Shown: positions 1 through 64,000, counted from the stretch's first letter. The stretch is 64,000 nucleotides of DNA from Pseudomonadota bacterium (GCA_034189235.1 JAXHVJ010000003.1:7828-71827), one strand, 5' to 3'. Notes: generated from the sequence alone by a model not told the origin. Translations and numbers: made by a program.

Positions 1-366
1 GTTCCTGTGATGGAAGCGGCCTCCGGACTGCTGGATCGCCTGGAGTCGCTGGCGGAGTTGCTGGATGACTGGACGGGCACCCGGAGCTATACGACGGCTT
101 TGAAGGCCCAGAAAAAGAGCCTGGCACACGGGGTACCCTCCACACGAGTGCTGGAGGCCATGCGTTGTTCCGGCCTCGGACACCGGGACTGGGTGATGGA
201 GATGTCCCTTCGCCACCAGCAGACCATGCGGGCAGAGGCGATGGCGCCGGATGTCCAGGAGGCGTTCCGGGCAATGAGCCGGGATTCCCTGGCTGAGCAA
301 GCCCGGATGGAGGCCCATGATTCCCAGCCATTCGAGCAGTTCCTGGCAGACTACCTGAGGTCCTGA
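1..366 (+). CDS. gshA: Glutamate-cysteine ligase, C-terminal fragment (5' end outside window)
   Basis: The frame is open from base 1. The tail ...VPSTRVLEAMR...SLAEQARMEAHDSQPFEQFLADYL resembles the C-terminus of proteobacterial GshA as I remember it. Confidence 0.5.
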   Translation, partial: VPVMEAASGLLDRLESLAELLDDWTGTRSYTTALKAQKKSLAHGVPSTRVLEAMRCSGLGHRDWVMEMSLRHQQTMRAEAMAPDVQEAFRAMSRDSLAEQARMEAHDSQPFEQFLADYLRS

Positions 367-527
367 GAGTGTAGTGCGGTCTCTGTCGGAGCCCGGAGGG
401 AATCTGTTGCACAGAATCCGGACATCGGTTTGTCAGAGCTACAAGCCGCCAGCGCTTGAAGTTCCCCGGGGTTTAGGGTTAAGTGGCGGGTCTCTGAGCT
501 TCAAGTCTTCATTCCGAGGGTGTTGTT

Positions 528-1034
528 TTGGCTGGCAGATGGGTTTTTGCAGTTGTTTTTCTGGTCTGTGCCGCGTTGCTCGGCGTGGCCTTCTATATGG
601 AATACGTGATGGGGCTGGAGCCCTGCCCGCTTTGCTGGCTCCAGCGTTTCGGCTTCATGGGCGCAGGGCTGGTCAGCTTGCTGGCGTTCCTCCATGGGCC
701 CACCGGCTGGGGTGTTCGTGTCTATGGCTTCCTGCTGGCGCTGACCGCAGGAACGGGGCTGGGCATTGCCGGGCGCCAGCTCTGGCTGCAGAGTCTGCCA
801 GCGGATCAGGTACCGGCTTGCGGGCCTTCGGTCGATTACATGCTTGAGGTCCTGCCCTGGATGGAGGTGCTTACTACCGCCCTCAGAGGTACCGGTGACT
901 GTGCCGAGGTGGTCTGGCGATTCCTGGGGCTGAGCATTCCGGGCTGGACCGCGGTGTTTTTTTCGGTGCTGGTGCTGGCAGGCCTGTATTTCCTGTTCAG
1001 ACGGCCGCAACCCCGGAGCTGGATTCGCAGCTGA
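528..1034 (+). CDS. dsbB: Disulfide bond formation protein B
   Basis: TTG start with GAGGG 7 nt upstream. Four hydrophobic segments and a CPLC motif in the first periplasmic loop (EPCPLCWLQR), as in DsbB. Confidence 0.85.
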   Translation: MAGRWVFAVVFLVCAALLGVAFYMEYVMGLEPCPLCWLQRFGFMGAGLVSLLAFLHGPTGWGVRVYGFLLALTAGTGLGIAGRQLWLQSLPADQVPACGPSVDYMLEVLPWMEVLTTALRGTGDCAEVVWRFLGLSIPGWTAVFFSVLVLAGLYFLFRRPQPRSWIRS

Positions 1035-1137
1035 AGCGGTTGCGGGCAACCGTGGCGTTGGGGTACCTTGAATCCCGAACTGCAAGCAATTGCACCGGGG
1101 TCAAACGCTTCGGGTAAACGAGCGGAGAACAGGCGTC

Positions 1138-1617
1138 ATGTTGGAGAATTGCCGAAATGCCAGGGAACGCTGGGGCGGTGTCAGCGAACTGATTGATCAC
1201 TGGCTGAAAGAGCGTCAGGAGCTACTGGTTCATTACTGTGATTTGACCGGAGAAAACGATTTCACCCGGACCGAATCCCTGATGGAAAAGTTCGTTCGCT
1301 TGTGTGAGGTGCTGGTGGATTATGTCTCCGCCGGCCACTTCGAAATCTACGAGCAGTTGATACAGGAAGCCCGTGAGTTCAACGACGGCGGCCTGGAGCT
1401 GGCGGCCAGGGTGTATCCGGGGATCGAGCAGACGACGGAAATTGCGCTCAACTTCAATGATCGTCTGAACGGCCAGTCACTCTCTGAACCCCGGGTCCGT
1501 GAACTGTTCAATGACCTCTCAAGGCTGGGGGAGGCTCTGGAGAGCCGGTTCGAGATGGAGGACTTCCTGATCGAGCATCTGCACAATGCCCATGCGGCAC
1601 AGGTTGCTTCCGCCTGA
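1138..1617 (+). CDS. rsd: Rsd/AlgQ family anti-sigma-70 regulator
   Basis: ATG at 1138 preceded by GGAGAA. The sequence LENCRNARERWGGVSELIDHWLKERQELLVHYC is typical of Rsd/AlgQ. Lies next to dsbB, as in Pseudomonas. Confidence 0.8.
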   Translation: MLENCRNARERWGGVSELIDHWLKERQELLVHYCDLTGENDFTRTESLMEKFVRLCEVLVDYVSAGHFEIYEQLIQEAREFNDGGLELAARVYPGIEQTTEIALNFNDRLNGQSLSEPRVRELFNDLSRLGEALESRFEMEDFLIEHLHNAHAAQVASA

Positions 1618-1641
1618 TCGGGGCGGTCAATCGACCATGAA

Positions 1642-1683
1642 AAAAGCCTCAGCCCGGCAGGTTGCCCGGCACTGAGGCTTTTC
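1642..1683. terminator. Bidirectional intrinsic terminator between convergent rsd and the FKBP gene
   Basis: AAAAGCCTCAG ... CTGAGGCTTTT stem flanked by an A-run and a T-run. Confidence 0.7.
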
Positions 1684-1695
1684 TGTATCCGCAGA

Positions 1696-2433
1696 TTACT
1701 CGGGCGCTGAGTCTTCTCCGGCGTCTGCCTGAGGATTGACGTCAAGCAGCTCGACATCAAAGACCAGGGTTTCGTTGGGGCCGATACTGCGATTGCCGCC
1801 CGGGCCATAAGCAAGGTCCGCCGGGATGTAGAGCTTGTAACGGGCACCCTCGCTCATCAGTTGCAGGCCCTCGGTCCAACCCGGAATAACCTGGTTCAGG
1901 GCGAAAGTGACCGGTTCGCCGCGCTCGCGGGAGCTGTCAAACACCTCACCGGACAGCAGTTCGCCGGTGTAGTGGACCCTGACGGTATCTTCGGCGGACG
2001 GCTTGTCGCCGCTGCCTTCTTCGATCACTTCATACTGCAGGCCGGACTCGGTGGTCTCAACGCCGTCCTTCTCCGCATTTTCCGCCAGGAAGGCTTCGCC
2101 GGCCTCCTTGTTCTTCCGGGCCAGCTCTTCCATCTGCATCTTCTGGTCTTCCTGCAGTTTCTGCTGGTAGGCCACCAGGGCTTGCTGGATTTCCTCCCGG
2201 GTCAGGCGCCTGGTTTCCTCGTCTCCGGCATGGCCGTGCTGGATGCCTTGCAGGAACTGGTCCATCTGCAGATCCGGCAGGTCGTTGCTCATCCGCTCAC
2301 CGAGCACCAGGCCCATACCGTAACTGACCTTCTGCTCGGTGGATTCCAGCTTGGGATCTTCGGGAGCTTCCGGTGGAGTGGAACAACCGGTGACGACACC
2401 GGCCATGGCCAATGCAAGCAGGGTTTTCTTCAT
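1696..2433 (-). CDS. FKBP-type peptidyl-prolyl cis-trans isomerase, lipoprotein (Mip/FkpA-like)
   Basis: Lipobox MKKTLLALAMAGVVTGC. C-terminal FKBP domain (VRVHYTGELLSGEVFDSS...GWTEGLQLM...LYIPADLAYG). Confidence 0.9.
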   Translation of the reverse strand: MKKTLLALAMAGVVTGCSTPPEAPEDPKLESTEQKVSYGMGLVLGERMSNDLPDLQMDQFLQGIQHGHAGDEETRRLTREEIQQALVAYQQKLQEDQKMQMEELARKNKEAGEAFLAENAEKDGVETTESGLQYEVIEEGSGDKPSAEDTVRVHYTGELLSGEVFDSSRERGEPVTFALNQVIPGWTEGLQLMSEGARYKLYIPADLAYGPGGNRSIGPNETLVFDVELLDVNPQADAGEDSAPE

Positions 2434-2565
2434 TACTGAGTCCTTAACGGTTTACGTAAGTGCGCGGGAGCGACACTCCCGGATTGTCATTATTGAAATA
2501 CAGAAGGTAACGGGTTCCGGCGCGAGATGCCACTGAACATGTGTTAAGGAACCCGACCCTTTCTG

Positions 2566-2955
2566 TCAGCTGCCGTTACTACCGGCGGTAGGGCCCAGGG
2601 AAAAGGGCGCGCTGTAGGGGGATTGCCAGTCGCTTTCAGAATCCTGGGCCGGGGAACCCGCGCGGGCCTTGTCCGGGCGTTCAATGGCCAGTGTGTTCCA
2701 GGGCCCCCGGGCCGGTGGCTGGTCGGCATAGTGCCAGTTGCCGTCGGTGTCCTGCCATTTGAAAATGATCTCCGGGCCTTCGGTCGGCACGGGGGAGGGT
2801 ACCAGGCCTTCAAACGCAGGAATTTCCTGCTCGGGTTCCTGATTGTCTGCTACGGGTTGGGATACCTCCCGGGGATCGTCAATTCCGAAGAACATCAGAA
2901 CCAGAAGAAATGCCAGGGCCGGAAACGAGAGCCGGATGAGCCATTTCATCATCAT
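2566..2955 (-). CDS. DUF4124-like secreted protein
   Basis: Signal/TM segment, then a W-D-GNWHYADQPP motif typical of DUF4124. 4-nt overlap with the upstream gene. Confidence 0.55.
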   Translation of the reverse strand: MMMKWLIRLSFPALAFLLVLMFFGIDDPREVSQPVADNQEPEQEIPAFEGLVPSPVPTEGPEIIFKWQDTDGNWHYADQPPARGPWNTLAIERPDKARAGSPAQDSESDWQSPYSAPFSLGPTAGSNGS

Positions 2956-3464
2956 GGCTGGGTGTCTCCATTGGAGAATGAGGCCAGAATGTCGGCCAGT
3001 GTATTCAGCTCAGCTGCTGCATCGGAGGCCTGTTCCGGCCGGCAGGCAGCGGTGGCAAGGTTGTTTCGGATCAGCCGGGCATGTCCAGTCATATGGGCCT
3101 TGTCCGGAGTCTCGGTTGCAAGTTTTTGCCAGGCCAGGGCCAGTTCCAGCTGCTCGGCCTGCAGTTCAAGGCCGGCAACACCTTCGCGAAGGTCCTGACT
3201 GGGTTCGTGGCCTTTGGGGAGATATTTGCGCACTGCCCGCAAAGCACCGGTTACATGCTGGCGCCACTCTGTTACCGTAACGTGCTCTGTGCCGCTGTAT
3301 GGTCTGCCTTCAAGGGCCAGCCAGCCAGCGCATAGAATCCGTGTAACGTTCCAGCCCTGATCCTGGAGCGCAAGACAGGTTCGCTGGGCACCGGGCATTC
3401 GCCAGAATGCCAGGGCGAAACGCCAAATCGGGTTGTCCGGTTCCAGTTTCTCCGGTAATTCCAC
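2952..3464 (-). CDS. Conserved hypothetical protein (TIGR02444/DUF2390-like)
   Basis: The N-terminal NPIWRFALAFWRMPGAQRTCLALQDQGWNVTRILCAGWLA resembles this family from memory. Codon usage looks coding. Confidence 0.5.
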   Translation of the reverse strand: MELPEKLEPDNPIWRFALAFWRMPGAQRTCLALQDQGWNVTRILCAGWLALEGRPYSGTEHVTVTEWRQHVTGALRAVRKYLPKGHEPSQDLREGVAGLELQAEQLELALAWQKLATETPDKAHMTGHARLIRNNLATAACRPEQASDAAAELNTLADILASFSNGDTQP

Positions 3465-3506
3465 GCTGAACCTGCCCTGACCATCTTACGCTGATAAAAT
3501 GGATTT

Positions 3507-5453
3507 ATGTTAACGATTACTGAACTCAGTTTACAACGGGGTGGTGTCTGGTTGCTAGAATCCGTGAATCTCACGGTTCAGCCGGGCCAGAGAGTTGCCA
3601 TCGTAGGTGCCAATGGTGCCGGTAAATCCAGCCTTTTCCAGCTCTTTTTGGGTCAGTTGGCGCCGGAGCAGGGCAGTGTTTCCCTGCCCGGGGGCTGCCG
3701 CATCGCCCACATGGCCCAGGAAGTGGCAGCGTCAGAACGCAGCGCGCGGGATTTTGTGCTCGATGGCGACCGGGAACTGAGGCGGATGGAGTCCGAACTG
3801 GCGAAGGCCGAAGCGGCCGGCGACGATCATGCCGCAGCCAGGATCCACGGCGAGCTGGATGTGCATGAGGCCTGGTCAGCGCCACGCCGGGCCGAGTCGC
3901 TTCTCCGTGGCCTGGGATTTGCCGATGGCGATGCCGAACGACCGGTTTCGGCCTTCTCCGGTGGCTGGCGGATTCGCCTGAACCTTGCCCGGGCGCTGAT
4001 GCGGCCCTCGGACCTGTTGTTGCTGGACGAGCCCACCAACCACCTGGATCTGGATGCCTGCCTGTGGCTGGAGAACTGGCTGCGGCGCTATCCCGGGACA
4101 CTGCTGTTCATTTCCCACGACCGGGACTTCATGGATCGGGTGGCCTCTCACGTGGTGCACTTTGATCAGCATAAGCTGGAGCTATACACCGGCAACTACT
4201 CGGCCTTCGAGCGCCAGCGTGGCGAGCGTCTGTCCCAGCAACAGGCCAATTATGAGCGCCAGCAGGCCCGGGTTGCCGAGATCCAGCGCTTTATCGACCG
4301 GTTCAGGGCCCAGGCCACCAAGGCCCGGCAAGCCCAGAGCCGGGTCAAGGCCCTGGAGCGGATGGAGCGCATTGCCCCGGCCCACATCGACTCTCCGTTC
4401 AGCTTCGAATTCCCGGTGGCGGAAAAGGTCTCCAACCCCTTGCTGTCCATTCGCAACGGGCAGGCCGGCTATGGTGAAAGCGTAATCCTGGACAATATCA
4501 ATCTGACCCTGCTGCCGGGCAGCCGCATCGGTCTGCTGGGCCCCAACGGTGCCGGCAAGTCCACCCTGATGGATACCCTCCGGGGCGAGCGCACAATGCT
4601 GGCCGGTGAGCGAACCTGTGGCGAGCATCTGGCGATCGGCTACTTCGCCCAGCACCAGCTCGAGTCCCTGGATCTGGATGCCAGCCCGTTTCTGCATCTG
4701 CAACGCCTGGCGCCGAAGGCGCCGGAGCAGAGCATCCGCAATTTCCTGGGCGGTTTCGATTTCCATGGCGACGAGGCGCTGAGCCCGATCCACTCGTTCT
4801 CCGGTGGCGAAAAGGCCCGGGTGGCTCTGGCGGTGATCGCCTGGCAAAGACCCAACCTGTTGCTGCTCGATGAGCCCACCAACCACCTTGACCTGGAAAT
4901 GCGGCAGTCGCTGACCATGGCCCTGCAGAATTTCGAGGGTGCCATTGTGGTGGTTTCCCACGACCGACACCTGCTGCGTAATACCGTCGACAATTTCTGG
5001 CTGGTCAATGACGGCCGGGTCTCCGGGTACGACGGCGATCTGGAGGATTACGAACGCTGGCTGGCTGACCGTCGCAAGGAACGGGACGAGGGTGAGGCCC
5101 CCCGGCGGGAGGCAGCGGGGGCAACCACGGCCCGTGCTGCCAATGGCGTGGGCGAGAGTGCCGACGACCGCAAGGCGCGCAAGCGCATGGAAGCGGAGAT
5201 TCGCAAGAAGCTCAGCCCCTACCGGAAACAGCAGGCGAGTCTCGAGAAAGAGATGGAGCAACTGCAGCAGACGCAGGTGCAACTGGAACAAGACCTGTCG
5301 GATCCGGGCCTGTACGAGGAAGCGGGAAAGGCCAGGTTGAATGAATTGCTCGCCCGCCAGGCCGACACCAGCCGGCGCCTTGAGGAAGTCGAGGCGCAGT
5401 GGCTGGACATCAGCGAGACTGTGGAAACCCTGGAAGAAGAGCTTACCGGTTAG
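3507..5453 (+). CDS. ABC-F family ATPase (YheS-like), two ABC domains plus C-terminal coiled coil
   Basis: Two Walker A motifs (GANGAGKSS, GPNGAGKST), two LSGG signatures (FSGGWRIR, FSGGEKAR), two LLLLDEPTNHLD Walker B motifs. No TM domain. Confidence 0.9.
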   Translation: MLTITELSLQRGGVWLLESVNLTVQPGQRVAIVGANGAGKSSLFQLFLGQLAPEQGSVSLPGGCRIAHMAQEVAASERSARDFVLDGDRELRRMESELAKAEAAGDDHAAARIHGELDVHEAWSAPRRAESLLRGLGFADGDAERPVSAFSGGWRIRLNLARALMRPSDLLLLDEPTNHLDLDACLWLENWLRRYPGTLLFISHDRDFMDRVASHVVHFDQHKLELYTGNYSAFERQRGERLSQQQANYERQQARVAEIQRFIDRFRAQATKARQAQSRVKALERMERIAPAHIDSPFSFEFPVAEKVSNPLLSIRNGQAGYGESVILDNINLTLLPGSRIGLLGPNGAGKSTLMDTLRGERTMLAGERTCGEHLAIGYFAQHQLESLDLDASPFLHLQRLAPKAPEQSIRNFLGGFDFHGDEALSPIHSFSGGEKARVALAVIAWQRPNLLLLDEPTNHLDLEMRQSLTMALQNFEGAIVVVSHDRHLLRNTVDNFWLVNDGRVSGYDGDLEDYERWLADRRKERDEGEAPRREAAGATTARAANGVGESADDRKARKRMEAEIRKKLSPYRKQQASLEKEMEQLQQTQVQLEQDLSDPGLYEEAGKARLNELLARQADTSRRLEEVEAQWLDISETVETLEEELTG

Positions 5454-7024
5454 TCCGGATTGACCTCCAGCGTGAAATCCTGTCGGGCCAGATAGTCCCG
5501 TTCGTTCCGGAGGTCAGCCAGGGTCAATGGCCGGTCATCGAGCCAGCCGTCGGGGAAAGTGATCGTCAGCTTGTCATTACCCGGTTCCAGCCGGAACTCC
5601 GGCGGAGGCTCCATATTCCGGGGATGCTGCAGCAACACGGCCAGCCGAACCAGGATGCACAGGCGGCGCAGCCGCGACGTATCCTCCGGATCGAGCCCTT
5701 CGAAAATGGCCGGTGCAAACTTGCGCCGATGGCCCCGGACCAGTGTCGCCAGGTCCCGCTGGAACTGCTGGCTGAAGCCCGGAAGATCGGAGTAACGGAG
5801 CAGGTAGGCCCCGTGCTTGTGGTACTGGCTGTGGGAAATGGTCAGGCCGATCTCATGCAGCCGGCAGGCCCACCGCAGTACTTCCTCATCCGTGGCGGTG
5901 CGCAGGCCCCAGTAATCGGCAACCTGCTCCCAGGCCGCCACGGCGGTTGCTTCCACGGCGGCACCATGGGCCTGGTCCACGTGATAGCGTTCCTGAAGCG
6001 CGGAAATGGTGCGTTCGCGCACGTCCTCGTGCTGGATCCGTCCGACGATGTCATAGAGCAGGCCTTCTCTCAGGGCACCATCGGCAAAGGTCATGTCCTC
6101 AATGCCCAGAGACTGGAAGGCCCCCATCAGAATGGCAAAACCGCCGGGGAAGATGCTCTGTCGGTCCGAACGGACCCCCAGGTCGCCAAGTTTGTCGGTC
6201 TTGCCCATATCCACCAGTCGCTTGCGTAACTCCTGCATGCCGGCACGGGTGATGGTGCCATCGGTGATCTTCAGGGTCGTCAGGACGCTGGCAATTGCCT
6301 TGATGGTGCCGGAGGAGCCGACCGCGCTCTGCCAGCCCACGTTCCGGTAATGCTGGCGGATATTCAGCAACTCCTGCTCGGCGTGGGTCACCGCCCGGTC
6401 CATCTGGCGCCGGGTGATCTTGCCGTCGGGGAAGTAGCGGTTACGGAAAGAGACACAGCCCATGTGCAGGCTTTCCAGCTCCTGCGGCTCGAATCGCTGG
6501 CCAATGATGAACTCGGTGCTGCCGCCGCCAATATCGACCACCAGGCGCCGGCCGATGTCGTCGGACAGGGTATGGGAAACGCCCAGATAGATCAGGCGGG
6601 CCTCCTCCCGGCCGGCGATGATTTCAACCGGATAGCCCAGGACTTCCTCGGCACGGTTCATGAACTGGTGAGCGTTGCGGGCCACCCGAAGGGCATTGGT
6701 ACCCACCACCTGGACTGCCTCAGGGGGCATCCCCTGCAGCCGCTGGGCGAACCGGCTCAGGCATTCCAGTGCGCGTTCCTGGGCGTCCTCTGTGAGGCGG
6801 TTATACTGGTCCAGGCCAGCAGCCAGCTGCACCTTCTCGCCCATTTTTTCCAGGGTACGGATTTCTCCGTGTACCAGCCGGGCCACGACCATGTGGAAAC
6901 TGTTGGAGCCCATATCAATGGCTGCCAGCATTTCCGGGCCCTGTGCAGCGTATTCGGCGTTGTCTTCGGCCGTCACGTCGTCGGAAATCCTTGTGCGGTG
7001 AACTTGCGGGGTACTATAAGCCAT
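5450..7024 (-). CDS. ppx: Exopolyphosphatase / pppGpp phosphohydrolase (Ppx/GppA family)
   Basis: AAIDMGSNSFHMVV and DIGGGSTEF ASKHA-fold motifs, plus a C-terminal HD-like region. Adjacent to trxA/rho, as in Pseudomonas. Confidence 0.85.
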   Translation of the reverse strand: MAYSTPQVHRTRISDDVTAEDNAEYAAQGPEMLAAIDMGSNSFHMVVARLVHGEIRTLEKMGEKVQLAAGLDQYNRLTEDAQERALECLSRFAQRLQGMPPEAVQVVGTNALRVARNAHQFMNRAEEVLGYPVEIIAGREEARLIYLGVSHTLSDDIGRRLVVDIGGGSTEFIIGQRFEPQELESLHMGCVSFRNRYFPDGKITRRQMDRAVTHAEQELLNIRQHYRNVGWQSAVGSSGTIKAIASVLTTLKITDGTITRAGMQELRKRLVDMGKTDKLGDLGVRSDRQSIFPGGFAILMGAFQSLGIEDMTFADGALREGLLYDIVGRIQHEDVRERTISALQERYHVDQAHGAAVEATAVAAWEQVADYWGLRTATDEEVLRWACRLHEIGLTISHSQYHKHGAYLLRYSDLPGFSQQFQRDLATLVRGHRRKFAPAIFEGLDPEDTSRLRRLCILVRLAVLLQHPRNMEPPPEFRLEPGNDKLTITFPDGWLDDRPLTLADLRNERDYLARQDFTLEVNPD

Positions 7025-7264
7025 CTGTCTCCGGCCTGTCAGTAACAGAACGACCGGATAATCTGACCGGTATCAGTATCGTGGCGATGAATAGTGTGGG
7101 ATCTACCGCTTCACATCGGGCTGATCTATCGCGTAAAGTATTGGTTAACCCAAGCAGGTTGAACGGCTGTTTTTCGGCAGCCTTCAGGCTACAGTCAACA
7201 GCACCCTGCCGGCTCGCGCAACCGCGCGGTACAGCTCCGGCGGTGCCTGAATCAGGAAAAGGTA

Positions 7265-7591
7265 ATGAGCGGAAATATCGTAAATGTCACCGATGCTTCT
7301 TTCGAGCAGGATGTACTGAAGTCCGACGTTCCCGTACTGGTGGACTACTGGGCCGAGTGGTGTGGCCCCTGCAAGATGATCGCGCCGGTCCTGGAAGAGA
7401 TTGCCGACGAGTACGAAGGCAAACTGAAGGTCTGCAAGCTGAACATCGACGAAAACGAGCAGACCCCGCCCAAGTTCAACATTCGCGGCATCCCGACGCT
7501 GATGCTGTTCAAGAACGGCAACGTTGACGCAACCAAGGTTGGCGCCCTGTCCAAATCCCAGCTGGCAGCCTTCCTCGATAGCAACCTTTGA
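7265..7591 (+). CDS. trxA: Thioredoxin 1
   Basis: 108 aa with the WCGPC active site. Near-canonical TrxA sequence. Confidence 0.95.
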
Positions 7592-7606
7592 TACCGTTGC
7601 TGCCGG

Positions 7607-7645
7607 AAAACCGCCCCTGAACAAGATTCACGGGCGGTTTTTATT
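7607..7645. terminator. Bidirectional intrinsic terminator between convergent trxA and moaE
   Basis: AAAACCGCCC ... GGGCGGTTTTT stem with T-runs usable on both strands. Confidence 0.8.
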
Positions 7646-7673
7646 GTCTTGAGTAAGCCACTCCTCCGGGGAA

Positions 7674-8120
7674 TCAACCCCAGGCCTGTGACCGGTCCCG
7701 GTCAGAAGCCTTCTGCTCCACCCAATGCTCACTGTCCCCGGTAATCTCCTTCTTCCAGAACGGCGCCGAGGTTTTCAGTGCATCCATGATGAATTCACAG
7801 GCGGCGAAGGCGTCGCCTCTGTGGGCACTGCAAATTCCTACAAAGACAATCTGGTCACACAGAGCGAGCCGTCCGACCCGGTGAATCACCCGTGCCTCGC
7901 GCACCTCCCAGCGCTGGGAGGCCTGATCAATCAGCCCCTGGATCACCTGCTCGGTCATCCCCGGGTAATGCTCCAGATACAGCCCGGTCACCCCTTGGAG
8001 ATCGCCGCTGTCCCGCACCAGTCCGGTAAACGTCGTAATTGCTCCGGTTCCTGCACCACTGTCCCGCAGTGCCTGGTACTCCACTGCCGGATCAAAATCA
8101 TCAGTCTGAACAGAGATCAT
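7674..8120 (-). CDS. moaE: Molybdopterin synthase catalytic subunit
   Basis: Typical MoaE sequence (GAITTFTGLVRD...LEHYPGMTE...APFWKKE). Confidence 0.9.
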   Translation of the reverse strand: MISVQTDDFDPAVEYQALRDSGAGTGAITTFTGLVRDSGDLQGVTGLYLEHYPGMTEQVIQGLIDQASQRWEVREARVIHRVGRLALCDQIVFVGICSAHRGDAFAACEFIMDALKTSAPFWKKEITGDSEHWVEQKASDRDRSQAWG

Positions 8121-8121
8121 T

Positions 8122-8382
8122 TCAGCCTCCCGTAACCGGTGGGAAAAAGGCCACCTCGTCCCCGGCCTTGACCGGGGTCGACGGCTTGGCCATCACCTGG
8201 TTCACCGCGATCATGACCGGCTGGTCGCCCTGCAGCCGGGCCCAGGGGCCGCCCCTGGCCGTCAGCTGCGCGAGAATGTCACCGGCGGTCAGGTCCGGCG
8301 ATGCCCGCAGTTTCAGGCTTTCGGTGTCCAGCTCTTCCCGCAGGCGTGCGAAGAAGCGCACAGTCAGTGTTTCAGTGCTCAT
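8122..8382 (-). CDS. moaD: Molybdopterin synthase sulfur-carrier subunit
   Basis: Corrected start MSTETLTVRFFARLREEL. Ends in FFPPVTGG, the MoaD C-terminal Gly-Gly. The track ORF is N-terminally over-extended into moeA. Confidence 0.85.
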   Translation of the reverse strand: MSTETLTVRFFARLREELDTESLKLRASPDLTAGDILAQLTARGGPWARLQGDQPVMIAVNQVMAKPSTPVKAGDEVAFFPPVTGG

Positions 8383-8384
8383 GA

Positions 8385-9599
8385 TCAGCTCAACAGCTCC
8401 GCAAATGAGTAATAGGTCAGCTCGTCTCCGGCCTTTACCGTCGTGTTCTCCGGAACCACGGCAAGCCCATCGGCCCAACAGGCGGAGCTGAGGACGCCGG
8501 AGCTCTGGTCCGGATAGCAAACAATCTGGAGCTCGTCGCCCGATACCTCTTTGCGAGCCCGCACGAATTCCCGGCGGATGGAAGGGGATTCCACCTCAAA
8601 GCCTGCCGGTACCCGTTCGCCCACAGGCCAGGTCCTGTGACGTCCCTGGCATTTCCGGATATAAGGCATGCCGACAATGAGGAAGGTCACCAGAACGGTC
8701 GCGGGGTTGCCTGGCAGGCCCAGAATGGGGGTGCCGTCAATAGCACCGAATGCCAGTGGCTTGCCCGGTTTGATGGCCAGTCGCCAGAGTGAAAGCTGGC
8801 CAAGCTCCTCCAGCACCGCCCGGACATGGTCTTCCTCACCTACCGAGACGCCACCGCTGGTGATCACCAGGTCCGCCCCGGAGGCGGCGCGCTTCAGGGC
8901 CTCCCGTGTCGCTTCCCGGTTGTCTTTCAGGGTTTCGCAGATGGTGACCTCGCAGCCGGCCCGGGCCAGCAGGCCGAGCAGGGTGAAGCGGTTGGAGTTG
9001 TAGATCTGGCCGCGGGCGAGCGGCTGGCCCGGGTCCACCAGTTCGTCACCAGTGGTGAGCACTGCCACTTTCATGCGGGCGAGGACCGACACCCCGGCAA
9101 AGCCCATGGAAGCGATCAGCCCCATTTCCTGCGGGCGGATCGGGGTACCCCTGATCAGGGCCATATCGCCCTGTTTCAGATCCTGACCCCGAGTGCGGAT
9201 GTTCTGGTCCTTGCCAACCTCGGCCTGAACGAGAATGCCGTCGTCGCTCACTTCCACCCCTTCCTGCATCACCACCGCATCGGCCCCCTCGGGGATCTCC
9301 GAGCCGGTGAAAATCCTGGCTGCGGTGCCTTCGGCCAGGGGGCCGGGGGCCTCGCCGGCGGCAAAGCGGCCGGAAACCGGGATCGGCTGACCGGACTTGA
9401 GGTCGGCCTTGCGGATAGCGTAGCCATCCACCGTGCTGTTATCAGCCGGCGGAACATCGGCCGGCACGTGCAGGTTTTCAGCCAGCACACGCCCAAGGCT
9501 CTCGGTGAGCGGTACGGTTTCCACCCAGGAAATCTCCGGTGCCCGGTCCAGAATGTGGGCGATGGCATCATCAACGGAAGTCAGGTTTTGGCCTGCCAT
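8385..9599 (-). CDS. moeA: Molybdopterin molybdotransferase
   Basis: 404 aa MoeA-like protein (DGYAIR..., ITSGGVSVGEEDH, KPGKPLAFG). Confidence 0.9.
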   Translation of the reverse strand: MAGQNLTSVDDAIAHILDRAPEISWVETVPLTESLGRVLAENLHVPADVPPADNSTVDGYAIRKADLKSGQPIPVSGRFAAGEAPGPLAEGTAARIFTGSEIPEGADAVVMQEGVEVSDDGILVQAEVGKDQNIRTRGQDLKQGDMALIRGTPIRPQEMGLIASMGFAGVSVLARMKVAVLTTGDELVDPGQPLARGQIYNSNRFTLLGLLARAGCEVTICETLKDNREATREALKRAASGADLVITSGGVSVGEEDHVRAVLEELGQLSLWRLAIKPGKPLAFGAIDGTPILGLPGNPATVLVTFLIVGMPYIRKCQGRHRTWPVGERVPAGFEVESPSIRREFVRARKEVSGDELQIVCYPDQSSGVLSSACWADGLAVVPENTTVKAGDELTYYSFAELLS

Positions 9600-9612
9600 A
9601 GGTCAGCTCCTG

Positions 9613-10188
9613 TTATCTGGTTGCCCGGTTGCCAATGACCTGCTGCAAGCGGGGGAACGCGTCATTCGCCGGTTTGCGCAGGGTCAGGGCGGTAAAGTTG
9701 CAGGGTTGGTGTCGGCTGTCCAGCTGGCTCTTCAGGATGCCGTCCCAGCCGGTGCGACAGGCGCTGGTGGAGCCGGGCAGGCAGAAGATCACTGTGTGGT
9801 TGGCCAGGCCGCCAAAGGCCCGGGACTGGACAGTCGACGAGCCGATTTCCTCGGCGGAGAGACGCCGGAACTCCTCGCCGAAACCCTCGATGGATTTGTC
9901 CAGCAGCGCCCCCACAGCTTCCGGTGTGCTGTCGCGTTCATGGAAGCCGGTGCCGCCGGTAATGATCACCACGTGGATCTCCGGATCAGCGATCCAGGCC
10001 GACATCATTGCCCGGATCAGGTAGATGTCATCCGGCAGGATTCGGCGGGCAACCAGGTTGTGGCCGGCTTCCACCGTGCTGTCCTCCAGGAACTGGCCCG
10101 AGGTGTCCTGTTCCGGTCCGCGGGTGTCGGAGACAGTAAGGATGGCCAGGTTCAGGGGCCTGAATTCGTTGGTGCTTTCGCTGCTCAT
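9613..10188 (-). CDS. moaB: Molybdenum cofactor biosynthesis protein B
   Basis: Aligns closely along its length with my memory of E. coli MoaB (ILTVSDTRG..DTSG, ITGGTG, EGFGEEFRRLS.EEIG.ST.QSRA, PGST.ACRT.W). Confidence 0.88.
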   Translation of the reverse strand: MSSESTNEFRPLNLAILTVSDTRGPEQDTSGQFLEDSTVEAGHNLVARRILPDDIYLIRAMMSAWIADPEIHVVIITGGTGFHERDSTPEAVGALLDKSIEGFGEEFRRLSAEEIGSSTVQSRAFGGLANHTVIFCLPGSTSACRTGWDGILKSQLDSRHQPCNFTALTLRKPANDAFPRLQQVIGNRATR

Positions 10189-10345
10189 GGCTGGGCTCCG
10201 GATTGTGAAAACTGGAGGTGATGGAGTTTTCTTCAGTATCCGTATTGGCGGGGCATATTGGAAGGGGAGTAACCCCGGAGGGGGAGGTATCAGGCCAGTC
10301 TTACCCCCGTTTCATAGTAATTTGCTCTGATTTTGGCCAGTGCAC

Positions 10346-10375
10346 TTGACATTCGCAGCCAAGGTGGCCGATGAT
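10346..10375 (+). promoter_or_regulatory. Candidate sigma-70 promoter for rho
   Basis: TTGACA (10346-10351), an 18-nt spacer, then GATGAT (10370-10375). About 185 nt upstream of the rho ATG. Confidence 0.35.
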
Positions 10376-10558
10376 CCTCCTTGCCCGGCGAACGGTTGTT
10401 CCCACTCTACTGGCTTCAGCAAACTATTCCGGAATCCACAACACCGGCTTGCTCCATCTGGCCAGCACCTGTTTCAGCTTTTATTTGTTCAATACGTTCA
10501 GGGGCGCCCCTGTCATTCCAACACTCGTTTACTTCCATTCCTGATAATCCAACAAACT
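10376..10558 (+). promoter_or_regulatory. Long C-rich, G-poor rho leader (candidate rut/autoregulatory attenuator region)
   Basis: The last ~50 nt before the ATG contain only about three G residues and many C/T. Rho autoregulates through its leader in E. coli (established). Confidence 0.35.
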
Positions 10559-11821
10559 ATGAATCTTACTGAACTCAAGCAGAAATCCATGCCCGAATTG
10601 CTCGAAATTGCGCAAGAAATGGGCCTCGATAACCTGGCTCGTTCGCGCAAACAGGATGTGATCTTCACCATCCTGAAAAAACATGCCAAGAGTGGCGAAG
10701 ACATCTACGGCGACGGTGTACTGGAGATTCTGCAGGACGGTTTCGGCTTCCTCCGTTCCGCCGATGCCTCCTACCTGGCGGGGCCGGATGATATCTATGT
10801 CTCCCCCAGCCAGATCCGTCGATTCAACCTGCGTACCGGCGACACCATTGCCGGCAAGATCCGCCCGCCGAAAGACGGCGAGCGTTACTTTGCCCTGCTG
10901 AAAGTCAACGAGATCAACTTTGACAAGCCGGACAACGCACGTAACAAGATTCTGTTCGAGAACCTTACACCGCTGTTTCCCCAGGAGCGTCTGGTCCTGG
11001 AAGCCGGGAATGGCAGTACCGAGGATCTGTCTTCCCGGGTGCTGGATCTGGTGGCTCCGATCGGTAAGGGCCAGCGCGGCTTGATAGTGTCTCCGCCGAA
11101 GGCTGGTAAGACGCTGTTGATGCAGGGCATTGCCCAGTCGATTACCCGCAATAGCCCGGAATGTCACCTGATGGTGCTGCTCATTGATGAGCGTCCGGAG
11201 GAAGTGACGGAAATGCAGCGCACCGTGCGTGGTGAAGTGGTGGCGTCGACCTTTGATGAGCCACCGGCCCGTCACGTGCAGGTGGCCGAGATGGTCATCG
11301 AGAAGGCCAAGCGCCTGGTCGAGCACAAGAAGGATGTGGTGATCCTGCTGGATTCCATTACCCGTCTGGCCCGGGCCTACAATACGGTGATTCCGTCCTC
11401 CGGCAAGGTGCTGACCGGTGGTGTGGATGCCCACGCCCTGGAGAAGCCGAAGCGGTTCTTCGGTGCCGCCCGGAACGTGGAAGAGGGGGGTAGTCTGACT
11501 ATCCTGGCGACGGCGTTGGTGAATACCGGTTCCAAGATGGATGAGGTGATCTACGAGGAGTTCAAGGGTACCGGTAATATGGAGGTGCACCTGGACCGCA
11601 AGATCGCCGAGAAGCGGGTTTATCCGGCCATCAATATCCGCAGCTCCGGTACTCGCCGCGAGGATCTGCTGATGTCCGAGGCGGATATCCAGCGTATCTG
11701 GATCCTGCGCAAGCTGTTGCATTCCATGGATGACGATACTGCGGCGATCGAGTTCCTGCTGGACAAGCTGAAGGACACGAAGACCAACGAAGAGTTCTTC
11801 CAGTCCATGAAGCGCCGCTAA
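10559..11821 (+). CDS. rho: Transcription termination factor Rho
   Basis: Corrected start [23 protein letters not shown]. Walker A PPKAGKT. 420 aa canonical Rho. The track start at 10340 is an over-extension. Confidence 0.97.
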
Positions 11822-11858
11822 CCAGCTTTGCGCTTGAGCCTGCGGGGGCGGGCAGTAC

Positions 11859-11951
11859 CGGGGATGGCCTCCCCGGACACGCCGTGAATACGTCCCTGTA
11901 GGCTTGGTCTTGCCATCCCTGGCAAGACACAGTCCGGGGAGGCCATCCCCG
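11859..11951. repeat. Nested extragenic palindrome (REP/MITE-like) downstream of rho
   Basis: Perfect 20-bp outer inverted repeat (11859-11878 vs 11932-11951, core GGGGATGGCCTCCCCGGAC). It encloses a 9-bp hairpin, GTCTTGCCA-tccc-TGGCAAGAC (11907-11928). Confidence 0.75.
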
Positions 11952-12074
11952 CCACTGCCGACCAGACACTGTGCGCGCACTTTACTTGATTCCCCACCTC
12001 GTGTCGGCACTGCACCGGCAGTCCAGGCGACGAGTCACTCCGTACCTATAGGCCGATACAGAACGGAGCACACG

Positions 12075-13562
12075 ATGAAATACAACGACCTGCGTGACTT
12101 CATCAACCAGCTGGAGAAGCTGGGTGAGCTGAAACGGATCAGCGTGGAAGTCGATCCCCGCCTGGAGATGACCGAGATCTGTGACCGCACCCTGCGGGCA
12201 GGTGGGCCGGCGTTGTTGTTCGAGAATCCGAAAGGGTATGACATGCCGGTGCTGGCCAATCTGTTCGGGACTCCGAAGCGGGTGGCGCTGGGAATGGGGC
12301 AGGATGATGTCACGGCGCTGCGGGAGATTGGCAAGTTGCTGGCTTTCCTGAAGGAGCCGGATCCGCCCAAGGGCTTCAGGGATGCCATCGAGAAGCTGCC
12401 TGTCTTCAAGCAGGTGATGCGGATGAGCCCGAAGGTGCTCCGTTCGGCGCCCTGTCAGGAGGTGGTGATCGGGAAGGATCAGGTGGATCTTTACCAGATC
12501 CCGGTTCAGCACTGCTGGCCGGGCGATGCCGGTCCGCTGGTGACCTGGCCGCTGGTGATTACCCGTGGGCCGCACAAGGAGCGGCAGAATCTGGGGATTT
12601 ACCGGCAGCAGGTGATCGGCCGTAATCGGCTGATTATGCGCTGGCTCAGCCATCGGGGTGGTGCGCTGGATTTCCGGGAGTTCCAGAAGGCCAGTCCGGG
12701 TAAGCCCTATCCGGTGGCGGTGGCGCTCGGTGCGGACCCGGCCACGATTCTCGGGGCGGTGACGCCGGTGCCGGATACCCTGTCCGAGTATGCCTTTGCC
12801 GGCCTGCTCAGAGGGTCACGGACGGAGCTTGTGACGGCCGCGTTGAGTGACTTGCAGGTGCCGGCCAGTGCCGAGATCGTGCTGGAGGGGTTTATCTATC
12901 CGGACGAGATGGCGCCGGAGGGGCCGTTTGGTGACCATACCGGTTATTACAATGAGGTGGACCGGTTCCCGGTGTTTACCGTGGAGCGGATCACCCACCG
13001 CCGGAACCCGATCTATCACAGCACCTACACCGGTCGCCCGCCCGATGAGCCCGCCATCCTGGGCGTGGCGCTGAACGAGGTGTTTATTCCGATCCTGAAG
13101 AAGCAGTTCCCGGAGATTGTGGACTTCTACCTGCCGCCGGAAGGCTGTTCCTACCGGCTTGCCGTAGTCACCATGAAGAAGCAGTACCCCGGCCATGCCA
13201 AACGGGTCATGATGGGGGTATGGTCGTTTTTGCGGCAGTTCATGTACACCAAGTTCATTATTGTCACTGATGACGATGTGAATGCCCGCAACTGGGAAGA
13301 TGTGATCTGGGCAGTCACCACCCGGATGGACCCGGCGCGGGATACCACGATGGTGGAGAATACGCCGATCGACTACCTGGATTTCGCCTCGCCGGTGTCG
13401 GGTCTTGGCTCAAAGATGGGGATGGATGCCACCAACAAGTGGCCCGGTGAAACCGACCGGGAGTGGGGCGTGCCCATTGCCATGACCGACGAAGTGAAAC
13501 AGAGAGTCGATGACATCTGGGATAGCCTGGGGATTGAAATTCCGGGCTCCTGCCCTGATTGA
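12075..13562 (+). CDS. ubiD: 4-hydroxy-3-polyprenylbenzoate decarboxylase
   Basis: Corrected start [22 protein letters not shown]. Full-length UbiD-like sequence. The track start at 11904 is an over-extension. Confidence 0.95.
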
Positions 13563-13575
13563 GAAGGATAGGCAT

Positions 13576-14568
13576 TTGCATCGGATAGTGCTGTGGCCCT
13601 CAGGATTGCGTTATCCGGTGGATCCCGGTGCCGATCTGCTCGGTGCCGCAGCCCGGTCAGGTATTGCCGTGCCGGCCGCCTGTCGCAACGGGGTATGTGA
13701 GATCTGTGAGGCGCGGTTGCTGTCCGGGCCGGCCCTGAATACCCGTAATCAACGTGAAATTTCGATTGGCGAGCGGTTGATGATGTGTCGAACCCACGCG
13801 CTCGCTGACCTGGAACTGGAGATAACCGCCGTTATGGCAGCAGGAAACAATCAGCCCCGCAAGGTGCAGGCAAAGGTGGTGGATGTCCGGTCCATCAGCC
13901 ACGACGTTTACCGGGTGGAGTTGGCGATTCACCGCCGCCGGGAGCTGTCTTTTCATGCCGGGCAATACCTGTCGGTGAATCTGCCGGATGCGGACCCCTG
14001 TTATTTTTCCATTGCCAGCAGTCCGTCGGCGGAGCTGATTGAGCTGCACATCCAGGCCAGCCCCGACTGGGTATCCGCGCAGAATGTGGTTGATGCACTG
14101 AAATCGGGCCAGGATGTTACCCTGGAGCTGCCCCATGGCAAGGCCTGCCTCGCCGCAGTGCCGGAGAGACCGCTGCTGCTGGTGGCCGCCGGCACCGGAT
14201 TCGCCCAGATGAAGAGTCTGGTGGACTACCTGCAGGAGGCCGGTTACCGGTATCCGGTCAAGCTTTATTGGGGGGTGCGAAAGCGCGAGGATATGTACCT
14301 GCGCTCCCTGGCCCAGCAGTGGCATGAAGAGTCGGAGCGCTTTACCTTTGTGCCGGTGGTGGGTGACGATGAGGACAACGACTGGAGCGGTCACCACGAG
14401 CAACTGGTGCGTGCCGTGCTGGCTTCGGGCATGGACTGGCAGAACGTGGAAGTCCATGCCAGCGGGTCACCCGCTATGGTGTATACCCTGATGGATGCGC
14501 TGGTTGAGGCCGGACTGCCGCAGCAGGCGTTCTTTTCCGATGTGCTTGAATACGCCCCCAGGGGCTAG
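13576..14568 (+). CDS. 2Fe-2S ferredoxin / FAD-NAD(P) oxidoreductase (Fre- or CDP-6-deoxy-3,4-glucoseen-reductase-like)
   Basis: Cys cluster CRNGVCEICEARL...MMC, then a flavin reductase domain (RVELA...AGQYL, LLVAAGTGFAQMKS). Proposed TTG start at 13576 after GAAGGA. The track ATG at 13510 would overlap ubiD by 53 nt. Same neighbour of ubiD as in Pseudomonas. Confidence 0.75.
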   Translation: MHRIVLWPSGLRYPVDPGADLLGAAARSGIAVPAACRNGVCEICEARLLSGPALNTRNQREISIGERLMMCRTHALADLELEITAVMAAGNNQPRKVQAKVVDVRSISHDVYRVELAIHRRRELSFHAGQYLSVNLPDADPCYFSIASSPSAELIELHIQASPDWVSAQNVVDALKSGQDVTLELPHGKACLAAVPERPLLLVAAGTGFAQMKSLVDYLQEAGYRYPVKLYWGVRKREDMYLRSLAQQWHEESERFTFVPVVGDDEDNDWSGHHEQLVRAVLASGMDWQNVEVHASGSPAMVYTLMDALVEAGLPQQAFFSDVLEYAPRG

Positions 14569-14580
14569 AAACCATCCACG

Positions 14581-15669
14581 TCACAAACCACTGGCAGCCA
14601 CTCGCTTCCTATACCGGGGCTGATAGGTCCAGCTCTTTTGCATGATGTCGGGCCGCCCCGGTGTGGTGAGGCGCAGAACTTCCAGGCCCATTTCCTTGTT
14701 TTTCTGCTTCCAGGTTTCCTTGTCCATATCCCGCCAGTAGCGGGGTGGGCGCCGGGTCTGCCGGTCGTGTTCGGCGGTCACCGGGTCATTGGGCCGGTGT
14801 TCCTCCCACAGGGGGATATCCGGCAGTGGGCGACTGGTGTCCATGAACTTCTGGAGCATGTCCCAGAGGGCATAACATTCCTCCGGGCTGGTCTTGCCGA
14901 TGAGGTTGCCGACGGGAATGACAATGGGATGGTAGCGGTTGACCAGGTAAAGGGTGTGGACGGTGCCCCCGGGGTAGATCACCTCGTTGGTAAGGTAGGC
15001 ATCAAACTCGTAGAAAGGGGCGACCTCCTCTTCCGGCTTGCCGGTCTTGCCCCAGGAGCCTTTCCGGTCGTAGTGGTAGACGGTCACCAGGCCGGTACGG
15101 CGGTTGAATTCCCACTTGGGGCCTTTGTCGGGTTTTATAAGCCAGTTGGGGAAGAGTTTGAATAGTATCCTTGGTATCAGGTTACAGGCTAGTAGTGGTC
15201 CCATGAATATGGCCAGCACAGGAAGAAAGCCAATTAATGTCTTCCCTAATGACTCATCTGAGAAGCTGAGGGAGAAATGACCTGCTAGCCCTAGCAGCAG
15301 TGGGAAAATCATGAAGATCATTATGAATGGGTGGCCAAATCCACTGAGGAATACAAGTATTCGTGTGCGCAATGCTGCCGTGGCATGCCGATAGTACTCG
15401 TGATCAATTTTCTGGTAGGACTCGATATCTCCAAAGGGTTTCAGATTTTTCTCGCGCCGTCTCAGAGGCTCAGGGCGATGCCGGCGCCGGATAATCTGTG
15501 GGGCAACGTCCCTGGTGGCTCCCCAGGGTAGTTTTCTGTCTACCTTTCTGTTGAACCACGGCACCGCAGCATTAGCACCCGGGGAAGGGCGCTTTTGTTG
15601 CGGAAGCTGTTCTGAGCGGTAGGCGTGGCGTCCGTAATAGGACTGCCCGGTCTTTTCATCCGACTGCAT
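14581..15669 (-). CDS. Hypothetical inner-membrane protein (candidate immunity protein of the upstream membrane-toxin-like ORF)
   Basis: ATG overlaps the upstream stop (TGATG). Basic N-terminal region, two long hydrophobic segments (ILVFLSGFGHPFIMIFMIFPLLLGLAGHF; LIGFLPVLAIFMGPLLACNLIPRILF), then a ~190 aa soluble domain starting KWEFNRRTGLVTVYHY. I recognise no family with certainty. Confidence 0.6.
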   Translation of the reverse strand: MQSDEKTGQSYYGRHAYRSEQLPQQKRPSPGANAAVPWFNRKVDRKLPWGATRDVAPQIIRRRHRPEPLRRREKNLKPFGDIESYQKIDHEYYRHATAALRTRILVFLSGFGHPFIMIFMIFPLLLGLAGHFSLSFSDESLGKTLIGFLPVLAIFMGPLLACNLIPRILFKLFPNWLIKPDKGPKWEFNRRTGLVTVYHYDRKGSWGKTGKPEEEVAPFYEFDAYLTNEVIYPGGTVHTLYLVNRYHPIVIPVGNLIGKTSPEECYALWDMLQKFMDTSRPLPDIPLWEEHRPNDPVTAEHDRQTRRPPRYWRDMDKETWKQKNKEMGLEVLRLTTPGRPDIMQKSWTYQPRYRKRVAASGL

Positions 15670-17276
15670 CAGGTGGTCCTTGGGGTGTCGAATCCGTTTA
15701 TCCAGTAAAGCTGTTTATCATCGTCAAAGTCAGCTTCAGTATGGCTGTCCTCCTCGGGATTGTAGCGCGTTGTATCTTTGGGTGGGGGTGCCGGAAACGC
15801 TACTTCCTGTCCCTGCAGGGTCGCCCGGAACTGGGCTTTCGCCTGCCAGTGGTAACTCACGTCGTACCGACCCGTTGTCACACCCAACCGTTTGGCCGGT
15901 TCGGTATGGTTTCGTGGGGTTTTAACCAGTATTTCATAGCCGGTGGGTGTGGCCCCTTCGTAAAGTATGTGGGTTTCCATTTCTGTATCCGGCACGGGAT
16001 TATGGGATTTTGTGACGGTGGAGCGGCCATTTCGTTTCTGCTTCTTCTGCATCAGCCTCAGTTCGCTGGACAGCGTCAGCCCATGGGCCCCCACCAGTCC
16101 GGCCAGATTGCTTTCCAATCGGACAATGTCCGTCGCCTCGGTCAGCGGATCGTCAATGTGGCCCTGCTTCTTGCGCCACTCCCTGAGTGTTTCCGGCACG
16201 GGAATTTTGGTCAGGCGCATGTGGGCCAACAGGTTGGCCAGACGGTAATAGGCTTCTGTCGCGTTCTCATTACCCTTCAGATGGGGCAGGCCGTCTTCCT
16301 CGCCGAAGGGGCCATTTCTCAGCCAGTTCTCAATGGGCTCGTCTTCCAGCGTAGCCACCAGAGCAACACCGCCCAGTATAAGGCCAAGGCCCACCCAGCC
16401 CAGCGGCCCCATACCCAGCAAGGTCACTTGCGCCGGTACCAGAGCCGCCAGAGTAGTGACAACACCCCCGGTAGTAATCAATCCGTGCCCGGTCGCGGCA
16501 GGGTCGCCCATATCCAGGGCATAGAGGGTATCGGAGAGGCTGATGCCTGCGAAGGCAAGGCCGCCGATGCCACCAAGGAACATTTTGACAGTGAGGGCTT
16601 CGGCACGGAATAGCCTGGCAATCAGTTTTGCGGGTTCGCCTTTGAATTTGTAGGAAAGAAAAGTTGAGACTTTTTGCCTTACCAGTTCATCGGCAAAGCG
16701 TTCTGCCAGAAGAATGGTGGCTACTCCAGTACCATAAGTGGAACTCAGGCCTCCGGAGATAGATCTTGCCGCACTGCGCTCTCGTGTGATTTGGTCGATA
16801 TTTCCAAGAGTACTCCAAACATTCACCCCCTCAATAACCAACACCACAACCGGCAAAGCAGGGGTATTCAGCACCTTGTACAACCGGCTGTTCTCCGCAC
16901 TGTCCAACTGCAGCTTGTGTTGCTCAGTGGCGCTTTCGGTGACACGGATATCCGCATTCACATCCCGTATCCGGCTCCCGGTGGCCTTGAGTTCTTCGGT
17001 CACCCGGTGGTAACGGCTCTGGGCGGCTACCAGTCTGTTCTGCGCCTCCATTTCATTACTGTTGGCCTGGTCTACAGCGCGGCGGGCCAGTATCAGCGCG
17101 TTCTCAGCGCGGGTGAGGGCGCGGATGGATTCGGTGGCGGGTTTGTCCTGATCCAGTACCCAGACCGGAATCCGGCCTTCCTGCTGGCTGGCGGGGGTGA
17201 AGCGGGCACCGTCTGCCGTCAGGTCTTCCAGCCCCGGTATGTATTTGCCCTGGGCAATGGCATCGCTCAGGGTCAT
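15669..17276 (-). CDS. Coiled-coil plus glycine-rich multi-helix membrane domain protein (C-terminal half of a VasX-like pore-forming toxin?)
   Basis: Residues ~45-135 are heptad-like (ENALILARRAVDQANSNEMEAQNRLVAAQSRYHRVTEEL...). Residues ~137-330 hold four or five hydrophobic Gly/Ala/Thr-rich helices (MFLGGIGGLAFAGISL; GLITTGGVVTTLAALVPAQVTLLGMGPLGWVGLGLILGGVALVATL). A ~200 aa soluble tail follows. No clear Shine-Dalgarno sequence before the ATG. Confidence 0.6.
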   Translation of the reverse strand: MTLSDAIAQGKYIPGLEDLTADGARFTPASQQEGRIPVWVLDQDKPATESIRALTRAENALILARRAVDQANSNEMEAQNRLVAAQSRYHRVTEELKATGSRIRDVNADIRVTESATEQHKLQLDSAENSRLYKVLNTPALPVVVLVIEGVNVWSTLGNIDQITRERSAARSISGGLSSTYGTGVATILLAERFADELVRQKVSTFLSYKFKGEPAKLIARLFRAEALTVKMFLGGIGGLAFAGISLSDTLYALDMGDPAATGHGLITTGGVVTTLAALVPAQVTLLGMGPLGWVGLGLILGGVALVATLEDEPIENWLRNGPFGEEDGLPHLKGNENATEAYYRLANLLAHMRLTKIPVPETLREWRKKQGHIDDPLTEATDIVRLESNLAGLVGAHGLTLSSELRLMQKKQKRNGRSTVTKSHNPVPDTEMETHILYEGATPTGYEILVKTPRNHTEPAKRLGVTTGRYDVSYHWQAKAQFRATLQGQEVAFPAPPPKDTTRYNPEEDSHTEADFDDDKQLYWINGFDTPRTT

Positions 17277-18936
17277 TTGCCGTAGCCCGGGCAGCAGGTT
17301 CGGCCTCTATAGGATTGCTCAGCCGTGCCATACGCTGGGCCATGAAGCGCTGGTGGATGGCCTGCCGGGCCCGGCGTCGGGTCAGTTCACGCTGCTGCTC
17401 GTTAAGCTTCCGTTTTTCACGGTCGTTGTTTTCCAGCGCGGCCTGGGCCGTGCGGATGGATTCGTGGATCTCGCGGTGGGCTGCATCCAGTGCCTTCACG
17501 CCGCTGTGCATTCCGGCCAGCATAAGCGTGTTGAGGGCGCCACTTTGCAGGTCGTCGGCCAGCCGGAGGCCTTCGATGGTGAGCAGTTCGTCCAGGTCTT
17601 CCGGCAGATCCCGGTTTTCCAGCTCTGCCAGCGCGGTACCCCGGAACACCCCGTCCCCGTTGTTGGGTTCCGGGGCTTCCGGTGGCTGGTAGGGAACCTG
17701 CTGTTGTTCAGGGTCGGCCTGGGGCCAGAGCATCCGGGCCAGGGAGACTTCCCCCCGGGACTGGCTGGCGGCGACGCTCTCCTCGCACAAGTCCCTCAGC
17801 CAGATTTTGCCATCAGTGTCAGGGCTGGGCAGGCCATGCTCCGGGTGCAGCGGATCGGCCTTGAGAGGTGGCTCCAGGGTGTCGGCGATGAACCGCCCGG
17901 TGCAGCGGAAGGCCCCCGCGTAGTCGAAACCGCTGGCACTGAACAGGTCGCCCAGTGTTTGCTGGTAGGGTTGTCGTTGCAGGCAGAGCAACAGTTCATC
18001 CTGGGCCGGCTCCCTTGGCCGCTGGGGTTCCACCTGGTCCATGCGGAAAACGTGGGCGTAGCGTGACTCTGCTCGTGCAAAACCTATGCCGGGCTGGCTG
18101 CAGGGCATCAGCGTTTTCAGTTGGGTGCAACGGTAATGCAGCAGGGTAAAATCAGCTTCCAGCCGGTTGATACGGGCAGCGGGCAAGGGGGATTCCGCGA
18201 AGGCAGCTTCCATGGACTGATTCTTGCCACCCAGCCGGACGGGTACCCAGATATCCTCCAGGGGCTTGCCAGCCGGATGGCGCTGGTCTGCGGTGATTTT
18301 GCCGTCTTCATCCCGGTAATCCGAGAGCCGTGTGTCCCGGAAGACCGGCCGGTCGTTTTCCCAGGTGATCTTCAGTTCCCGCCACAGGCGGCCTTCCCGG
18401 AACAGATACAGGTACCCGGGCCGTGCCAGCACGGGCCAGGTGAGGTGTTTTCCGTCAACCGCCATGCCCCGCAGCCAGGCCATGGGCACGATGGGGGCCA
18501 GTAAATTTTCGTGACCCTTTTCTGTTTGCCATTGCGCCTGCTCCGCTTGTTCCAGCAGGGACAATCGGATCGGCGGGCCTTCTTCGGAGTCTATCTCCAG
18601 TATCATCCGGCTCGGAGGCTGATTTTTCCAGGGCCAGACGTGAAGAGTGGATCTGCCTTTGGCAAAAGAGGCACGATGGCCTTCGAGCTTGCCGTCTGCT
18701 TCTCTTGGACGGATACCCGGAAATTCTTCTCCCTGGTGTTGATAGACAACCGGTTTCTGCCCGTCAGGGTGGTTCTTGCCGTATACCTCGACAAGAAAAT
18801 CACAGTTTCCACAGGGAGGATCCTGGCTGAGGATGCTGTTCGTGATACCGCTTCTCACTGGACCCCTCCGGTATGCTTTTCGAGGTGGCAGGGCAGTGTT
18901 TCGCGGCGAAAAAGGGTTGGCAATACCATGGGACAA
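17104..18936 (-). CDS. Large soluble protein, VasX-N-terminal-like (possibly the N-terminal half of a frame-disrupted ~1,090 aa toxin)
   Basis: TTG start at 18936; an alternative GTG at 18858 follows GGAGGGG. CxxC (PPCGNC). The block LLAPIVPMAWL...LARPGYLYLFREGRLWRELKI...AFAESPLPAARINRLEAD resembles the VasX_N/BTH_I2691-type effector pattern from memory. The last 57 codons (17104-17276) overlap the next ORF and read as an Arg/Pro/Gly/His-rich out-of-frame-looking tail. Confidence 0.55.
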   Translation of the reverse strand: MSHGIANPFSPRNTALPPRKAYRRGPVRSGITNSILSQDPPCGNCDFLVEVYGKNHPDGQKPVVYQHQGEEFPGIRPREADGKLEGHRASFAKGRSTLHVWPWKNQPPSRMILEIDSEEGPPIRLSLLEQAEQAQWQTEKGHENLLAPIVPMAWLRGMAVDGKHLTWPVLARPGYLYLFREGRLWRELKITWENDRPVFRDTRLSDYRDEDGKITADQRHPAGKPLEDIWVPVRLGGKNQSMEAAFAESPLPAARINRLEADFTLLHYRCTQLKTLMPCSQPGIGFARAESRYAHVFRMDQVEPQRPREPAQDELLLCLQRQPYQQTLGDLFSASGFDYAGAFRCTGRFIADTLEPPLKADPLHPEHGLPSPDTDGKIWLRDLCEESVAASQSRGEVSLARMLWPQADPEQQQVPYQPPEAPEPNNGDGVFRGTALAELENRDLPEDLDELLTIEGLRLADDLQSGALNTLMLAGMHSGVKALDAAHREIHESIRTAQAALENNDREKRKLNEQQRELTRRRARQAIHQRFMAQRMARLSNPIEAEPAARATANDPERCHCPGQIHTGAGRPDGRRCPLHPRQPAGRPDSGLGTGSGQTRHRIHPRPHPR

Positions 18937-19084
18937 CGCTCCGTGTTGTTTGCTTATTACGTCCAGGTAATCTCGGGCTGTACCAAATAATCCGGGCGCT
19001 TCCTGCTACACAGAGAAATCAGTACGGCCAGAGGCAGCTGTTACGTTACCATTTAGAATTGGACTCTCGCCAGTGGGTGCTCGA

Positions 19085-20326
19085 CTAGGCCTTCGGCATG
19101 GGCAGCTCCGGCAGCCCGTTATCCTGGGCCAGCTCCTGCATCATCAGTTTGATGCTCAGCTCTTGCTCGCCCATGTGGGCATTCAGCCGGCTCAGTTCTG
19201 CCAGTGCCTCGCGGCTGCGGCGCAGGCGCAGGCTGGTCTCGAAATACTCCCTGGCCTTGCCCCACAACTCGTTGCGCAGGCTCAGTCGACCCAGGGCCAG
19301 CAGGAGTTCGGCGTTGTTGGGGCGGTCCTTGAGCCATTGTTCGGCCAGCAGTAGTTGCTCATCCGGTTTATGCCCCTTGATCCGGCCGTAAAGATTGATC
19401 AGCTCATCACTCCAGTGGTTCCGCAGTACCTTGCGCAGCAGGGTTTCGGCCTGGGCCTCGTCGCCCAGTCTGGCCAGCAGGCGGGCGTAATCCCGAATGG
19501 TGTATTCATCCCGGCGCAGGAATCCGGGCAGCTCGTCCCACAGGCGGGTCAGGGGTTCCAGGGACGCTTCCGGGTCTGCCTTGCGGGCCCGCTCACATTC
19601 CTCAGCCGCCTGTTCCAGCAGGTTGTGCCAGACTTCCCGCTCCAGCTCGTGGAACTCCTCTTCCGGCAGAACATCCCGCTTACGCAGTTCTGGCAGCAGC
19701 CTGGACAGTTCGCGCCAGTCCTCGAGTCTCAGGTAGGTGTTCTTCAGCAGTTTGAGAACGAAGGGATGATGCGGTGACTCCTTGCGCAACCGTATCAGGG
19801 TGGCAAGTGCCTGTTCCAGTCGGTTGCCCGCCAGTTGCAGCTGGGCCTGGGTGATGCCCACGGCAAGGTCCGAGCCCGGCGTGCTCTCGAAGGCCCGGCG
19901 CAGCAGGTCATCCACGGCCTCATGGTCGCCGGACTCAAAAGCCGCCTGGGCTGCCGCCAGGTAGTTGATCAGGGGCGTATCTGCCTTGTCGGCGGCGGAG
20001 GTCAGCAGCTTCCGGGCCCTGGGCCAGTTGCCTTCCGCCAACGCCAGCAGTCCCTGGGTGGTGCGGCGTCGGGCGCGGCGTTCGTTGCCCCGTGCAATCC
20101 AGCCAGCGATCATGCCGGTGCCCTGGCGGAAACGGCGGATCAGGTTGATGGCCAGCACTGTAAGCACTACCAGCGCGACAAACAGCGCCAGGCCGACCCA
20201 GAAATTGGTTTCCACCAGGTAATGGCCCAGGCTCACCCGGATGTAGCCCAGGTCGTATTGCAGGCCCAGCGCCAGGCCAGTACCGATGAGCAGTGCTATC
20301 AGGATAATCAGCAAGAGGCGGATCAT
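19085..20326 (-). CDS. hemY: Heme biosynthesis-associated TPR membrane protein HemY
   Basis: Two N-terminal TM segments and a TPR-rich body. Position after hemX, with a 4-nt overlap. Confidence 0.85.
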   Translation of the reverse strand: MIRLLLIILIALLIGTGLALGLQYDLGYIRVSLGHYLVETNFWVGLALFVALVVLTVLAINLIRRFRQGTGMIAGWIARGNERRARRRTTQGLLALAEGNWPRARKLLTSAADKADTPLINYLAAAQAAFESGDHEAVDDLLRRAFESTPGSDLAVGITQAQLQLAGNRLEQALATLIRLRKESPHHPFVLKLLKNTYLRLEDWRELSRLLPELRKRDVLPEEEFHELEREVWHNLLEQAAEECERARKADPEASLEPLTRLWDELPGFLRRDEYTIRDYARLLARLGDEAQAETLLRKVLRNHWSDELINLYGRIKGHKPDEQLLLAEQWLKDRPNNAELLLALGRLSLRNELWGKAREYFETSLRLRRSREALAELSRLNAHMGEQELSIKLMMQELAQDNGLPELPMPKA

Positions 20327-21444
20327 GATTCCGTGCCTCCGGCGCCGGCACTGGTCTCCTCGCCGTCGCCGCCATTGCCATCGAGCCGGCCGGCCAGGCG
20401 TTGCTTGAGAAGGTCGAGGGATTTACTGATGTCCGGAAGTTCCGGATCAACGTTACGGTTGGCCAGCTCCGCGAGGGTATCCGACAGCGCTTTCACCCGG
20501 GGATTTTCCGGGTTGTACCAGTCAGTGATCGCCCCCCGGGCCTTGCCGAGGGCGCGCTCATACAGCGCCTGATTGCCCCGCAAGACGGCCATTTCGGCTT
20601 CTTCCAGCATCAGTTGGAGGTTGAGCCGGGCGTAAGCACTCTGGTCCGGTGACAGCAGGGGTTTGACCGGCTCGTCCAGCCGGCGTACCACCACAACCCG
20701 GCCGAGGGTGTCGGTGAACTGGCTCCAGGCCTGGGCGAGCAGACCCGGGCCCCCTTCGGTGGCGTCCAGGGTGGCGCCGCCATCACCGGCCACGAATCCG
20801 GGGGCCGACTCGTGGATCAGGGCCTGATCGGTGAGCTGGTTGACGCTGTCGATACCGGCTTCCAGGGTAAGGTAAAGGCCGGTGCGGTCGACGTTTTCAA
20901 TGCCTTTGAGGGCGAGCAGTTCCCGGGCCAGCTGCTGGCGCACCGGGTAGACGCCGATGTCGTCGGACTCGGCCAGGACCTCGTCGGCGGCCCGCAGGGC
21001 GGAGATCGCGCCGCCAATGTCCTTCTCGATCTGCAGGCGCTGGTTGGCGATCCGGAGCAGGTATTCCGCCTCGGCCAGCAACCAGTCGGTGCGGGTGCGG
21101 TTACCGGCTTCGAGCAACTCCCGGGCATTGTGGTCAATCTGGCGTTGCCAGGTGGCAATCAGCTCGCGCTGGGCCGCCAGTTTTTCCTCCAGGGACTGGA
21201 GTCTCCGGGCCTGTTGGCTGCCCCGGTCGCCATACAGGTCTTCCAGCTGGCGGGTATCCTGCTGCAGGCTCTCGAGAGTCTGTAACGTGGCCTGGTGCGC
21301 CTGCCATTGCTGCCAGCTCCACAGGGCCAGGGCAATGGCGACGACCAGTGCAACAGTCGCGAGTAACCACAAGGGCCAGAGCTTCTGGCGGCTGGGTTGT
21401 TCCCGGGGAACGGGAACGGGCAGTTGATCGGTTGTTTCAGTCAC
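20323..21444 (-). CDS. hemX: HemX (uroporphyrinogen-III C-methyltransferase-like membrane protein)
   Basis: Single TM segment followed by a long coiled-coil region. Canonical hemC-hemD-hemX-hemY order. Confidence 0.8.
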   Translation of the reverse strand: MTETTDQLPVPVPREQPSRQKLWPLWLLATVALVVAIALALWSWQQWQAHQATLQTLESLQQDTRQLEDLYGDRGSQQARRLQSLEEKLAAQRELIATWQRQIDHNARELLEAGNRTRTDWLLAEAEYLLRIANQRLQIEKDIGGAISALRAADEVLAESDDIGVYPVRQQLARELLALKGIENVDRTGLYLTLEAGIDSVNQLTDQALIHESAPGFVAGDGGATLDATEGGPGLLAQAWSQFTDTLGRVVVVRRLDEPVKPLLSPDQSAYARLNLQLMLEEAEMAVLRGNQALYERALGKARGAITDWYNPENPRVKALSDTLAELANRNVDPELPDISKSLDLLKQRLAGRLDGNGGDGEETSAGAGGTES

Positions 21445-21452
21445 GGGCGTCC

Positions 21453-22265
21453 TTACGTTTTATTTGCGGCGCCACCGTTTCTGCCATAAAGCTGTGCTGA
21501 AACAGTGGCCACGATGTCATTATCGGCAAGACTTCCTGGTACACACGGTTTCTCGAATCCCGCCTCCCGGGCCATCCGGGCCACACGTTCGGCGGGAACG
21601 ATCAGTAATCTATCGTATAGATTATGGCCGCTCTTCGCACATAGTGCGATGAGATTGTTCAGGGTTTCCCCGGACAGTGCCACGATAACCTCCGGCGCGA
21701 ACCGGCCGAGGACAAGGTCCACTTGCTCCGGGGAATGGTCCGGGCAGAACCGGCGATACAGGGGCAGCATGGTGACCCTTGCGCCTCTCGATTCCAGGGT
21801 CTGGCGGATCAGTTCACGGCCGTCCTCGCCCCGGGCAATCAATACCCGTTCTCCCTCCGGCCGGGCCAGGGAAGGGAGTTCCAGCAGGGCTTCGCTGGTC
21901 CAGCCGCTCGCTGGCCGGCGCACCGACAGGCCGTGACCGGCGAGAACCGCAGCGGTTCCGGCTCCGACCGCATACCAGCGGATCCCCGTGGGAATCCGGG
22001 GCCACCAGGTGTCGATTTCCTCCAGCAGCCGGCGGGCGGCGTAGGGGCTGACGACAATGACGTGGGTAAACTGGTCCAGGTTCAGGATCGTGGTGCGGTT
22101 TTCCGGGGTTTCCGGCAGCGGTTCCCGGTCGATCAGCGGCAGGACCCGGGTTTCGGCTCCGGCGGATTCGAAGGCTCGGGCAAGGCGGCCGGCTTCCGGT
22201 TCCGGCCGGCAGATCAGGACCCGCCGGCCGGACAGGCAAGGCCGATCAGCGTGGGGTATGACCAT
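21453..22265 (-). CDS. hemD: Uroporphyrinogen-III synthase
   Basis: HemD-like sequence ([11 protein letters not shown]...[10 protein letters not shown]). The track start overlaps hemC by 20 nt, so the true start may lie slightly downstream. Confidence 0.85.
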
Positions 22266-23196
22266 AGATTTCCGCCAGTACCTTGTCTGCCCCCATGGCC
22301 AGCAGGTCTTCGGCGAGTTCCCGGCCCAGGCGTTCGCCCTCGCCCCGGGGTGCTCTGCCTTCCACCCGGAAAATCTGCTCGCCGTTGACCGCGCCCACCA
22401 GTCCGCGCAGCCAGAGGGTGTCTTCGTCTTCCAGCAGGGCGTAGGCGGCGATGGGTACCTGGCAGCCGCCTTCGAGGCGACGGTTCAGTGCCCGCTCGGC
22501 CCTGACCCGGTCCCACGTGTCGGTGTGGTTCAGGGGTGCGATCAGTTCCAGCAGTTCGGTGTCATCCACCCGGCATTCGATACCAAGGGCACCCTGGCCG
22601 ACGGCCGGTAAGGAGACGGTGTCCGGCAGGCAGTAACGGATACGGTTATGGAAACCCAGGCGCTTGAGGCCGGAGCTGGCCAGCACGATGGCGTCGTATT
22701 CCTCGGCATCCAGCTTCGCCAGCCGGGTATTCACATTCCCGCGCAGGACCTTGATCTGCAGGTCGGGGCGGTAGGCGCGCAGCTGGGCTTCCCGGCGCAG
22801 GCTGGCGGTACCGACCACGGCGCTGTCGGGGAGAGCATCCACGGTCTCGTACTTGTTGCTGACGAAGGCATCAGTCGGATCCTCGCGTTCGCAGATGGCC
22901 ACAAGCCCCAGGCCCTCCGGAAACTCCATGGGCACGTCTTTCATGGAGTGCACGGCCAGGTCGGCACGGCCGTCGAGCATGGCTTCCTCGAGTTCCTTCA
23001 CGAACAGTCCCTTGCCACCGATTTTTGCCAGCGGCACGTCCAGAATCCTGTCGCCCCGGGTCTTGATCTTGACCAGTTCAACGCTGACGTTGTCGTGCAG
23101 GCACTCCAGTTCGGTCTTGATGTGTTTCGCCTGCCAGAGCGCAAGGGCGCTGCTGCGGGTTGCGATGCGAAGGGTACGTTTGGACATGGCACTCAC
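22246..23196 (-). CDS. hemC: Hydroxymethylbilane synthase (porphobilinogen deaminase)
   Basis: [15 protein letters not shown]...IKTRGD...[11 protein letters not shown]... is canonical HemC. Confidence 0.95.
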
Positions 23197-23265
23197 TGTC
23201 AGTCGGGAAAATGTCCGCCAAGGTTACCGCGTGACGGCAGAAATGTCCCGTGGTGAAAATTGCAG

Positions 23266-24045
23266 TCAGCCGGGCTGGTGTTCCTGCAACCACTGGCGCA
23301 CCTGGGCGGCGTGGCGTCGGCTGACCGCCAGGCGCTCGGACCTGTCCCGCAGGATGATCCGGTTCTGGCCTTCGGCAGTGCGCTCCAGTGCCTTGACGAA
23401 GTGCACGCCCACCAGGGTATTGCGGTGAACCCTCAACAACTGTTCGGGATAGCTCGTTTCCAGTTCCTTGAGGGTATAGTCGGACACCGTCTCGCCACCC
23501 AGATGATGGATGGTGACGTATTTCTGGTCCGCCTCGCAGTAGAGGATGTCGGCCAGGTCGATCAGCTCCGTGCCGCGGTGGGTTTTTACCGCCAGCTTGT
23601 TGTTCCTGTGGTTGTTGCGGTCGGCCAGCTGCTGGCGTTGGACCCGGTTGACCCGGCCGACCCGCTCCAGGGCTTCGGCCAGAGCTTCCTTGCGCACCGG
23701 CTTGAGTAGATAGGCGGCAGCCTGGACCTCAAAGGCCTGGATGGCGTAATGGTCGTAGGCGGTGCAGAAAACCAGGGCCGGCGGGTGCTCCAGCTGGCTC
23801 AGCCGAGCCGCTGCTTCCACGCCGTCCATGCCCGGCATGCGGATATCCAGCAACAGGATGTCCGGCTCCAGTTCGGCGACCTTCTGTAGAGTGCTGCCGC
23901 CATCGGCGGCTTCCCCGCAAATGCAGTAGCCGGGCAGGGCGCCAACCAGTCGCCGGAGGCGCTCCCTGGCCAGGGGTTCGTCATCGGCAATCAGTATGTT
24001 CAGGTTGTGGTTGCCGTTTGCGGTCATGGCGTCTGATCTGCTCAT
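23266..24045 (-). CDS. algR: LytTR-family response regulator AlgR
   Basis: REC domain (ILIADDEPLARERL, LLLDIRMPGMDG) plus a C-terminal LytTR domain. Sits between hemC and the algZ-like kinase, as in Pseudomonas. Confidence 0.85.
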   Translation of the reverse strand: MSRSDAMTANGNHNLNILIADDEPLARERLRRLVGALPGYCICGEAADGGSTLQKVAELEPDILLLDIRMPGMDGVEAAARLSQLEHPPALVFCTAYDHYAIQAFEVQAAAYLLKPVRKEALAEALERVGRVNRVQRQQLADRNNHRNNKLAVKTHRGTELIDLADILYCEADQKYVTIHHLGGETVSDYTLKELETSYPEQLLRVHRNTLVGVHFVKALERTAEGQNRIILRDRSERLAVSRRHAAQVRQWLQEHQPG

Positions 24046-24058
24046 TGGCTTTCATCAA

Positions 24059-25147
24059 TTACTGTTGGCTTGCTTTCCGCCGGGGCAGGCGCAGGGTCAC
24101 GGTGTAGGTTTCGTGCTGATGACTGTGCTTGAGCACGGCCGGTTCGCCGAACAGTGCCTGCAACCGTGACTGAATGTTGGCCAGCGCCATGCGGTTGCCC
24201 CGGTGACGTTGCTGGTCCTGTTCCGGCTTCGGATTCTGCACCATCAGGTAGACAAACTCACCCCGGGCGGAGATTTCAATCCGGGCCACGCCCCCTTCTG
24301 GCCGAGGCTGGATACCATGGTAGATGGCGTTCTCGATCAGCGGCTGCAAGGTCAGGGGCGGAATGGCCTGGTCTTCCAGGCCCGGGCTGACGGCCCAATC
24401 CACCTGCAGGCGATCACCCAGGCGCAGACTCTCGATGGCGAGATAACGCCGGCACAGTTCCAGCTCCCGGGCCAGGGGAATCAGTTGGTCGGAGGTGCGC
24501 AGGCTGGCCCGGAACAGTTCGGAAAGGTCCAGCACGGCTTCCTCGGCCTGTTCGGGGCGGGTGGCGATCAGGCTGGCGATGGTGTTCATGCTGTTGAACA
24601 GGAAGTGTGGCTGGATCCGGGCCTGCAGCGCCGCCAGCCGGGCCCCCATCTCGGCTTCCCGCTGGGCCTGCCACTGGTGCTGGAGGTAGAAGTAGCGCAA
24701 CGCCATGAGCACAATCAGCAACGCCACCAGCAGCTTCTTGGCAATGCCCTGCCACTTCGTGACGCCGGGCTCGGGATACAGGACCCGGTCGGCAAACAGG
24801 CTGAAGGCGAGGACATCGGCGAGCACAATGGTAATGATGAGCAGGGTTGAGCGGGCCACCGTCATCCGCGCCAGGCGGCTGCGAAGCAGGCAGATCAGGG
24901 CGGCGCTGGTGAGGGTGGTCCACTGTACGAACAGGGACAGCAGGCCGAAGTAGTTCCAGTCGATCCAGCCGGTTTCGGTCTGCACGATCGACAGCACCAG
25001 CACGAACAGTTCGCTGGTGACCAGAAGCAGGAATACCGCCCGGACCCGGCACAGGTCCGGGACGAAGAAATCATGACTGCTCACACTTTTGTCGCCGTTC
25101 AGGGGTGTCTCCTTTGCACCAGTCAGAATGCTATAATTCCGCCACAT
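24059..25147 (-). CDS. algZ: LytS/AlgZ(FimS)-type sensor histidine kinase
   Basis: Multiple TM helices, then the His_kinase motif (QPHFLFNSMNTIASL) and an ATPase region (LIENAIYHGI). The start is moved to MWRNYS (25147), because the track start at 25204 would overlap the divergent argH start. Confidence 0.8.
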   Translation of the reverse strand: MWRNYSILTGAKETPLNGDKSVSSHDFFVPDLCRVRAVFLLLVTSELFVLVLSIVQTETGWIDWNYFGLLSLFVQWTTLTSAALICLLRSRLARMTVARSTLLIITIVLADVLAFSLFADRVLYPEPGVTKWQGIAKKLLVALLIVLMALRYFYLQHQWQAQREAEMGARLAALQARIQPHFLFNSMNTIASLIATRPEQAEEAVLDLSELFRASLRTSDQLIPLARELELCRRYLAIESLRLGDRLQVDWAVSPGLEDQAIPPLTLQPLIENAIYHGIQPRPEGGVARIEISARGEFVYLMVQNPKPEQDQQRHRGNRMALANIQSRLQALFGEPAVLKHSHQHETYTVTLRLPRRKASQQ

Positions 25148-25202
25148 CAAATGTACCCGTTGCCCGCAGATGATGCCGGGCCGCCAGCAGGAAAGATAGA
25201 CC

Positions 25203-26612
25203 ATGACGGATCAGAAAAAGTCTGACCAGACCACATCCTCCGAAAAACCCTGGGGCGGGCGCTTCAGCGAGCCCACCGATGCCTTTGTCGAGCGGTTCAC
25301 CGCATCCGTGGGTTTTGACCAGCGCCTGTATCACCACGACATCACCGGTTCCATCGCCCACGCCACCATGCTGGCGGAAGTGGGCGTGCTCACCGCCGAG
25401 GAGCGGGACCAGATCATCGAGGGGCTGAAGGGTGTGGAGGCCGACATCGAGGCTGGCAAGTTCGAGTGGTCGGTGAGCCTCGAGGACGTGCACATGAATA
25501 TCGAGGCACGGCTGACCGACCGTATCGGCATCACCGGCAAGAAGCTGCACACCGGCCGCAGCCGCAATGACCAGGTGGCCACCGATATCCGCCTTTATCT
25601 TCGCGACGAGATCGACGTCATCGCCGGGGAACTGAAGCGCCTGCAGGCCGGTCTGCTGGATCTGGCCGAGCGTGAGGCCGACACCATCATGCCCGGCTTC
25701 ACCCACCTGCAGACTGCCCAGCCGGTCACCTTTGGCCACCATCTGCTGGCCTGGTACGAAATGCTGGTCCGTGATGCCGGGCGCCTGCAGGACTGCCGCA
25801 AGCGGGTCAACGTGATGCCCCTGGGTGCTGCTGCCCTGGCGGGCACCACCTATCCCATCGACCGGGACATGACCGCCCGGCTGCTGGGCTTTGACCGGCC
25901 CACCGAGAACAGTCTGGATTCGGTCAGTGACCGGGACTTCGCCATCGAGTTCTGCAGCTTTGCGGCACTGTTGATGACCCACCTGTCCCGGTTCAGCGAG
26001 GAGCTGGTACTGTGGACCTCGGCCCAGTTCGATTTCATCGATCTGCCGGACCGCTTCTGCACCGGTTCGTCCATCATGCCCCAGAAAAAGAATCCGGATG
26101 TGCCGGAGCTGGTGCGAGGCAAGACCGGTCGGGTCAATGGTCACCTGGTCAGCCTGCTGACCCTGATGAAGAGCCAGCCGCTGGCGTACAACAAGGACAA
26201 CCAGGAAGACAAGGAGCCGCTGTTCGATACCATCGATACCGTCAAGGGCTGCCTGAAGGCCTACGCGGACATGATTCCGGCGATCCGGGCCAGGGCAGAC
26301 AATATGCGGGCGGCGGCCAAGCGGGGTTTTTCCACCGCCACCGACCTGGCGGACTACCTGGTCAGGAAAGGAGTGCCTTTCCGGGATGCCCACGAGATCG
26401 TTGGCAAGTCGGTGGCCTTTGGTGTGGCTGAGGGGCGGGACCTATCCGACATGACGCTGGAGGAGTTGCGGCAGTTTTCGGATGTGATCGGCGAGGATGT
26501 CTTTGATCTGCTCACCCTCGAAGGCTCGGTCCAGGCCCGCAACCACCTGGGCGGTACGGCGCCGGAGCAGGTGCGCGCGGCAGTTGGCCGGGCCCGCAAA
26601 CTGATGGGTTGA
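25203..26612 (+). CDS. argH: Argininosuccinate lyase
   Basis: Canonical ArgH sequence, including the [12 protein letters not shown] signature. Confidence 0.97.
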
Positions 26613-26633
26613 GCGGGATCTCCGGCGTCCGGG

Positions 26634-29111
26634 TCAGGCGCCCGGGTGGCCGGAGGAGAGGCCCACCACGGCTGGCGTCAGGTCCTCCAGTGGCCGGGGA
26701 TCTTCCAGGTAGGAGCCCTGGCCGAAGTGGATCCCGAGGGTCCGCACACTCCGCAAGGTGTGGTCGCTTTCGATATGGGTCGCGACCGTGGTTTTCCCTG
26801 CCGCCTCGGCGATCCGGTGCAAGGCTTCCACCATCACCTGTTGCACCGGGTCCTCCTCCAGCTTTTCCATCATCCTGCGGTCCAGCTTGATGATGTCCAC
26901 GGGCAGTTCTGCCGCCAGGCTGTAACTTTCCACCGAGGCTCCCGCCCCTTCCAGTGCCACCCGGCAGCCGACCCTGTGCAGGGCGTCGCACAGAATGGCG
27001 ACGTCGTCCGGATACTGGGTGGCATGTTCCTCGCGGATTTCCAGGCAAAAGTATTCCGGCGAGAATGGCGAGTTGGCCAGTTCGGCTTCCAGAAAGTCGG
27101 GGAAGGTATCATCGAGCACACTGGTGATGGACAGGTTGAAGCCGCAATACTTGAGGCGCGGCTCCAGCAGCCTGTGTTGCGACAGCCAGTCCAGGGTCTG
27201 GCGGATCACCTGACGGTCCAGGCGTTTGGCCAGATCAAAGCGTTCGGTGACCGGCAGGAACTGGTCCGGCTGAAGTTGGATCTGGCCGTCCCGGAGCGCC
27301 GGGATACGGCACAATATCTCGATATGGTCACCCCAGGTGGCGCTGGCAACGGGCTTCAGCGCCTGGTATTCGAGCAGCAGCCGGCCGTTGTCCAGGGCCT
27401 CCCGGATCTGATCGAGCCGTTTGGCAATCAGGTCCTCGTCCATGCCGGAGGCGATAGCCCTGGCCGTGTGGATCCGGTTGCGACCGGAGGTCTTGGCGGT
27501 ATGACACAGGTCGGCGGCCTGGATCAGCAGTTTTTCCGGATCGTTCGGAAATCCGTTCTCGATTACCAGCAGACCGCCGCTGACGGTGGTCTGCAGCCTG
27601 CTGCCCTGCCATTCGAAGACAAAGCCGCGAACCAGTTCCCGGATATCGTCGGCAATTTTACGGGCCCGGGGCTCCGGGCAGTTCTCGATCAGCAGTACGA
27701 AAGTGTCCCCGGATAACCGGGCCAGGGTATCCTGTTGCCGTATCCGTATCCCCAGATTTCCGGCCAGCTCGCGCAGGTAACGGTCGCAGGTGCCACTGCC
27801 CGCGGTTTCGTTGAATCGGTTGAAGTCATCCAGGTCCAGATACAGCAAACTGTCGATGCTGTCACGGTGGGTTTTCTGTTCCAGGATCCGTAGCAGGCGG
27901 GCGAAGAATTCCCGGCGCTTCATCAGGCCGGTGACCGGGTCGCGGCGGATCCGGTCGCCGGCGTCGTTCTGGCTGATCCGGGTATGGGTGTTACGGCCAA
28001 CGTGAACGGCGCCGAGGATGTCGCCCTGGGCGCTGGTCAGGCGCTGGTAGTGAAATTCGTGGACGGGCAGATCGCGATTCTGATGGGTCAGGGGCATCTC
28101 CACCACGAAGCTGCCGCGTTCGAACGCCCGCTGCCAGAGCCGCTCGATCAGCCGGCGTTCGTTGGGGTGCTCCCTCAGCAGTTCTCTGAGATTGTCACCG
28201 GCGGCAGGCGTCTTTCCGAAGGTCCGGGCAAACTGGCTGGCGTAGGACTGGTTGCAGTGCAGGAGCGTCAGCCGGGTGTCTACCGCAGCCACCAGGTCAG
28301 GGGTTGCCTGCCCGGCGGCTTCCATGATCCGATGGCAATGATCGAGGGCCTTTTCCTGTTCCATGATCGCGGTGCGATCCACCAGGGTGCCCACCAGACG
28401 GCGGATGCGCCCACCGTTGCGCAGTGCCCGGCCATCCAGAACCATACGGCGCTGCTTTTGCCGTGCCGTCAGTACATTCAGTTCCAGGGAAAATGGCTGA
28501 CCGGTGCGTATGCAGCGCCGGAACAGCGCCCGGACCCTGGACTGGCCAGCCTGGCAATAGAACAAGGCCTGATCCGGGGTGAGGTCCAGACCCGGACGCA
28601 GCTCCAGCAGCTGGTAGATACCTTCACTCCAGGTCATTTCGTTGCTGGCGATATCCAGTTCCCAGAGTCCGAACCGGGCAAGGTCCTCAGCGGATTTCAG
28701 AAGGCAGGGATCCACGCGCGCAGCGTCAGCCAGGGCGATGGTGGCCCGCGCTGCCTGGTCGGAATCGTGAATGGCCTGCCTGAGACTGAGCCGGGCGGTA
28801 AAGAAGAAGCCTTCCCGGTGCCGGAAGGTCACCAGGATTTGCTGGCCATCTTCGATCTGGTGGCGGTTCAGCGGCGCGAACGGGTCGTCCTGGCGGGAGG
28901 CCAGGATGCGATGGACCGGTTGCCCCACCAGCTCACCGGCCTGGTAACCCAGGACCGCCCCGGCCTGATGATCAATATGCACTACGGTGCCTTCGTCATC
29001 GATCCTCAGCAGAGTCTGGCGGGCATCCTGTGTCGGGTGGTCTGGCCGGTAGCGGCGAATCACGAATTCTTTCACGTGTGGATAGCCTCGGGTGTCAGAC
29101 AATGGCTCCAT
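26634..29111 (-). CDS. PAS-PAS-GGDEF-EAL signalling protein with degenerate catalytic motifs
   Basis: Start moved to MEPLSDTRGY (29111) to avoid overlap with divergent lptM. The GGDEF position reads SGDTF, preceded by RQQD (RxxD). The EAL position reads EIL. The DDFGTG position reads LEGAGAS. Confidence 0.85.
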   Translation of the reverse strand: MEPLSDTRGYPHVKEFVIRRYRPDHPTQDARQTLLRIDDEGTVVHIDHQAGAVLGYQAGELVGQPVHRILASRQDDPFAPLNRHQIEDGQQILVTFRHREGFFFTARLSLRQAIHDSDQAARATIALADAARVDPCLLKSAEDLARFGLWELDIASNEMTWSEGIYQLLELRPGLDLTPDQALFYCQAGQSRVRALFRRCIRTGQPFSLELNVLTARQKQRRMVLDGRALRNGGRIRRLVGTLVDRTAIMEQEKALDHCHRIMEAAGQATPDLVAAVDTRLTLLHCNQSYASQFARTFGKTPAAGDNLRELLREHPNERRLIERLWQRAFERGSFVVEMPLTHQNRDLPVHEFHYQRLTSAQGDILGAVHVGRNTHTRISQNDAGDRIRRDPVTGLMKRREFFARLLRILEQKTHRDSIDSLLYLDLDDFNRFNETAGSGTCDRYLRELAGNLGIRIRQQDTLARLSGDTFVLLIENCPEPRARKIADDIRELVRGFVFEWQGSRLQTTVSGGLLVIENGFPNDPEKLLIQAADLCHTAKTSGRNRIHTARAIASGMDEDLIAKRLDQIREALDNGRLLLEYQALKPVASATWGDHIEILCRIPALRDGQIQLQPDQFLPVTERFDLAKRLDRQVIRQTLDWLSQHRLLEPRLKYCGFNLSITSVLDDTFPDFLEAELANSPFSPEYFCLEIREEHATQYPDDVAILCDALHRVGCRVALEGAGASVESYSLAAELPVDIIKLDRRMMEKLEEDPVQQVMVEALHRIAEAAGKTTVATHIESDHTLRSVRTLGIHFGQGSYLEDPRPLEDLTPAVVGLSSGHPGA

Positions 29112-29217
29112 GATACTGATACCACCGTGGAAAAGAACCTCCCGGTCCGATGCCGTGTCTCGCCCGCAGCCATGGGTGTCAGGTATACTGCGCGAAAGCA
29201 ACTTTCCGGGGGCGCCC

Positions 29218-29391
29218 ATGCCTTTTCGACTTTTTGCGATCTTCAGCCTCGTGTTTACCCTGTTACTGGCAGGCTGTGGCCAGAAGGGCCCGTTGTACCG
29301 CGACCAGAGCGGGGCAGCCGCCTCCGGGGCGGTCCGGGCCGTGACCGACGACGGCCAGGCCGACGAAGACCGTGAGCAGAGTGATAACTGA
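29218..29391 (+). CDS. lptM: Small lipoprotein LptM/YifL family
   Basis: 57 aa with lipobox and the signature LLAGCGQKGPLY. Immediately upstream of lysA, the conserved location. Confidence 0.72.
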   Translation: MPFRLFAIFSLVFTLLLAGCGQKGPLYRDQSGAAASGAVRAVTDDGQADEDREQSDN

Positions 29392-29425
29392 GCAGTCGCG
29401 ACCCGTTTAACGAATCAGGATATCC

Positions 29426-30676
29426 ATGGACCACTTCAACTACCGTAACGGCGAGCTCTACGCCGAAGACGTCCCTGTCTCCGAAATCGCCGAGCGTTTT
29501 GGCACGCCTGCCTACATCTATTCCCGGGCCACCCTCGAGCGCCATTACCGGGCTTATGACAGTGCACTCGAGGGTCGTCCGCACCTGGTGTGCTATGCGG
29601 TCAAGGCCAACAGCAACCTGGCGGTACTGAACGTGCTGGCCCGACTCGGGGCCGGTTTCGATATCGTGTCCGCAGGCGAGCTTGAACGCGTGCTGCGGGC
29701 CGGTGGTGATGCCGGCAGAGTGGTGTTCTCCGGTGTCGGCAAGCAGAAGTGGGAAATGAAGCGGGCCCTGGAGGCGGGGGTGCGCTGTTTCAACGTGGAG
29801 TCGGATACCGAGCTGGACCGCCTGGACCAGGTGGCCGGCGAGCTGGGAGTAAAGGCCCCGGTTTCCCTGCGCGTCAACCCGGACGTCGATGCCGGGACCC
29901 ATCCCTATATCTCCACCGGTCTCAAAGAGAACAAGTTCGGCATCGATATCGCCGGGGCGCCGCAGGTCTATGCCCGGGCCGCAGCCCTGCCGAACCTTGA
30001 GGTCCATGGTGTGGACTGCCACATCGGCTCGCAGCTCACTTCCGTATCGCCGTTCCTGGATGCCCTGGACCGGGTGTTGGCGCTGATCGATGTCCTGGCG
30101 GAGCAGGGCATACAGATCCGTCACCTGGACATGGGTGGCGGTCTGGGTGTGACCTATGACCAGGAGCAACCGCCGCAGCCGTCGGACTATGTCAAGGCCC
30201 TGGCGGAACGCCTGGGGAATCGCAACCTGGAACTGATTCTCGAGCCGGGGCGCTCGATCGCTGCCAACGCCGGGATCCTGGTCACTCGGGTCGAGTTCCT
30301 CAAGTGCACCGAACACCGCAATTTCGCTATCATCGATGCCGCCATGAACGACCTGATTCGTCCGGCCCTGTACAGCGCCTGGCAGTCCATCATTCCGGTC
30401 CGGCCACACAAGAACGGCGAAGAGAAAGCCTGGGACCTGGTGGGGCCGGTCTGTGAGACCGGGGATTTCCTGGGCAAGGACCGGCATTTGCGGTTGCAGG
30501 CGGGAGACTTGCTGGCGGTCCGCTCCGCTGGCGCCTATGGTTTTGTTATGAGTTCCAATTACAACACCCGTAACCGTCCCCCCGAGCTGATGGTGGACGG
30601 GGACCAGGTGCACGTGGTTCGCCGCCGGGAAACCCTGGAGGACCAGCTCGCCCCTGAAAGTTGTCTGCCGGAATGA
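29426..30676 (+). CDS. lysA: Diaminopimelate decarboxylase
   Basis: [11 protein letters not shown]-Lys motif and the [10 protein letters not shown] motif. Full-length LysA. Confidence 0.95.
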
Positions 30677-30690
30677 CCGGGGAGCAGGAG

Positions 30691-31605
30691 ATGAGTCAGC
30701 AGCGACGCGGGCAGGGCCCGACCCTCCGGTTCACCAAGATGCATGGCCTGGGCAATGATTTCATGGTGGTCGACGCCATCAGTCAGCCATTCCGGCTGCG
30801 CCCGGAGATGATCCGGGAGCTGGCGGACCGGAATTTCGGTATAGGCTTCGATCAGCTGCTGGTGGTGGAGCCGCCCGGCTTGCCGGATGTGGATTTCCGT
30901 TACCGCATATTCAATGCCGATGGCTCGGAAGTGGAGCAGTGTGGTAACGGTGCCCGCTGCTTCGCCCGATTCGTTCGGGACCAACGCCTGACCAACAAGA
31001 AAGTCATCCGGGTCCAGACCGCCAAGGGTGTGATCGAGCTGCGCGTCGGGAAGGACGGCATGGTCATGGTCAACATGGGGGTGCCCGAACTCAATCCGCC
31101 GGCGATTCCTTTTGCCGCCGACCGGCGCAAGGACGTCTATACGGTCGACGTCGATGGCCAGACCGTGGAGCTCAGTGCGGTCTCCGTGGGTAATCCCCAC
31201 GGTGTCCTGGTGGTGGATGACGTTGACACGGCTCCGGTGGAAACCCTGGGGCCGCTGCTGGAACGCCACCCCCGCTTTCCGGCCCGGGCCAACATCGGCT
31301 TCCTGCAGGTTCTCGATCGGAGTCATGCCCGTCTGCGGGTGTTCGAACGGGGCTCCGGCGAGACCCTGGCCTGCGGCAGCGGTGCCTGCGCCGCTGTGGT
31401 TGCCGGCAATGTCCGCGGCTTGCTCGACCAGCGGGTGGAAGTGGAGCTGCGCGGCGGCAAGCTGGTCGTCGAATGGCAGGGGGAAGGGGCGCCTGTTATG
31501 ATGGAAGGCCCTGCAACCACAGTGTTTGAAGGGCAGTTGCGCCTGCCAGCTGACAACCATACCCGCCGCCGCAAGAGTGGTCGTTCCAACAGACAACGTT
31601 CCTGA
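30691..31605 (+). CDS. dapF: Diaminopimelate epimerase
   Basis: [15 protein letters not shown] and the two catalytic Cys motifs ([18 protein letters not shown]). ATG at 30691 after GGAGCAGGAG. Confidence 0.95.
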
Positions 31606-31622
31606 CAGCCCGGGAGAACGCG

Positions 31623-32369
31623 ATGACAGAACAGACGGTCCGCAAGAAGGCCGAAGACCTCACGCCGGAACAGGTGGCCGACTACCTGAGGGCCAATCCT
31701 GACTTCTTCGTTGATCAGGATGAACTTCTGCGTAGCCTGACCCTGCCCCATGACAGCGGGCGCGCCATCTCCCTGGTGGAGCGGCAGGTGCATCTGTTCC
31801 GCGAGCAGCGCGACACCCTGCGCCGGGAACTGGTGGAACTGGTCTCCATTGCCCGCCATAACGACCGCCTGTTCGAGAAAAGCAAACGGCTGCTGATGCA
31901 GGTGATCGAGGCCCGCACCCTCAACGACATGGCGTCGGTTATCGATGACAGTATCCGCGGCGATTTCGGCCTGGATGCCGCCTCGGTCCTGCTGTTTACC
32001 GACCAGGCCCTGCCGGAAGCCTCTCAGGGTGCCTTGCACGTGGTCGGCCCGGACCTGGCCCGGGAACGGCTGGGCATGCTGCTGGACGGCGAGCGCGCGG
32101 TGTGTGGGCAGTTCCGGGAGAGCGAGCGGGAATTCCTGTTCCCGGACCGGGAAGAGCCGATTGCCTCGGTTGCCCTGGTGCCGCTGCGCCATGAACAACT
32201 GGTGGGTGTATTTGCCGTCGGCAGCTGCCAGCCCGGATACTTCGACCAGAGCATGGGGTCACTGTTCCTGAGCTACATCAGCGACACCCTGAGCCGCCTG
32301 CTGCCCCCCATGATCCAGCGCCACACCGGCAGTGCGCCGGTGGCCGACATCACCGCGGAGTCCCGGTAG
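31623..32369 (+). CDS. DUF484 (YigA-like) protein
   Basis: VADYLRANPDFFVDQDELL start, typical of DUF484. Conserved dapF-DUF484-xerC order. Confidence 0.8.
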   Translation: MTEQTVRKKAEDLTPEQVADYLRANPDFFVDQDELLRSLTLPHDSGRAISLVERQVHLFREQRDTLRRELVELVSIARHNDRLFEKSKRLLMQVIEARTLNDMASVIDDSIRGDFGLDAASVLLFTDQALPEASQGALHVVGPDLARERLGMLLDGERAVCGQFRESEREFLFPDREEPIASVALVPLRHEQLVGVFAVGSCQPGYFDQSMGSLFLSYISDTLSRLLPPMIQRHTGSAPVADITAESR

Positions 32370-32394
32370 CGTGTCAGCGGGGGCCGTCGCCACG

Positions 32395-33324
32395 ATGCTG
32401 CCCGATTCGCTGCAGGAACCGCTGTCGCGGTTTGTTCGCCACCTGGCTTCCGAGAAGCGCCATTCGCCGCGTACCTGTGACAGTTATGAGCGGGACCTGA
32501 ACCGACTGGCGCTCTGGCTGGCAGAGTCCGGACGTGACCAGTGGCGGTTGCTGCTCAGCCATGACCTGCGCCGTTACGTGGCGGTCCTCAGCCGGCAGGG
32601 GCTGGGCGGCCGCAGCATCGCCCGTCATCTTTCGGCCATTCGCCGGTTCTATAACTTCCTGCTGCGGGAACGGCTGGTGACGGACAACCCGGCCGTGGAT
32701 GTCCGTGCCCCCAAAAGCGGCCGCCGTTTGCCCCGGGTGGCAGACGTGGACCAGCTCAGCCAGTTGCTCGATGCCAGCCCTGACGACCCCCTCGAGGTGC
32801 GGGATCTGTGCATGTTCGAGTTGATGTACTCTTCCGGTCTGCGGCTGTCGGAACTGGCCGATCTGAATCTTGACTCGCTGGACCTGCGAGCCGGGGAAGT
32901 GCGGGTGGTCGGTAAAGGCAACAAGGAACGGGTTTTGCCGGTGGGACGCAAGGCTGTGGACGCCATCCGTACCTGGCTATCCGTGCGTCCGGAACTGGCG
33001 CCGGAAGGCGAGAAGGCGGTCTTTGTCAGTCGTCGGGGGGACCGGCTCAGCCGTCGCAGTATCCAGTCCCGGCTGGGGCGCTGGGGGATAACCCGGGGCG
33101 CCGACCAGAAACTGCATCCACACCTGTTAAGGCATTCCTTCGCCAGTCATATGCTGGAGTCCAGTGGCGATCTGAGGGCCGTCCAGGAACTGCTGGGCCA
33201 CGCCGACATTGCCACCACCCAGGTCTATACCCATCTTGATTTCCAGCACCTGGCGCGGGTCTATGATCAGAGTCATCCCCGGGCCCGGCGCAACAAATCC
33301 GGACCCGGTTCCGACGATCAGTGA
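32395..33324 (+). CDS. xerC: Tyrosine recombinase XerC
   Basis: Catalytic residues sit in canonical context (ELMYSSGLRLSE, HLLRHSFASHML, GHADIATTQVYTH). An alternative GTG start at 32371 is possible. Confidence 0.9.
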   Translation: MLPDSLQEPLSRFVRHLASEKRHSPRTCDSYERDLNRLALWLAESGRDQWRLLLSHDLRRYVAVLSRQGLGGRSIARHLSAIRRFYNFLLRERLVTDNPAVDVRAPKSGRRLPRVADVDQLSQLLDASPDDPLEVRDLCMFELMYSSGLRLSELADLNLDSLDLRAGEVRVVGKGNKERVLPVGRKAVDAIRTWLSVRPELAPEGEKAVFVSRRGDRLSRRSIQSRLGRWGITRGADQKLHPHLLRHSFASHMLESSGDLRAVQELLGHADIATTQVYTHLDFQHLARVYDQSHPRARRNKSGPGSDDQ

Positions 33325-33551
33325 CGCATCATTGCGTCCAGCTCGTCGATGATCTCCGCCCAGTCACTGTCCTCTTCCAGTCCTTCCTCCAGGAAGTGGG
33401 ACTGGCTTTCCGACCAGAACGGAGCGTCCTGAAGGGCAATCTCCCGCGGGAGCGGGGAATGCCTGGCGACAAAGTCCTCAATGCTCTTGTCATCGGAGGC
33501 CAGACCGAGCTGCTCGAACAGGGTGCTCAGTGAGTGTTTGCTGGTGTCCAT
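33318..33551 (-). CDS. DUF2789-like small acidic protein
   Basis: Start taken at MDTSKHSLSTLFEQLGL. The sequence is typical of DUF2789 from memory. Confidence 0.55.
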   Translation of the reverse strand: MDTSKHSLSTLFEQLGLASDDKSIEDFVARHSPLPREIALQDAPFWSESQSHFLEEGLEEDSDWAEIIDELDAMMRH

Positions 33552-33645
33552 GGAGTACTGTCTCCTTATTGGGGTATCTGAATGAAATCGCCAACGTTTG
33601 CAGGTATTGTTCACTGAACTTTAGCGAATCCCGGGAGGATATCCA

Positions 33646-36444
33646 GTGAAGGTCGTCCTTCGCTCCCTGTTACTATGCAGCCTGCTTGGCCTGTTTCAAT
33701 CCCCGGTCCTGGCGGATCCTCCCCAGCCCTCGCCGGCACCGGTGCTTGGCCGGTCTGACCTTGAGTGGCTGCAACAGCAGGAGCGGTTTGTGGTGGGCGT
33801 CCGGAGTGGCCAGGTACCTTTGGTCTTCAACACCGGAGACGGGGTGCTTGCGGGGACCTATATCGATTATCTGGCCCGCCTCTCGGACAAGCTGGGTGTG
33901 CCAGTGGATCCGGTTGTCCTGGACGACGGTCAATCGCCTGGCGCCATGCTACCGGAGACCGATGCGCTGTTAACCACTCATGCGCCGGGCACCCGGATTG
34001 CCGGCGGTCAGCGCATGACCAGGCCACTGATGACGCTGACCTACGGGCTGTTTGTCAGTGCCGGCGATGCCGCCATCCAGTCCCTCCCGGACCTGGAGGG
34101 GAGCCAGATCGCCATCATCGAGGGTGACAGCAATCAGTATGCGATCCTGGAATCGGTGGAAGAGTTCCGGCCGGTGCCGGTAAAGGGGGTCGGGGAGGCA
34201 GTCAGCACGGTGCTCTCCGGCAAGGCCCAGGCGTTTGTCGGACCGGTGCCGGTGGTGTCCGATTACCTGCGGTCAGCCATGATCAACGGCATCGGTCTGG
34301 CCAGGCTGCTCGACGAAAAGCCGGTGGATGTGGTGCTCCAGGTCCCGGCGAAACAGGATCGCCTGTTCCGGGTGCTCGACAGCGCGATTGCCGCCATCAG
34401 TCACAACGAGCACCGGGTGATCCGTCAATCCTGGCTACAGGCGGATGTGCCGTCCATGGCGCGCAGTGGTGTCGAACTCTCGGCGACAGACAAGGACTGG
34501 CTCAAGCGCAATCCCGACCTGCGGGTAGCCTTCCGCTCGGAATGGCCACCGTTCGAGTATGAGCAGGATGGGAAGGCCACCGGCCTGGTGGCGGACCTGG
34601 TAACCCGGCTCGAATCCGAGCTGGGTAGCCGTTTCACTCGTACCCTGGTGACGGACTGGTCCGAGGCGGAGCAGAAACTGGCGGATGGCCAGGTGGACAT
34701 TCTGCCCGGTCTGTCCCGGACGCCCCGCACCGAAAACGAATACCTGTTTACCCGATCCTATCTCAATGTACCCATCGCCCTGGTGATCCGTGATGACAGC
34801 CGGTTTATCGGGGATCTCCGGGAGTTGCGGGACGAGCGTGTCGGTGTCGTCAATCGCCATGCTGCCCATGACTACCTGCTGATCAACCATCCCGACCTCG
34901 ACCTCTATCCCGTGGGCGATGTGGAGGAGGGTCTGCTGGCCCTGTCCAATGGCGATCTGGATGTGATGGTGACCCATATTCCGGCAGTCAGCTACACGGT
35001 CGCTCGCCTGGGGCTGTCCAACCTGCGGATCACCAGCATTACTCCCTACCAGTACGATCTCAGGCTGGCGGTGCGCAAGGACAACCCGGAGCTGCACCGG
35101 ATCCTGAACAAGGGCCTCTCCAGCCTTGAGGCGTCGGAAACCGAGTCCATTTACAACCGCTGGATTCACCTGGATATCAAACAGGAAACCGACTACACGG
35201 TCGTGCGCCGGGTGGTGCTGATCGCTATCGTGGTGGTGCTGATCTTCCTGTACTGGAACCGGAAGTTGTCCCGGGAGGTGGACGAACGGATCCGCTCGGA
35301 GAATGCCCTGCGCCGCAGTGAGGACGAGTTGCGGGCGGCCAAGCTCGAGGCCGAGCGGCTGGCCCGGGAGGCCGAGGCCGCAAGCCGGGCCAAGAGTGAG
35401 TTCCTGGCCAATATGTCCCATGAGATCCGGACCCCGATGAATGCGGTGATCGGTTACAGCGACCTGCTCAGCAACAGCGTGACCGACCCCCGGCAGCGCA
35501 GTTACCTGGACGCCATTCGCGCCGGCAGCCGCAGCCTGCTGATGCTGATCAATGACATCCTGGACCTGTCCCGGATCGAGGCCGGCAAGATGCGCCTGGA
35601 CTATTCGGCGGTATCGGTGCGCCGCCTGCTGAGCGATGTCCGGCATATTTTCGATCTTCGCGCCCGCGACCAGGGCATTACCCTGGAGGTGAGCGTGGAT
35701 TCCGGAATGCCCGCGGCCATGATGCTGGACGAGACCCGGCTGCGCCAGGTGCTGTTCAACCTGGTGGGGAACGCCATCAAGTTCACCCACGAGGGGGGGG
35801 TTACGGTCCGGGCCACGGCAAAACCGCTGAAACCACTGGAAGATGCTTCGAATGAACAGGGCAAAACGGCCGACCGCCAGTTCTACCAATTGGAGGTCAC
35901 CGTCAGTGATACCGGAATCGGTATACCCCCGGACCAGTTGGATCGGATCTTCGATGCCTTCGAACAGCAGGAGGGCCAGAACACCCGGCGCTATGGCGGT
36001 ACCGGCCTGGGGCTGGCGATCAGCCGCAAACTGGCGCGTATGATGGGTGGAGACCTGGCGGTGGAGAGCAAACCCGGCACCGGTTCGGTGTTTACCGTGA
36101 CGCTACCGAAAGTGGAGGCGACGGGGGAACAGGCCGAGGAGGATGGCGAGCCGAAAGAACAGGACCGCCTGCTGGCCCAGACCCTGAGTATGCAGGAGCG
36201 TGGCTGGTTGCGGCAGCAGCTGGCCCGGGACTTTGGCGATGAGTGGGAAACGGTTCGCGAGAGCGGTGATCCGGAGCAGATGAAGGATTTTGCCCGGCGC
36301 GTCGTGGCCTGGGGCCAGCGGCACCGGTCACCGTCGGTTACCCGCTACGGTGAAAAACTGCTGGCGAATGTGGAGGCGTTCAACCTGGATGCGGTGAACG
36401 GTGCGCTGGAGGCGTTTCCGAAGCTGCTGGGGCGGCAGGGCTGA
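33646..36444 (+). CDS. Sensor histidine kinase with two tandem periplasmic solute-binding (SBP-3-like) domains
   Basis: GTG start after GGAGGA. Signal peptide, two ~230 aa SBP-like modules, one TM segment ([15 protein letters not shown]), a coiled coil, H-box [16 protein letters not shown] boxes ([26 protein letters not shown]), and a ~110 aa C-terminal extension. Confidence 0.85.
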
Positions 36445-36647
36445 CCTGCCGCTGATTACAGGCAGTCGAACTGTGAGCGCCGGTCGAAGGCGACGGACAC
36501 CATGTCATAGCCGGATTCGGACAGGTTGCGGATCAGGTCAAGATCCTTCAGCTGTTTGCAGTCCGGATACAGTTTCTCCGGGCTGCCCCGGGCGAGCGGA
36601 TCGACTATGCTTTCAAGAGCGAAAAAGGTAGGTAGGGAGAGAGAGCC

Positions 36648-37250
36648 ATGTTTCAGCTGGTATTCAAAGGCGAGTGTGTTGAAGGAACCGATGAGCAGAC
36701 GGCAAGAAATAATGCGCGGGCGCTGTTCAAGGCCTCTGTCGAACAGGTCGAACGGATGTTCAGCGGTCAGCCGGTGGTCATCCGCAACAAGCTCGAGGAG
36801 GCCCGGGCCGAAAAGTACCGGGCGGTTCTGAAAAAACATGGCATGGTGGCTTATGTACAGCCCATGCCCGGGGTCCGGCCCGTGCAAGAACCCTCACGTT
36901 CCGGGGCCGGGGCTCCGGTACGCAGCGAGCCGGCACCCGAGCCGACCGCAAGCGCCCGGGCGCCTGCCAGTGGTGGCGCAACTCCGAAGGTAGAACCGGG
37001 GGACCGGTTGCCGGTCGCCGGAGAGAAGGTGGATGACATCCTGGCTGACAGTGGTCTGAACCTCGATCCCGTCGGAGTGACCCTGGTAGAGCATAAGGAA
37101 GCCGGGGCCCCCATGTTCGAGCACGTGGATGACTGGACCCTGGCTCCGGCGGGCTCGGATCTCGGAGTGGAGCGGGAGCTGCCGCCGACTATGGTGCCGG
37201 ATGTGTCGCACCTGTCCCTGGTGGACGAGGGCGACAAGGACACGCGCTGA
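36648..37250 (+). CDS. Hypothetical protein (small alpha/beta N-domain, Pro/Ala-rich linker, acidic C-terminus)
   Basis: ATG preceded by GGTAGGGAGAGAG. Coding-like codon usage. The N-terminal MFQLVFKGECVEG..ARALFKASVEQVERMFSG.PVVIRNKLEEARAEKYRAVLKKHG resembles a recurrent uncharacterised module. 27 nt upstream of the patatin gene. Confidence 0.55.
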   Translation: MFQLVFKGECVEGTDEQTARNNARALFKASVEQVERMFSGQPVVIRNKLEEARAEKYRAVLKKHGMVAYVQPMPGVRPVQEPSRSGAGAPVRSEPAPEPTASARAPASGGATPKVEPGDRLPVAGEKVDDILADSGLNLDPVGVTLVEHKEAGAPMFEHVDDWTLAPAGSDLGVERELPPTMVPDVSHLSLVDEGDKDTR

Positions 37251-37276
37251 GTGCATTCGGTAACAGGACGCGTCCG

Positions 37277-39472
37277 TTGAAAACTCTGGTTATCCTGCTT
37301 CTGTGCCTGCTGACGCCGGCATCCCTGCTGGCGCAAGAGCGTGAGCGTGCCCGGGTCGGTCTGGTGCTCAGCGGTGGCGGGGCCAAGGGCATGGCCCATG
37401 TGGGGGTGCTTCGGGTGCTGGAGGAAATGAATATTCCGGTGGATGTGGTGGTGGGCACCAGCGCCGGCGCGGCCGTTGGTGCCCTTTACGCCTCCGGCAT
37501 GCCGGTTGCCCGGATTGAGGAACGCTTCATCGAAATGGACTGGCTGTCCAGTTTCCGTGACGACCCGGGCCGGGCCTACAAACCGATCCGGCGCAAACAG
37601 GATGATTGGCGGTTTCCGGTTCTGCCCGGTATCGGCGTCCGTGCCGATGGTCTGCATGTCGGAGGCGGGATTGTCGCCGGTCAGAACCTGGGGTTCATCC
37701 TCAACGAACTGACCCGGAATGCCGCCCTGGTGGAGGACTTTGACCGGCTGGCGATTCCGTTCCGGGCGGTGGCGACCGACCTGGCCACTGGCGAGCAGGT
37801 GGTGATCGGCCGCGGCAACCTGGCCGAGGCGGTCCGCGCAAGCATGAGTATTCCGGGTGTCTACGCCCCGGTGGAGCTGGACGACCGCCTGCTGGTGGAC
37901 GGGGGTGTCGCCAACAACCTGCCGGTGAGTGTGGCCAGGGAGTTGGGCGCGGAGGTGATCATCGCGGTGGATATCACCGACCCGCTCACGGAGACCGATG
38001 ATCTGAGGGATGCCTTTTCCGTGGTGGGCCAGCTTACCACCCTGTTGACCCGCCGCAATACGGACCAGCAGCTGGACCTGCTTGGCGAGCAGGACATCCT
38101 GATCCGTCCGGATCTGCAGGGTTACACCTCGGCCGATTTCTACCAGGCTCCGCTGCTGTTCGAGCTGGGCGCGACCGCCGCCCGCAACCACGCCAGCGAG
38201 CTGAGACCTTTGCAGGTTTCACGCACCGAGTGGACGGCCTACAAGGCCCGGATGTCCACCCGGGCCTTCAGTGCCGACCCGATTGCCCGCATCGAGATCG
38301 AGAATACCCGACGGCTGGCCCGGGATTTCCTGCGGGAGCGGATCCGCCAGCCCGTCGGTGAGCCCCTCGATGTTCCTGCCCTGGAAGAGGATCTCAAACG
38401 CATCTACGGTCTTGGCTACTACGAAACCGTTTCCTACTCGCTGTCCCCCTCGCCGGATGGCACGGTGCTGGTGATCCGGCCCCGGGAAAAGACCTGGGGG
38501 CCCAATTACCTGTCCTTCGGCCTCGGCTACGAGGACAATTTCGATGGCGAAACCCGTTTCAATATCGCCTCTGCATTGCGTATGACCGAACTCAACCGGC
38601 TTGGCGGTGAGTGGTATACCGGCTTGCAGCTGGGTACCGAACCCTGGGTCAGGACCCAGTGGTATCAGCCCCTGGACTACGGCTACGACCGCTTCCTGGT
38701 GCTCGGTGGTGAGTATTCCCGGGACAACCTTGCCGTTTATGACAAGGCTGGCCAAAAGATCGCCGAGGTGGATGTCACCTTTCGTACCGCGGATCTGGCG
38801 CTGGGAATGGAGCTGGGCAGTGATGCCGAAGCCCGGCTGATCTACACCCGTGGCTATGCCACGGTGGATGAAAAAGTGGGGGAGCCGGTCGCCCCGGATG
38901 ACGCCATCCACCAGGGCAACGTAACGCTGCGACTGGTCCATGATTCCCTGAATGATGCATTCTTTCCGACCGCCGGGGCTTTTGCCGGTGTGAAAGCCCG
39001 GTTCGAGCGGGAAGATCTTGGCTCGGACCGGCATTTTGACTCGGTAACCACCCTTCTTCTGGATACCGGAAGCTGGCAGGGCCTGACCCTGACGGGACTG
39101 GTGTTTGCCAAGGATGTTACCCGGGGCGAGGCCGGGGTCGAGAATCACGTCCGGTTGGGTGGCTTCCGGCGGCTGTCGGCGTTCGCCCCCGGTGAGATCA
39201 CAGGTGAGAGCGCGGCCATGGCGGCCGCTTACGCCAGCCAGCGTTTTGGTGGGCCGCTGGTGCCCTGGTTTGCGGGGTTCGGGTTCGAGACGGGCAACGC
39301 CTGGGATTCCCTGAGTGATGCCAGCTGGGACCGCTCAGTCCGATCCTGGAGCCTGTTTGCCGGGGTGAACACCTTCCTGGGGCCGGTTCAGCTGGCGGGC
39401 GCGTACAACAACGAGGATAACTGGAGCGCGTACCTCAACATCGGCTTCTCTTTCACCCAGCTGTTCTACTGA
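37277..39472 (+). CDS. Patatin-like phospholipase fused to a POTRA/Omp85 beta-barrel (PlpD-like, type Vd secretion)
   Basis: TTG start and signal peptide. Patatin motifs SGGGAKG, GTSAG and DGG. C-terminal barrel-like region ending in the aromatic residues ...FSFTQLFY. Confidence 0.85.
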   Translation: MKTLVILLLCLLTPASLLAQERERARVGLVLSGGGAKGMAHVGVLRVLEEMNIPVDVVVGTSAGAAVGALYASGMPVARIEERFIEMDWLSSFRDDPGRAYKPIRRKQDDWRFPVLPGIGVRADGLHVGGGIVAGQNLGFILNELTRNAALVEDFDRLAIPFRAVATDLATGEQVVIGRGNLAEAVRASMSIPGVYAPVELDDRLLVDGGVANNLPVSVARELGAEVIIAVDITDPLTETDDLRDAFSVVGQLTTLLTRRNTDQQLDLLGEQDILIRPDLQGYTSADFYQAPLLFELGATAARNHASELRPLQVSRTEWTAYKARMSTRAFSADPIARIEIENTRRLARDFLRERIRQPVGEPLDVPALEEDLKRIYGLGYYETVSYSLSPSPDGTVLVIRPREKTWGPNYLSFGLGYEDNFDGETRFNIASALRMTELNRLGGEWYTGLQLGTEPWVRTQWYQPLDYGYDRFLVLGGEYSRDNLAVYDKAGQKIAEVDVTFRTADLALGMELGSDAEARLIYTRGYATVDEKVGEPVAPDDAIHQGNVTLRLVHDSLNDAFFPTAGAFAGVKARFEREDLGSDRHFDSVTTLLLDTGSWQGLTLTGLVFAKDVTRGEAGVENHVRLGGFRRLSAFAPGEITGESAAMAAAYASQRFGGPLVPWFAGFGFETGNAWDSLSDASWDRSVRSWSLFAGVNTFLGPVQLAGAYNNEDNWSAYLNIGFSFTQLFY

Positions 39473-39486
39473 CGGCGCAGCTCATC

Positions 39487-40920
39487 CTAAAGCAGGGGTG
39501 CACTCAGGCGGATGGCCCGGCAAGCGAGTCGGAACAGGATTGAACGGTCCCGGTAGTCGCTCCCGGTCATCCGGCGGCAACTTTTCAGGTCCTCCTCCAG
39601 CATCTGTTCCACATCGGACACGAATTGTCGGCAGGTGTTGATGGCGGTGATCTCGAAGTTCAGGCGCATGGAACGGTTGTCCAGGTTGGCCGTACCCACC
39701 GCGGCATAGCGGTCGTCCACCAGCACCACCTTCTGGTGCATGAAGCCCGGCTGATAGCGATAGATGCCGATACCCGCCTGGCTGGCCTGCACCAGATAGG
39801 AATAGGCAGCCAGCTTGACCAGATGGTTGTCCGGAGTTTCCGGAATCAGGATGCGAACATCGATGCCCCGGAGCGCCGCAAGTTGCAGGGCATTCATGAT
39901 CTGGAAGTCCGGGACGAAGTAGGGTGAGGCAATCCAGATCCGGGACCGGGCATTGTTGATGCAGTTCAGGAAGAAGAGGGTGCACGTTTCCCAGGTGTCG
40001 GCCGGTCCGGTGGGAAGGATCAGCACCTCCTGGTCGCCCGGTGTGTGCTCGCCGGCGCTCCAGTCCAGGTTGGGCAGCCGGTCGCTGGCCCAGTTCCAGT
40101 CCTCCAGCCACGCCAGCTGGAGACCGCTCACCGCCGGGCCCTCGATCCGGCAGTGGGTGTCCCGCAGGGGATCCTGATCCATGGCAGTACCCAGGTATTC
40201 ATCACCCAGATTGATGCCGCCGACAAAGCCGACCCTGCCGTCGCATACCAGCAGCTTCCGGTGATTGCGGAAGTTGATCTGGAACCGTCGGCGGCGGATG
40301 TTGCCATCGCCGAACGAGGCGACCCGGGCGCCGGCCCGGGACAGTTCCCGCAGATAACGGCGGGGCAGGAAGGCGCTGCCGATGTCATCGTACAGGAACC
40401 ACACCTCCACGCCCTGGGCGAGTTTCCGTTCCAGGATCGACTTGATGCGCTGGCCGACCCGGTCCGAGCGGACAATATAGAACTCCAGGAGGATGTAGCG
40501 TCGGGCATCCTCCATGGCTTCGAACAGAGCCTCGAAGGTGGCTTCACCGTCCCGCAGCAGGGTACAGCGGTTGCCATCGGTAAAGGGTTGGCGGCCAAGT
40601 TTGCACAACACCTGCAGCTCATCCGCGAAACGGTCGCTGCCGGTGGCCGGAATCGAGGTGGTCTGTTGTTCAAACCGGTTCAGCAGCGCGGTGAGGGATT
40701 CGTCCCCCATACGCCTGGCCCTCACGTAGCCACCGAACCGGTTCCGGCCGATCAGCAGAAACAGGGGCACGGTGACGTAGGGAATGCCGAGCAGGCCTAT
40801 GATCCAGGCTATGGCCCCCTGGGGTGTGCGGTAGGTCAGCAGGATACGGTAGATGCATGCCAGTGCGCCCAGGTAAAACAGGCCGACAGCAATCGCAATC
40901 AGGGATAAGCCCTCCGTCAT
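39487..40920 (-). CDS. clsA: Cardiolipin synthase
   Basis: Two N-terminal TM helices and two HKD motifs (NHRKLLVCDG..GGINLGDEY; MHQKVVLVDD..GTANLDNRS). Confidence 0.9.
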   Translation of the reverse strand: MTEGLSLIAIAVGLFYLGALACIYRILLTYRTPQGAIAWIIGLLGIPYVTVPLFLLIGRNRFGGYVRARRMGDESLTALLNRFEQQTTSIPATGSDRFADELQVLCKLGRQPFTDGNRCTLLRDGEATFEALFEAMEDARRYILLEFYIVRSDRVGQRIKSILERKLAQGVEVWFLYDDIGSAFLPRRYLRELSRAGARVASFGDGNIRRRRFQINFRNHRKLLVCDGRVGFVGGINLGDEYLGTAMDQDPLRDTHCRIEGPAVSGLQLAWLEDWNWASDRLPNLDWSAGEHTPGDQEVLILPTGPADTWETCTLFFLNCINNARSRIWIASPYFVPDFQIMNALQLAALRGIDVRILIPETPDNHLVKLAAYSYLVQASQAGIGIYRYQPGFMHQKVVLVDDRYAAVGTANLDNRSMRLNFEITAINTCRQFVSDVEQMLEEDLKSCRRMTGSDYRDRSILFRLACRAIRLSAPLL

Positions 40921-41126
40921 GATGATCTCCCGGAATCATCCGGGGCGGCGCCCGGCTGTTCGGCCCGACGCCGGGCCGGTGCCTGGCCGGTCCGGCGCTT
41001 GCGTGCCCGACCGAAGGCGCTGAGTCCGGAAAAGCCCGGCAGGAAAGCGATTTCGCCCGGGGCATGGTAGTCGGCGGCAACGCCGGGAGCAGGGGCTGCC
41101 AGGGTATCCGGGTGCGGGGAACTCAC
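40917..41126 (-). CDS. Possible small upstream ORF translationally coupled to cls (69 codons)
   Basis: GTG start 5 nt after AAGGA. The stop TGA overlaps the cls ATG (ATGA). High third-position GC, but the composition is Ala/Pro/Gly/Arg-rich, so it may be a GC artefact. Confidence 0.3.
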   Translation of the reverse strand: MSSPHPDTLAAPAPGVAADYHAPGEIAFLPGFSGLSAFGRARKRRTGQAPARRRAEQPGAAPDDSGRSS

Positions 41127-41352
41127 AACATTCCTTCTGAAAGTGAACAGGCTGTCATGGACACTGGTACAGAATGTCAGGCGTATGGGCCATACTTGTC
41201 AACGGCCTGTTTCCGATGCAACGATAGCATCATCCCATCAGGTTGGAGTAATGAATGCATACTTGCTTGATGGAGGTGTTGTATGGAACAGGAAATCTTT
41301 GTGCCCCATAGCAGGCGGGGACAATCCTTTTCAATGCGGAGGCTTTCTGTTC

Positions 41353-42150
41353 ATGAGTGTCGAGCTGAATCATCGAATCACCGGCGAAGGCAAACCCCTG
41401 GTCCTGTTGCATGGCCTGTTCGGGTCACTGGAAAACCTGGGAGGGATCGCGCGCCGGCTGCAGGATGAATGGCAGATTCACGCCCTGGACGAACGTAACC
41501 ACGGCAACTCCCCGCATACTGACAGCATGGACTACCCCTCCATGGCCGGGGATGTACTTGCCTACATGGATGCCCGGGGGCTCGACAAAGCTTCACTCCT
41601 GGGGCATTCCATGGGGGGCAAGGTGGCCATGCAGGTGGCCCTCATGGCGCCGGAGCGGGTGGAGAAAGTGATTGTGGCGGATATCGCGCCGGTCAGCTAC
41701 AAACCCCGCCACGACGCCATTCTCGAGGGGCTGAGAAGTCTTGACCTGACCCGCGTGCGCTCCCGTCGGGACGCCGACAGGCTGTTGGCGGAGTTCGTCG
41801 GGACGCCCGGCGTCCGGCAGTTCCTGCTGAAGAATCTGGAGCGGGTGCCCGGCGAAGAGCAGACTGCTGATGGCCCCATGTTCCGGTGGCGGCTGAATCT
41901 GCCGGTGATCGACGCCTGCTATGAGAAGCTGGCCAAAGCCCCCGAGGGTGACGGACCCTTCAACGGCCCGGTCCTGTTCCTCAAGGGCGCAGAATCCGCC
42001 TACATCCAGGAAAAGCACCGTGACCGGATCATGCGCCTGTTTCCTTCGGCCGAACTCCGGATCATTCAGGATACCGGTCACTGGCTGCATGCCGAAAAGG
42101 CCGATACCTTTGCGGCCCTTTGCCGCCGTTTCCTCGAGAGTGAGGACTGA
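41353..42150 (+). CDS. Alpha/beta-fold hydrolase (YbfF-like esterase)
   Basis: Start at MSVELNHRITGEGKPLVLLHGLFGS. Nucleophile elbow GHSMGG. C-terminal His in DTGHWLHAE. Confidence 0.8.
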   Translation: MSVELNHRITGEGKPLVLLHGLFGSLENLGGIARRLQDEWQIHALDERNHGNSPHTDSMDYPSMAGDVLAYMDARGLDKASLLGHSMGGKVAMQVALMAPERVEKVIVADIAPVSYKPRHDAILEGLRSLDLTRVRSRRDADRLLAEFVGTPGVRQFLLKNLERVPGEEQTADGPMFRWRLNLPVIDACYEKLAKAPEGDGPFNGPVLFLKGAESAYIQEKHRDRIMRLFPSAELRIIQDTGHWLHAEKADTFAALCRRFLESED

Positions 42151-42260
42151 TGCCTGAGCCGTCTGGCACGGTCTGTTTTCATGGTCTGGCCCGCGTCTGC
42201 TATGGTTAGGCCATTGTCATGGCGGGAGAACCGGAGAATAACAACAGTGGGGCGCACTTT

Positions 42261-43361
42261 ATGACACACCCTGTGAAGTGGTTTTTGATCGGGTTGCTGG
42301 TGGTGTTTATTATGCTCGGCAGTTTTCTGCTGACGCCGTCGCCCGTTGACAGCAAGGCCTGGGATCCGCCCTCGCCACCGCCTCTGACCGGTGCCCTGGC
42401 AGCCAACGAACGGCTTCGGCTGGCGGACCTGCTGGCCCGTGGCCAGGCCTATGGCCCGGAAGACACCACTGTCGGACCGGATGGCCTTCTTTACAGCGGT
42501 ACCCGGGACGGCTTCATCATCCGGGTCTTTCCGGACGGTCGCATGGAAAAGTGGCTCGAGACCGGCGGCCGCCCCTTGGGGATGGTGTTTGACCGCGAGG
42601 GCAACCTGATCGTTGCGGATGCCTGGAAAGGTCTGCTGTCCATTGCCCCGGACAAGACCATAACCGTGCTGGCCCGTGAAGCCGGGGGCACCCCGTTCCG
42701 GTTTACCAACGACGTGGACATCGGCCCGGATGGCACCATCTATTTTACCGATGCCAGTTCGCGTTTCCATCAGCCGGATTACCAGCTCGACCTGCTGGAA
42801 ATGCGCCCCCATGGACGCCTTCTGCGTTATTCGCCCCGCACCAGGCGGGCCGAGGTCATGCTCGGTAACCTGTACTTCGCCAACGGTGTCGCGGTTTCGC
42901 CGGACGGAGACTTTGTCCTCGTCAACGAGACCTGGAAATACCGTATCCTGCGCTATTGGCTGCAAGGCCCCCGGGCCGGTCGGGCCGAGGTATTTGCCGA
43001 CAACCTGCCAGGATTCCCCGATAACCTGGCGGTGGATGGAGATGGCCGTTACTGGGTGGCATTCCCCACACTGCGGAACGCCCGGGTTGATGCCCTGCAT
43101 CGGAGGCCCTGGCTCAAAGACCTGGTCGCGAAGCTGCCGGACAGCCTGAAACCTGCCCCGCAGGCGTATGGTCTGGTGGTGGCTTTCGACCGGTACGGCA
43201 ATCCGGTTACCAGCCTGCACGATACCCGCGGCACCCACCTGCAGGAAATCACCTCGGTGACTCCCCATGACGGGGTTCTGTACTTTGGTTCACTTCACAA
43301 CGACCGTATCGGGCGGCTACCGCTGCACGCCATTCCGGGGCTCGGAGACACTGACGAATGA
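42261..43361 (+). CDS. Strictosidine synthase / SMP-30-like beta-propeller protein with N-terminal membrane anchor
   Basis: TM anchor, then GPEDTTV..DG.LYSG, IYFTDAS and NGVAVSPDG repeats typical of the family. Confidence 0.72.
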   Translation: MTHPVKWFLIGLLVVFIMLGSFLLTPSPVDSKAWDPPSPPPLTGALAANERLRLADLLARGQAYGPEDTTVGPDGLLYSGTRDGFIIRVFPDGRMEKWLETGGRPLGMVFDREGNLIVADAWKGLLSIAPDKTITVLAREAGGTPFRFTNDVDIGPDGTIYFTDASSRFHQPDYQLDLLEMRPHGRLLRYSPRTRRAEVMLGNLYFANGVAVSPDGDFVLVNETWKYRILRYWLQGPRAGRAEVFADNLPGFPDNLAVDGDGRYWVAFPTLRNARVDALHRRPWLKDLVAKLPDSLKPAPQAYGLVVAFDRYGNPVTSLHDTRGTHLQEITSVTPHDGVLYFGSLHNDRIGRLPLHAIPGLGDTDE

Positions 43362-43831
43362 CCGCCGAACAGAACATTGACTGGGATCTGCCGGATCCCT
43401 TCACCCTCGAAATTACCGTGCGCGAGGAGGACACCGATCGCCTCGGGCACGCCAATAACGTGGTTTACGTCCGCTGGCTGGAAGACGTCAGCTGGGCTCA
43501 CATCCAGAGCCTGGGCATGACCTGGGAGTTGCACGAGGCCACTGGCAGGGCCATGGCGATTACCCGTACCGGGATCGATTATCTGGCTCCCGCCAACGCC
43601 GGGGACCGGCTCATCCTCGGTACCTGGCTCACCGGGTTTGACGGGCGCTTCCGTTCCTCCCGCCAATTCCAACTGGTGCGCCCGGCGGATGGCAAAACCC
43701 TGGTGCGGGCCGTCTCCACTCATGCCTGCGTCAACATGAAAACCCAGCGACCGTCGCGGGCACCGAAGGAGTTTGCCGAGATCCTGTCGGCCGCCTCGGT
43801 CAGCGGCGGCAAGGGCCTGGTCCGGAACTGA
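43358..43831 (+). CDS. Acyl-CoA thioesterase, hotdog fold (YbgC/4HBT family)
   Basis: EDTDRLGHANNVVYVRWLE motif. ATGA overlap with the upstream gene. Confidence 0.8.
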   Translation: MTAEQNIDWDLPDPFTLEITVREEDTDRLGHANNVVYVRWLEDVSWAHIQSLGMTWELHEATGRAMAITRTGIDYLAPANAGDRLILGTWLTGFDGRFRSSRQFQLVRPADGKTLVRAVSTHACVNMKTQRPSRAPKEFAEILSAASVSGGKGLVRN

Positions 43832-43852
43832 GTCTTCCCCCGGACCGGTTTT
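43819..43852 (+). terminator. Candidate intrinsic terminator after the thioesterase gene
   Basis: GGTCCGG ... CCGGACC stem followed by GGTTTTCT. Confidence 0.45.
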
Positions 43853-43967
43853 CTGCTAGTCTGAAAGCGTCTGCCTCAATTGGCACCGATAGTTACCATC
43901 GATAGTGAACCACCGATGTCTGGAGGGACCCGTGGAATTTACCAACGAAAACAATACCGATACTTCC

Positions 43968-44915
43968 ATGCGCCACGTGGTCTATGACCGTTTTGGTGAA
44001 CGGGATGTCCTGCAGGTGGTCGAGAGCCCGGTGCCACAGCCTGAGGATGGCCAGGTGCTGGTTCGGGTTCATGGTGCAGGCCTGAACCCCATTGACTGGA
44101 AGACCCGCAAGGGCCTGGGCTTTGCGGCGCGCCAGATCGAGAACTCGCTGCCGTGGACGCCCGGATATGATGTGGCCGGCGAGGTTGTCGCAGTGGGCGA
44201 CGGAGTCACTATCCTGGCACCGGGAGATCGCGTGATGGGCATGGTGGGGTTCCCGGCCGCCGGCGGAGGCTACGCCGAGTATGCCCTGGCTGCCGCCGAT
44301 GAGCTGGCGATCGTGCCGGAGGAACTGGACCTGGTGGCGGCCGGAGGCGTGCCCGTGGCGGCGCTGACGGCCTGGCAGGGGCTGTTCGAGATGGGCAAGC
44401 TGGAATCCGGGCAGAAGATCCTGATCCACGCCGGTGCCGGTGGTGTCGGCCATTTTGCGGTGCAGTTCGCCCTGGAGCGGGGTGCCCATGTGATTGCCAC
44501 GGCTTCCGCACGCAACCGTGATTTCCTGGCGGAACTGGGGGTTCATGAAGTGATCGATTACCACACCACCGACTTCGCCGATGAATGTTATGGCCTGGAC
44601 ATGGTGCTGGACCTGATAGGAGGGGATGCAGGCAAGCGTTCACTGCATACCCTGAGTGAAAGCGGTGTTCTGGTGACCATTCCCACGGTAACGGCGGACG
44701 AGATTATCAGCGCCGCCGAAGAGATGGGCCTGCGGGCCCATGGCATGACTGTACGCCCGGATGTCTTCCACCTGGAGGAGATTGCCGAGCTGATCGAGGA
44801 CGGCGATGTGCGGGTGCACGTCGACGGCCGGTTTACCCTCGATCAGGTGCGGGAAGCCCACGAAGCGCTTGAGGGTGGGCATGTCCGCGGCAAGCTGGTA
44901 CTGGACTGCCGCTGA
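43968..44915 (+). CDS. NADPH:quinone oxidoreductase / zinc-type MDR dehydrogenase
   Basis: Start at MRHVVYDRFG. GLNPIDWK and the Rossmann motif HAGAGGVGHFAVQFA. Confidence 0.85.
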   Translation: MRHVVYDRFGERDVLQVVESPVPQPEDGQVLVRVHGAGLNPIDWKTRKGLGFAARQIENSLPWTPGYDVAGEVVAVGDGVTILAPGDRVMGMVGFPAAGGGYAEYALAAADELAIVPEELDLVAAGGVPVAALTAWQGLFEMGKLESGQKILIHAGAGGVGHFAVQFALERGAHVIATASARNRDFLAELGVHEVIDYHTTDFADECYGLDMVLDLIGGDAGKRSLHTLSESGVLVTIPTVTADEIISAAEEMGLRAHGMTVRPDVFHLEEIAELIEDGDVRVHVDGRFTLDQVREAHEALEGGHVRGKLVLDCR

Positions 44916-44947
44916 GGGCTCTTGACGTCCGCTGAAGGCTCTGCCCC

Positions 44948-46828
44948 TCAGTCCTTTTCTGCCGCTTCTTCTTCCGCGTCTTCGGTCTCGGCCTTCGCGG
45001 CTTTCCCTCCGTTGTTTTTCTCCCTGCGTTCCTTCTGCGGCTGGGGCGGTACCAGGCTGATCAGCTCCCAGTCTTCCTCCGGTTTCAGATCTTCCATCTT
45101 GCACACCGGCGAGATGTAACCCTTGCTGTCGAACACAAACAGTACCAGGGCCTGGCGTTGGTATTTCTCCAGGAAATCCTGGTAGCTGAATTCCTCGCTC
45201 AGCCGGGTGGTCCTCACCGTATAGCCCTGGCTGGCCAGGCTGGCCAGCTTTGCATAGCTGACGCCGTCGAACAGGCCCCGGGTCATCTGGATCTTCTCCG
45301 CCGTCTGGTAACGGGCCTTCTGATCCTGCTCTCCTTCAGCCAGGCTGAATACACAGTTTTTTCCGAACCAGTCCAGGAAATAGTACGTGGCCAGCGCGTT
45401 CATGTGCTTGTAGGGGGAGATGACCAGCAGTTTGCCGATGCCGGTCAGGTCCAGGTGGGTCGAGGCGTGTTCCGACACAGGATTGCCGAAGTAGACCTGC
45501 AGATTATCCATCCGGGCCTGGCGCACGTTCTCCCAGTTGGTGTCGGCCAGGGTAACCGGAACCTCGTGTTTCTTCAGGGCCAGGGCAATCATCCGGGCGA
45601 CATTGTTGGCACCCAGGATCAGGAAGCCGTATGCGGCCGGTTCCGCGACATTGAGCAACCGTGCCACCGGGCGCGCCGTCAGGCCCTGCAGGGTGACGGT
45701 GGCAATGATCAGCATGAATACCAGTGGTACCAGGGTGCCGGAGCTTTCATAGCCGAGCTTCTGGAGCTGGAATGAGAACAACGCCGAGACCGCGGCCGCC
45801 ACGATACCCCGGGGTGCAATCCAGCCAAGGAACAGTTTTTCCCGGAGGTTGAGGTCGGTGCCGATGGCTGACAGGAAGATACTCAGGGGGCGCGCCACCA
45901 GCATCAGGGCGGCGAGGACCACGACCAGGCCCCGGCCCAGCTCGGCAATGGCGGAGAACTCCACCCTGGCAGCCAGGATGATGAACAGGGCGGAGATCAG
46001 CAGGACGCTGAGGGACTCCTTGAACTCGAGTATGCTTTCGGTTGGCACCCGCTTCATGTTGGCCATCCAGATGCCCATGATGGTGACGGTAAGCAGGCCG
46101 GATTCGTGGGCCAGTTCATTGGAAATGGCATAGGCCCCGAGCATGAAAGTCAGGGTGCCGGCATTGTGCAGGTACTGGGGCATCCAGTGCTTTCGCAGCA
46201 CCAGGCCGTTGAGATAGCCCGCGGCCGCCCCGATCAGGATACCCACCAGCAGGGTCTTGCCGAAGATATAGAGGGAGTGGCCGAAAACGTTACCCTGACC
46301 CCAGGAGACGATACCCTCGAATACCAGCACTGCGAGCAGCGCGCCCACCGGATCGATGATGATGCCTTCCCAGCGCAGGATGTTGGCCAGTCTGGACTTC
46401 GGGCGGACCGATCTCAGCAGGGGCGTAATCACGGTAGGACCGGTAACGATGGAAATGGCGCCGAACAGCAAGGCAACCTCCCAGGACACCCCAAGCGCCC
46501 AGCGTGCTACCAGGGTAGCAATCAGGCAGGTGACGACGGAGCCGACCGGCACCAGGTTGCGTACCATCTTGCCATGGCCGCGAATTTCCTCGTAGCGCAG
46601 AGTCAGGCTGCCCTCGAACAGGATTATGGCCACCGCCAGCGAAACCAACGGGAACAGCAGGTCCCCGAAGACCTGCTCCGGTACCAGGAAGCCGAAGAGC
46701 GGTCCCGCGGCAATACCGCCGGCCAGGAGGAACAGGATAGCGGGCATTCGTACCCGCCAGGCCAGCCACTGGCAGAACAGGGACAAGACGCCGATGCTGG
46801 CGAGAACCATGACAGTGCTGAGAGGCAT
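44948..46828 (-). CDS. Cation:proton antiporter (CPA1) with C-terminal RCK/TrkA-N-like domain
   Basis: ~11 TM helices with a Na+/H+ exchanger-like sequence, then FLILGANNVARMIALAL (Rossmann-like). Acidic/Lys-rich tail. Confidence 0.85.
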   Translation of the reverse strand: MPLSTVMVLASIGVLSLFCQWLAWRVRMPAILFLLAGGIAAGPLFGFLVPEQVFGDLLFPLVSLAVAIILFEGSLTLRYEEIRGHGKMVRNLVPVGSVVTCLIATLVARWALGVSWEVALLFGAISIVTGPTVITPLLRSVRPKSRLANILRWEGIIIDPVGALLAVLVFEGIVSWGQGNVFGHSLYIFGKTLLVGILIGAAAGYLNGLVLRKHWMPQYLHNAGTLTFMLGAYAISNELAHESGLLTVTIMGIWMANMKRVPTESILEFKESLSVLLISALFIILAARVEFSAIAELGRGLVVVLAALMLVARPLSIFLSAIGTDLNLREKLFLGWIAPRGIVAAAVSALFSFQLQKLGYESSGTLVPLVFMLIIATVTLQGLTARPVARLLNVAEPAAYGFLILGANNVARMIALALKKHEVPVTLADTNWENVRQARMDNLQVYFGNPVSEHASTHLDLTGIGKLLVISPYKHMNALATYYFLDWFGKNCVFSLAEGEQDQKARYQTAEKIQMTRGLFDGVSYAKLASLASQGYTVRTTRLSEEFSYQDFLEKYQRQALVLFVFDSKGYISPVCKMEDLKPEEDWELISLVPPQPQKERREKNNGGKAAKAETEDAEEEAAEKD

Positions 46829-46848
46829 AGGTTTTCAGGTCCTTTGAA

Positions 46849-47652
46849 TTACAGGTTGGCGCGCCGGGCAATACGGTTGAGCAGGCGCGAGGCCGCAACA
46901 AAGCCGAAACTGGCGGTGACGGGGCTGGCGGCGCCAAAGCCGGAGGCGCAGTCCAGCCGGACCGGGCCGTTGCCGGCCGGTTTCTGCAGGCACACTTCAC
47001 CATCTCCCGCAGGATAGGTGAGCTGCTCAAGTGAGTATACGGCCTCTATGCCAAATCGCCGCCTGGGGTTGCGGGAGAAACCGTATTCCCGCCGCAACAG
47101 GTTGCGAACCTTCGCGAGCAACGGGTCCTGGGTGGTTTTGGCAAGGTCTGCCACCTGAATCCGGGTCGGATCCATCTGGCCACCGGCTCCTCCGGCACAA
47201 ACCAGTGGAATCTTGCGCCGCTGGCAGTGGGCGATCAGGGCGGCCTTGGCCTTGACGCTGTCGATGGCATCCACCACCCCGGACATCTCGGGGGTAATCA
47301 GTCCGGCGGCATTTTTCGTGGTCAGGAAGCCAAAATGGGCCCGGACATCGGCATGGGGATTGATGGCTCTCAGGCGATCGGCCATGGCGTCGGTCTTGGG
47401 GCGCCCATACTGCCCCTCCAGTGCATGCAGCTGGCGGTTGGTGTTGGACACGCAGATGTCGTCCATATCGATCAGCGTCAGGGTGCCGATTCCGCTACGG
47501 GCCAGCGCCTCAGCCGCCCAGGAGCCGACACCGCCGAGGCCGACGATGGCGATGTGGGACTGCCGGAAGGCATCCAGGGCCCGGCGGCCATACAGGCGTT
47601 CTATTCCTCCGAAACGAAAACTGTAATCGTCGGTTTGCTCAGGATGTGTCAC
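46849..47652 (-). CDS. tcdA: tRNA threonylcarbamoyladenosine dehydratase (ThiF-family, TcdA/CsdL)
   Basis: FGGIERLYG...IAIVGLGGVGSWAAEALARSGIG.LTLIDMDDICVSNTNRQ aligns with E. coli TcdA from its N-terminus if GTG 47652 (after GGGGA) is used. The track ATG at 47748 sits inside the upstream terminator T-run. Confidence 0.8.
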   Translation of the reverse strand: MTHPEQTDDYSFRFGGIERLYGRRALDAFRQSHIAIVGLGGVGSWAAEALARSGIGTLTLIDMDDICVSNTNRQLHALEGQYGRPKTDAMADRLRAINPHADVRAHFGFLTTKNAAGLITPEMSGVVDAIDSVKAKAALIAHCQRRKIPLVCAGGAGGQMDPTRIQVADLAKTTQDPLLAKVRNLLRREYGFSRNPRRRFGIEAVYSLEQLTYPAGDGEVCLQKPAGNGPVRLDCASGFGAASPVTASFGFVAASRLLNRIARRANL

Positions 47653-47749
47653 GAGATCCCCGGCCCGGCAAGGGTACAAAAGGTACAAGGGTAAGCCGGT
47701 GCCGATTGTACCCCAGCTCTGGCGGTGGCCACCATGCAGTCCGGGCATA

Positions 47750-47776
47750 AAAAAGCGGACCCGTTACGGGTCCGCC
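47750..47776 (-). terminator. Intrinsic terminator of the acidic lipoprotein gene
   Basis: On the minus strand GCGGACCC-gtaac-GGGTCCGC is followed by TTTTTAT. Confidence 0.75.
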
Positions 47777-47804
47777 TGTGGCTGGTGGTCCGGGAGCTGG
47801 TGGG

Positions 47805-49835
47805 TCACTCCTCGGATGGGGTCGGAGCGGCCAGAACCACCAGGCCCAGTTCGTTCGGCTCGCCCCCCTCAGGTAACGAACGCAGGGCAAACACGCCCAG
47901 ACTGGCATCTTCATTGAAGAAGCCATCCAGGATGGTAGTGTCTCCATCATCGCTGATAGTGAGTGTGGTAGCTCCGTTGGCGCCGATTTCGGTGTCGACA
48001 GATACGGCCTCCAATCTGGCAGTGTCGACCGATAACGGACCGGCCAGCCCGGTCCGACCGACCTCCAGTAGGCTGCCATCGAGGGTGCCATCGAGGGTGC
48101 CTTCGGTTTCACTGCCCATGGTGAGGAAAGTATTGAACTTGCTGCTGGAGAGCAGGAACTCCGGTTGAGAATCCTGAGAATCCAGTGTCATGGACATCAG
48201 CTGCATCCGGAAGCGCTTGCCCGCCACGCTGGGTTGGGTGGCAGGCAGTTTTGTCATCAGGGTCAGCCCGACACTGGAATAATTATCAGACTCGCCTTCG
48301 CCCTCATATATGGCGATGAAGTCCTCGGCTTCGTTGATGAAACCGTCGGCTGGCTCCTCGCCCACGGACACGATGTCGCCATTGTCCGAGATAACCAACG
48401 GGATACCCGTCTCGGCGACCTCAGCCGTCGCCGCATATTCCGGGCCGGCTGGGGTCTGACTGATGAAGTGACCATGGTCTTCTGTCACCGCGGAGACGGT
48501 AACGGTGCCACCGCCCCCGAAAGTCACGGTGTTGACCTGGGTCTCCAGGCTAATGCTGTCTGTTTCGAGCTCCGAGCCGATAAATACCGCTCCGAACACG
48601 GCATCTTGCAAGGCAGCCACTTCGAAACCGGTCGGTTGCCGGGCAAAGAACTCCATGGAGCGAGAGATCTCATCACCGAGTTTCGTGTCCGGGTCGAGGG
48701 CATCGGGTTCGTTGTCATCGTTGGTGTCAATAAGACCATAGCGAACGGCTGCCTCATTGGTCTGGGCAATGAACGTTCCATTATCGCCTGCCTGCACCAG
48801 GTTGTTGACCATCGCGGGCCAGCGCCAACCCTCGTCGACATCAAGCTCCTCTTCAAAATCGCTTTCGACGGAGAGTATGCCGGACTGAGTGAGGGTTCCG
48901 CTGAAGGTCTCATTGACTGCGGTCGACGAAGAAGTCTCGTGACCCAGCGAAAAGGGTGGTGTGTTAATAGAGGTGGCCACAAGGCTGCCATCTATTATGT
49001 CCTCTTCATCGTTCAGGGTGATGGTCACTGCGCCCTCACCGCCGCCAGCAAAGCTGTAGGTGGAAGCCCCGACGCTGTGGCCATAAGAGCCGTATTGGTT
49101 GTCGTCACTATCGCTCATTTCCAGCGAGAATGACACGCTGCGATAGTCACCCGCTACCGAACCGGCATCACCCTTGCCGCCGGCGACGACGGCAACCTTG
49201 TTTTCCACGAAGTCACCGACCTCCGTTTCCAGAATCCCGAACGTTTGGTCAAGATTCAGTCCGGTGGCATCCATGTCGAACTCCTCGACCTTGTCGCTCA
49301 GGCTGGCCACCTCGTCCAGCTGGAGCTGACCCAGGTGCGCGCCGGTTTCGAGGAATTTCGTCAGTATGAACTCGGAAACAGGGGAAATATCCACATCATG
49401 ATCCACCACCTGGGCGCGGAGGGATTGGTTGGCGCCGTTAATGCGCACGACCAGGTTGCCCGCCAGGTTGACACCCTGGGGAAGGGTCAGTTCATAAACG
49501 CCCTCAGTGGACGTTGTGGTGCTTGCCAGTACCTCGCCTACCTGATTGCCCTGGTCGTCGACGCGGATCAGTTCCACCTCGGCATCCTGGATCGGCGCAA
49601 GCCCGCTAATCGTAGCTGCTGCGGGCGATATAAAAAATTCCGCGGCAATCTCGAACAGGTTGCGGGTCTCGAGCCGGCCGATCACGCCAGCCGGAGCCGT
49701 TGCAGTACCGGAAATGGTCTCGCCGGTGCTGACCACACCCCCATCGTCGTTGTCGTCGTCGTCGTCAACGCAGCCTGCAAGGGCTACTGTGGATGAAATG
49801 GCCACTGCCAGGGTGAGTTTTCTGAAACTGGACAT
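47805..49835 (-). CDS. Highly acidic 676 aa lipoprotein, function unknown
   Basis: Start at MSSFRKLTLAVAISSTVALAGC (lipobox), preceded by AAGGAG with a 6-nt spacer. An Asp run follows the Cys. Very rich in D/E/T/S/G throughout. I recognise no domain. Confidence 0.7.
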   Translation of the reverse strand: MSSFRKLTLAVAISSTVALAGCVDDDDDNDDGGVVSTGETISGTATAPAGVIGRLETRNLFEIAAEFFISPAAATISGLAPIQDAEVELIRVDDQGNQVGEVLASTTTSTEGVYELTLPQGVNLAGNLVVRINGANQSLRAQVVDHDVDISPVSEFILTKFLETGAHLGQLQLDEVASLSDKVEEFDMDATGLNLDQTFGILETEVGDFVENKVAVVAGGKGDAGSVAGDYRSVSFSLEMSDSDDNQYGSYGHSVGASTYSFAGGGEGAVTITLNDEEDIIDGSLVATSINTPPFSLGHETSSSTAVNETFSGTLTQSGILSVESDFEEELDVDEGWRWPAMVNNLVQAGDNGTFIAQTNEAAVRYGLIDTNDDNEPDALDPDTKLGDEISRSMEFFARQPTGFEVAALQDAVFGAVFIGSELETDSISLETQVNTVTFGGGGTVTVSAVTEDHGHFISQTPAGPEYAATAEVAETGIPLVISDNGDIVSVGEEPADGFINEAEDFIAIYEGEGESDNYSSVGLTLMTKLPATQPSVAGKRFRMQLMSMTLDSQDSQPEFLLSSSKFNTFLTMGSETEGTLDGTLDGSLLEVGRTGLAGPLSVDTARLEAVSVDTEIGANGATTLTISDDGDTTILDGFFNEDASLGVFALRSLPEGGEPNELGLVVLAAPTPSEE

Positions 49836-50106
49836 AACAACTCCTTGATTAATCCAATGCGCCGGAACCGGCATCCTTATATAAGCAAGCCTCGCCTGGA
49901 GGGTAAGGGAAGTTATGGACCACACACCGGATTCTGGCCCCACCCGTTTGGGGGAGGAATGCCCGCTTTTTGTGTAAAAATGTACAAGAAATGTAACGAT
50001 GGCCATGTAGGATGTAGAAAATTCCTCGAAAATCGGCGGCAGAAGCGTTTCAAGTAAGTGTGTTTGCTGCCAGGTTTACAAAGTATCCGTTAAAGAGGTC
50101 AGGCAG

Positions 50107-51264
50107 TTGAACCGGGTCAGTCAAAGGAGTGTGCTGTCACCGGAAATCCATGAACTGATTGGTCTGATTTATGATGCCGTGACCGATCAGGAGGGTTTCT
50201 TTCCGTTTCTCAGGCGATTTGTCGAGGTGTTTCGGGGGCATGGTGCTGCGTTTTCCATTTATAACCTGGAAAGCAATTCATTGGTGGGAGCCTGGGCGGT
50301 CAATATTCCCGATGAAGCAGTGGCGTTCTATCCGGAGCATGTTGCCCACCAGGATGTGCTGGTCGAGACCGCCATTGAGCTGAAACGCCAGGGTGAATGG
50401 CGCTTTGTTGCCAGCAATCTGGATTCGGGGCCCGGCAGTGACCATCTCGGGAAGAAAACCCTTACCAGGGAATGGCTTGAGAGCTACGGAGCCAGCGAAG
50501 CGGCGGGTGCCATTGGCTGTCTTGACGGGGCCTGTCTCAACTTTTTCGGTATCCAGCGCAATGATCAGCAGCCTGATTTCACCCGGGAAGAGTTGCGGGT
50601 GTTTGACCAGTTCCTGCCCCATATCAACCGCGCCGTGGATCTCTATACCCGGCTGAGCCACCAGCATTTCCGGCTCGCTGCAGAGCGACTCGCCCTGGAG
50701 AGACTCAACCGGGGCATTCTGATCTGCGATGGGGCTTTCCGGGTGGTGTTCGGTAACACCATGGCAAATGACATCCTTGCCCGCGGGGTGGGATTAAGGC
50801 TTGACAGGGAAGGTACACTGATTGCCCGGGGAGCAGGGCGAACCCGGCAATTCTCCACTTTACTGGCCAGGGCGGTGGAAGATTCCATAAGCCAGGGGCA
50901 CGGGCCGGACCGGGTACTGCAGATTCAGCATGGGGAACACCCCGTCACGCTGGTAATCACTCCGTTAGCGGGAGGCGGAGACGATGGTTCCCGGGGTAAA
51001 GGAGCGTTGATTACCCTGCATGACTGGAGCGCCCGGCCGGAAATCAACCCGGAGCTGTTCCGCGATACCTTCAATTTCACGGAAGCCGAGTCGCGGGTGG
51101 CATTGGAGTTGTTGGAGGGGCTCAGTTTGAAGGAGATTGCGGAGCACTCGGGGCGCTCACGGGAGACGATCAAATACCACCTCAACAGCCTGTTCCGGAA
51201 AACCGGTACCCGTCGTCAGGGGGCGCTGATCTGTATGTTGTCCCGTTTTGCCTGGTCCGGCTGA
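50107..51264 (+). CDS. LuxR-family (HTH) transcriptional regulator with a large N-terminal sensory region
   Basis: C-terminal LuxR HTH (TEAESRVALELLEGLSLKEIAEHSGRSRETIKYHLNSLFRKTG). TTG start, so the exact start is uncertain. Confidence 0.8.
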   Translation: MNRVSQRSVLSPEIHELIGLIYDAVTDQEGFFPFLRRFVEVFRGHGAAFSIYNLESNSLVGAWAVNIPDEAVAFYPEHVAHQDVLVETAIELKRQGEWRFVASNLDSGPGSDHLGKKTLTREWLESYGASEAAGAIGCLDGACLNFFGIQRNDQQPDFTREELRVFDQFLPHINRAVDLYTRLSHQHFRLAAERLALERLNRGILICDGAFRVVFGNTMANDILARGVGLRLDREGTLIARGAGRTRQFSTLLARAVEDSISQGHGPDRVLQIQHGEHPVTLVITPLAGGGDDGSRGKGALITLHDWSARPEINPELFRDTFNFTEAESRVALELLEGLSLKEIAEHSGRSRETIKYHLNSLFRKTGTRRQGALICMLSRFAWSG

Positions 51265-51271
51265 GGCGGAG

Positions 51272-51299
51272 ACAGAAAAAGCTGCGCAAGGTGCAGCTT
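51272..51299 (-). terminator. Candidate intrinsic terminator in minus orientation (speA side); the stem also lies just after the LuxR-family gene
   Basis: AAGCTGC-N7-GCAGCTT stem. On the minus strand it is followed by TTTTTCT. Confidence 0.5.
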
Positions 51300-51312
51300 C
51301 AGGCAAGGCCGC

Positions 51313-51350
51313 CCCGGCACACCACATCCCCCGGCACACCACATCCCCGG
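51313..51350. repeat. Tandem 17-nt direct repeat (about 2.2 copies)
   Basis: CCCGGCACACCACATCC at 51313-51329 and again at 51330-51346, then a partial CCGG. Confidence 0.85.
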
Positions 51351-51408
51351 TTGCCGCTTCCAGGGCGGATCGTTCAGGTCTGGTGCAGAGAGGCGACTGC
51401 ACCGGTGG

Positions 51409-53319
<1,911 letters not shown>

Positions 53320-53520
53320 GCTTGCTATCCTGTCAGGAAACCGGGCCGGACGGGTGCCGGGAATATGGGCGCCATTGTAGGGCCAACATCCGTTGGCTGA
53401 AAGAACCGGATGTGGAAAATACCTGCTTCCGGGACGGCATAAATGCTTTGGCTGCCGGGATCCCGGCCCTACAATACGCCCCTTTCAACATAGCCCATGG
53501 TGCGCAGCGGGAGGCAACAC

Positions 53521-54402
53521 ATGACAGCATTGAACGAGGGATGGTTTACCGAGGTCTTTCAGGATCAGGGTACGGCTTTTTCCCTGCAGGTGAAGAAGAA
53601 ACTGCATGAGGAACAGACACCATTCCAGAAACTCGAAATCTACGAGACCGAAACCTTCGGCAACCTGATGGTGCTGGACGGCTGCGTGATGCTGACCACC
53701 CGTGACAACTTCCTGTACCACGAAATGATGACCCATCCGGCCCTGTTCACCCACAAGGATCCGGAAAAAGTGGTCATTGTCGGCGGCGGTGACTGTGGCA
53801 CCCTCAAGGAAGTGCTGAAGCATCCGGGGGTGGAAGAAGCCTGGCAGGTGGAAATTGACGAGCGGGTGACCCGCATGTCCGAGAAGTATTTCCCGGAACT
53901 TTGCGAGGCCAATGACGACCCCCGGGCCAACTTCTTTTTCGGTGACGGTATCCAGTGGATGCGTGATATCGAGCCCGACAGCGTTGACCTGATCATCATC
54001 GACAGCACCGATCCGGTCGGCCCCGCCGAAGGCCTGTTCGCCCTGGATTTCTACCGGGATGCCATGCTGGCGCTCCGGGAAGGCGGCATCATTGTCCAGC
54101 AGAGCGAATCACCGCTGCTGCACACCGGCACCATCATCAAGTCCATTCATGAGGACATGCGCAAGGCCGGTTTCGGGCATGTACAGACCCTGCCGTTCCC
54201 TCAGCCGGTCTATCCGACGGGCTGGTGGAGCTGCACCATGGCCAGCAAGCACAACCCCTTGCGTTATTTCCGGGAGGAAGATGCAGCGAACCGCCCGTTT
54301 GTCACCCGCTATTACAACCCGGGCGTGCATCACGGTGCCCTGGCCATGCCCCAGTTCATGCTGGAGGCTTTGGGGGATCCGGTTATTCCGGGGGAAGCGT
54401 GA
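53521..54402 (+). CDS. speE: Polyamine aminopropyltransferase (spermidine synthase)
   Basis: Start at MTALNEGWFTE. Motifs LDG, VVIVGGGDCGTLKEV, IIIDSTDPVGPAE. Confidence 0.9.
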   Translation: MTALNEGWFTEVFQDQGTAFSLQVKKKLHEEQTPFQKLEIYETETFGNLMVLDGCVMLTTRDNFLYHEMMTHPALFTHKDPEKVVIVGGGDCGTLKEVLKHPGVEEAWQVEIDERVTRMSEKYFPELCEANDDPRANFFFGDGIQWMRDIEPDSVDLIIIDSTDPVGPAEGLFALDFYRDAMLALREGGIIVQQSESPLLHTGTIIKSIHEDMRKAGFGHVQTLPFPQPVYPTGWWSCTMASKHNPLRYFREEDAANRPFVTRYYNPGVHHGALAMPQFMLEALGDPVIPGEA

Positions 54403-54501
54403 CGCAAAATCAGACCACTTCCCGAGTCTGATATAGACTTCAGGCAGTGATCGCCTTTCGATCATTCGCATTGGTTCTGGCCAAAGGAAGGTGTGGAGAA
54501 G

Positions 54502-54535
54502 CAGGGGTCAGATGAGCGCTTTCATCTGACCCCTG
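54502..54535. terminator. Strong hairpin between convergent speE and amtB (candidate bidirectional terminator)
   Basis: 14-bp perfect stem CAGGGGTCAGATGA / TCATCTGACCCCTG with a 6-nt loop. The flanking T-runs are weak. Confidence 0.5.
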
Positions 54536-54548
54536 TGTCACAGCGGCC

Positions 54549-55820
54549 TCACGGCTTGCCGCTGACAAACTCCGGATAGGCCTCCATACCACACTCGGAC
54601 AGGTCCACACCTTCGTACTCGTCTTCCTCGCTGACCCGCAGGCCGACGACGGCTTTCAGGATGCCCCAGACAACCAGGCTGGCCACGAAGACCCAGACGA
54701 AGATGGTGATGGCACCGATGATCTGGCCGCTGAAGCTGGCGTCACCGTTGGTAACCGGCACCAGCAGCAGACCGAGCAGACCGCACACGCCGTGCACGGA
54801 GATGGCGCCCACCGGATCGTCGATGCGCAGCTTGTCCATGGTCACGATGCTGAGCACTACCAGGACACCGCCGATGGCACCGAAGACGGTGGCCGTCAGG
54901 GCGCCCGGAGTAGACGGCTCGGCAGTGATCACCACCAGTCCGGCCAGGGCACCGTTGAGCAGCATGGTCAGGTCGGCCTTGCCGAACATCAGGCGAGCAG
55001 TGATCAGCGCCGCAACCGCGCCACCGGCAGCCGCGGTGTTGGTGTTCAGGAACACCATGGCCACGGAGTTGGCGCTGGCGATGTCGCCCAGTTTCAGCAC
55101 CGAGCCACCGTTGAAGCCGAACCAGCCCATCCACAGAATGAAGGTGCCGAGGGTAGCCAGCGGCAGGTTGGCACCCGGGAAGGCGTGGATTTCGCCGTTC
55201 GGGCCGTACTTGCCTTTACGGGCACCCATCAGGAGGACGCCAGCCAGGGCCGCAGCGGCACCGGCCATGTGCACGATACCGGAGCCGGCAAAGTCACTGA
55301 AGCCGAGGTCGCCCAGGTTGTATATGCCGAACACAGAGGCGCCGCCCCAGGTCCAGGCACCTTCCATCGGATAGATGAAGCCGGTCATGAATACTGCAAA
55401 GACCAGGAAGGCCCAGAGCTTCATGCGCTCCGCCACCGCACCGGAAACGATGGACATGGCCGTGGCGACGAATACCACCTGGAAGAAGAAGTCCGAGGCG
55501 CCGGAGTAGATGGAACCACCCTCGAAGCCGTCCTCACGGCCGGCGAAATCGCCCAGCACACCGGTAACGTCCACGTCGGCAATACCGGACAGGAAGATGC
55601 TGCCGCCGTACATGATGGCGTAACCGCAGACCAGGTACATGATGCAGGCAATCGCGAACAGCGCGACGTTCTTGGTCAGGATTTCAGTGGTGTTCTTGGC
55701 TCGCACCAGGCCGGATTCCAGCATGGCAAAGCCGGCGGCCATCCACATGACTAATGCGCCGCACACCAGGAAATAAAACGTATCTATAGCGTATTGCAGG
55801 TGAAAAAGATTGCTTTCCAT
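54549..55820 (-). CDS. amtB: Ammonium transporter
   Basis: Start at MESNLFHL. Canonical Amt motifs (DFAGSGIVHM, GAISVHGVCG). Downstream of glnK. Confidence 0.95.
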   Translation of the reverse strand: MESNLFHLQYAIDTFYFLVCGALVMWMAAGFAMLESGLVRAKNTTEILTKNVALFAIACIMYLVCGYAIMYGGSIFLSGIADVDVTGVLGDFAGREDGFEGGSIYSGASDFFFQVVFVATAMSIVSGAVAERMKLWAFLVFAVFMTGFIYPMEGAWTWGGASVFGIYNLGDLGFSDFAGSGIVHMAGAAAALAGVLLMGARKGKYGPNGEIHAFPGANLPLATLGTFILWMGWFGFNGGSVLKLGDIASANSVAMVFLNTNTAAAGGAVAALITARLMFGKADLTMLLNGALAGLVVITAEPSTPGALTATVFGAIGGVLVVLSIVTMDKLRIDDPVGAISVHGVCGLLGLLLVPVTNGDASFSGQIIGAITIFVWVFVASLVVWGILKAVVGLRVSEEDEYEGVDLSECGMEAYPEFVSGKP

Positions 55821-55894
55821 TTGAAGCCCTCCGCACAAGGCTCTGTTCAGGTTATAGGTTTTTTGCGTTGGCTGACTGAGTTGTCAGGTCAGGC

Positions 55895-56869
<975 letters not shown>

Positions 56870-56920
56870 TGCCCCGTTGGTGGGCAGGATTCCCGCCGGA
56901 ACGAACCATGGAAGGTGATT

Positions 56921-58453
56921 ATGCTTGCCATTGTCCACTCCCGCGCCAGCATTGGCGTGTCGGCCCCGGCGGTTACCGTGGAGGTCCATCTCTCGGGCGG
57001 TCTGCCCGCCCTGTCCATCGTCGGATTGCCGGAAACCGGTGTCCGTGAAAGCAAGGAGCGGGTGCGCAGTGCGCTGATGAATGCCGGCTTCGAATTCCCC
57101 GCCAAACGTATCACCATCAACCTCGCCCCTGCCGATCTTCCCAAGGAGGGTGGGCGCTTTGACCTGCCGATAGCCCTGGGCATCCTGGCGGCCTCCGGGC
57201 AGATTCCGGCGCAGAGTCTGGAAGGCTGCGAGTTTGTCGGCGAGCTGTCCCTGGATGGCGCTCTCCGGCCTCTCAAGGGTATTCTCCCGGCCGTGCTGGC
57301 GGCCCGGAGTGAGGGGCGCAAGCTGCTGGTACCCCAGGCCAACGCCGAAGAAGCCGCGCTGGCGAGCCGGGATGATGTGCTGGCGGCTGCCCACATCCTG
57401 GCGGTGAGCGAGCATTTGTCCGGCCGCGCCCGGCTGGTTCCCGTCCCCGGCGCGACCCGGGAGCAGGCCTCGGGCGACCGTCAGCCGGTGGCCGATCTTT
57501 CCGAGGTCCGGGGTCAGCGGGTTCCCCGCCGGGCGCTGGAAGTGGCCGCAGCGGGTGGCCATAACCTGTTGCTGTTCGGCCCGCCGGGAACCGGCAAGAG
57601 TATGCTGGCGAGCCGTTTGCCCGGCATCCTGCCATTGCTTACTGACGACGCTGCCATGGAGGTGGCGAGCGTACATTCGGTGGCAGGACTGCCGGTTCGG
57701 GAGGGGCGCTGGCGGGAACCTCCGTTCCGCGCACCTCATCATACCGCCTCGGCCGTGGCCCTGGTGGGTGGTGGCAGCAGTCCCCGCCCGGGTGAGATCT
57801 CCCTGGCGCACCGGGGCGTACTTTTCCTTGATGAGTTGCCGGAGTTCGGGCGCCGGGTACTGGAGGTACTGAGGGAGCCGATGGAGACCGGCGAAATCGC
57901 CATCAGCCGGGCCGCCCGGCAGGTGCGTTTCCCGGCCCGTTTCCAGGTGGTGGGGGCGATGAACCCCTGTCCCTGTGGTTACAGTGGTCATCCCTCCATC
58001 GACTGCCAGTGCACGCCTTCCCAGGTGATGCGATACCGTTCGAAGATTTCGGGGCCTTTGCTGGACCGTTTCGACCTGCACGTGGAGGTGCCGGTGCAAA
58101 GCGGCGAGGTGCTGATGCAGTCGGGTGCGGAAGAGGAAACCAGTGCTTCAGTGCGTGCCCGGGTGGAAAGCGCCCGGGCACGCCAGCTGGAACGGGGGCC
58201 GCTCAACGCCCTGTTATCCGGTCGCGCCCTGCAGGACGCCTGCCGCCTCGATGCCGACAGCGAGCGAATGCTGGCCAGCGCCATGGAGCGGCTGGGGCTG
58301 TCCGCCCGGGCGCTGCACCGTATCCTGAGGCTGGCACGCACACTGGCGGATCTGGAGGAGGCGGAGACGGTGTCCTACGCCCACCTTGTGGAAGCGCTCG
58401 GTTACCGCCAGCTTGACCGGCAGCAGGGCCGGCACTCGGTGGTATCCGCCTGA
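56921..58453 (+). CDS. yifB: YifB/ComM family Mg-chelatase-like AAA+ ATPase
   Basis: N-terminal Lon-protease-like domain (LPALSIVGLPETGVRESKERV), Walker A GPPGTGKSM, Walker B VLFLDEL, and the C-terminal ChlI-like region. Confidence 0.9.
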   Translation: MLAIVHSRASIGVSAPAVTVEVHLSGGLPALSIVGLPETGVRESKERVRSALMNAGFEFPAKRITINLAPADLPKEGGRFDLPIALGILAASGQIPAQSLEGCEFVGELSLDGALRPLKGILPAVLAARSEGRKLLVPQANAEEAALASRDDVLAAAHILAVSEHLSGRARLVPVPGATREQASGDRQPVADLSEVRGQRVPRRALEVAAAGGHNLLLFGPPGTGKSMLASRLPGILPLLTDDAAMEVASVHSVAGLPVREGRWREPPFRAPHHTASAVALVGGGSSPRPGEISLAHRGVLFLDELPEFGRRVLEVLREPMETGEIAISRAARQVRFPARFQVVGAMNPCPCGYSGHPSIDCQCTPSQVMRYRSKISGPLLDRFDLHVEVPVQSGEVLMQSGAEEETSASVRARVESARARQLERGPLNALLSGRALQDACRLDADSERMLASAMERLGLSARALHRILRLARTLADLEEAETVSYAHLVEALGYRQLDRQQGRHSVVSA

Positions 58454-58524
58454 GCCGACGGACTCTGGTAAACTGTGGCCCGGATTGTTAAGCAGAACCC
58501 GCAGCCTGCGGTTAAGGATTCCAG

Positions 58525-59256
58525 ATGACTGACCAGAAAGAACCGCAAGACCAGAAGGATACCGCGGATTCGCCGGTAACCACCCGCCGTGGTGTTCGCA
58601 GTTTCATTCTCCGTCAGGGGCGTATGACCGAGGGCCAGAAGAAGGCCTTTGACCGGGGCTGGGCCAGGTATGGTCTGAGCCGGGAGGACGGCATGATCGA
58701 TCCGCGCGAGGTGTTCGGCCGTGACGCCATGCTCAACCTGGAAATCGGGTTCGGGATGGGCAAGTCCCTGGCCGAGATGGCCGAGGCCGCCCCGGAACAG
58801 GATTTTATCGGAGTGGAAGTCCACCTGCCGGGCGTTGGTGCCCTGCTCAAGGAAATCGAGGACCGGGGGCTGGAAAATGTCCGTATCTACAACATCGACG
58901 CCAATGATGTCATCGACCTGTGCCTGCCGGATGCCTGCCTTGACCGGGTCATGGTGTTTTTCCCGGATCCCTGGCCGAAAAAGAAGCATCACAAGCGTCG
59001 CTTGATTCAGCCGGAGTTTGTCCAGCGTCTCCGGCACAAGCTCCGGGTTGGCGGTGTATTGCACCTGGCGACCGACTGGGAGAACTACGCCGAACACATG
59101 ATGAAAGTGATGAGCGAATCGGAAGGCTTTGCCAATGCCAGGGAACCGGGGGAGTTTTCACCGCGTCCCGATGACCGGCCGGTTACCAAGTTCGAGAAGC
59201 GCGGCGAGCGGCTCGGGCATGGTGTCTGGGACCTGCTGTTCTATCGCACCAACTGA
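58525..59256 (+). CDS. trmB: tRNA (guanine46-N7)-methyltransferase
   Basis: [23 protein letters not shown] and [10 protein letters not shown] motifs. Confidence 0.93.
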
Positions 59257-59262
59257 TCCGGG

Positions 59263-59796
59263 TCAGCCGTGGGCGAGAGGGTGTCGCCGGGCGGCCCGGA
59301 TAATCACCAGGCCGGCCACGCCGAGGGTCAGGCCGGTAAACTTGATCAGTGCACAGAGCGTGGCGGAAAGGCTGACCACATCGGTGGGCGGGTTGAAGTT
59401 ATTCAACAGCAGGATGTTCTCGGCGACATCCGCCGTGCCAGCTGCCACAAACAGGGTCCGTACCCAGCGCCCGACGACCCGCTCGCGGACGCCGGGCCGG
59501 TCCCGCATCAGGTGGCGGGTGAGATGCAGCAGGGCCAGGAGGTAAGCCGCGATAAAGAAGAAATCGAGCCACAGGGAAGCCCGGGCCCAGAGCAGGCCTT
59601 CGGAGCGCCAGCTGCGAAGGATGGCGTGAGCCTGGTCAGCGGTGGCAGCGAACTGGAAACTGACAATGCCCTGAGGCGCAGAGCCGGTCTGAAGTGGCTG
59701 ATTGGCCAGTATCAGGCCGCCCAGCAGGATTACGGTGGTGATCAGACTGGTCTTCAGCGGTTTTGGCAAGGCTGCCCATCCATGTGCCGGGTCCAT
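59263..59796 (-). CDS. Hypothetical membrane protein (4-5 TM)
   Basis: Hydrophobic segments throughout. The start shares one nucleotide with the hemW stop region. I recognise no family. Confidence 0.5.
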   Translation of the reverse strand: MDPAHGWAALPKPLKTSLITTVILLGGLILANQPLQTGSAPQGIVSFQFAATADQAHAILRSWRSEGLLWARASLWLDFFFIAAYLLALLHLTRHLMRDRPGVRERVVGRWVRTLFVAAGTADVAENILLLNNFNPPTDVVSLSATLCALIKFTGLTLGVAGLVIIRAARRHPLAHG

Positions 59797-60944
59797 CAGA
59801 GAAAACGCTCCAGCAGGCTGTTGAGATATCGCTGACCAAGCTCCGTTGCCTGCAACCGGTGGCTCTCCAGCAATCCTTCCTTACGTAATTTACCAAGTTG
59901 TACCCTAACTGACTCCAGGGGTAAACCCGTTCGTTCCGCAAACAGCGATTCTGCCACACCGGCCTTCAGCCGCAATGCGTTCATCAGGAATTCCAGCGTC
60001 CGCTCGTCCGGTTCAATGGCTTCGGCCCCGGCGGTGCGACTGCCAATACGATTGAGGTAGGCCTCGGGCTGGCGGGTTTTCCAGTAGCGCCGGATGCTGC
60101 CATCTGCCAGGCTGATCTTTCCGTGTGCGCCGGCACCCAGCGCCAGGTAATCGCCGAAAGTCCAGTAATTCAGGTTGTGCCGGGAGGCTCGTCCGGGCTG
60201 GCACCAGGCCGATACTTCGTAGTCCTCGAAACCGTTCGTCCGCAGCAGGTCAGCGCCGGTCCGGCAGATGTCCCAGAGCCGGTCATCATCGGGCAGATCG
60301 GGCGGGCGACTGTAGAATTCCGTGTTCGGTTCCAGGGTCAGCTGGTACCAGGAAAGGTGAGGCGGCTCATGGGACAGGGCTTCGCGCAGGTCCGAGAGGG
60401 CCTGATCCGGTGTCTGTCCAGGCAGGCCATGCATCAGGTCCAGGTTGAAGTTGTCGAAGCCGGCAGTTCGGGCCGCTTCCACGGCGCGATGGGCCGAGTC
60501 GCGATCGTGGATGCGGCCAAGCACTCGCAGGTGTTCAGGGTTGAAACTCTGGATGCCGATGGAGAGCCTGTTGATGCCGGTCTGCCGGAACGCCTCGAAG
60601 CGGCCCTGTTCCAGTGTGCCGGGGTTGGCTTCCAGGGTGATCTCCGTATCCGTAGCAAAAGCAAGCCTCTCCCGAAGGGCTTCGAACAGCCGGAAATAGA
60701 AATCGCCTGTCATCAGGGAGGGGGTGCCGCCGCCGATGAAGACGGTCCGGATCTCCCGGTTCCGAACCAGCGCCAGATCCTGCTCCAGATCCTCGAGCAA
60801 TGCTGCCAGGTACGCCTGCTCCGGGATGTCGCCCCGGATCGCATGGGAGTTGAAGTCGCAGTAGGGGCACTTGCGCACGCACCAGGGCATGTGGATGTAG
60901 AGACTCAGGGGCGGGTTCACCGCCACCGGGGTAGTGGCGGACAT
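59796..60944 (-). CDS. hemW: Radical SAM heme chaperone HemW
   Basis: LYIHMPWCVRKCPYCDFNS (CxxxCxxC). HemN-like body without the full HemN C-terminus. Confidence 0.9.
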   Translation of the reverse strand: MSATTPVAVNPPLSLYIHMPWCVRKCPYCDFNSHAIRGDIPEQAYLAALLEDLEQDLALVRNREIRTVFIGGGTPSLMTGDFYFRLFEALRERLAFATDTEITLEANPGTLEQGRFEAFRQTGINRLSIGIQSFNPEHLRVLGRIHDRDSAHRAVEAARTAGFDNFNLDLMHGLPGQTPDQALSDLREALSHEPPHLSWYQLTLEPNTEFYSRPPDLPDDDRLWDICRTGADLLRTNGFEDYEVSAWCQPGRASRHNLNYWTFGDYLALGAGAHGKISLADGSIRRYWKTRQPEAYLNRIGSRTAGAEAIEPDERTLEFLMNALRLKAGVAESLFAERTGLPLESVRVQLGKLRKEGLLESHRLQATELGQRYLNSLLERFL

Positions 60945-60948
60945 GGCT

Positions 60949-61548
60949 TCAGAGTTCCGCCTTCAGGTGTTCCCGCAGCTGCGCGAGGGCGCGGCCCCGG
61001 TGGCCGATGCGGCCCTTTTCGGGCCGGCTGAGTTCAGCTGCGCTGCAATTGTGTTCCGGCGCCAGAAAGATCGGGTCATAGCCGAAGCCGCCGTTGCCCC
61101 GGGGCTCGCGCAGAATCCGGCCCGGCCAGCGGCCATGGCAGATGATGGGGGTCGGATCATCGGCGTGGCGCAGATAGACGAGCACGCAATGGAACTGGGC
61201 CCCGCGATCCTCATCGGGGACGTCTTTCAGGGCGTCAAGGAGGGCGTCGATGTTGTCGGCGTCGGTGGCATCCTCGCCGGCGAACCGGGCGGAGCGGACA
61301 CCGGGCAGGCCGCCCAGGGCGTCCACGGCAATGCCGCTGTCGTCGGCAAGCGCCGGCAGGCCGGTTTCCCGGGCTGCGTGCCGGGCTTTGAGGATGGCAT
61401 TTTCCACAAAGGTCACCGCCGGTTCCCCGGCCTCACCCACACCCAGCTCGCCCTGGGCGACTGGCGTCAGGCCCAGGGGCGCGAGCAGTTCGGTCAGTTC
61501 GGCAATCTTGCCCTTGTTGTTGCTGGCGATGACGAGTTGCTGTGGCAT
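60949..61548 (-). CDS. rdgB: Non-canonical purine NTP pyrophosphatase (XTP/dITP diphosphatase)
   Basis: [36 protein letters not shown] motifs. Confidence 0.93.
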
Positions 61549-61551
61549 GGT

Positions 61552-62007
61552 TCAGTCGCTGAACAGAGTGTGGGTAAACCGGACCGACAGGTCCTGCTGG
61601 TGACCGGTCGGTCGGGCGGTGATGTTGAAGGTCATCAACTCGCCTGCCGGGTACTGGTACTCGGCGATGAAGTAGACCGCATCGCCTTCCTGGATGCGAC
61701 GGAACGCCAGGAAATTGACCTGCCGGATGTCGTTAGTGACCGTGCCTTCCACCTGGCCGCTGACGGGCTTGAGGGTGCCGTTGTCCTGCTCCTGCATGAT
61801 GGAGATATTGACGATGCCGATACCCTTGCTCCGTTGCAGGTCGTTGGCCCTGGCGACCTCGGGTGGCAGGAAGGTGCTCGGCAGCACGCTCCAGTGCAGC
61901 TGATAGTCGCCGAAGTCCCTAAAGCCGGCAGCCTGGGCCTGCAAGGCAGCCAGGGTCAGAAGGGCGGCCGTCAGAAAGGTTGTGAACATCCGGAGTTGTT
62001 TGATCAT
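61552..62007 (-). CDS. DUF4426-like secreted protein
   Basis: Signal peptide. Conserved position between metW and rdgB, as in Pseudomonas. Confidence 0.65.
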   Translation of the reverse strand: MIKQLRMFTTFLTAALLTLAALQAQAAGFRDFGDYQLHWSVLPSTFLPPEVARANDLQRSKGIGIVNISIMQEQDNGTLKPVSGQVEGTVTNDIRQVNFLAFRRIQEGDAVYFIAEYQYPAGELMTFNITARPTGHQQDLSVRFTHTLFSD

Positions 62008-62609
62008 TACTCGTTCTCCCGTGTAATGCGGTAAATGGCAATCTCTCCCAACAGGTTAGGCCATAATCGGGCAGACCAGCTGCTCTGGTGCTGGCCATCC
62101 ACCACCCGTCGACTCTTGATCCTGATGCCTTTTTGACGGCACAGGGCCTCGAAATCCTTGAAGGTACACAGACGAATGTTGGGGGTGTTGTACCATTTAT
62201 ACGGCAGTGCCTCGGATTCGGGCATACGGCCGCTCAGGGTCAGGCCCCAGCGCAGCCGCCAGTGGGCGAAGTTGGGGAAGGTGACAATGCCTTCCCGGCC
62301 CAGTCGCAGCATTTCGTCCAGCACCTTGTCGGGCCGGCGCACGGCCTGCAGGGCCTGGGTCATCAGCACGATATCGAACATGCCGTCATCGAAGTTGTCC
62401 AGGCCCTGGGTGTCCAGGTTCTGTTCGATTACTGCGACCCCCCTGCTCATGCAGGTGGTGATGTGGTCCGGGTTGATTTCCAGACCGAAGCCGGTGGCCT
62501 GTCGTTCCCGCTGCAGGAAGTCGAGCAGGGTGCCGTCACCACACCCCAGGTCCAGAACGTGATGACCGGGTTTGATCCATTGCTGGATGATTTCGAGGTC
62601 AGGTCTCAT
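62007..62609 (-). CDS. metW: Methionine biosynthesis protein MetW
   Basis: [23 protein letters not shown] is canonical MetW. 4-nt overlap with metX. Confidence 0.92.
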
Positions 62610-63754
62610 GCGCCCACCTCCCTGGCCACCCGATCCATATAGGCAGTAAAGACATCAGTATACCTGGGGGTAGGGATCAGGAAGGCATCGTGCCCCCAGG
62701 GCGCATCGATCTCGGCATAGCTGACCTTCTTCCGGGCGGAGATCATGGCGTTTACCATTTCTTCCGAGCGCTGGGGCGTAAACCGCCAGTCTGTGCTGAA
62801 GGACAGGACCAGGAACTCGCAGCGGGCCGCGGCAATCGCCCTGGACAGGTCGCCGCCATGATCGTACGCCGGATCGAAATAATCCAGTGCCCGGGTCATG
62901 AGCAGGTAGGTGTTGGCGTCGAAGGTTTCGGAAAAACGCTCACCCTGGTAGCGCAGGTAGCTCTCCACCTGGAATTCGGCGTCGTAGCCGAACTTGTAGG
63001 CTTCTTCCCGCAGCTCCCGGCCAAACTTCTCCCCCATGGAGGCATCGGACAGGTAGGTGATGTGGCCGATCATCCGGGCCAGCATCAGGCCGCGGCGGGG
63101 CAGGGTGTCAAAGTCGTAGTAGCGGCCGCCATGGAATTCCCGGTCGGAGGTAATGGCCTGGCGCGCCACTTCGTTAAACGCGATATTCTGGGCGGTCAGC
63201 CTCGGTGTGGAGGCAATCACCACGGCGTGTCTGAGCCGGCCAGGGTAATCGAGGCTCCACTGCAGCGCCTGCATGCCGCCCAGGGAGCCACCAACCACCG
63301 CCGCCCAGCACTGGATGCCCAGTCGGTCGGCGAGCAGGGCCTGGCTTTTCACCCAGTCACTGACGGTAATCACGGGGAACTCCGGGCCATAGGGCTTGCC
63401 GGTGGCCGGGTTCTGCGAATTCGGGCCGGTGCTGCCGTGGCAGCCGCCCAGGTTGTTCAGGGAAACCACGAAGAAACGGTTGGTATCGATGGGCTTGCCC
63501 GGGCCGATGCAGCTGTCCCACCAGCCGGGTTTGCGATCGTCCATGCTGTGGTAGCCGGCGGCATGGTGATGGCCGCTGAGGGCGTGGCAGATCAGCACGG
63601 CATTGCTGGCGTCGGCGTTCAGTTCGCCATAGGTTTCCACCACCAGATCGTAGTTTCCCAGCTCCTGGCCACAGGCCAGCTCGATGGGAGCGTCAAAGTG
63701 GTAAGACTGTGGGGTAACTATCCCGACAGAATCCGTGGGCAGGGAATCGGGCAT
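62606..63754 (-). CDS. metX: Homoserine O-acyltransferase (MetX; succinyl-type in pseudomonads)
   Basis: Alpha/beta hydrolase with [12 protein letters not shown] and a full-length MetX-like sequence. Confidence 0.95.
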
Positions 63755-63881
63755 CGGCGCGACAGGTTCCTGGTTCGATCCGTAAGTAACTGGAACAGCG
63801 ACAGCAACGCCATCGCCAGCCCAGCAGTTTATAGCCGGGTGGGGATGGCTGCAACCGGGAGAGGGTGTCAGCAGGCAGGGC

Positions 63882-64000
63882 TTAAACGACCCCGGAAATG
63901 TTGACCACCTTCTGCTGGATCAGGGTCGGAGCCGGCTTGCGGATCTGCCGCTGCATGCCGTCGGCCAGTTCTAGCTGGCGACGCAGATCGGCAATGGTGG
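63882..64000 (-). CDS. 3' end of an unidentified CDS (5' end outside window)
   Basis: The minus-strand frame reads ...[38 protein letters not shown]-stop (TAA at 63882-63884) with GC-rich third positions. Product not recognised. Confidence 0.35.

Follow-up and report, generated by a model that had tools for sequence, protein, structure and literature searches.

The interval between hemY and a convergent fre-like reductase gene in the window (the whole 64,000-nt stretch of DNA analysed) is filled by three open reading frames, all on the minus strand, which are listed as ORF1 at 17104..18936 (610 aa), ORF2 at 15669..17276 (535 aa) and ORF3 at 14581..15669 (362 aa). An earlier note on this DNA had described three co-directional minus-strand frames here, and they are real at these coordinates. 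Much of its finer description also proved accurate: ORF3 starts at an ATG that shares one base with the stop codon of ORF2 (TGATG), its own stop is 12 nt (14569-14580) from that of the convergent reductase gene, the peptide blocks that it quoted and the CxxC (CGNC) occur in the sequence, and in a Kyte-Doolittle scan ORF2 has four to five hydrophobic helices (aa ~132-313) and ORF3 a pair of long ones (aa ~102-173). The 148-nt gap that it gave is true from the hemY stop (19085) to the start of the longest open reading frame (18936), but the real start is a GTG at 18858, with GGAGG 6 nt upstream and a match to residue 1 of orthologues, which makes the spacer 226 nt. At the other end of ORF1 as listed, the final ~58 residues are out-of-frame read-through, and ORF2 as listed begins at an internal conserved Met of the effector described below. 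As for the three-ORF cassette itself, the ORFs exist but the gene count is two, one of them broken, since ORF1 and ORF2 are one split gene. The scan of the cassette for promoters and terminators was uninformative, with counts at the level of shuffled sequence. The features are the following.

18859..19084, minus strand: 5' flank of the island, the spacer from the hemY stop to the effector start, which takes the place of the REP-like palindrome of relatives (GC 53% vs 62% for the whole window)
17300..18858, minus strand: N-terminal part of the effector pseudogene, in the ORF1 frame from the GTG at 18858, containing the MIX domain and some of the helical scaffold
18400..18429, minus strand: MIX central motif hRxGhhYhh, here LARPGYLYLF (motif definition from PMC12909789)
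17999..18011, minus strand: junction of a 192-codon in-frame deletion, from pairing with the relative L084
17350..17375, minus strand: junction of a further in-frame deletion, 144-147 nt or 48-49 codons long, within the coiled-coil region and flanked by short repeats (RRRA..QA)
17300..17304, minus strand: loss of 17 nt between a pair of GCCG direct repeats, a frameshift that splits ORF1 from ORF2
15669..17303, minus strand: C-terminal part of the effector pseudogene, in the ORF2 frame, with coiled coil, hydrophobic helix bundle and beta-rich tail
16332..16889, minus strand: predicted membrane-inserting region, ORF2 aa ~130-315, from hydropathy; the conserved motif DEPIENWLRNGPFG comes next
15795..16229, minus strand: beta-rich C-terminal region, ORF2 aa ~350-494, from AlphaFold2
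14581..15669, minus strand: intact immunity-type gene ORF3, 362 aa, with a cytoplasmic N-terminal segment, a TM hairpin and an alpha/beta C-terminal domain
14569..14580, no strand: 3' junction of the island, the 12 nt from the ORF3 stop to the convergent reductase stop

Alignment with relatives makes it evident that ORF1 and ORF2 are one gene broken by the 17-nt deletion. In intact orthologues one protein of 1304-1309 aa takes their place, and the two fragments are colinear with single proteins of 1272-1348 aa. The protein P0001, the 1309-aa protein of LQ44 and the 1304-aa protein of the metagenomic relative L084 all run unbroken across the ORF1/ORF2 junction, as does the copy in L087, which is 99.6% identical to the window. 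Against the intact L084 effector, the ORF1-frame fragment has 93% amino acid identity over residues 1-287 and 76% over residues 471-760, and the ORF2-frame fragment has 87% over residues 766-1303.

ORF2 was found to match the NCBIfam model NF041559 (BTH_I2691_fam) with 56.1 bits over profile positions 599-855, and similar scores were obtained for an in-silico fusion of ORF1 and ORF2 (53 bits) and for the intact relatives (51-57 bits, E ~1e-14 to 1e-15). All of these miss the curated cut-off of 150 bits, which a bona fide BTH_I2691_fam protein from L013 passes with 160 bits. Even so, E-values of 1e-14 to 1e-15 are evidence of homology, and 56 bits against a cut-off of 150 points to a divergent sister subfamily of BTH_I2691 rather than a formal member. 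Over the membrane-inserting region, which is the most diverged segment of the protein, hhalign of the effector family profile against the bona fide BTH_I2691_fam protein gave 92.8% probability (E 3.9e-7). The MIX domain is defined by the motif set shhPhR / hRxGhhYhh / hhF/YSxxxWS/T (PMC12909789); beside the central motif, the flanking ones are recognisable in the window as IVPMAWLR (within the LLAPIVPMAWLRG block, 18466-18504) and AAFAESPLP (18181-18207) and are clear in the family consensus, where the alignment A4 reads xRxGYLYxF and AFSEVQWSA. Matches to Pfam VasX_N are sub-threshold, with 12.7 bits for ORF1 and up to ~18.5 for intact relatives against a cut-off of 27.

The four to five hydrophobic helices of ORF2 aa 132-313 coincide with helical secondary structure, so that a predicted-TM helical module, the toxic part in BTH_I2691 effectors, is present, and AlphaFold2 predicts strands in aa ~350-494 only (pLDDT 65-89). 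The ORF2 model as a whole is poor (pLDDT 45.7, only 9 sequences in the alignment), and the best PDB match in Foldseek, the Ptx2 toxin (9qpv), has an E-value of 3.4e-3 and a probability of 0.96 with a TM-score of just 0.17 on this poor model; Ig-like domains come next. Searching PDB sequences with the intact LQ44 effector or a 48-sequence family profile returned no match. The earlier note had read the cassette as a VasX/BTH_I2691-class effector with its immunity gene, a reading that gains support from NF041559, the MIX motif, the weak VasX_N signal, the colinear single proteins and the T6SS-linked relatives; similarity to membrane-disrupting effectors, on which that reading had been made to depend, is there at E 2.5e-15 (ORF2 on NF041559).

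Three deletions interrupt this effector in the window. The largest removes 192 codons (576 nt, in frame), so that residues ~288-479 of the intact protein are gone, and the lost segment carries four nearly invariant family residues (D372, D389, A424 and R467); at its junction, window position 17999 corresponds to L084 6937 and 18011 to L084 7501, with an overlap of 9-13 nt. L087 carries both in-frame deletions seen in the window (192 and ~48 codons). The 17-nt deletion is defined by comparison with L007 and L087, and at the site L087 reads GAGGCCG-TGCGGCAATCCATGCCG-AACCTG while the window reads GAGGCCGAACCTG. Compared with L084 and L007, the window lacks 192 and ~48 codons and is frameshifted, which leaves it without a continuous reading frame for the full effector. 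L087 and L088, both 99.6% identical, retain the 17 nt yet are frameshifted otherwise, by +1 C in the MIX domain, and more independent frameshifts of the effector occur in L007 and in L001-L006. The four independent frameshifts of the family all lie upstream of the membrane-inserting region. Three deletions have turned the effector into a pseudogene, so that the module probably no longer works as a weapon, and we infer that effector function has been lost. Neither fragment has extra stop codons, and substitutions on the window branch have a dN/dS of ~0.14, the same as for the intact L084 copy, as expected if the lesions are very recent or if constraint on the fragments persists. Programmed frameshifting was considered for the family and rejected, as the breaks differ in site and nature (a 17-nt deletion, +1 C, and -1 C in a C7 run) and there are orthologues with the gene intact.

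If the 17-nt gap were an artefact of assembly or consensus calling at a polymorphic site, the window would encode one ~1066-aa and possibly active effector, with its T6SS elsewhere. Such an error would fit the presence of the 17 nt in L087 and L088, the low dN/dS, and an N-run in scaffold L089 exactly at the 17-nt site, where assemblers evidently struggle. It would seem very unlikely, however, as a loss of 17 nt between GCCG repeats is typical of slipped-strand deletion and atypical of read error, the window is without Ns, and the N-runs of L089 are also compatible with two real alleles in one sample. Moreover, the loss of the conserved 192-codon segment stands even without the frameshift.

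Another possibility is that the split is functional, with ORF2, translated from its conserved internal Met, acting as an active toxin that is checked by ORF3 in the manner of an addiction or toxin-antitoxin pair, or with ORF1 and ORF2 forming a two-chain effector. The low dN/dS (0.14) in fragments free of extra stop codons would agree with this, as would the toxicity of the helical region of Tke5 alone, even without a periplasmic signal (PMC12909789), the start of ORF3 overlapping the ORF2 stop, which permits translational coupling, and the position of four out of four independent family frameshifts upstream of the membrane-inserting region. Breaks at four positions nevertheless favour random inactivation, and all four would fall before residue 900 of 1304 by chance in ~23% of cases. 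The 192 lost codons include the four nearly invariant residues, a Shine-Dalgarno motif is not obvious before the ORF2 ATG, and the 99.6%-identical strain keeps the junction but is broken elsewhere. We consider a functional split very unlikely, and hold it equally improbable that the repeated breaks, at four sites in four lineages, free an active C-terminal pore-former from the T6SS delivery domain. Were it true, the toxin fragment and an immunity protein with a hypervariable hairpin would make a self-stabilising addiction module or serve a T6SS-independent membrane function.

The reading that we prefer, a toxin gene in decay beside a sound immunity gene, is consistent with the state of ORF3. 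This protein retains all 31 invariant columns of its family, and the identical protein is encoded on 10 metagenome contigs. We found 370 relatives, which form a two-TM family without a curated model, having a TM hairpin (aa ~100-173, coordinates 15151-15372 in the window) and a conserved C-terminal alpha/beta domain. In every context examined, ORF3 homologues lie directly downstream of such effectors, often in tandem arrays of 3-4 or more paralogues. By position, arrays and predicted two-TM hairpin, ORF3 falls in the operational class of a T6SS cognate or orphan immunity gene. ORF3 matches nothing in Pfam and NCBIfam, including DUF6708 (PF20455; no match at E <= 1, threshold 27 bits); only 2 of 113 family members gave a DUF6708 match, at the level of noise (best E 0.024), and hhalign of the ORF3 family against a DUF6708-like L013 protein reached 22% probability. 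Its AlphaFold2 model is confident (pLDDT 88.9), and with it Foldseek found no PDB fold match (best E 0.29). Among the immunity paralogues the TM hairpin is hypervariable (40-92% identity) whereas the cytoplasmic C-terminal domain is 92-98% identical, a contrast that points to the hairpin as the likely seat of specificity and that, like the divergence of the membrane-inserting region in the effector, would fit the membrane interaction of Tke5 with Tki5 (PMC13133200). ORF3 would be an inner-membrane immunity protein whose variable TM hairpin presumably binds the membrane-inserting helices of the toxin and blocks the pore.

The statement in the earlier note that the 64 kb hold no T6SS gene stands, as every match had E > 0.1 when the entire window was searched by tblastn with Hcp, VgrG and DUF4123, and T6SS Pfam domains are missing from ten large ORFs lying at 26-64 kb. 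Neither vgrG nor a DUF4123 (Tap) adaptor gene lies beside the effector in the window, and both are present for two homologues: in Pseudomonas citronellolis (L011) the order is Hcp-VgrG-DUF4123-effector followed by three ORF3 homologues, and in Marinobacter sp. JH2 (L086) it is TssM-VgrG-DUF4123-effector-ORF3 homologue. The cassette could in principle be unrelated to T6SS, being some other membrane-protein operon or a toxin with an undescribed delivery route, and the 64 kb without a T6SS gene, the intact LQ44 and L084 copies that likewise have no adjacent vgrG, and the sub-threshold score of every curated-model match are in keeping with that idea. Against it are the effector and ORF3 homologues placed directly after VgrG-DUF4123 in two genera, the MIX motif, and the match by both the BTH_I2691 profile and hhalign; there is also ample documentation of orphan MIX effectors whose T6SS cluster lies far away (PMC13133200). 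[quoted passage not shown] PADLOC returned no match for any of the three proteins, so the cassette is not a known anti-phage system. An origin outside T6SS is therefore extremely unlikely, and the undescribed delivery or function that the earlier note had offered as an alternative finds no support; no undescribed delivery route is needed.

Comparison across the Marinobacter clade marks the cassette as an inserted, strain-specific island. It is not universal there, as none of the 67 species representatives examined has it at the hemY locus, and in ~59 of the 67 hemY and the reductase gene are adjacent with a spacer of 11-291 nt. The spacer of these relatives holds GGGGTCAGATGAAAGCTTTCATCTGACCCC REP-like elements, which the window lacks. 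In L084 the same site is filled by an unbroken effector gene with four or more immunity paralogues, each unit of the array bearing the final ~56 codons of an effector gene, and DNA homology between the window and L084 is continuous from hemX/hemY into the effector. No target-site duplications or inverted repeats were seen at the island ends, and the regions upstream of the cassette in different genomic contexts have no mutual homology.

Taken together, we put the probability at about 0.85 that the cassette is a decaying T6SS membrane-toxin gene with an intact immunity gene, lying as a strain-specific island in a Marinobacter strain, with hemY on one side and the fre-like reductase gene on the other. 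The ancestral effector, still preserved at this site in L084, would have been one cargo protein of ~1300 aa, followed by one or more immunity genes, with an N-terminal MIX domain that in relatives would be loaded onto VgrG through the DUF4123 adaptor. The four to five hydrophobic helices of its long helical region would enter the target inner membrane from the periplasm and depolarise it, presumably by forming a pore, and a beta-rich domain would close the C-terminus. In the window lineage the two in-frame deletions (192 and ~48 codons) came first and the 17-nt frameshift afterwards, so that the effector would have been disabled in steps while ORF3 was left intact. With the effector disabled and the immunity gene intact, the remnant would act, if at all, as protection, a shield against neighbours still firing the toxin.

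The module is of an ordinary and known type, met part-way through toxin loss, and is instructive only for its decay; it leaves the present picture of T6SS biology as it was. Two families can now be placed in a function class: an effector subfamily so far unannotated, with 163 cluster representatives at 50% identity that are mostly 1150-1550 aa long, and an immunity family that has no model and counts at least 370 proteins, from Marinobacter, Pseudomonas, Stutzerimonas and Halopseudomonas. Pfam/NCBIfam thresholds miss both. The locus further provides a natural series at one site in which a T6SS weapon is lost and the shield is kept, from an intact effector with an immunity array, through in-frame deletions, to independent frameshifts in 99.6%-identical strains.

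Among known systems, the closest are the BTH_I2691/VasX effectors, whose named members are Tke5 of P. putida (PDB 9R8G), Ptx2 of P. aeruginosa (PDB 9qpv), VasX of V. cholerae and Bte2 of B. fragilis. Membrane depolarisation and pore formation neutralised by the immunity protein are described for Tke5/Tki5 (PMC13133200, PMC12909789). The window effector resembles this family in its membrane-inserting region and its DxPxExWLxxGxFG motif, over which the profile matches, and its relatives have VgrG and DUF4123 loading with a membrane immunity gene immediately downstream. Unlike these effectors, intact members of the window subfamily are ~300 aa longer (1270-1350 aa vs 996-1086 aa), reach 51-57 bits against 150 with VasX_N sub-threshold, and have no sequence match to the solved members, and the window copy is broken and without a neighbouring vgrG or adaptor. 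ORF3 is like the BTH_I2691 immunity proteins (Tki5, TsiV2, Pti2 and DUF6708 types), inner-membrane proteins of ~35-41 kDa encoded directly after the effector. DUF6708 Tsi3a of Stenotrophomonas rhizophila has 12 tandem homologues (PMC13340143), and ORF3 homologues also form tandem arrays; the DUF6708-like L013 gene shares with ORF3 a TM hairpin followed by an FNRRT-like motif. ORF3 differs in having neither a Pfam DUF6708 match nor a PDB fold match, and in belonging to a family without a curated model. Finally, the locus recalls the orphan immunity arrays of Vibrio cholerae (Kirchberger et al. 2017, PMC5361080), in which the effector is lost and the immunity gene kept, in that the L084 array units carry effector-gene ends (the last ~56 codons) and modules move by recombination without visible mobility genes. 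Unlike those arrays, the window island lies between the housekeeping genes hemY and fre rather than at the 3' end of a T6SS cluster, and its effector decays in place by small deletions instead of being displaced by a new module.

The cassette occupies the space between hemY and a fre-like reductase gene and, as the earlier note had described, consists of three co-directional minus-strand reading frames, which the ORF listing places as follows:

17104..18936, minus strand, ORF1 (longest reading)
15669..17276, minus strand, ORF2
14581..15669, minus strand, ORF3

The one base common to the ORF3 ATG and the ORF2 stop, the 12 nt between ORF3 and the convergent reductase gene, and the hydrophobic helices (four to five in ORF2 and two long ones in ORF3, by hydropathy) were likewise found as claimed. 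The claimed distance of 148 nt to the hemY stop holds for the longest ORF1 reading but not for the real ORF1 start, a GTG at 18858 that has GGAGG upstream and matches residue 1 of the orthologues in alignment. GC content is a little lower in the cassette than around it (58.4% versus 61.7%), and GC3 is 0.64-0.71 versus 0.71-0.79 in neighbouring genes. As listed, the reductase ORF shares its first 53 nt with the end of ubiD (window 13510-13562). The reductase gene call in the near-identical strain contig L087 has this overlap too, so the true start could be further downstream.

ORF1 and ORF2 are two parts of one broken effector gene. Relative to ORF1, ORF2 is shifted into the +1 frame, and the two overlap by 173 nt. 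Relatives read through this junction: P0001, the closest database relative (85% identity), is continuous across it ('...ARLSNPMEALRQSMPNLLPGLRQMALSDAIAQGKY...'), as are a 1309-aa protein of Marinobacter sp. LQ44 and a 1304-aa protein of the metagenome contig L084. DNA alignment against these read-through relatives revealed the following lesions in the window:

~18011-17999, minus strand, 576-nt in-frame deletion, residues ~288-479 gone
~17375-17350, minus strand, 144-147-nt in-frame deletion
17300-17304, minus strand, 17-nt deletion between two GCCG repeats

The 17-nt deletion causes the ORF1/ORF2 frameshift, and the 576-nt deletion removes four nearly invariant family positions. The effector in this genome is most likely a pseudogene.

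The same gene has decayed differently in a sister lineage. An identical ORF3 protein is encoded on 10 metagenome contigs, and the 120-kb L087 is 99.6% identical to window 12000-23000, with only two indels differing. L087 keeps the 17 nt and its ORF1-ORF2 junction is therefore continuous, but an extra C at window ~18243 frameshifts the MIX domain, giving products of 235 and 853 aa; a second strain contig, L088, has the same pattern. Since both lineages carry the same two in-frame deletions, the likely order is deletions first, followed by independent frameshifts. In the JGI scaffold L089, two runs of N have their first base precisely where the window and L087 differ, at the +1 C and at the 17 nt (L089:4404-4428 and L089:5294-5307), suggesting that both alleles co-occur in that sample (JGI 3300003536), and the scaffold has four other N-runs. 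Related cassettes are broken elsewhere. The L007 effector breaks near residue 522, where one C is lost from a C7 run. The metagenomes with the window strain also contain a further cassette of this family, about 56% identical (L001-L006, for instance L001:7882-12891); its effector breaks near residue 715, the frameshift leaving 724/738 aa plus 603 aa and recurring on 14 contigs from several samples. Substitutions on the window branch give a dN/dS of ~0.14 (77 synonymous, 33 non-synonymous), the same as on the branch of the intact L084 effector. This means either that the lesions are recent or that constraint still acts on the fragments; we favour recency, and this is the main loose end.

The effector belongs to a divergent sister of the BTH_I2691/VasX family, a subfamily without a curated model. 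The two have in common a predicted architecture, the MIX marker, the gene neighbourhood of relatives and profile-level homology, although the effector fails the curated membership thresholds. ORF2 matched NCBIfam NF041559 (BTH_I2691_fam) over profile positions 599-855 of 858 (E = 2.5e-15), scoring 56 bits against a 150-bit cut-off, and intact relatives scored 51-57 bits on this model and ~18 bits on VasX_N. An effector-family profile built from 48 sequences matched a bona fide BTH_I2691_fam/VasX_N protein of Stutzerimonas stutzeri with 92.8% probability (E = 3.9e-7), across the hydrophobic helices and the DxPxExWLKNGPFG motif. The central MIX motif (hRxGhhYhh) reads LARPGYLYLF in ORF1, and the two flanking motifs are recognisable there and stand out in the family consensus. 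For ORF2, AlphaFold2 gave a model that is poor as a whole (pLDDT 45.7); its N-terminal half is helical, and its tail is beta-rich with moderate confidence. The closest fold in the PDB is the P. aeruginosa toxin Ptx2 (9qpv, E = 3.4e-3, probability 0.96), with Ig-like domains next. The architecture reported for Tke5 and Ptx2 (PMC12909789) consists of a MIX domain, a toxic helical region in which TM helices are buried, and a C-terminus that is beta-rich and Ig-like; the ORF1 + ORF2 protein is predicted to have these three parts. Searching 1.84 billion cluster representatives with a profile returned 163 effector relatives (E <= 1e-3), most of them 1150-1550 aa, the matched part being their C-terminal end.

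The T6SS link rests on relatives, not on the window. The gene order in P. citronellolis is hcp, vgrG, DUF4123, a 1272-aa homologue (36% and 30% identity to ORF1, 29% to ORF2; E = 1e-34 to 4e-42) and three tandem ORF3 homologues; in Marinobacter sp. JH2 it is tssM, vgrG, DUF4123, a 1348-aa homologue and an ORF3 homologue. In S. stutzeri (L013:8729-11047), an extra, apparently orphan ORF3 homologue comes after another, bona fide BTH_I2691/VasX_N effector together with the 318-aa DUF6708-like gene belonging to that effector. In each of the two membrane proteins an FNRRT motif comes after a TM hairpin, a hint that the two immunity families may share a very distant origin. In the 64-kb window, tblastn with Hcp, VgrG and DUF4123 queries gave no match, in agreement with the claimed absence of T6SS genes, and ten large ORFs elsewhere have ordinary Pfam domains. 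Profile homology, the MIX motif and relatives' neighbourhoods support the proposal of a pore-forming T6SS effector and immunity module orphaned from T6SS genes, and we found no support for the suggested undescribed delivery route. Elsewhere in the window, a 731-aa patatin-like phospholipase gene (plus strand) converges with a 477-aa two-HKD PLD-like gene (minus strand), probably a cardiolipin synthase (37277-40920), with no T6SS context evident around the pair. A 733-aa minus-strand ORF (47805-50006) had no Pfam match at E <= 1e-5; its neighbours are otherwise ordinary housekeeping genes.

The cassette is an insertion. Our HemY scan, with one genome per GTDB species, returned 67 loci (65 Marinobacter-labelled or unnamed MAGs, one Tamilnaduibacter and one Halospina). 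The best-matching HemY proteins share 96% identity with that of the window, and ORF1, ORF2 and ORF3 were found in none of the 67 loci. In ~59 of them, a spacer of 11-291 nt separates hemY from the reductase gene and usually contains a REP-like palindrome. Related Marinobacter loci carry one to three copies of this element, GGGGTCAGATGAAAGCTTTCATCTGACCCC, which is probably a bidirectional terminator:

L016:11225-11385, REP-like spacer element
L017:8531-8762, REP-like spacer element
L018:11183-11343, REP-like spacer element
L075:11183-11272, REP-like spacer element

The window lacks the palindrome, and the island takes its place at the hemY/reductase junction (14569-19084). In L001-L006 the same cassette type is flanked by a luciferase-like monooxygenase gene and a LysR gene; in L007 it precedes suhB, and in LQ44 it follows an acyl-CoA dehydrogenase gene. 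No mobility gene is visible at any of these three sites.

ORF3 most likely survives as a retained immunity gene. It keeps all 31 invariant and 35 nearly invariant columns of its family alignment. Searches detected 370 relatives, from Marinobacter, Pseudomonas, Stutzerimonas and Halopseudomonas, every one annotated as hypothetical and without a Pfam domain. Its model is confident (pLDDT 88.9, pTM 0.84), comprising a TM hairpin and an alpha/beta domain, and a PDB fold search gave no match. One relative, L084, has the cassette at the same hemY site, its DNA homology to the window running unbroken from hemX/hemY into the effector, and its intact 1304-aa effector is followed by at least four immunity paralogues:

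L084:10001-14858, tandem immunity array after the intact effector (also in L083 and L085)

Every later unit of the array has the terminal ~56 codons of an effector gene in front of it (83-98% identical). Among the paralogues, identity is 92-98% for the C-terminal domain, against just 40-92% for the TM hairpin, and ORF3 compared with the array gives the same ranges, its hairpin being 92% identical to that of the second array gene and 40% to that of the gene adjoining the intact effector. The membrane-inserting segment is likewise the most diverged part of the effector (79% identity versus 91-92% in flanking segments). Toxin-TMD to immunity contact inside the membrane has been reported for Tke5-Tki5 (PMC13133200), and by analogy the divergence of hairpin and membrane segment would fit specificity residing in such a toxin-TMD to immunity-hairpin contact. 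The locus is of modest interest, mainly for its natural decay series and for an unmodelled immunity family whose hairpin is hypervariable. The L084 array itself is similar to the orphan-immunity arrays of Vibrio cholerae (PMC5361080) and to the 12 Tsi3 homologues of S. rhizophila (PMC13340143).
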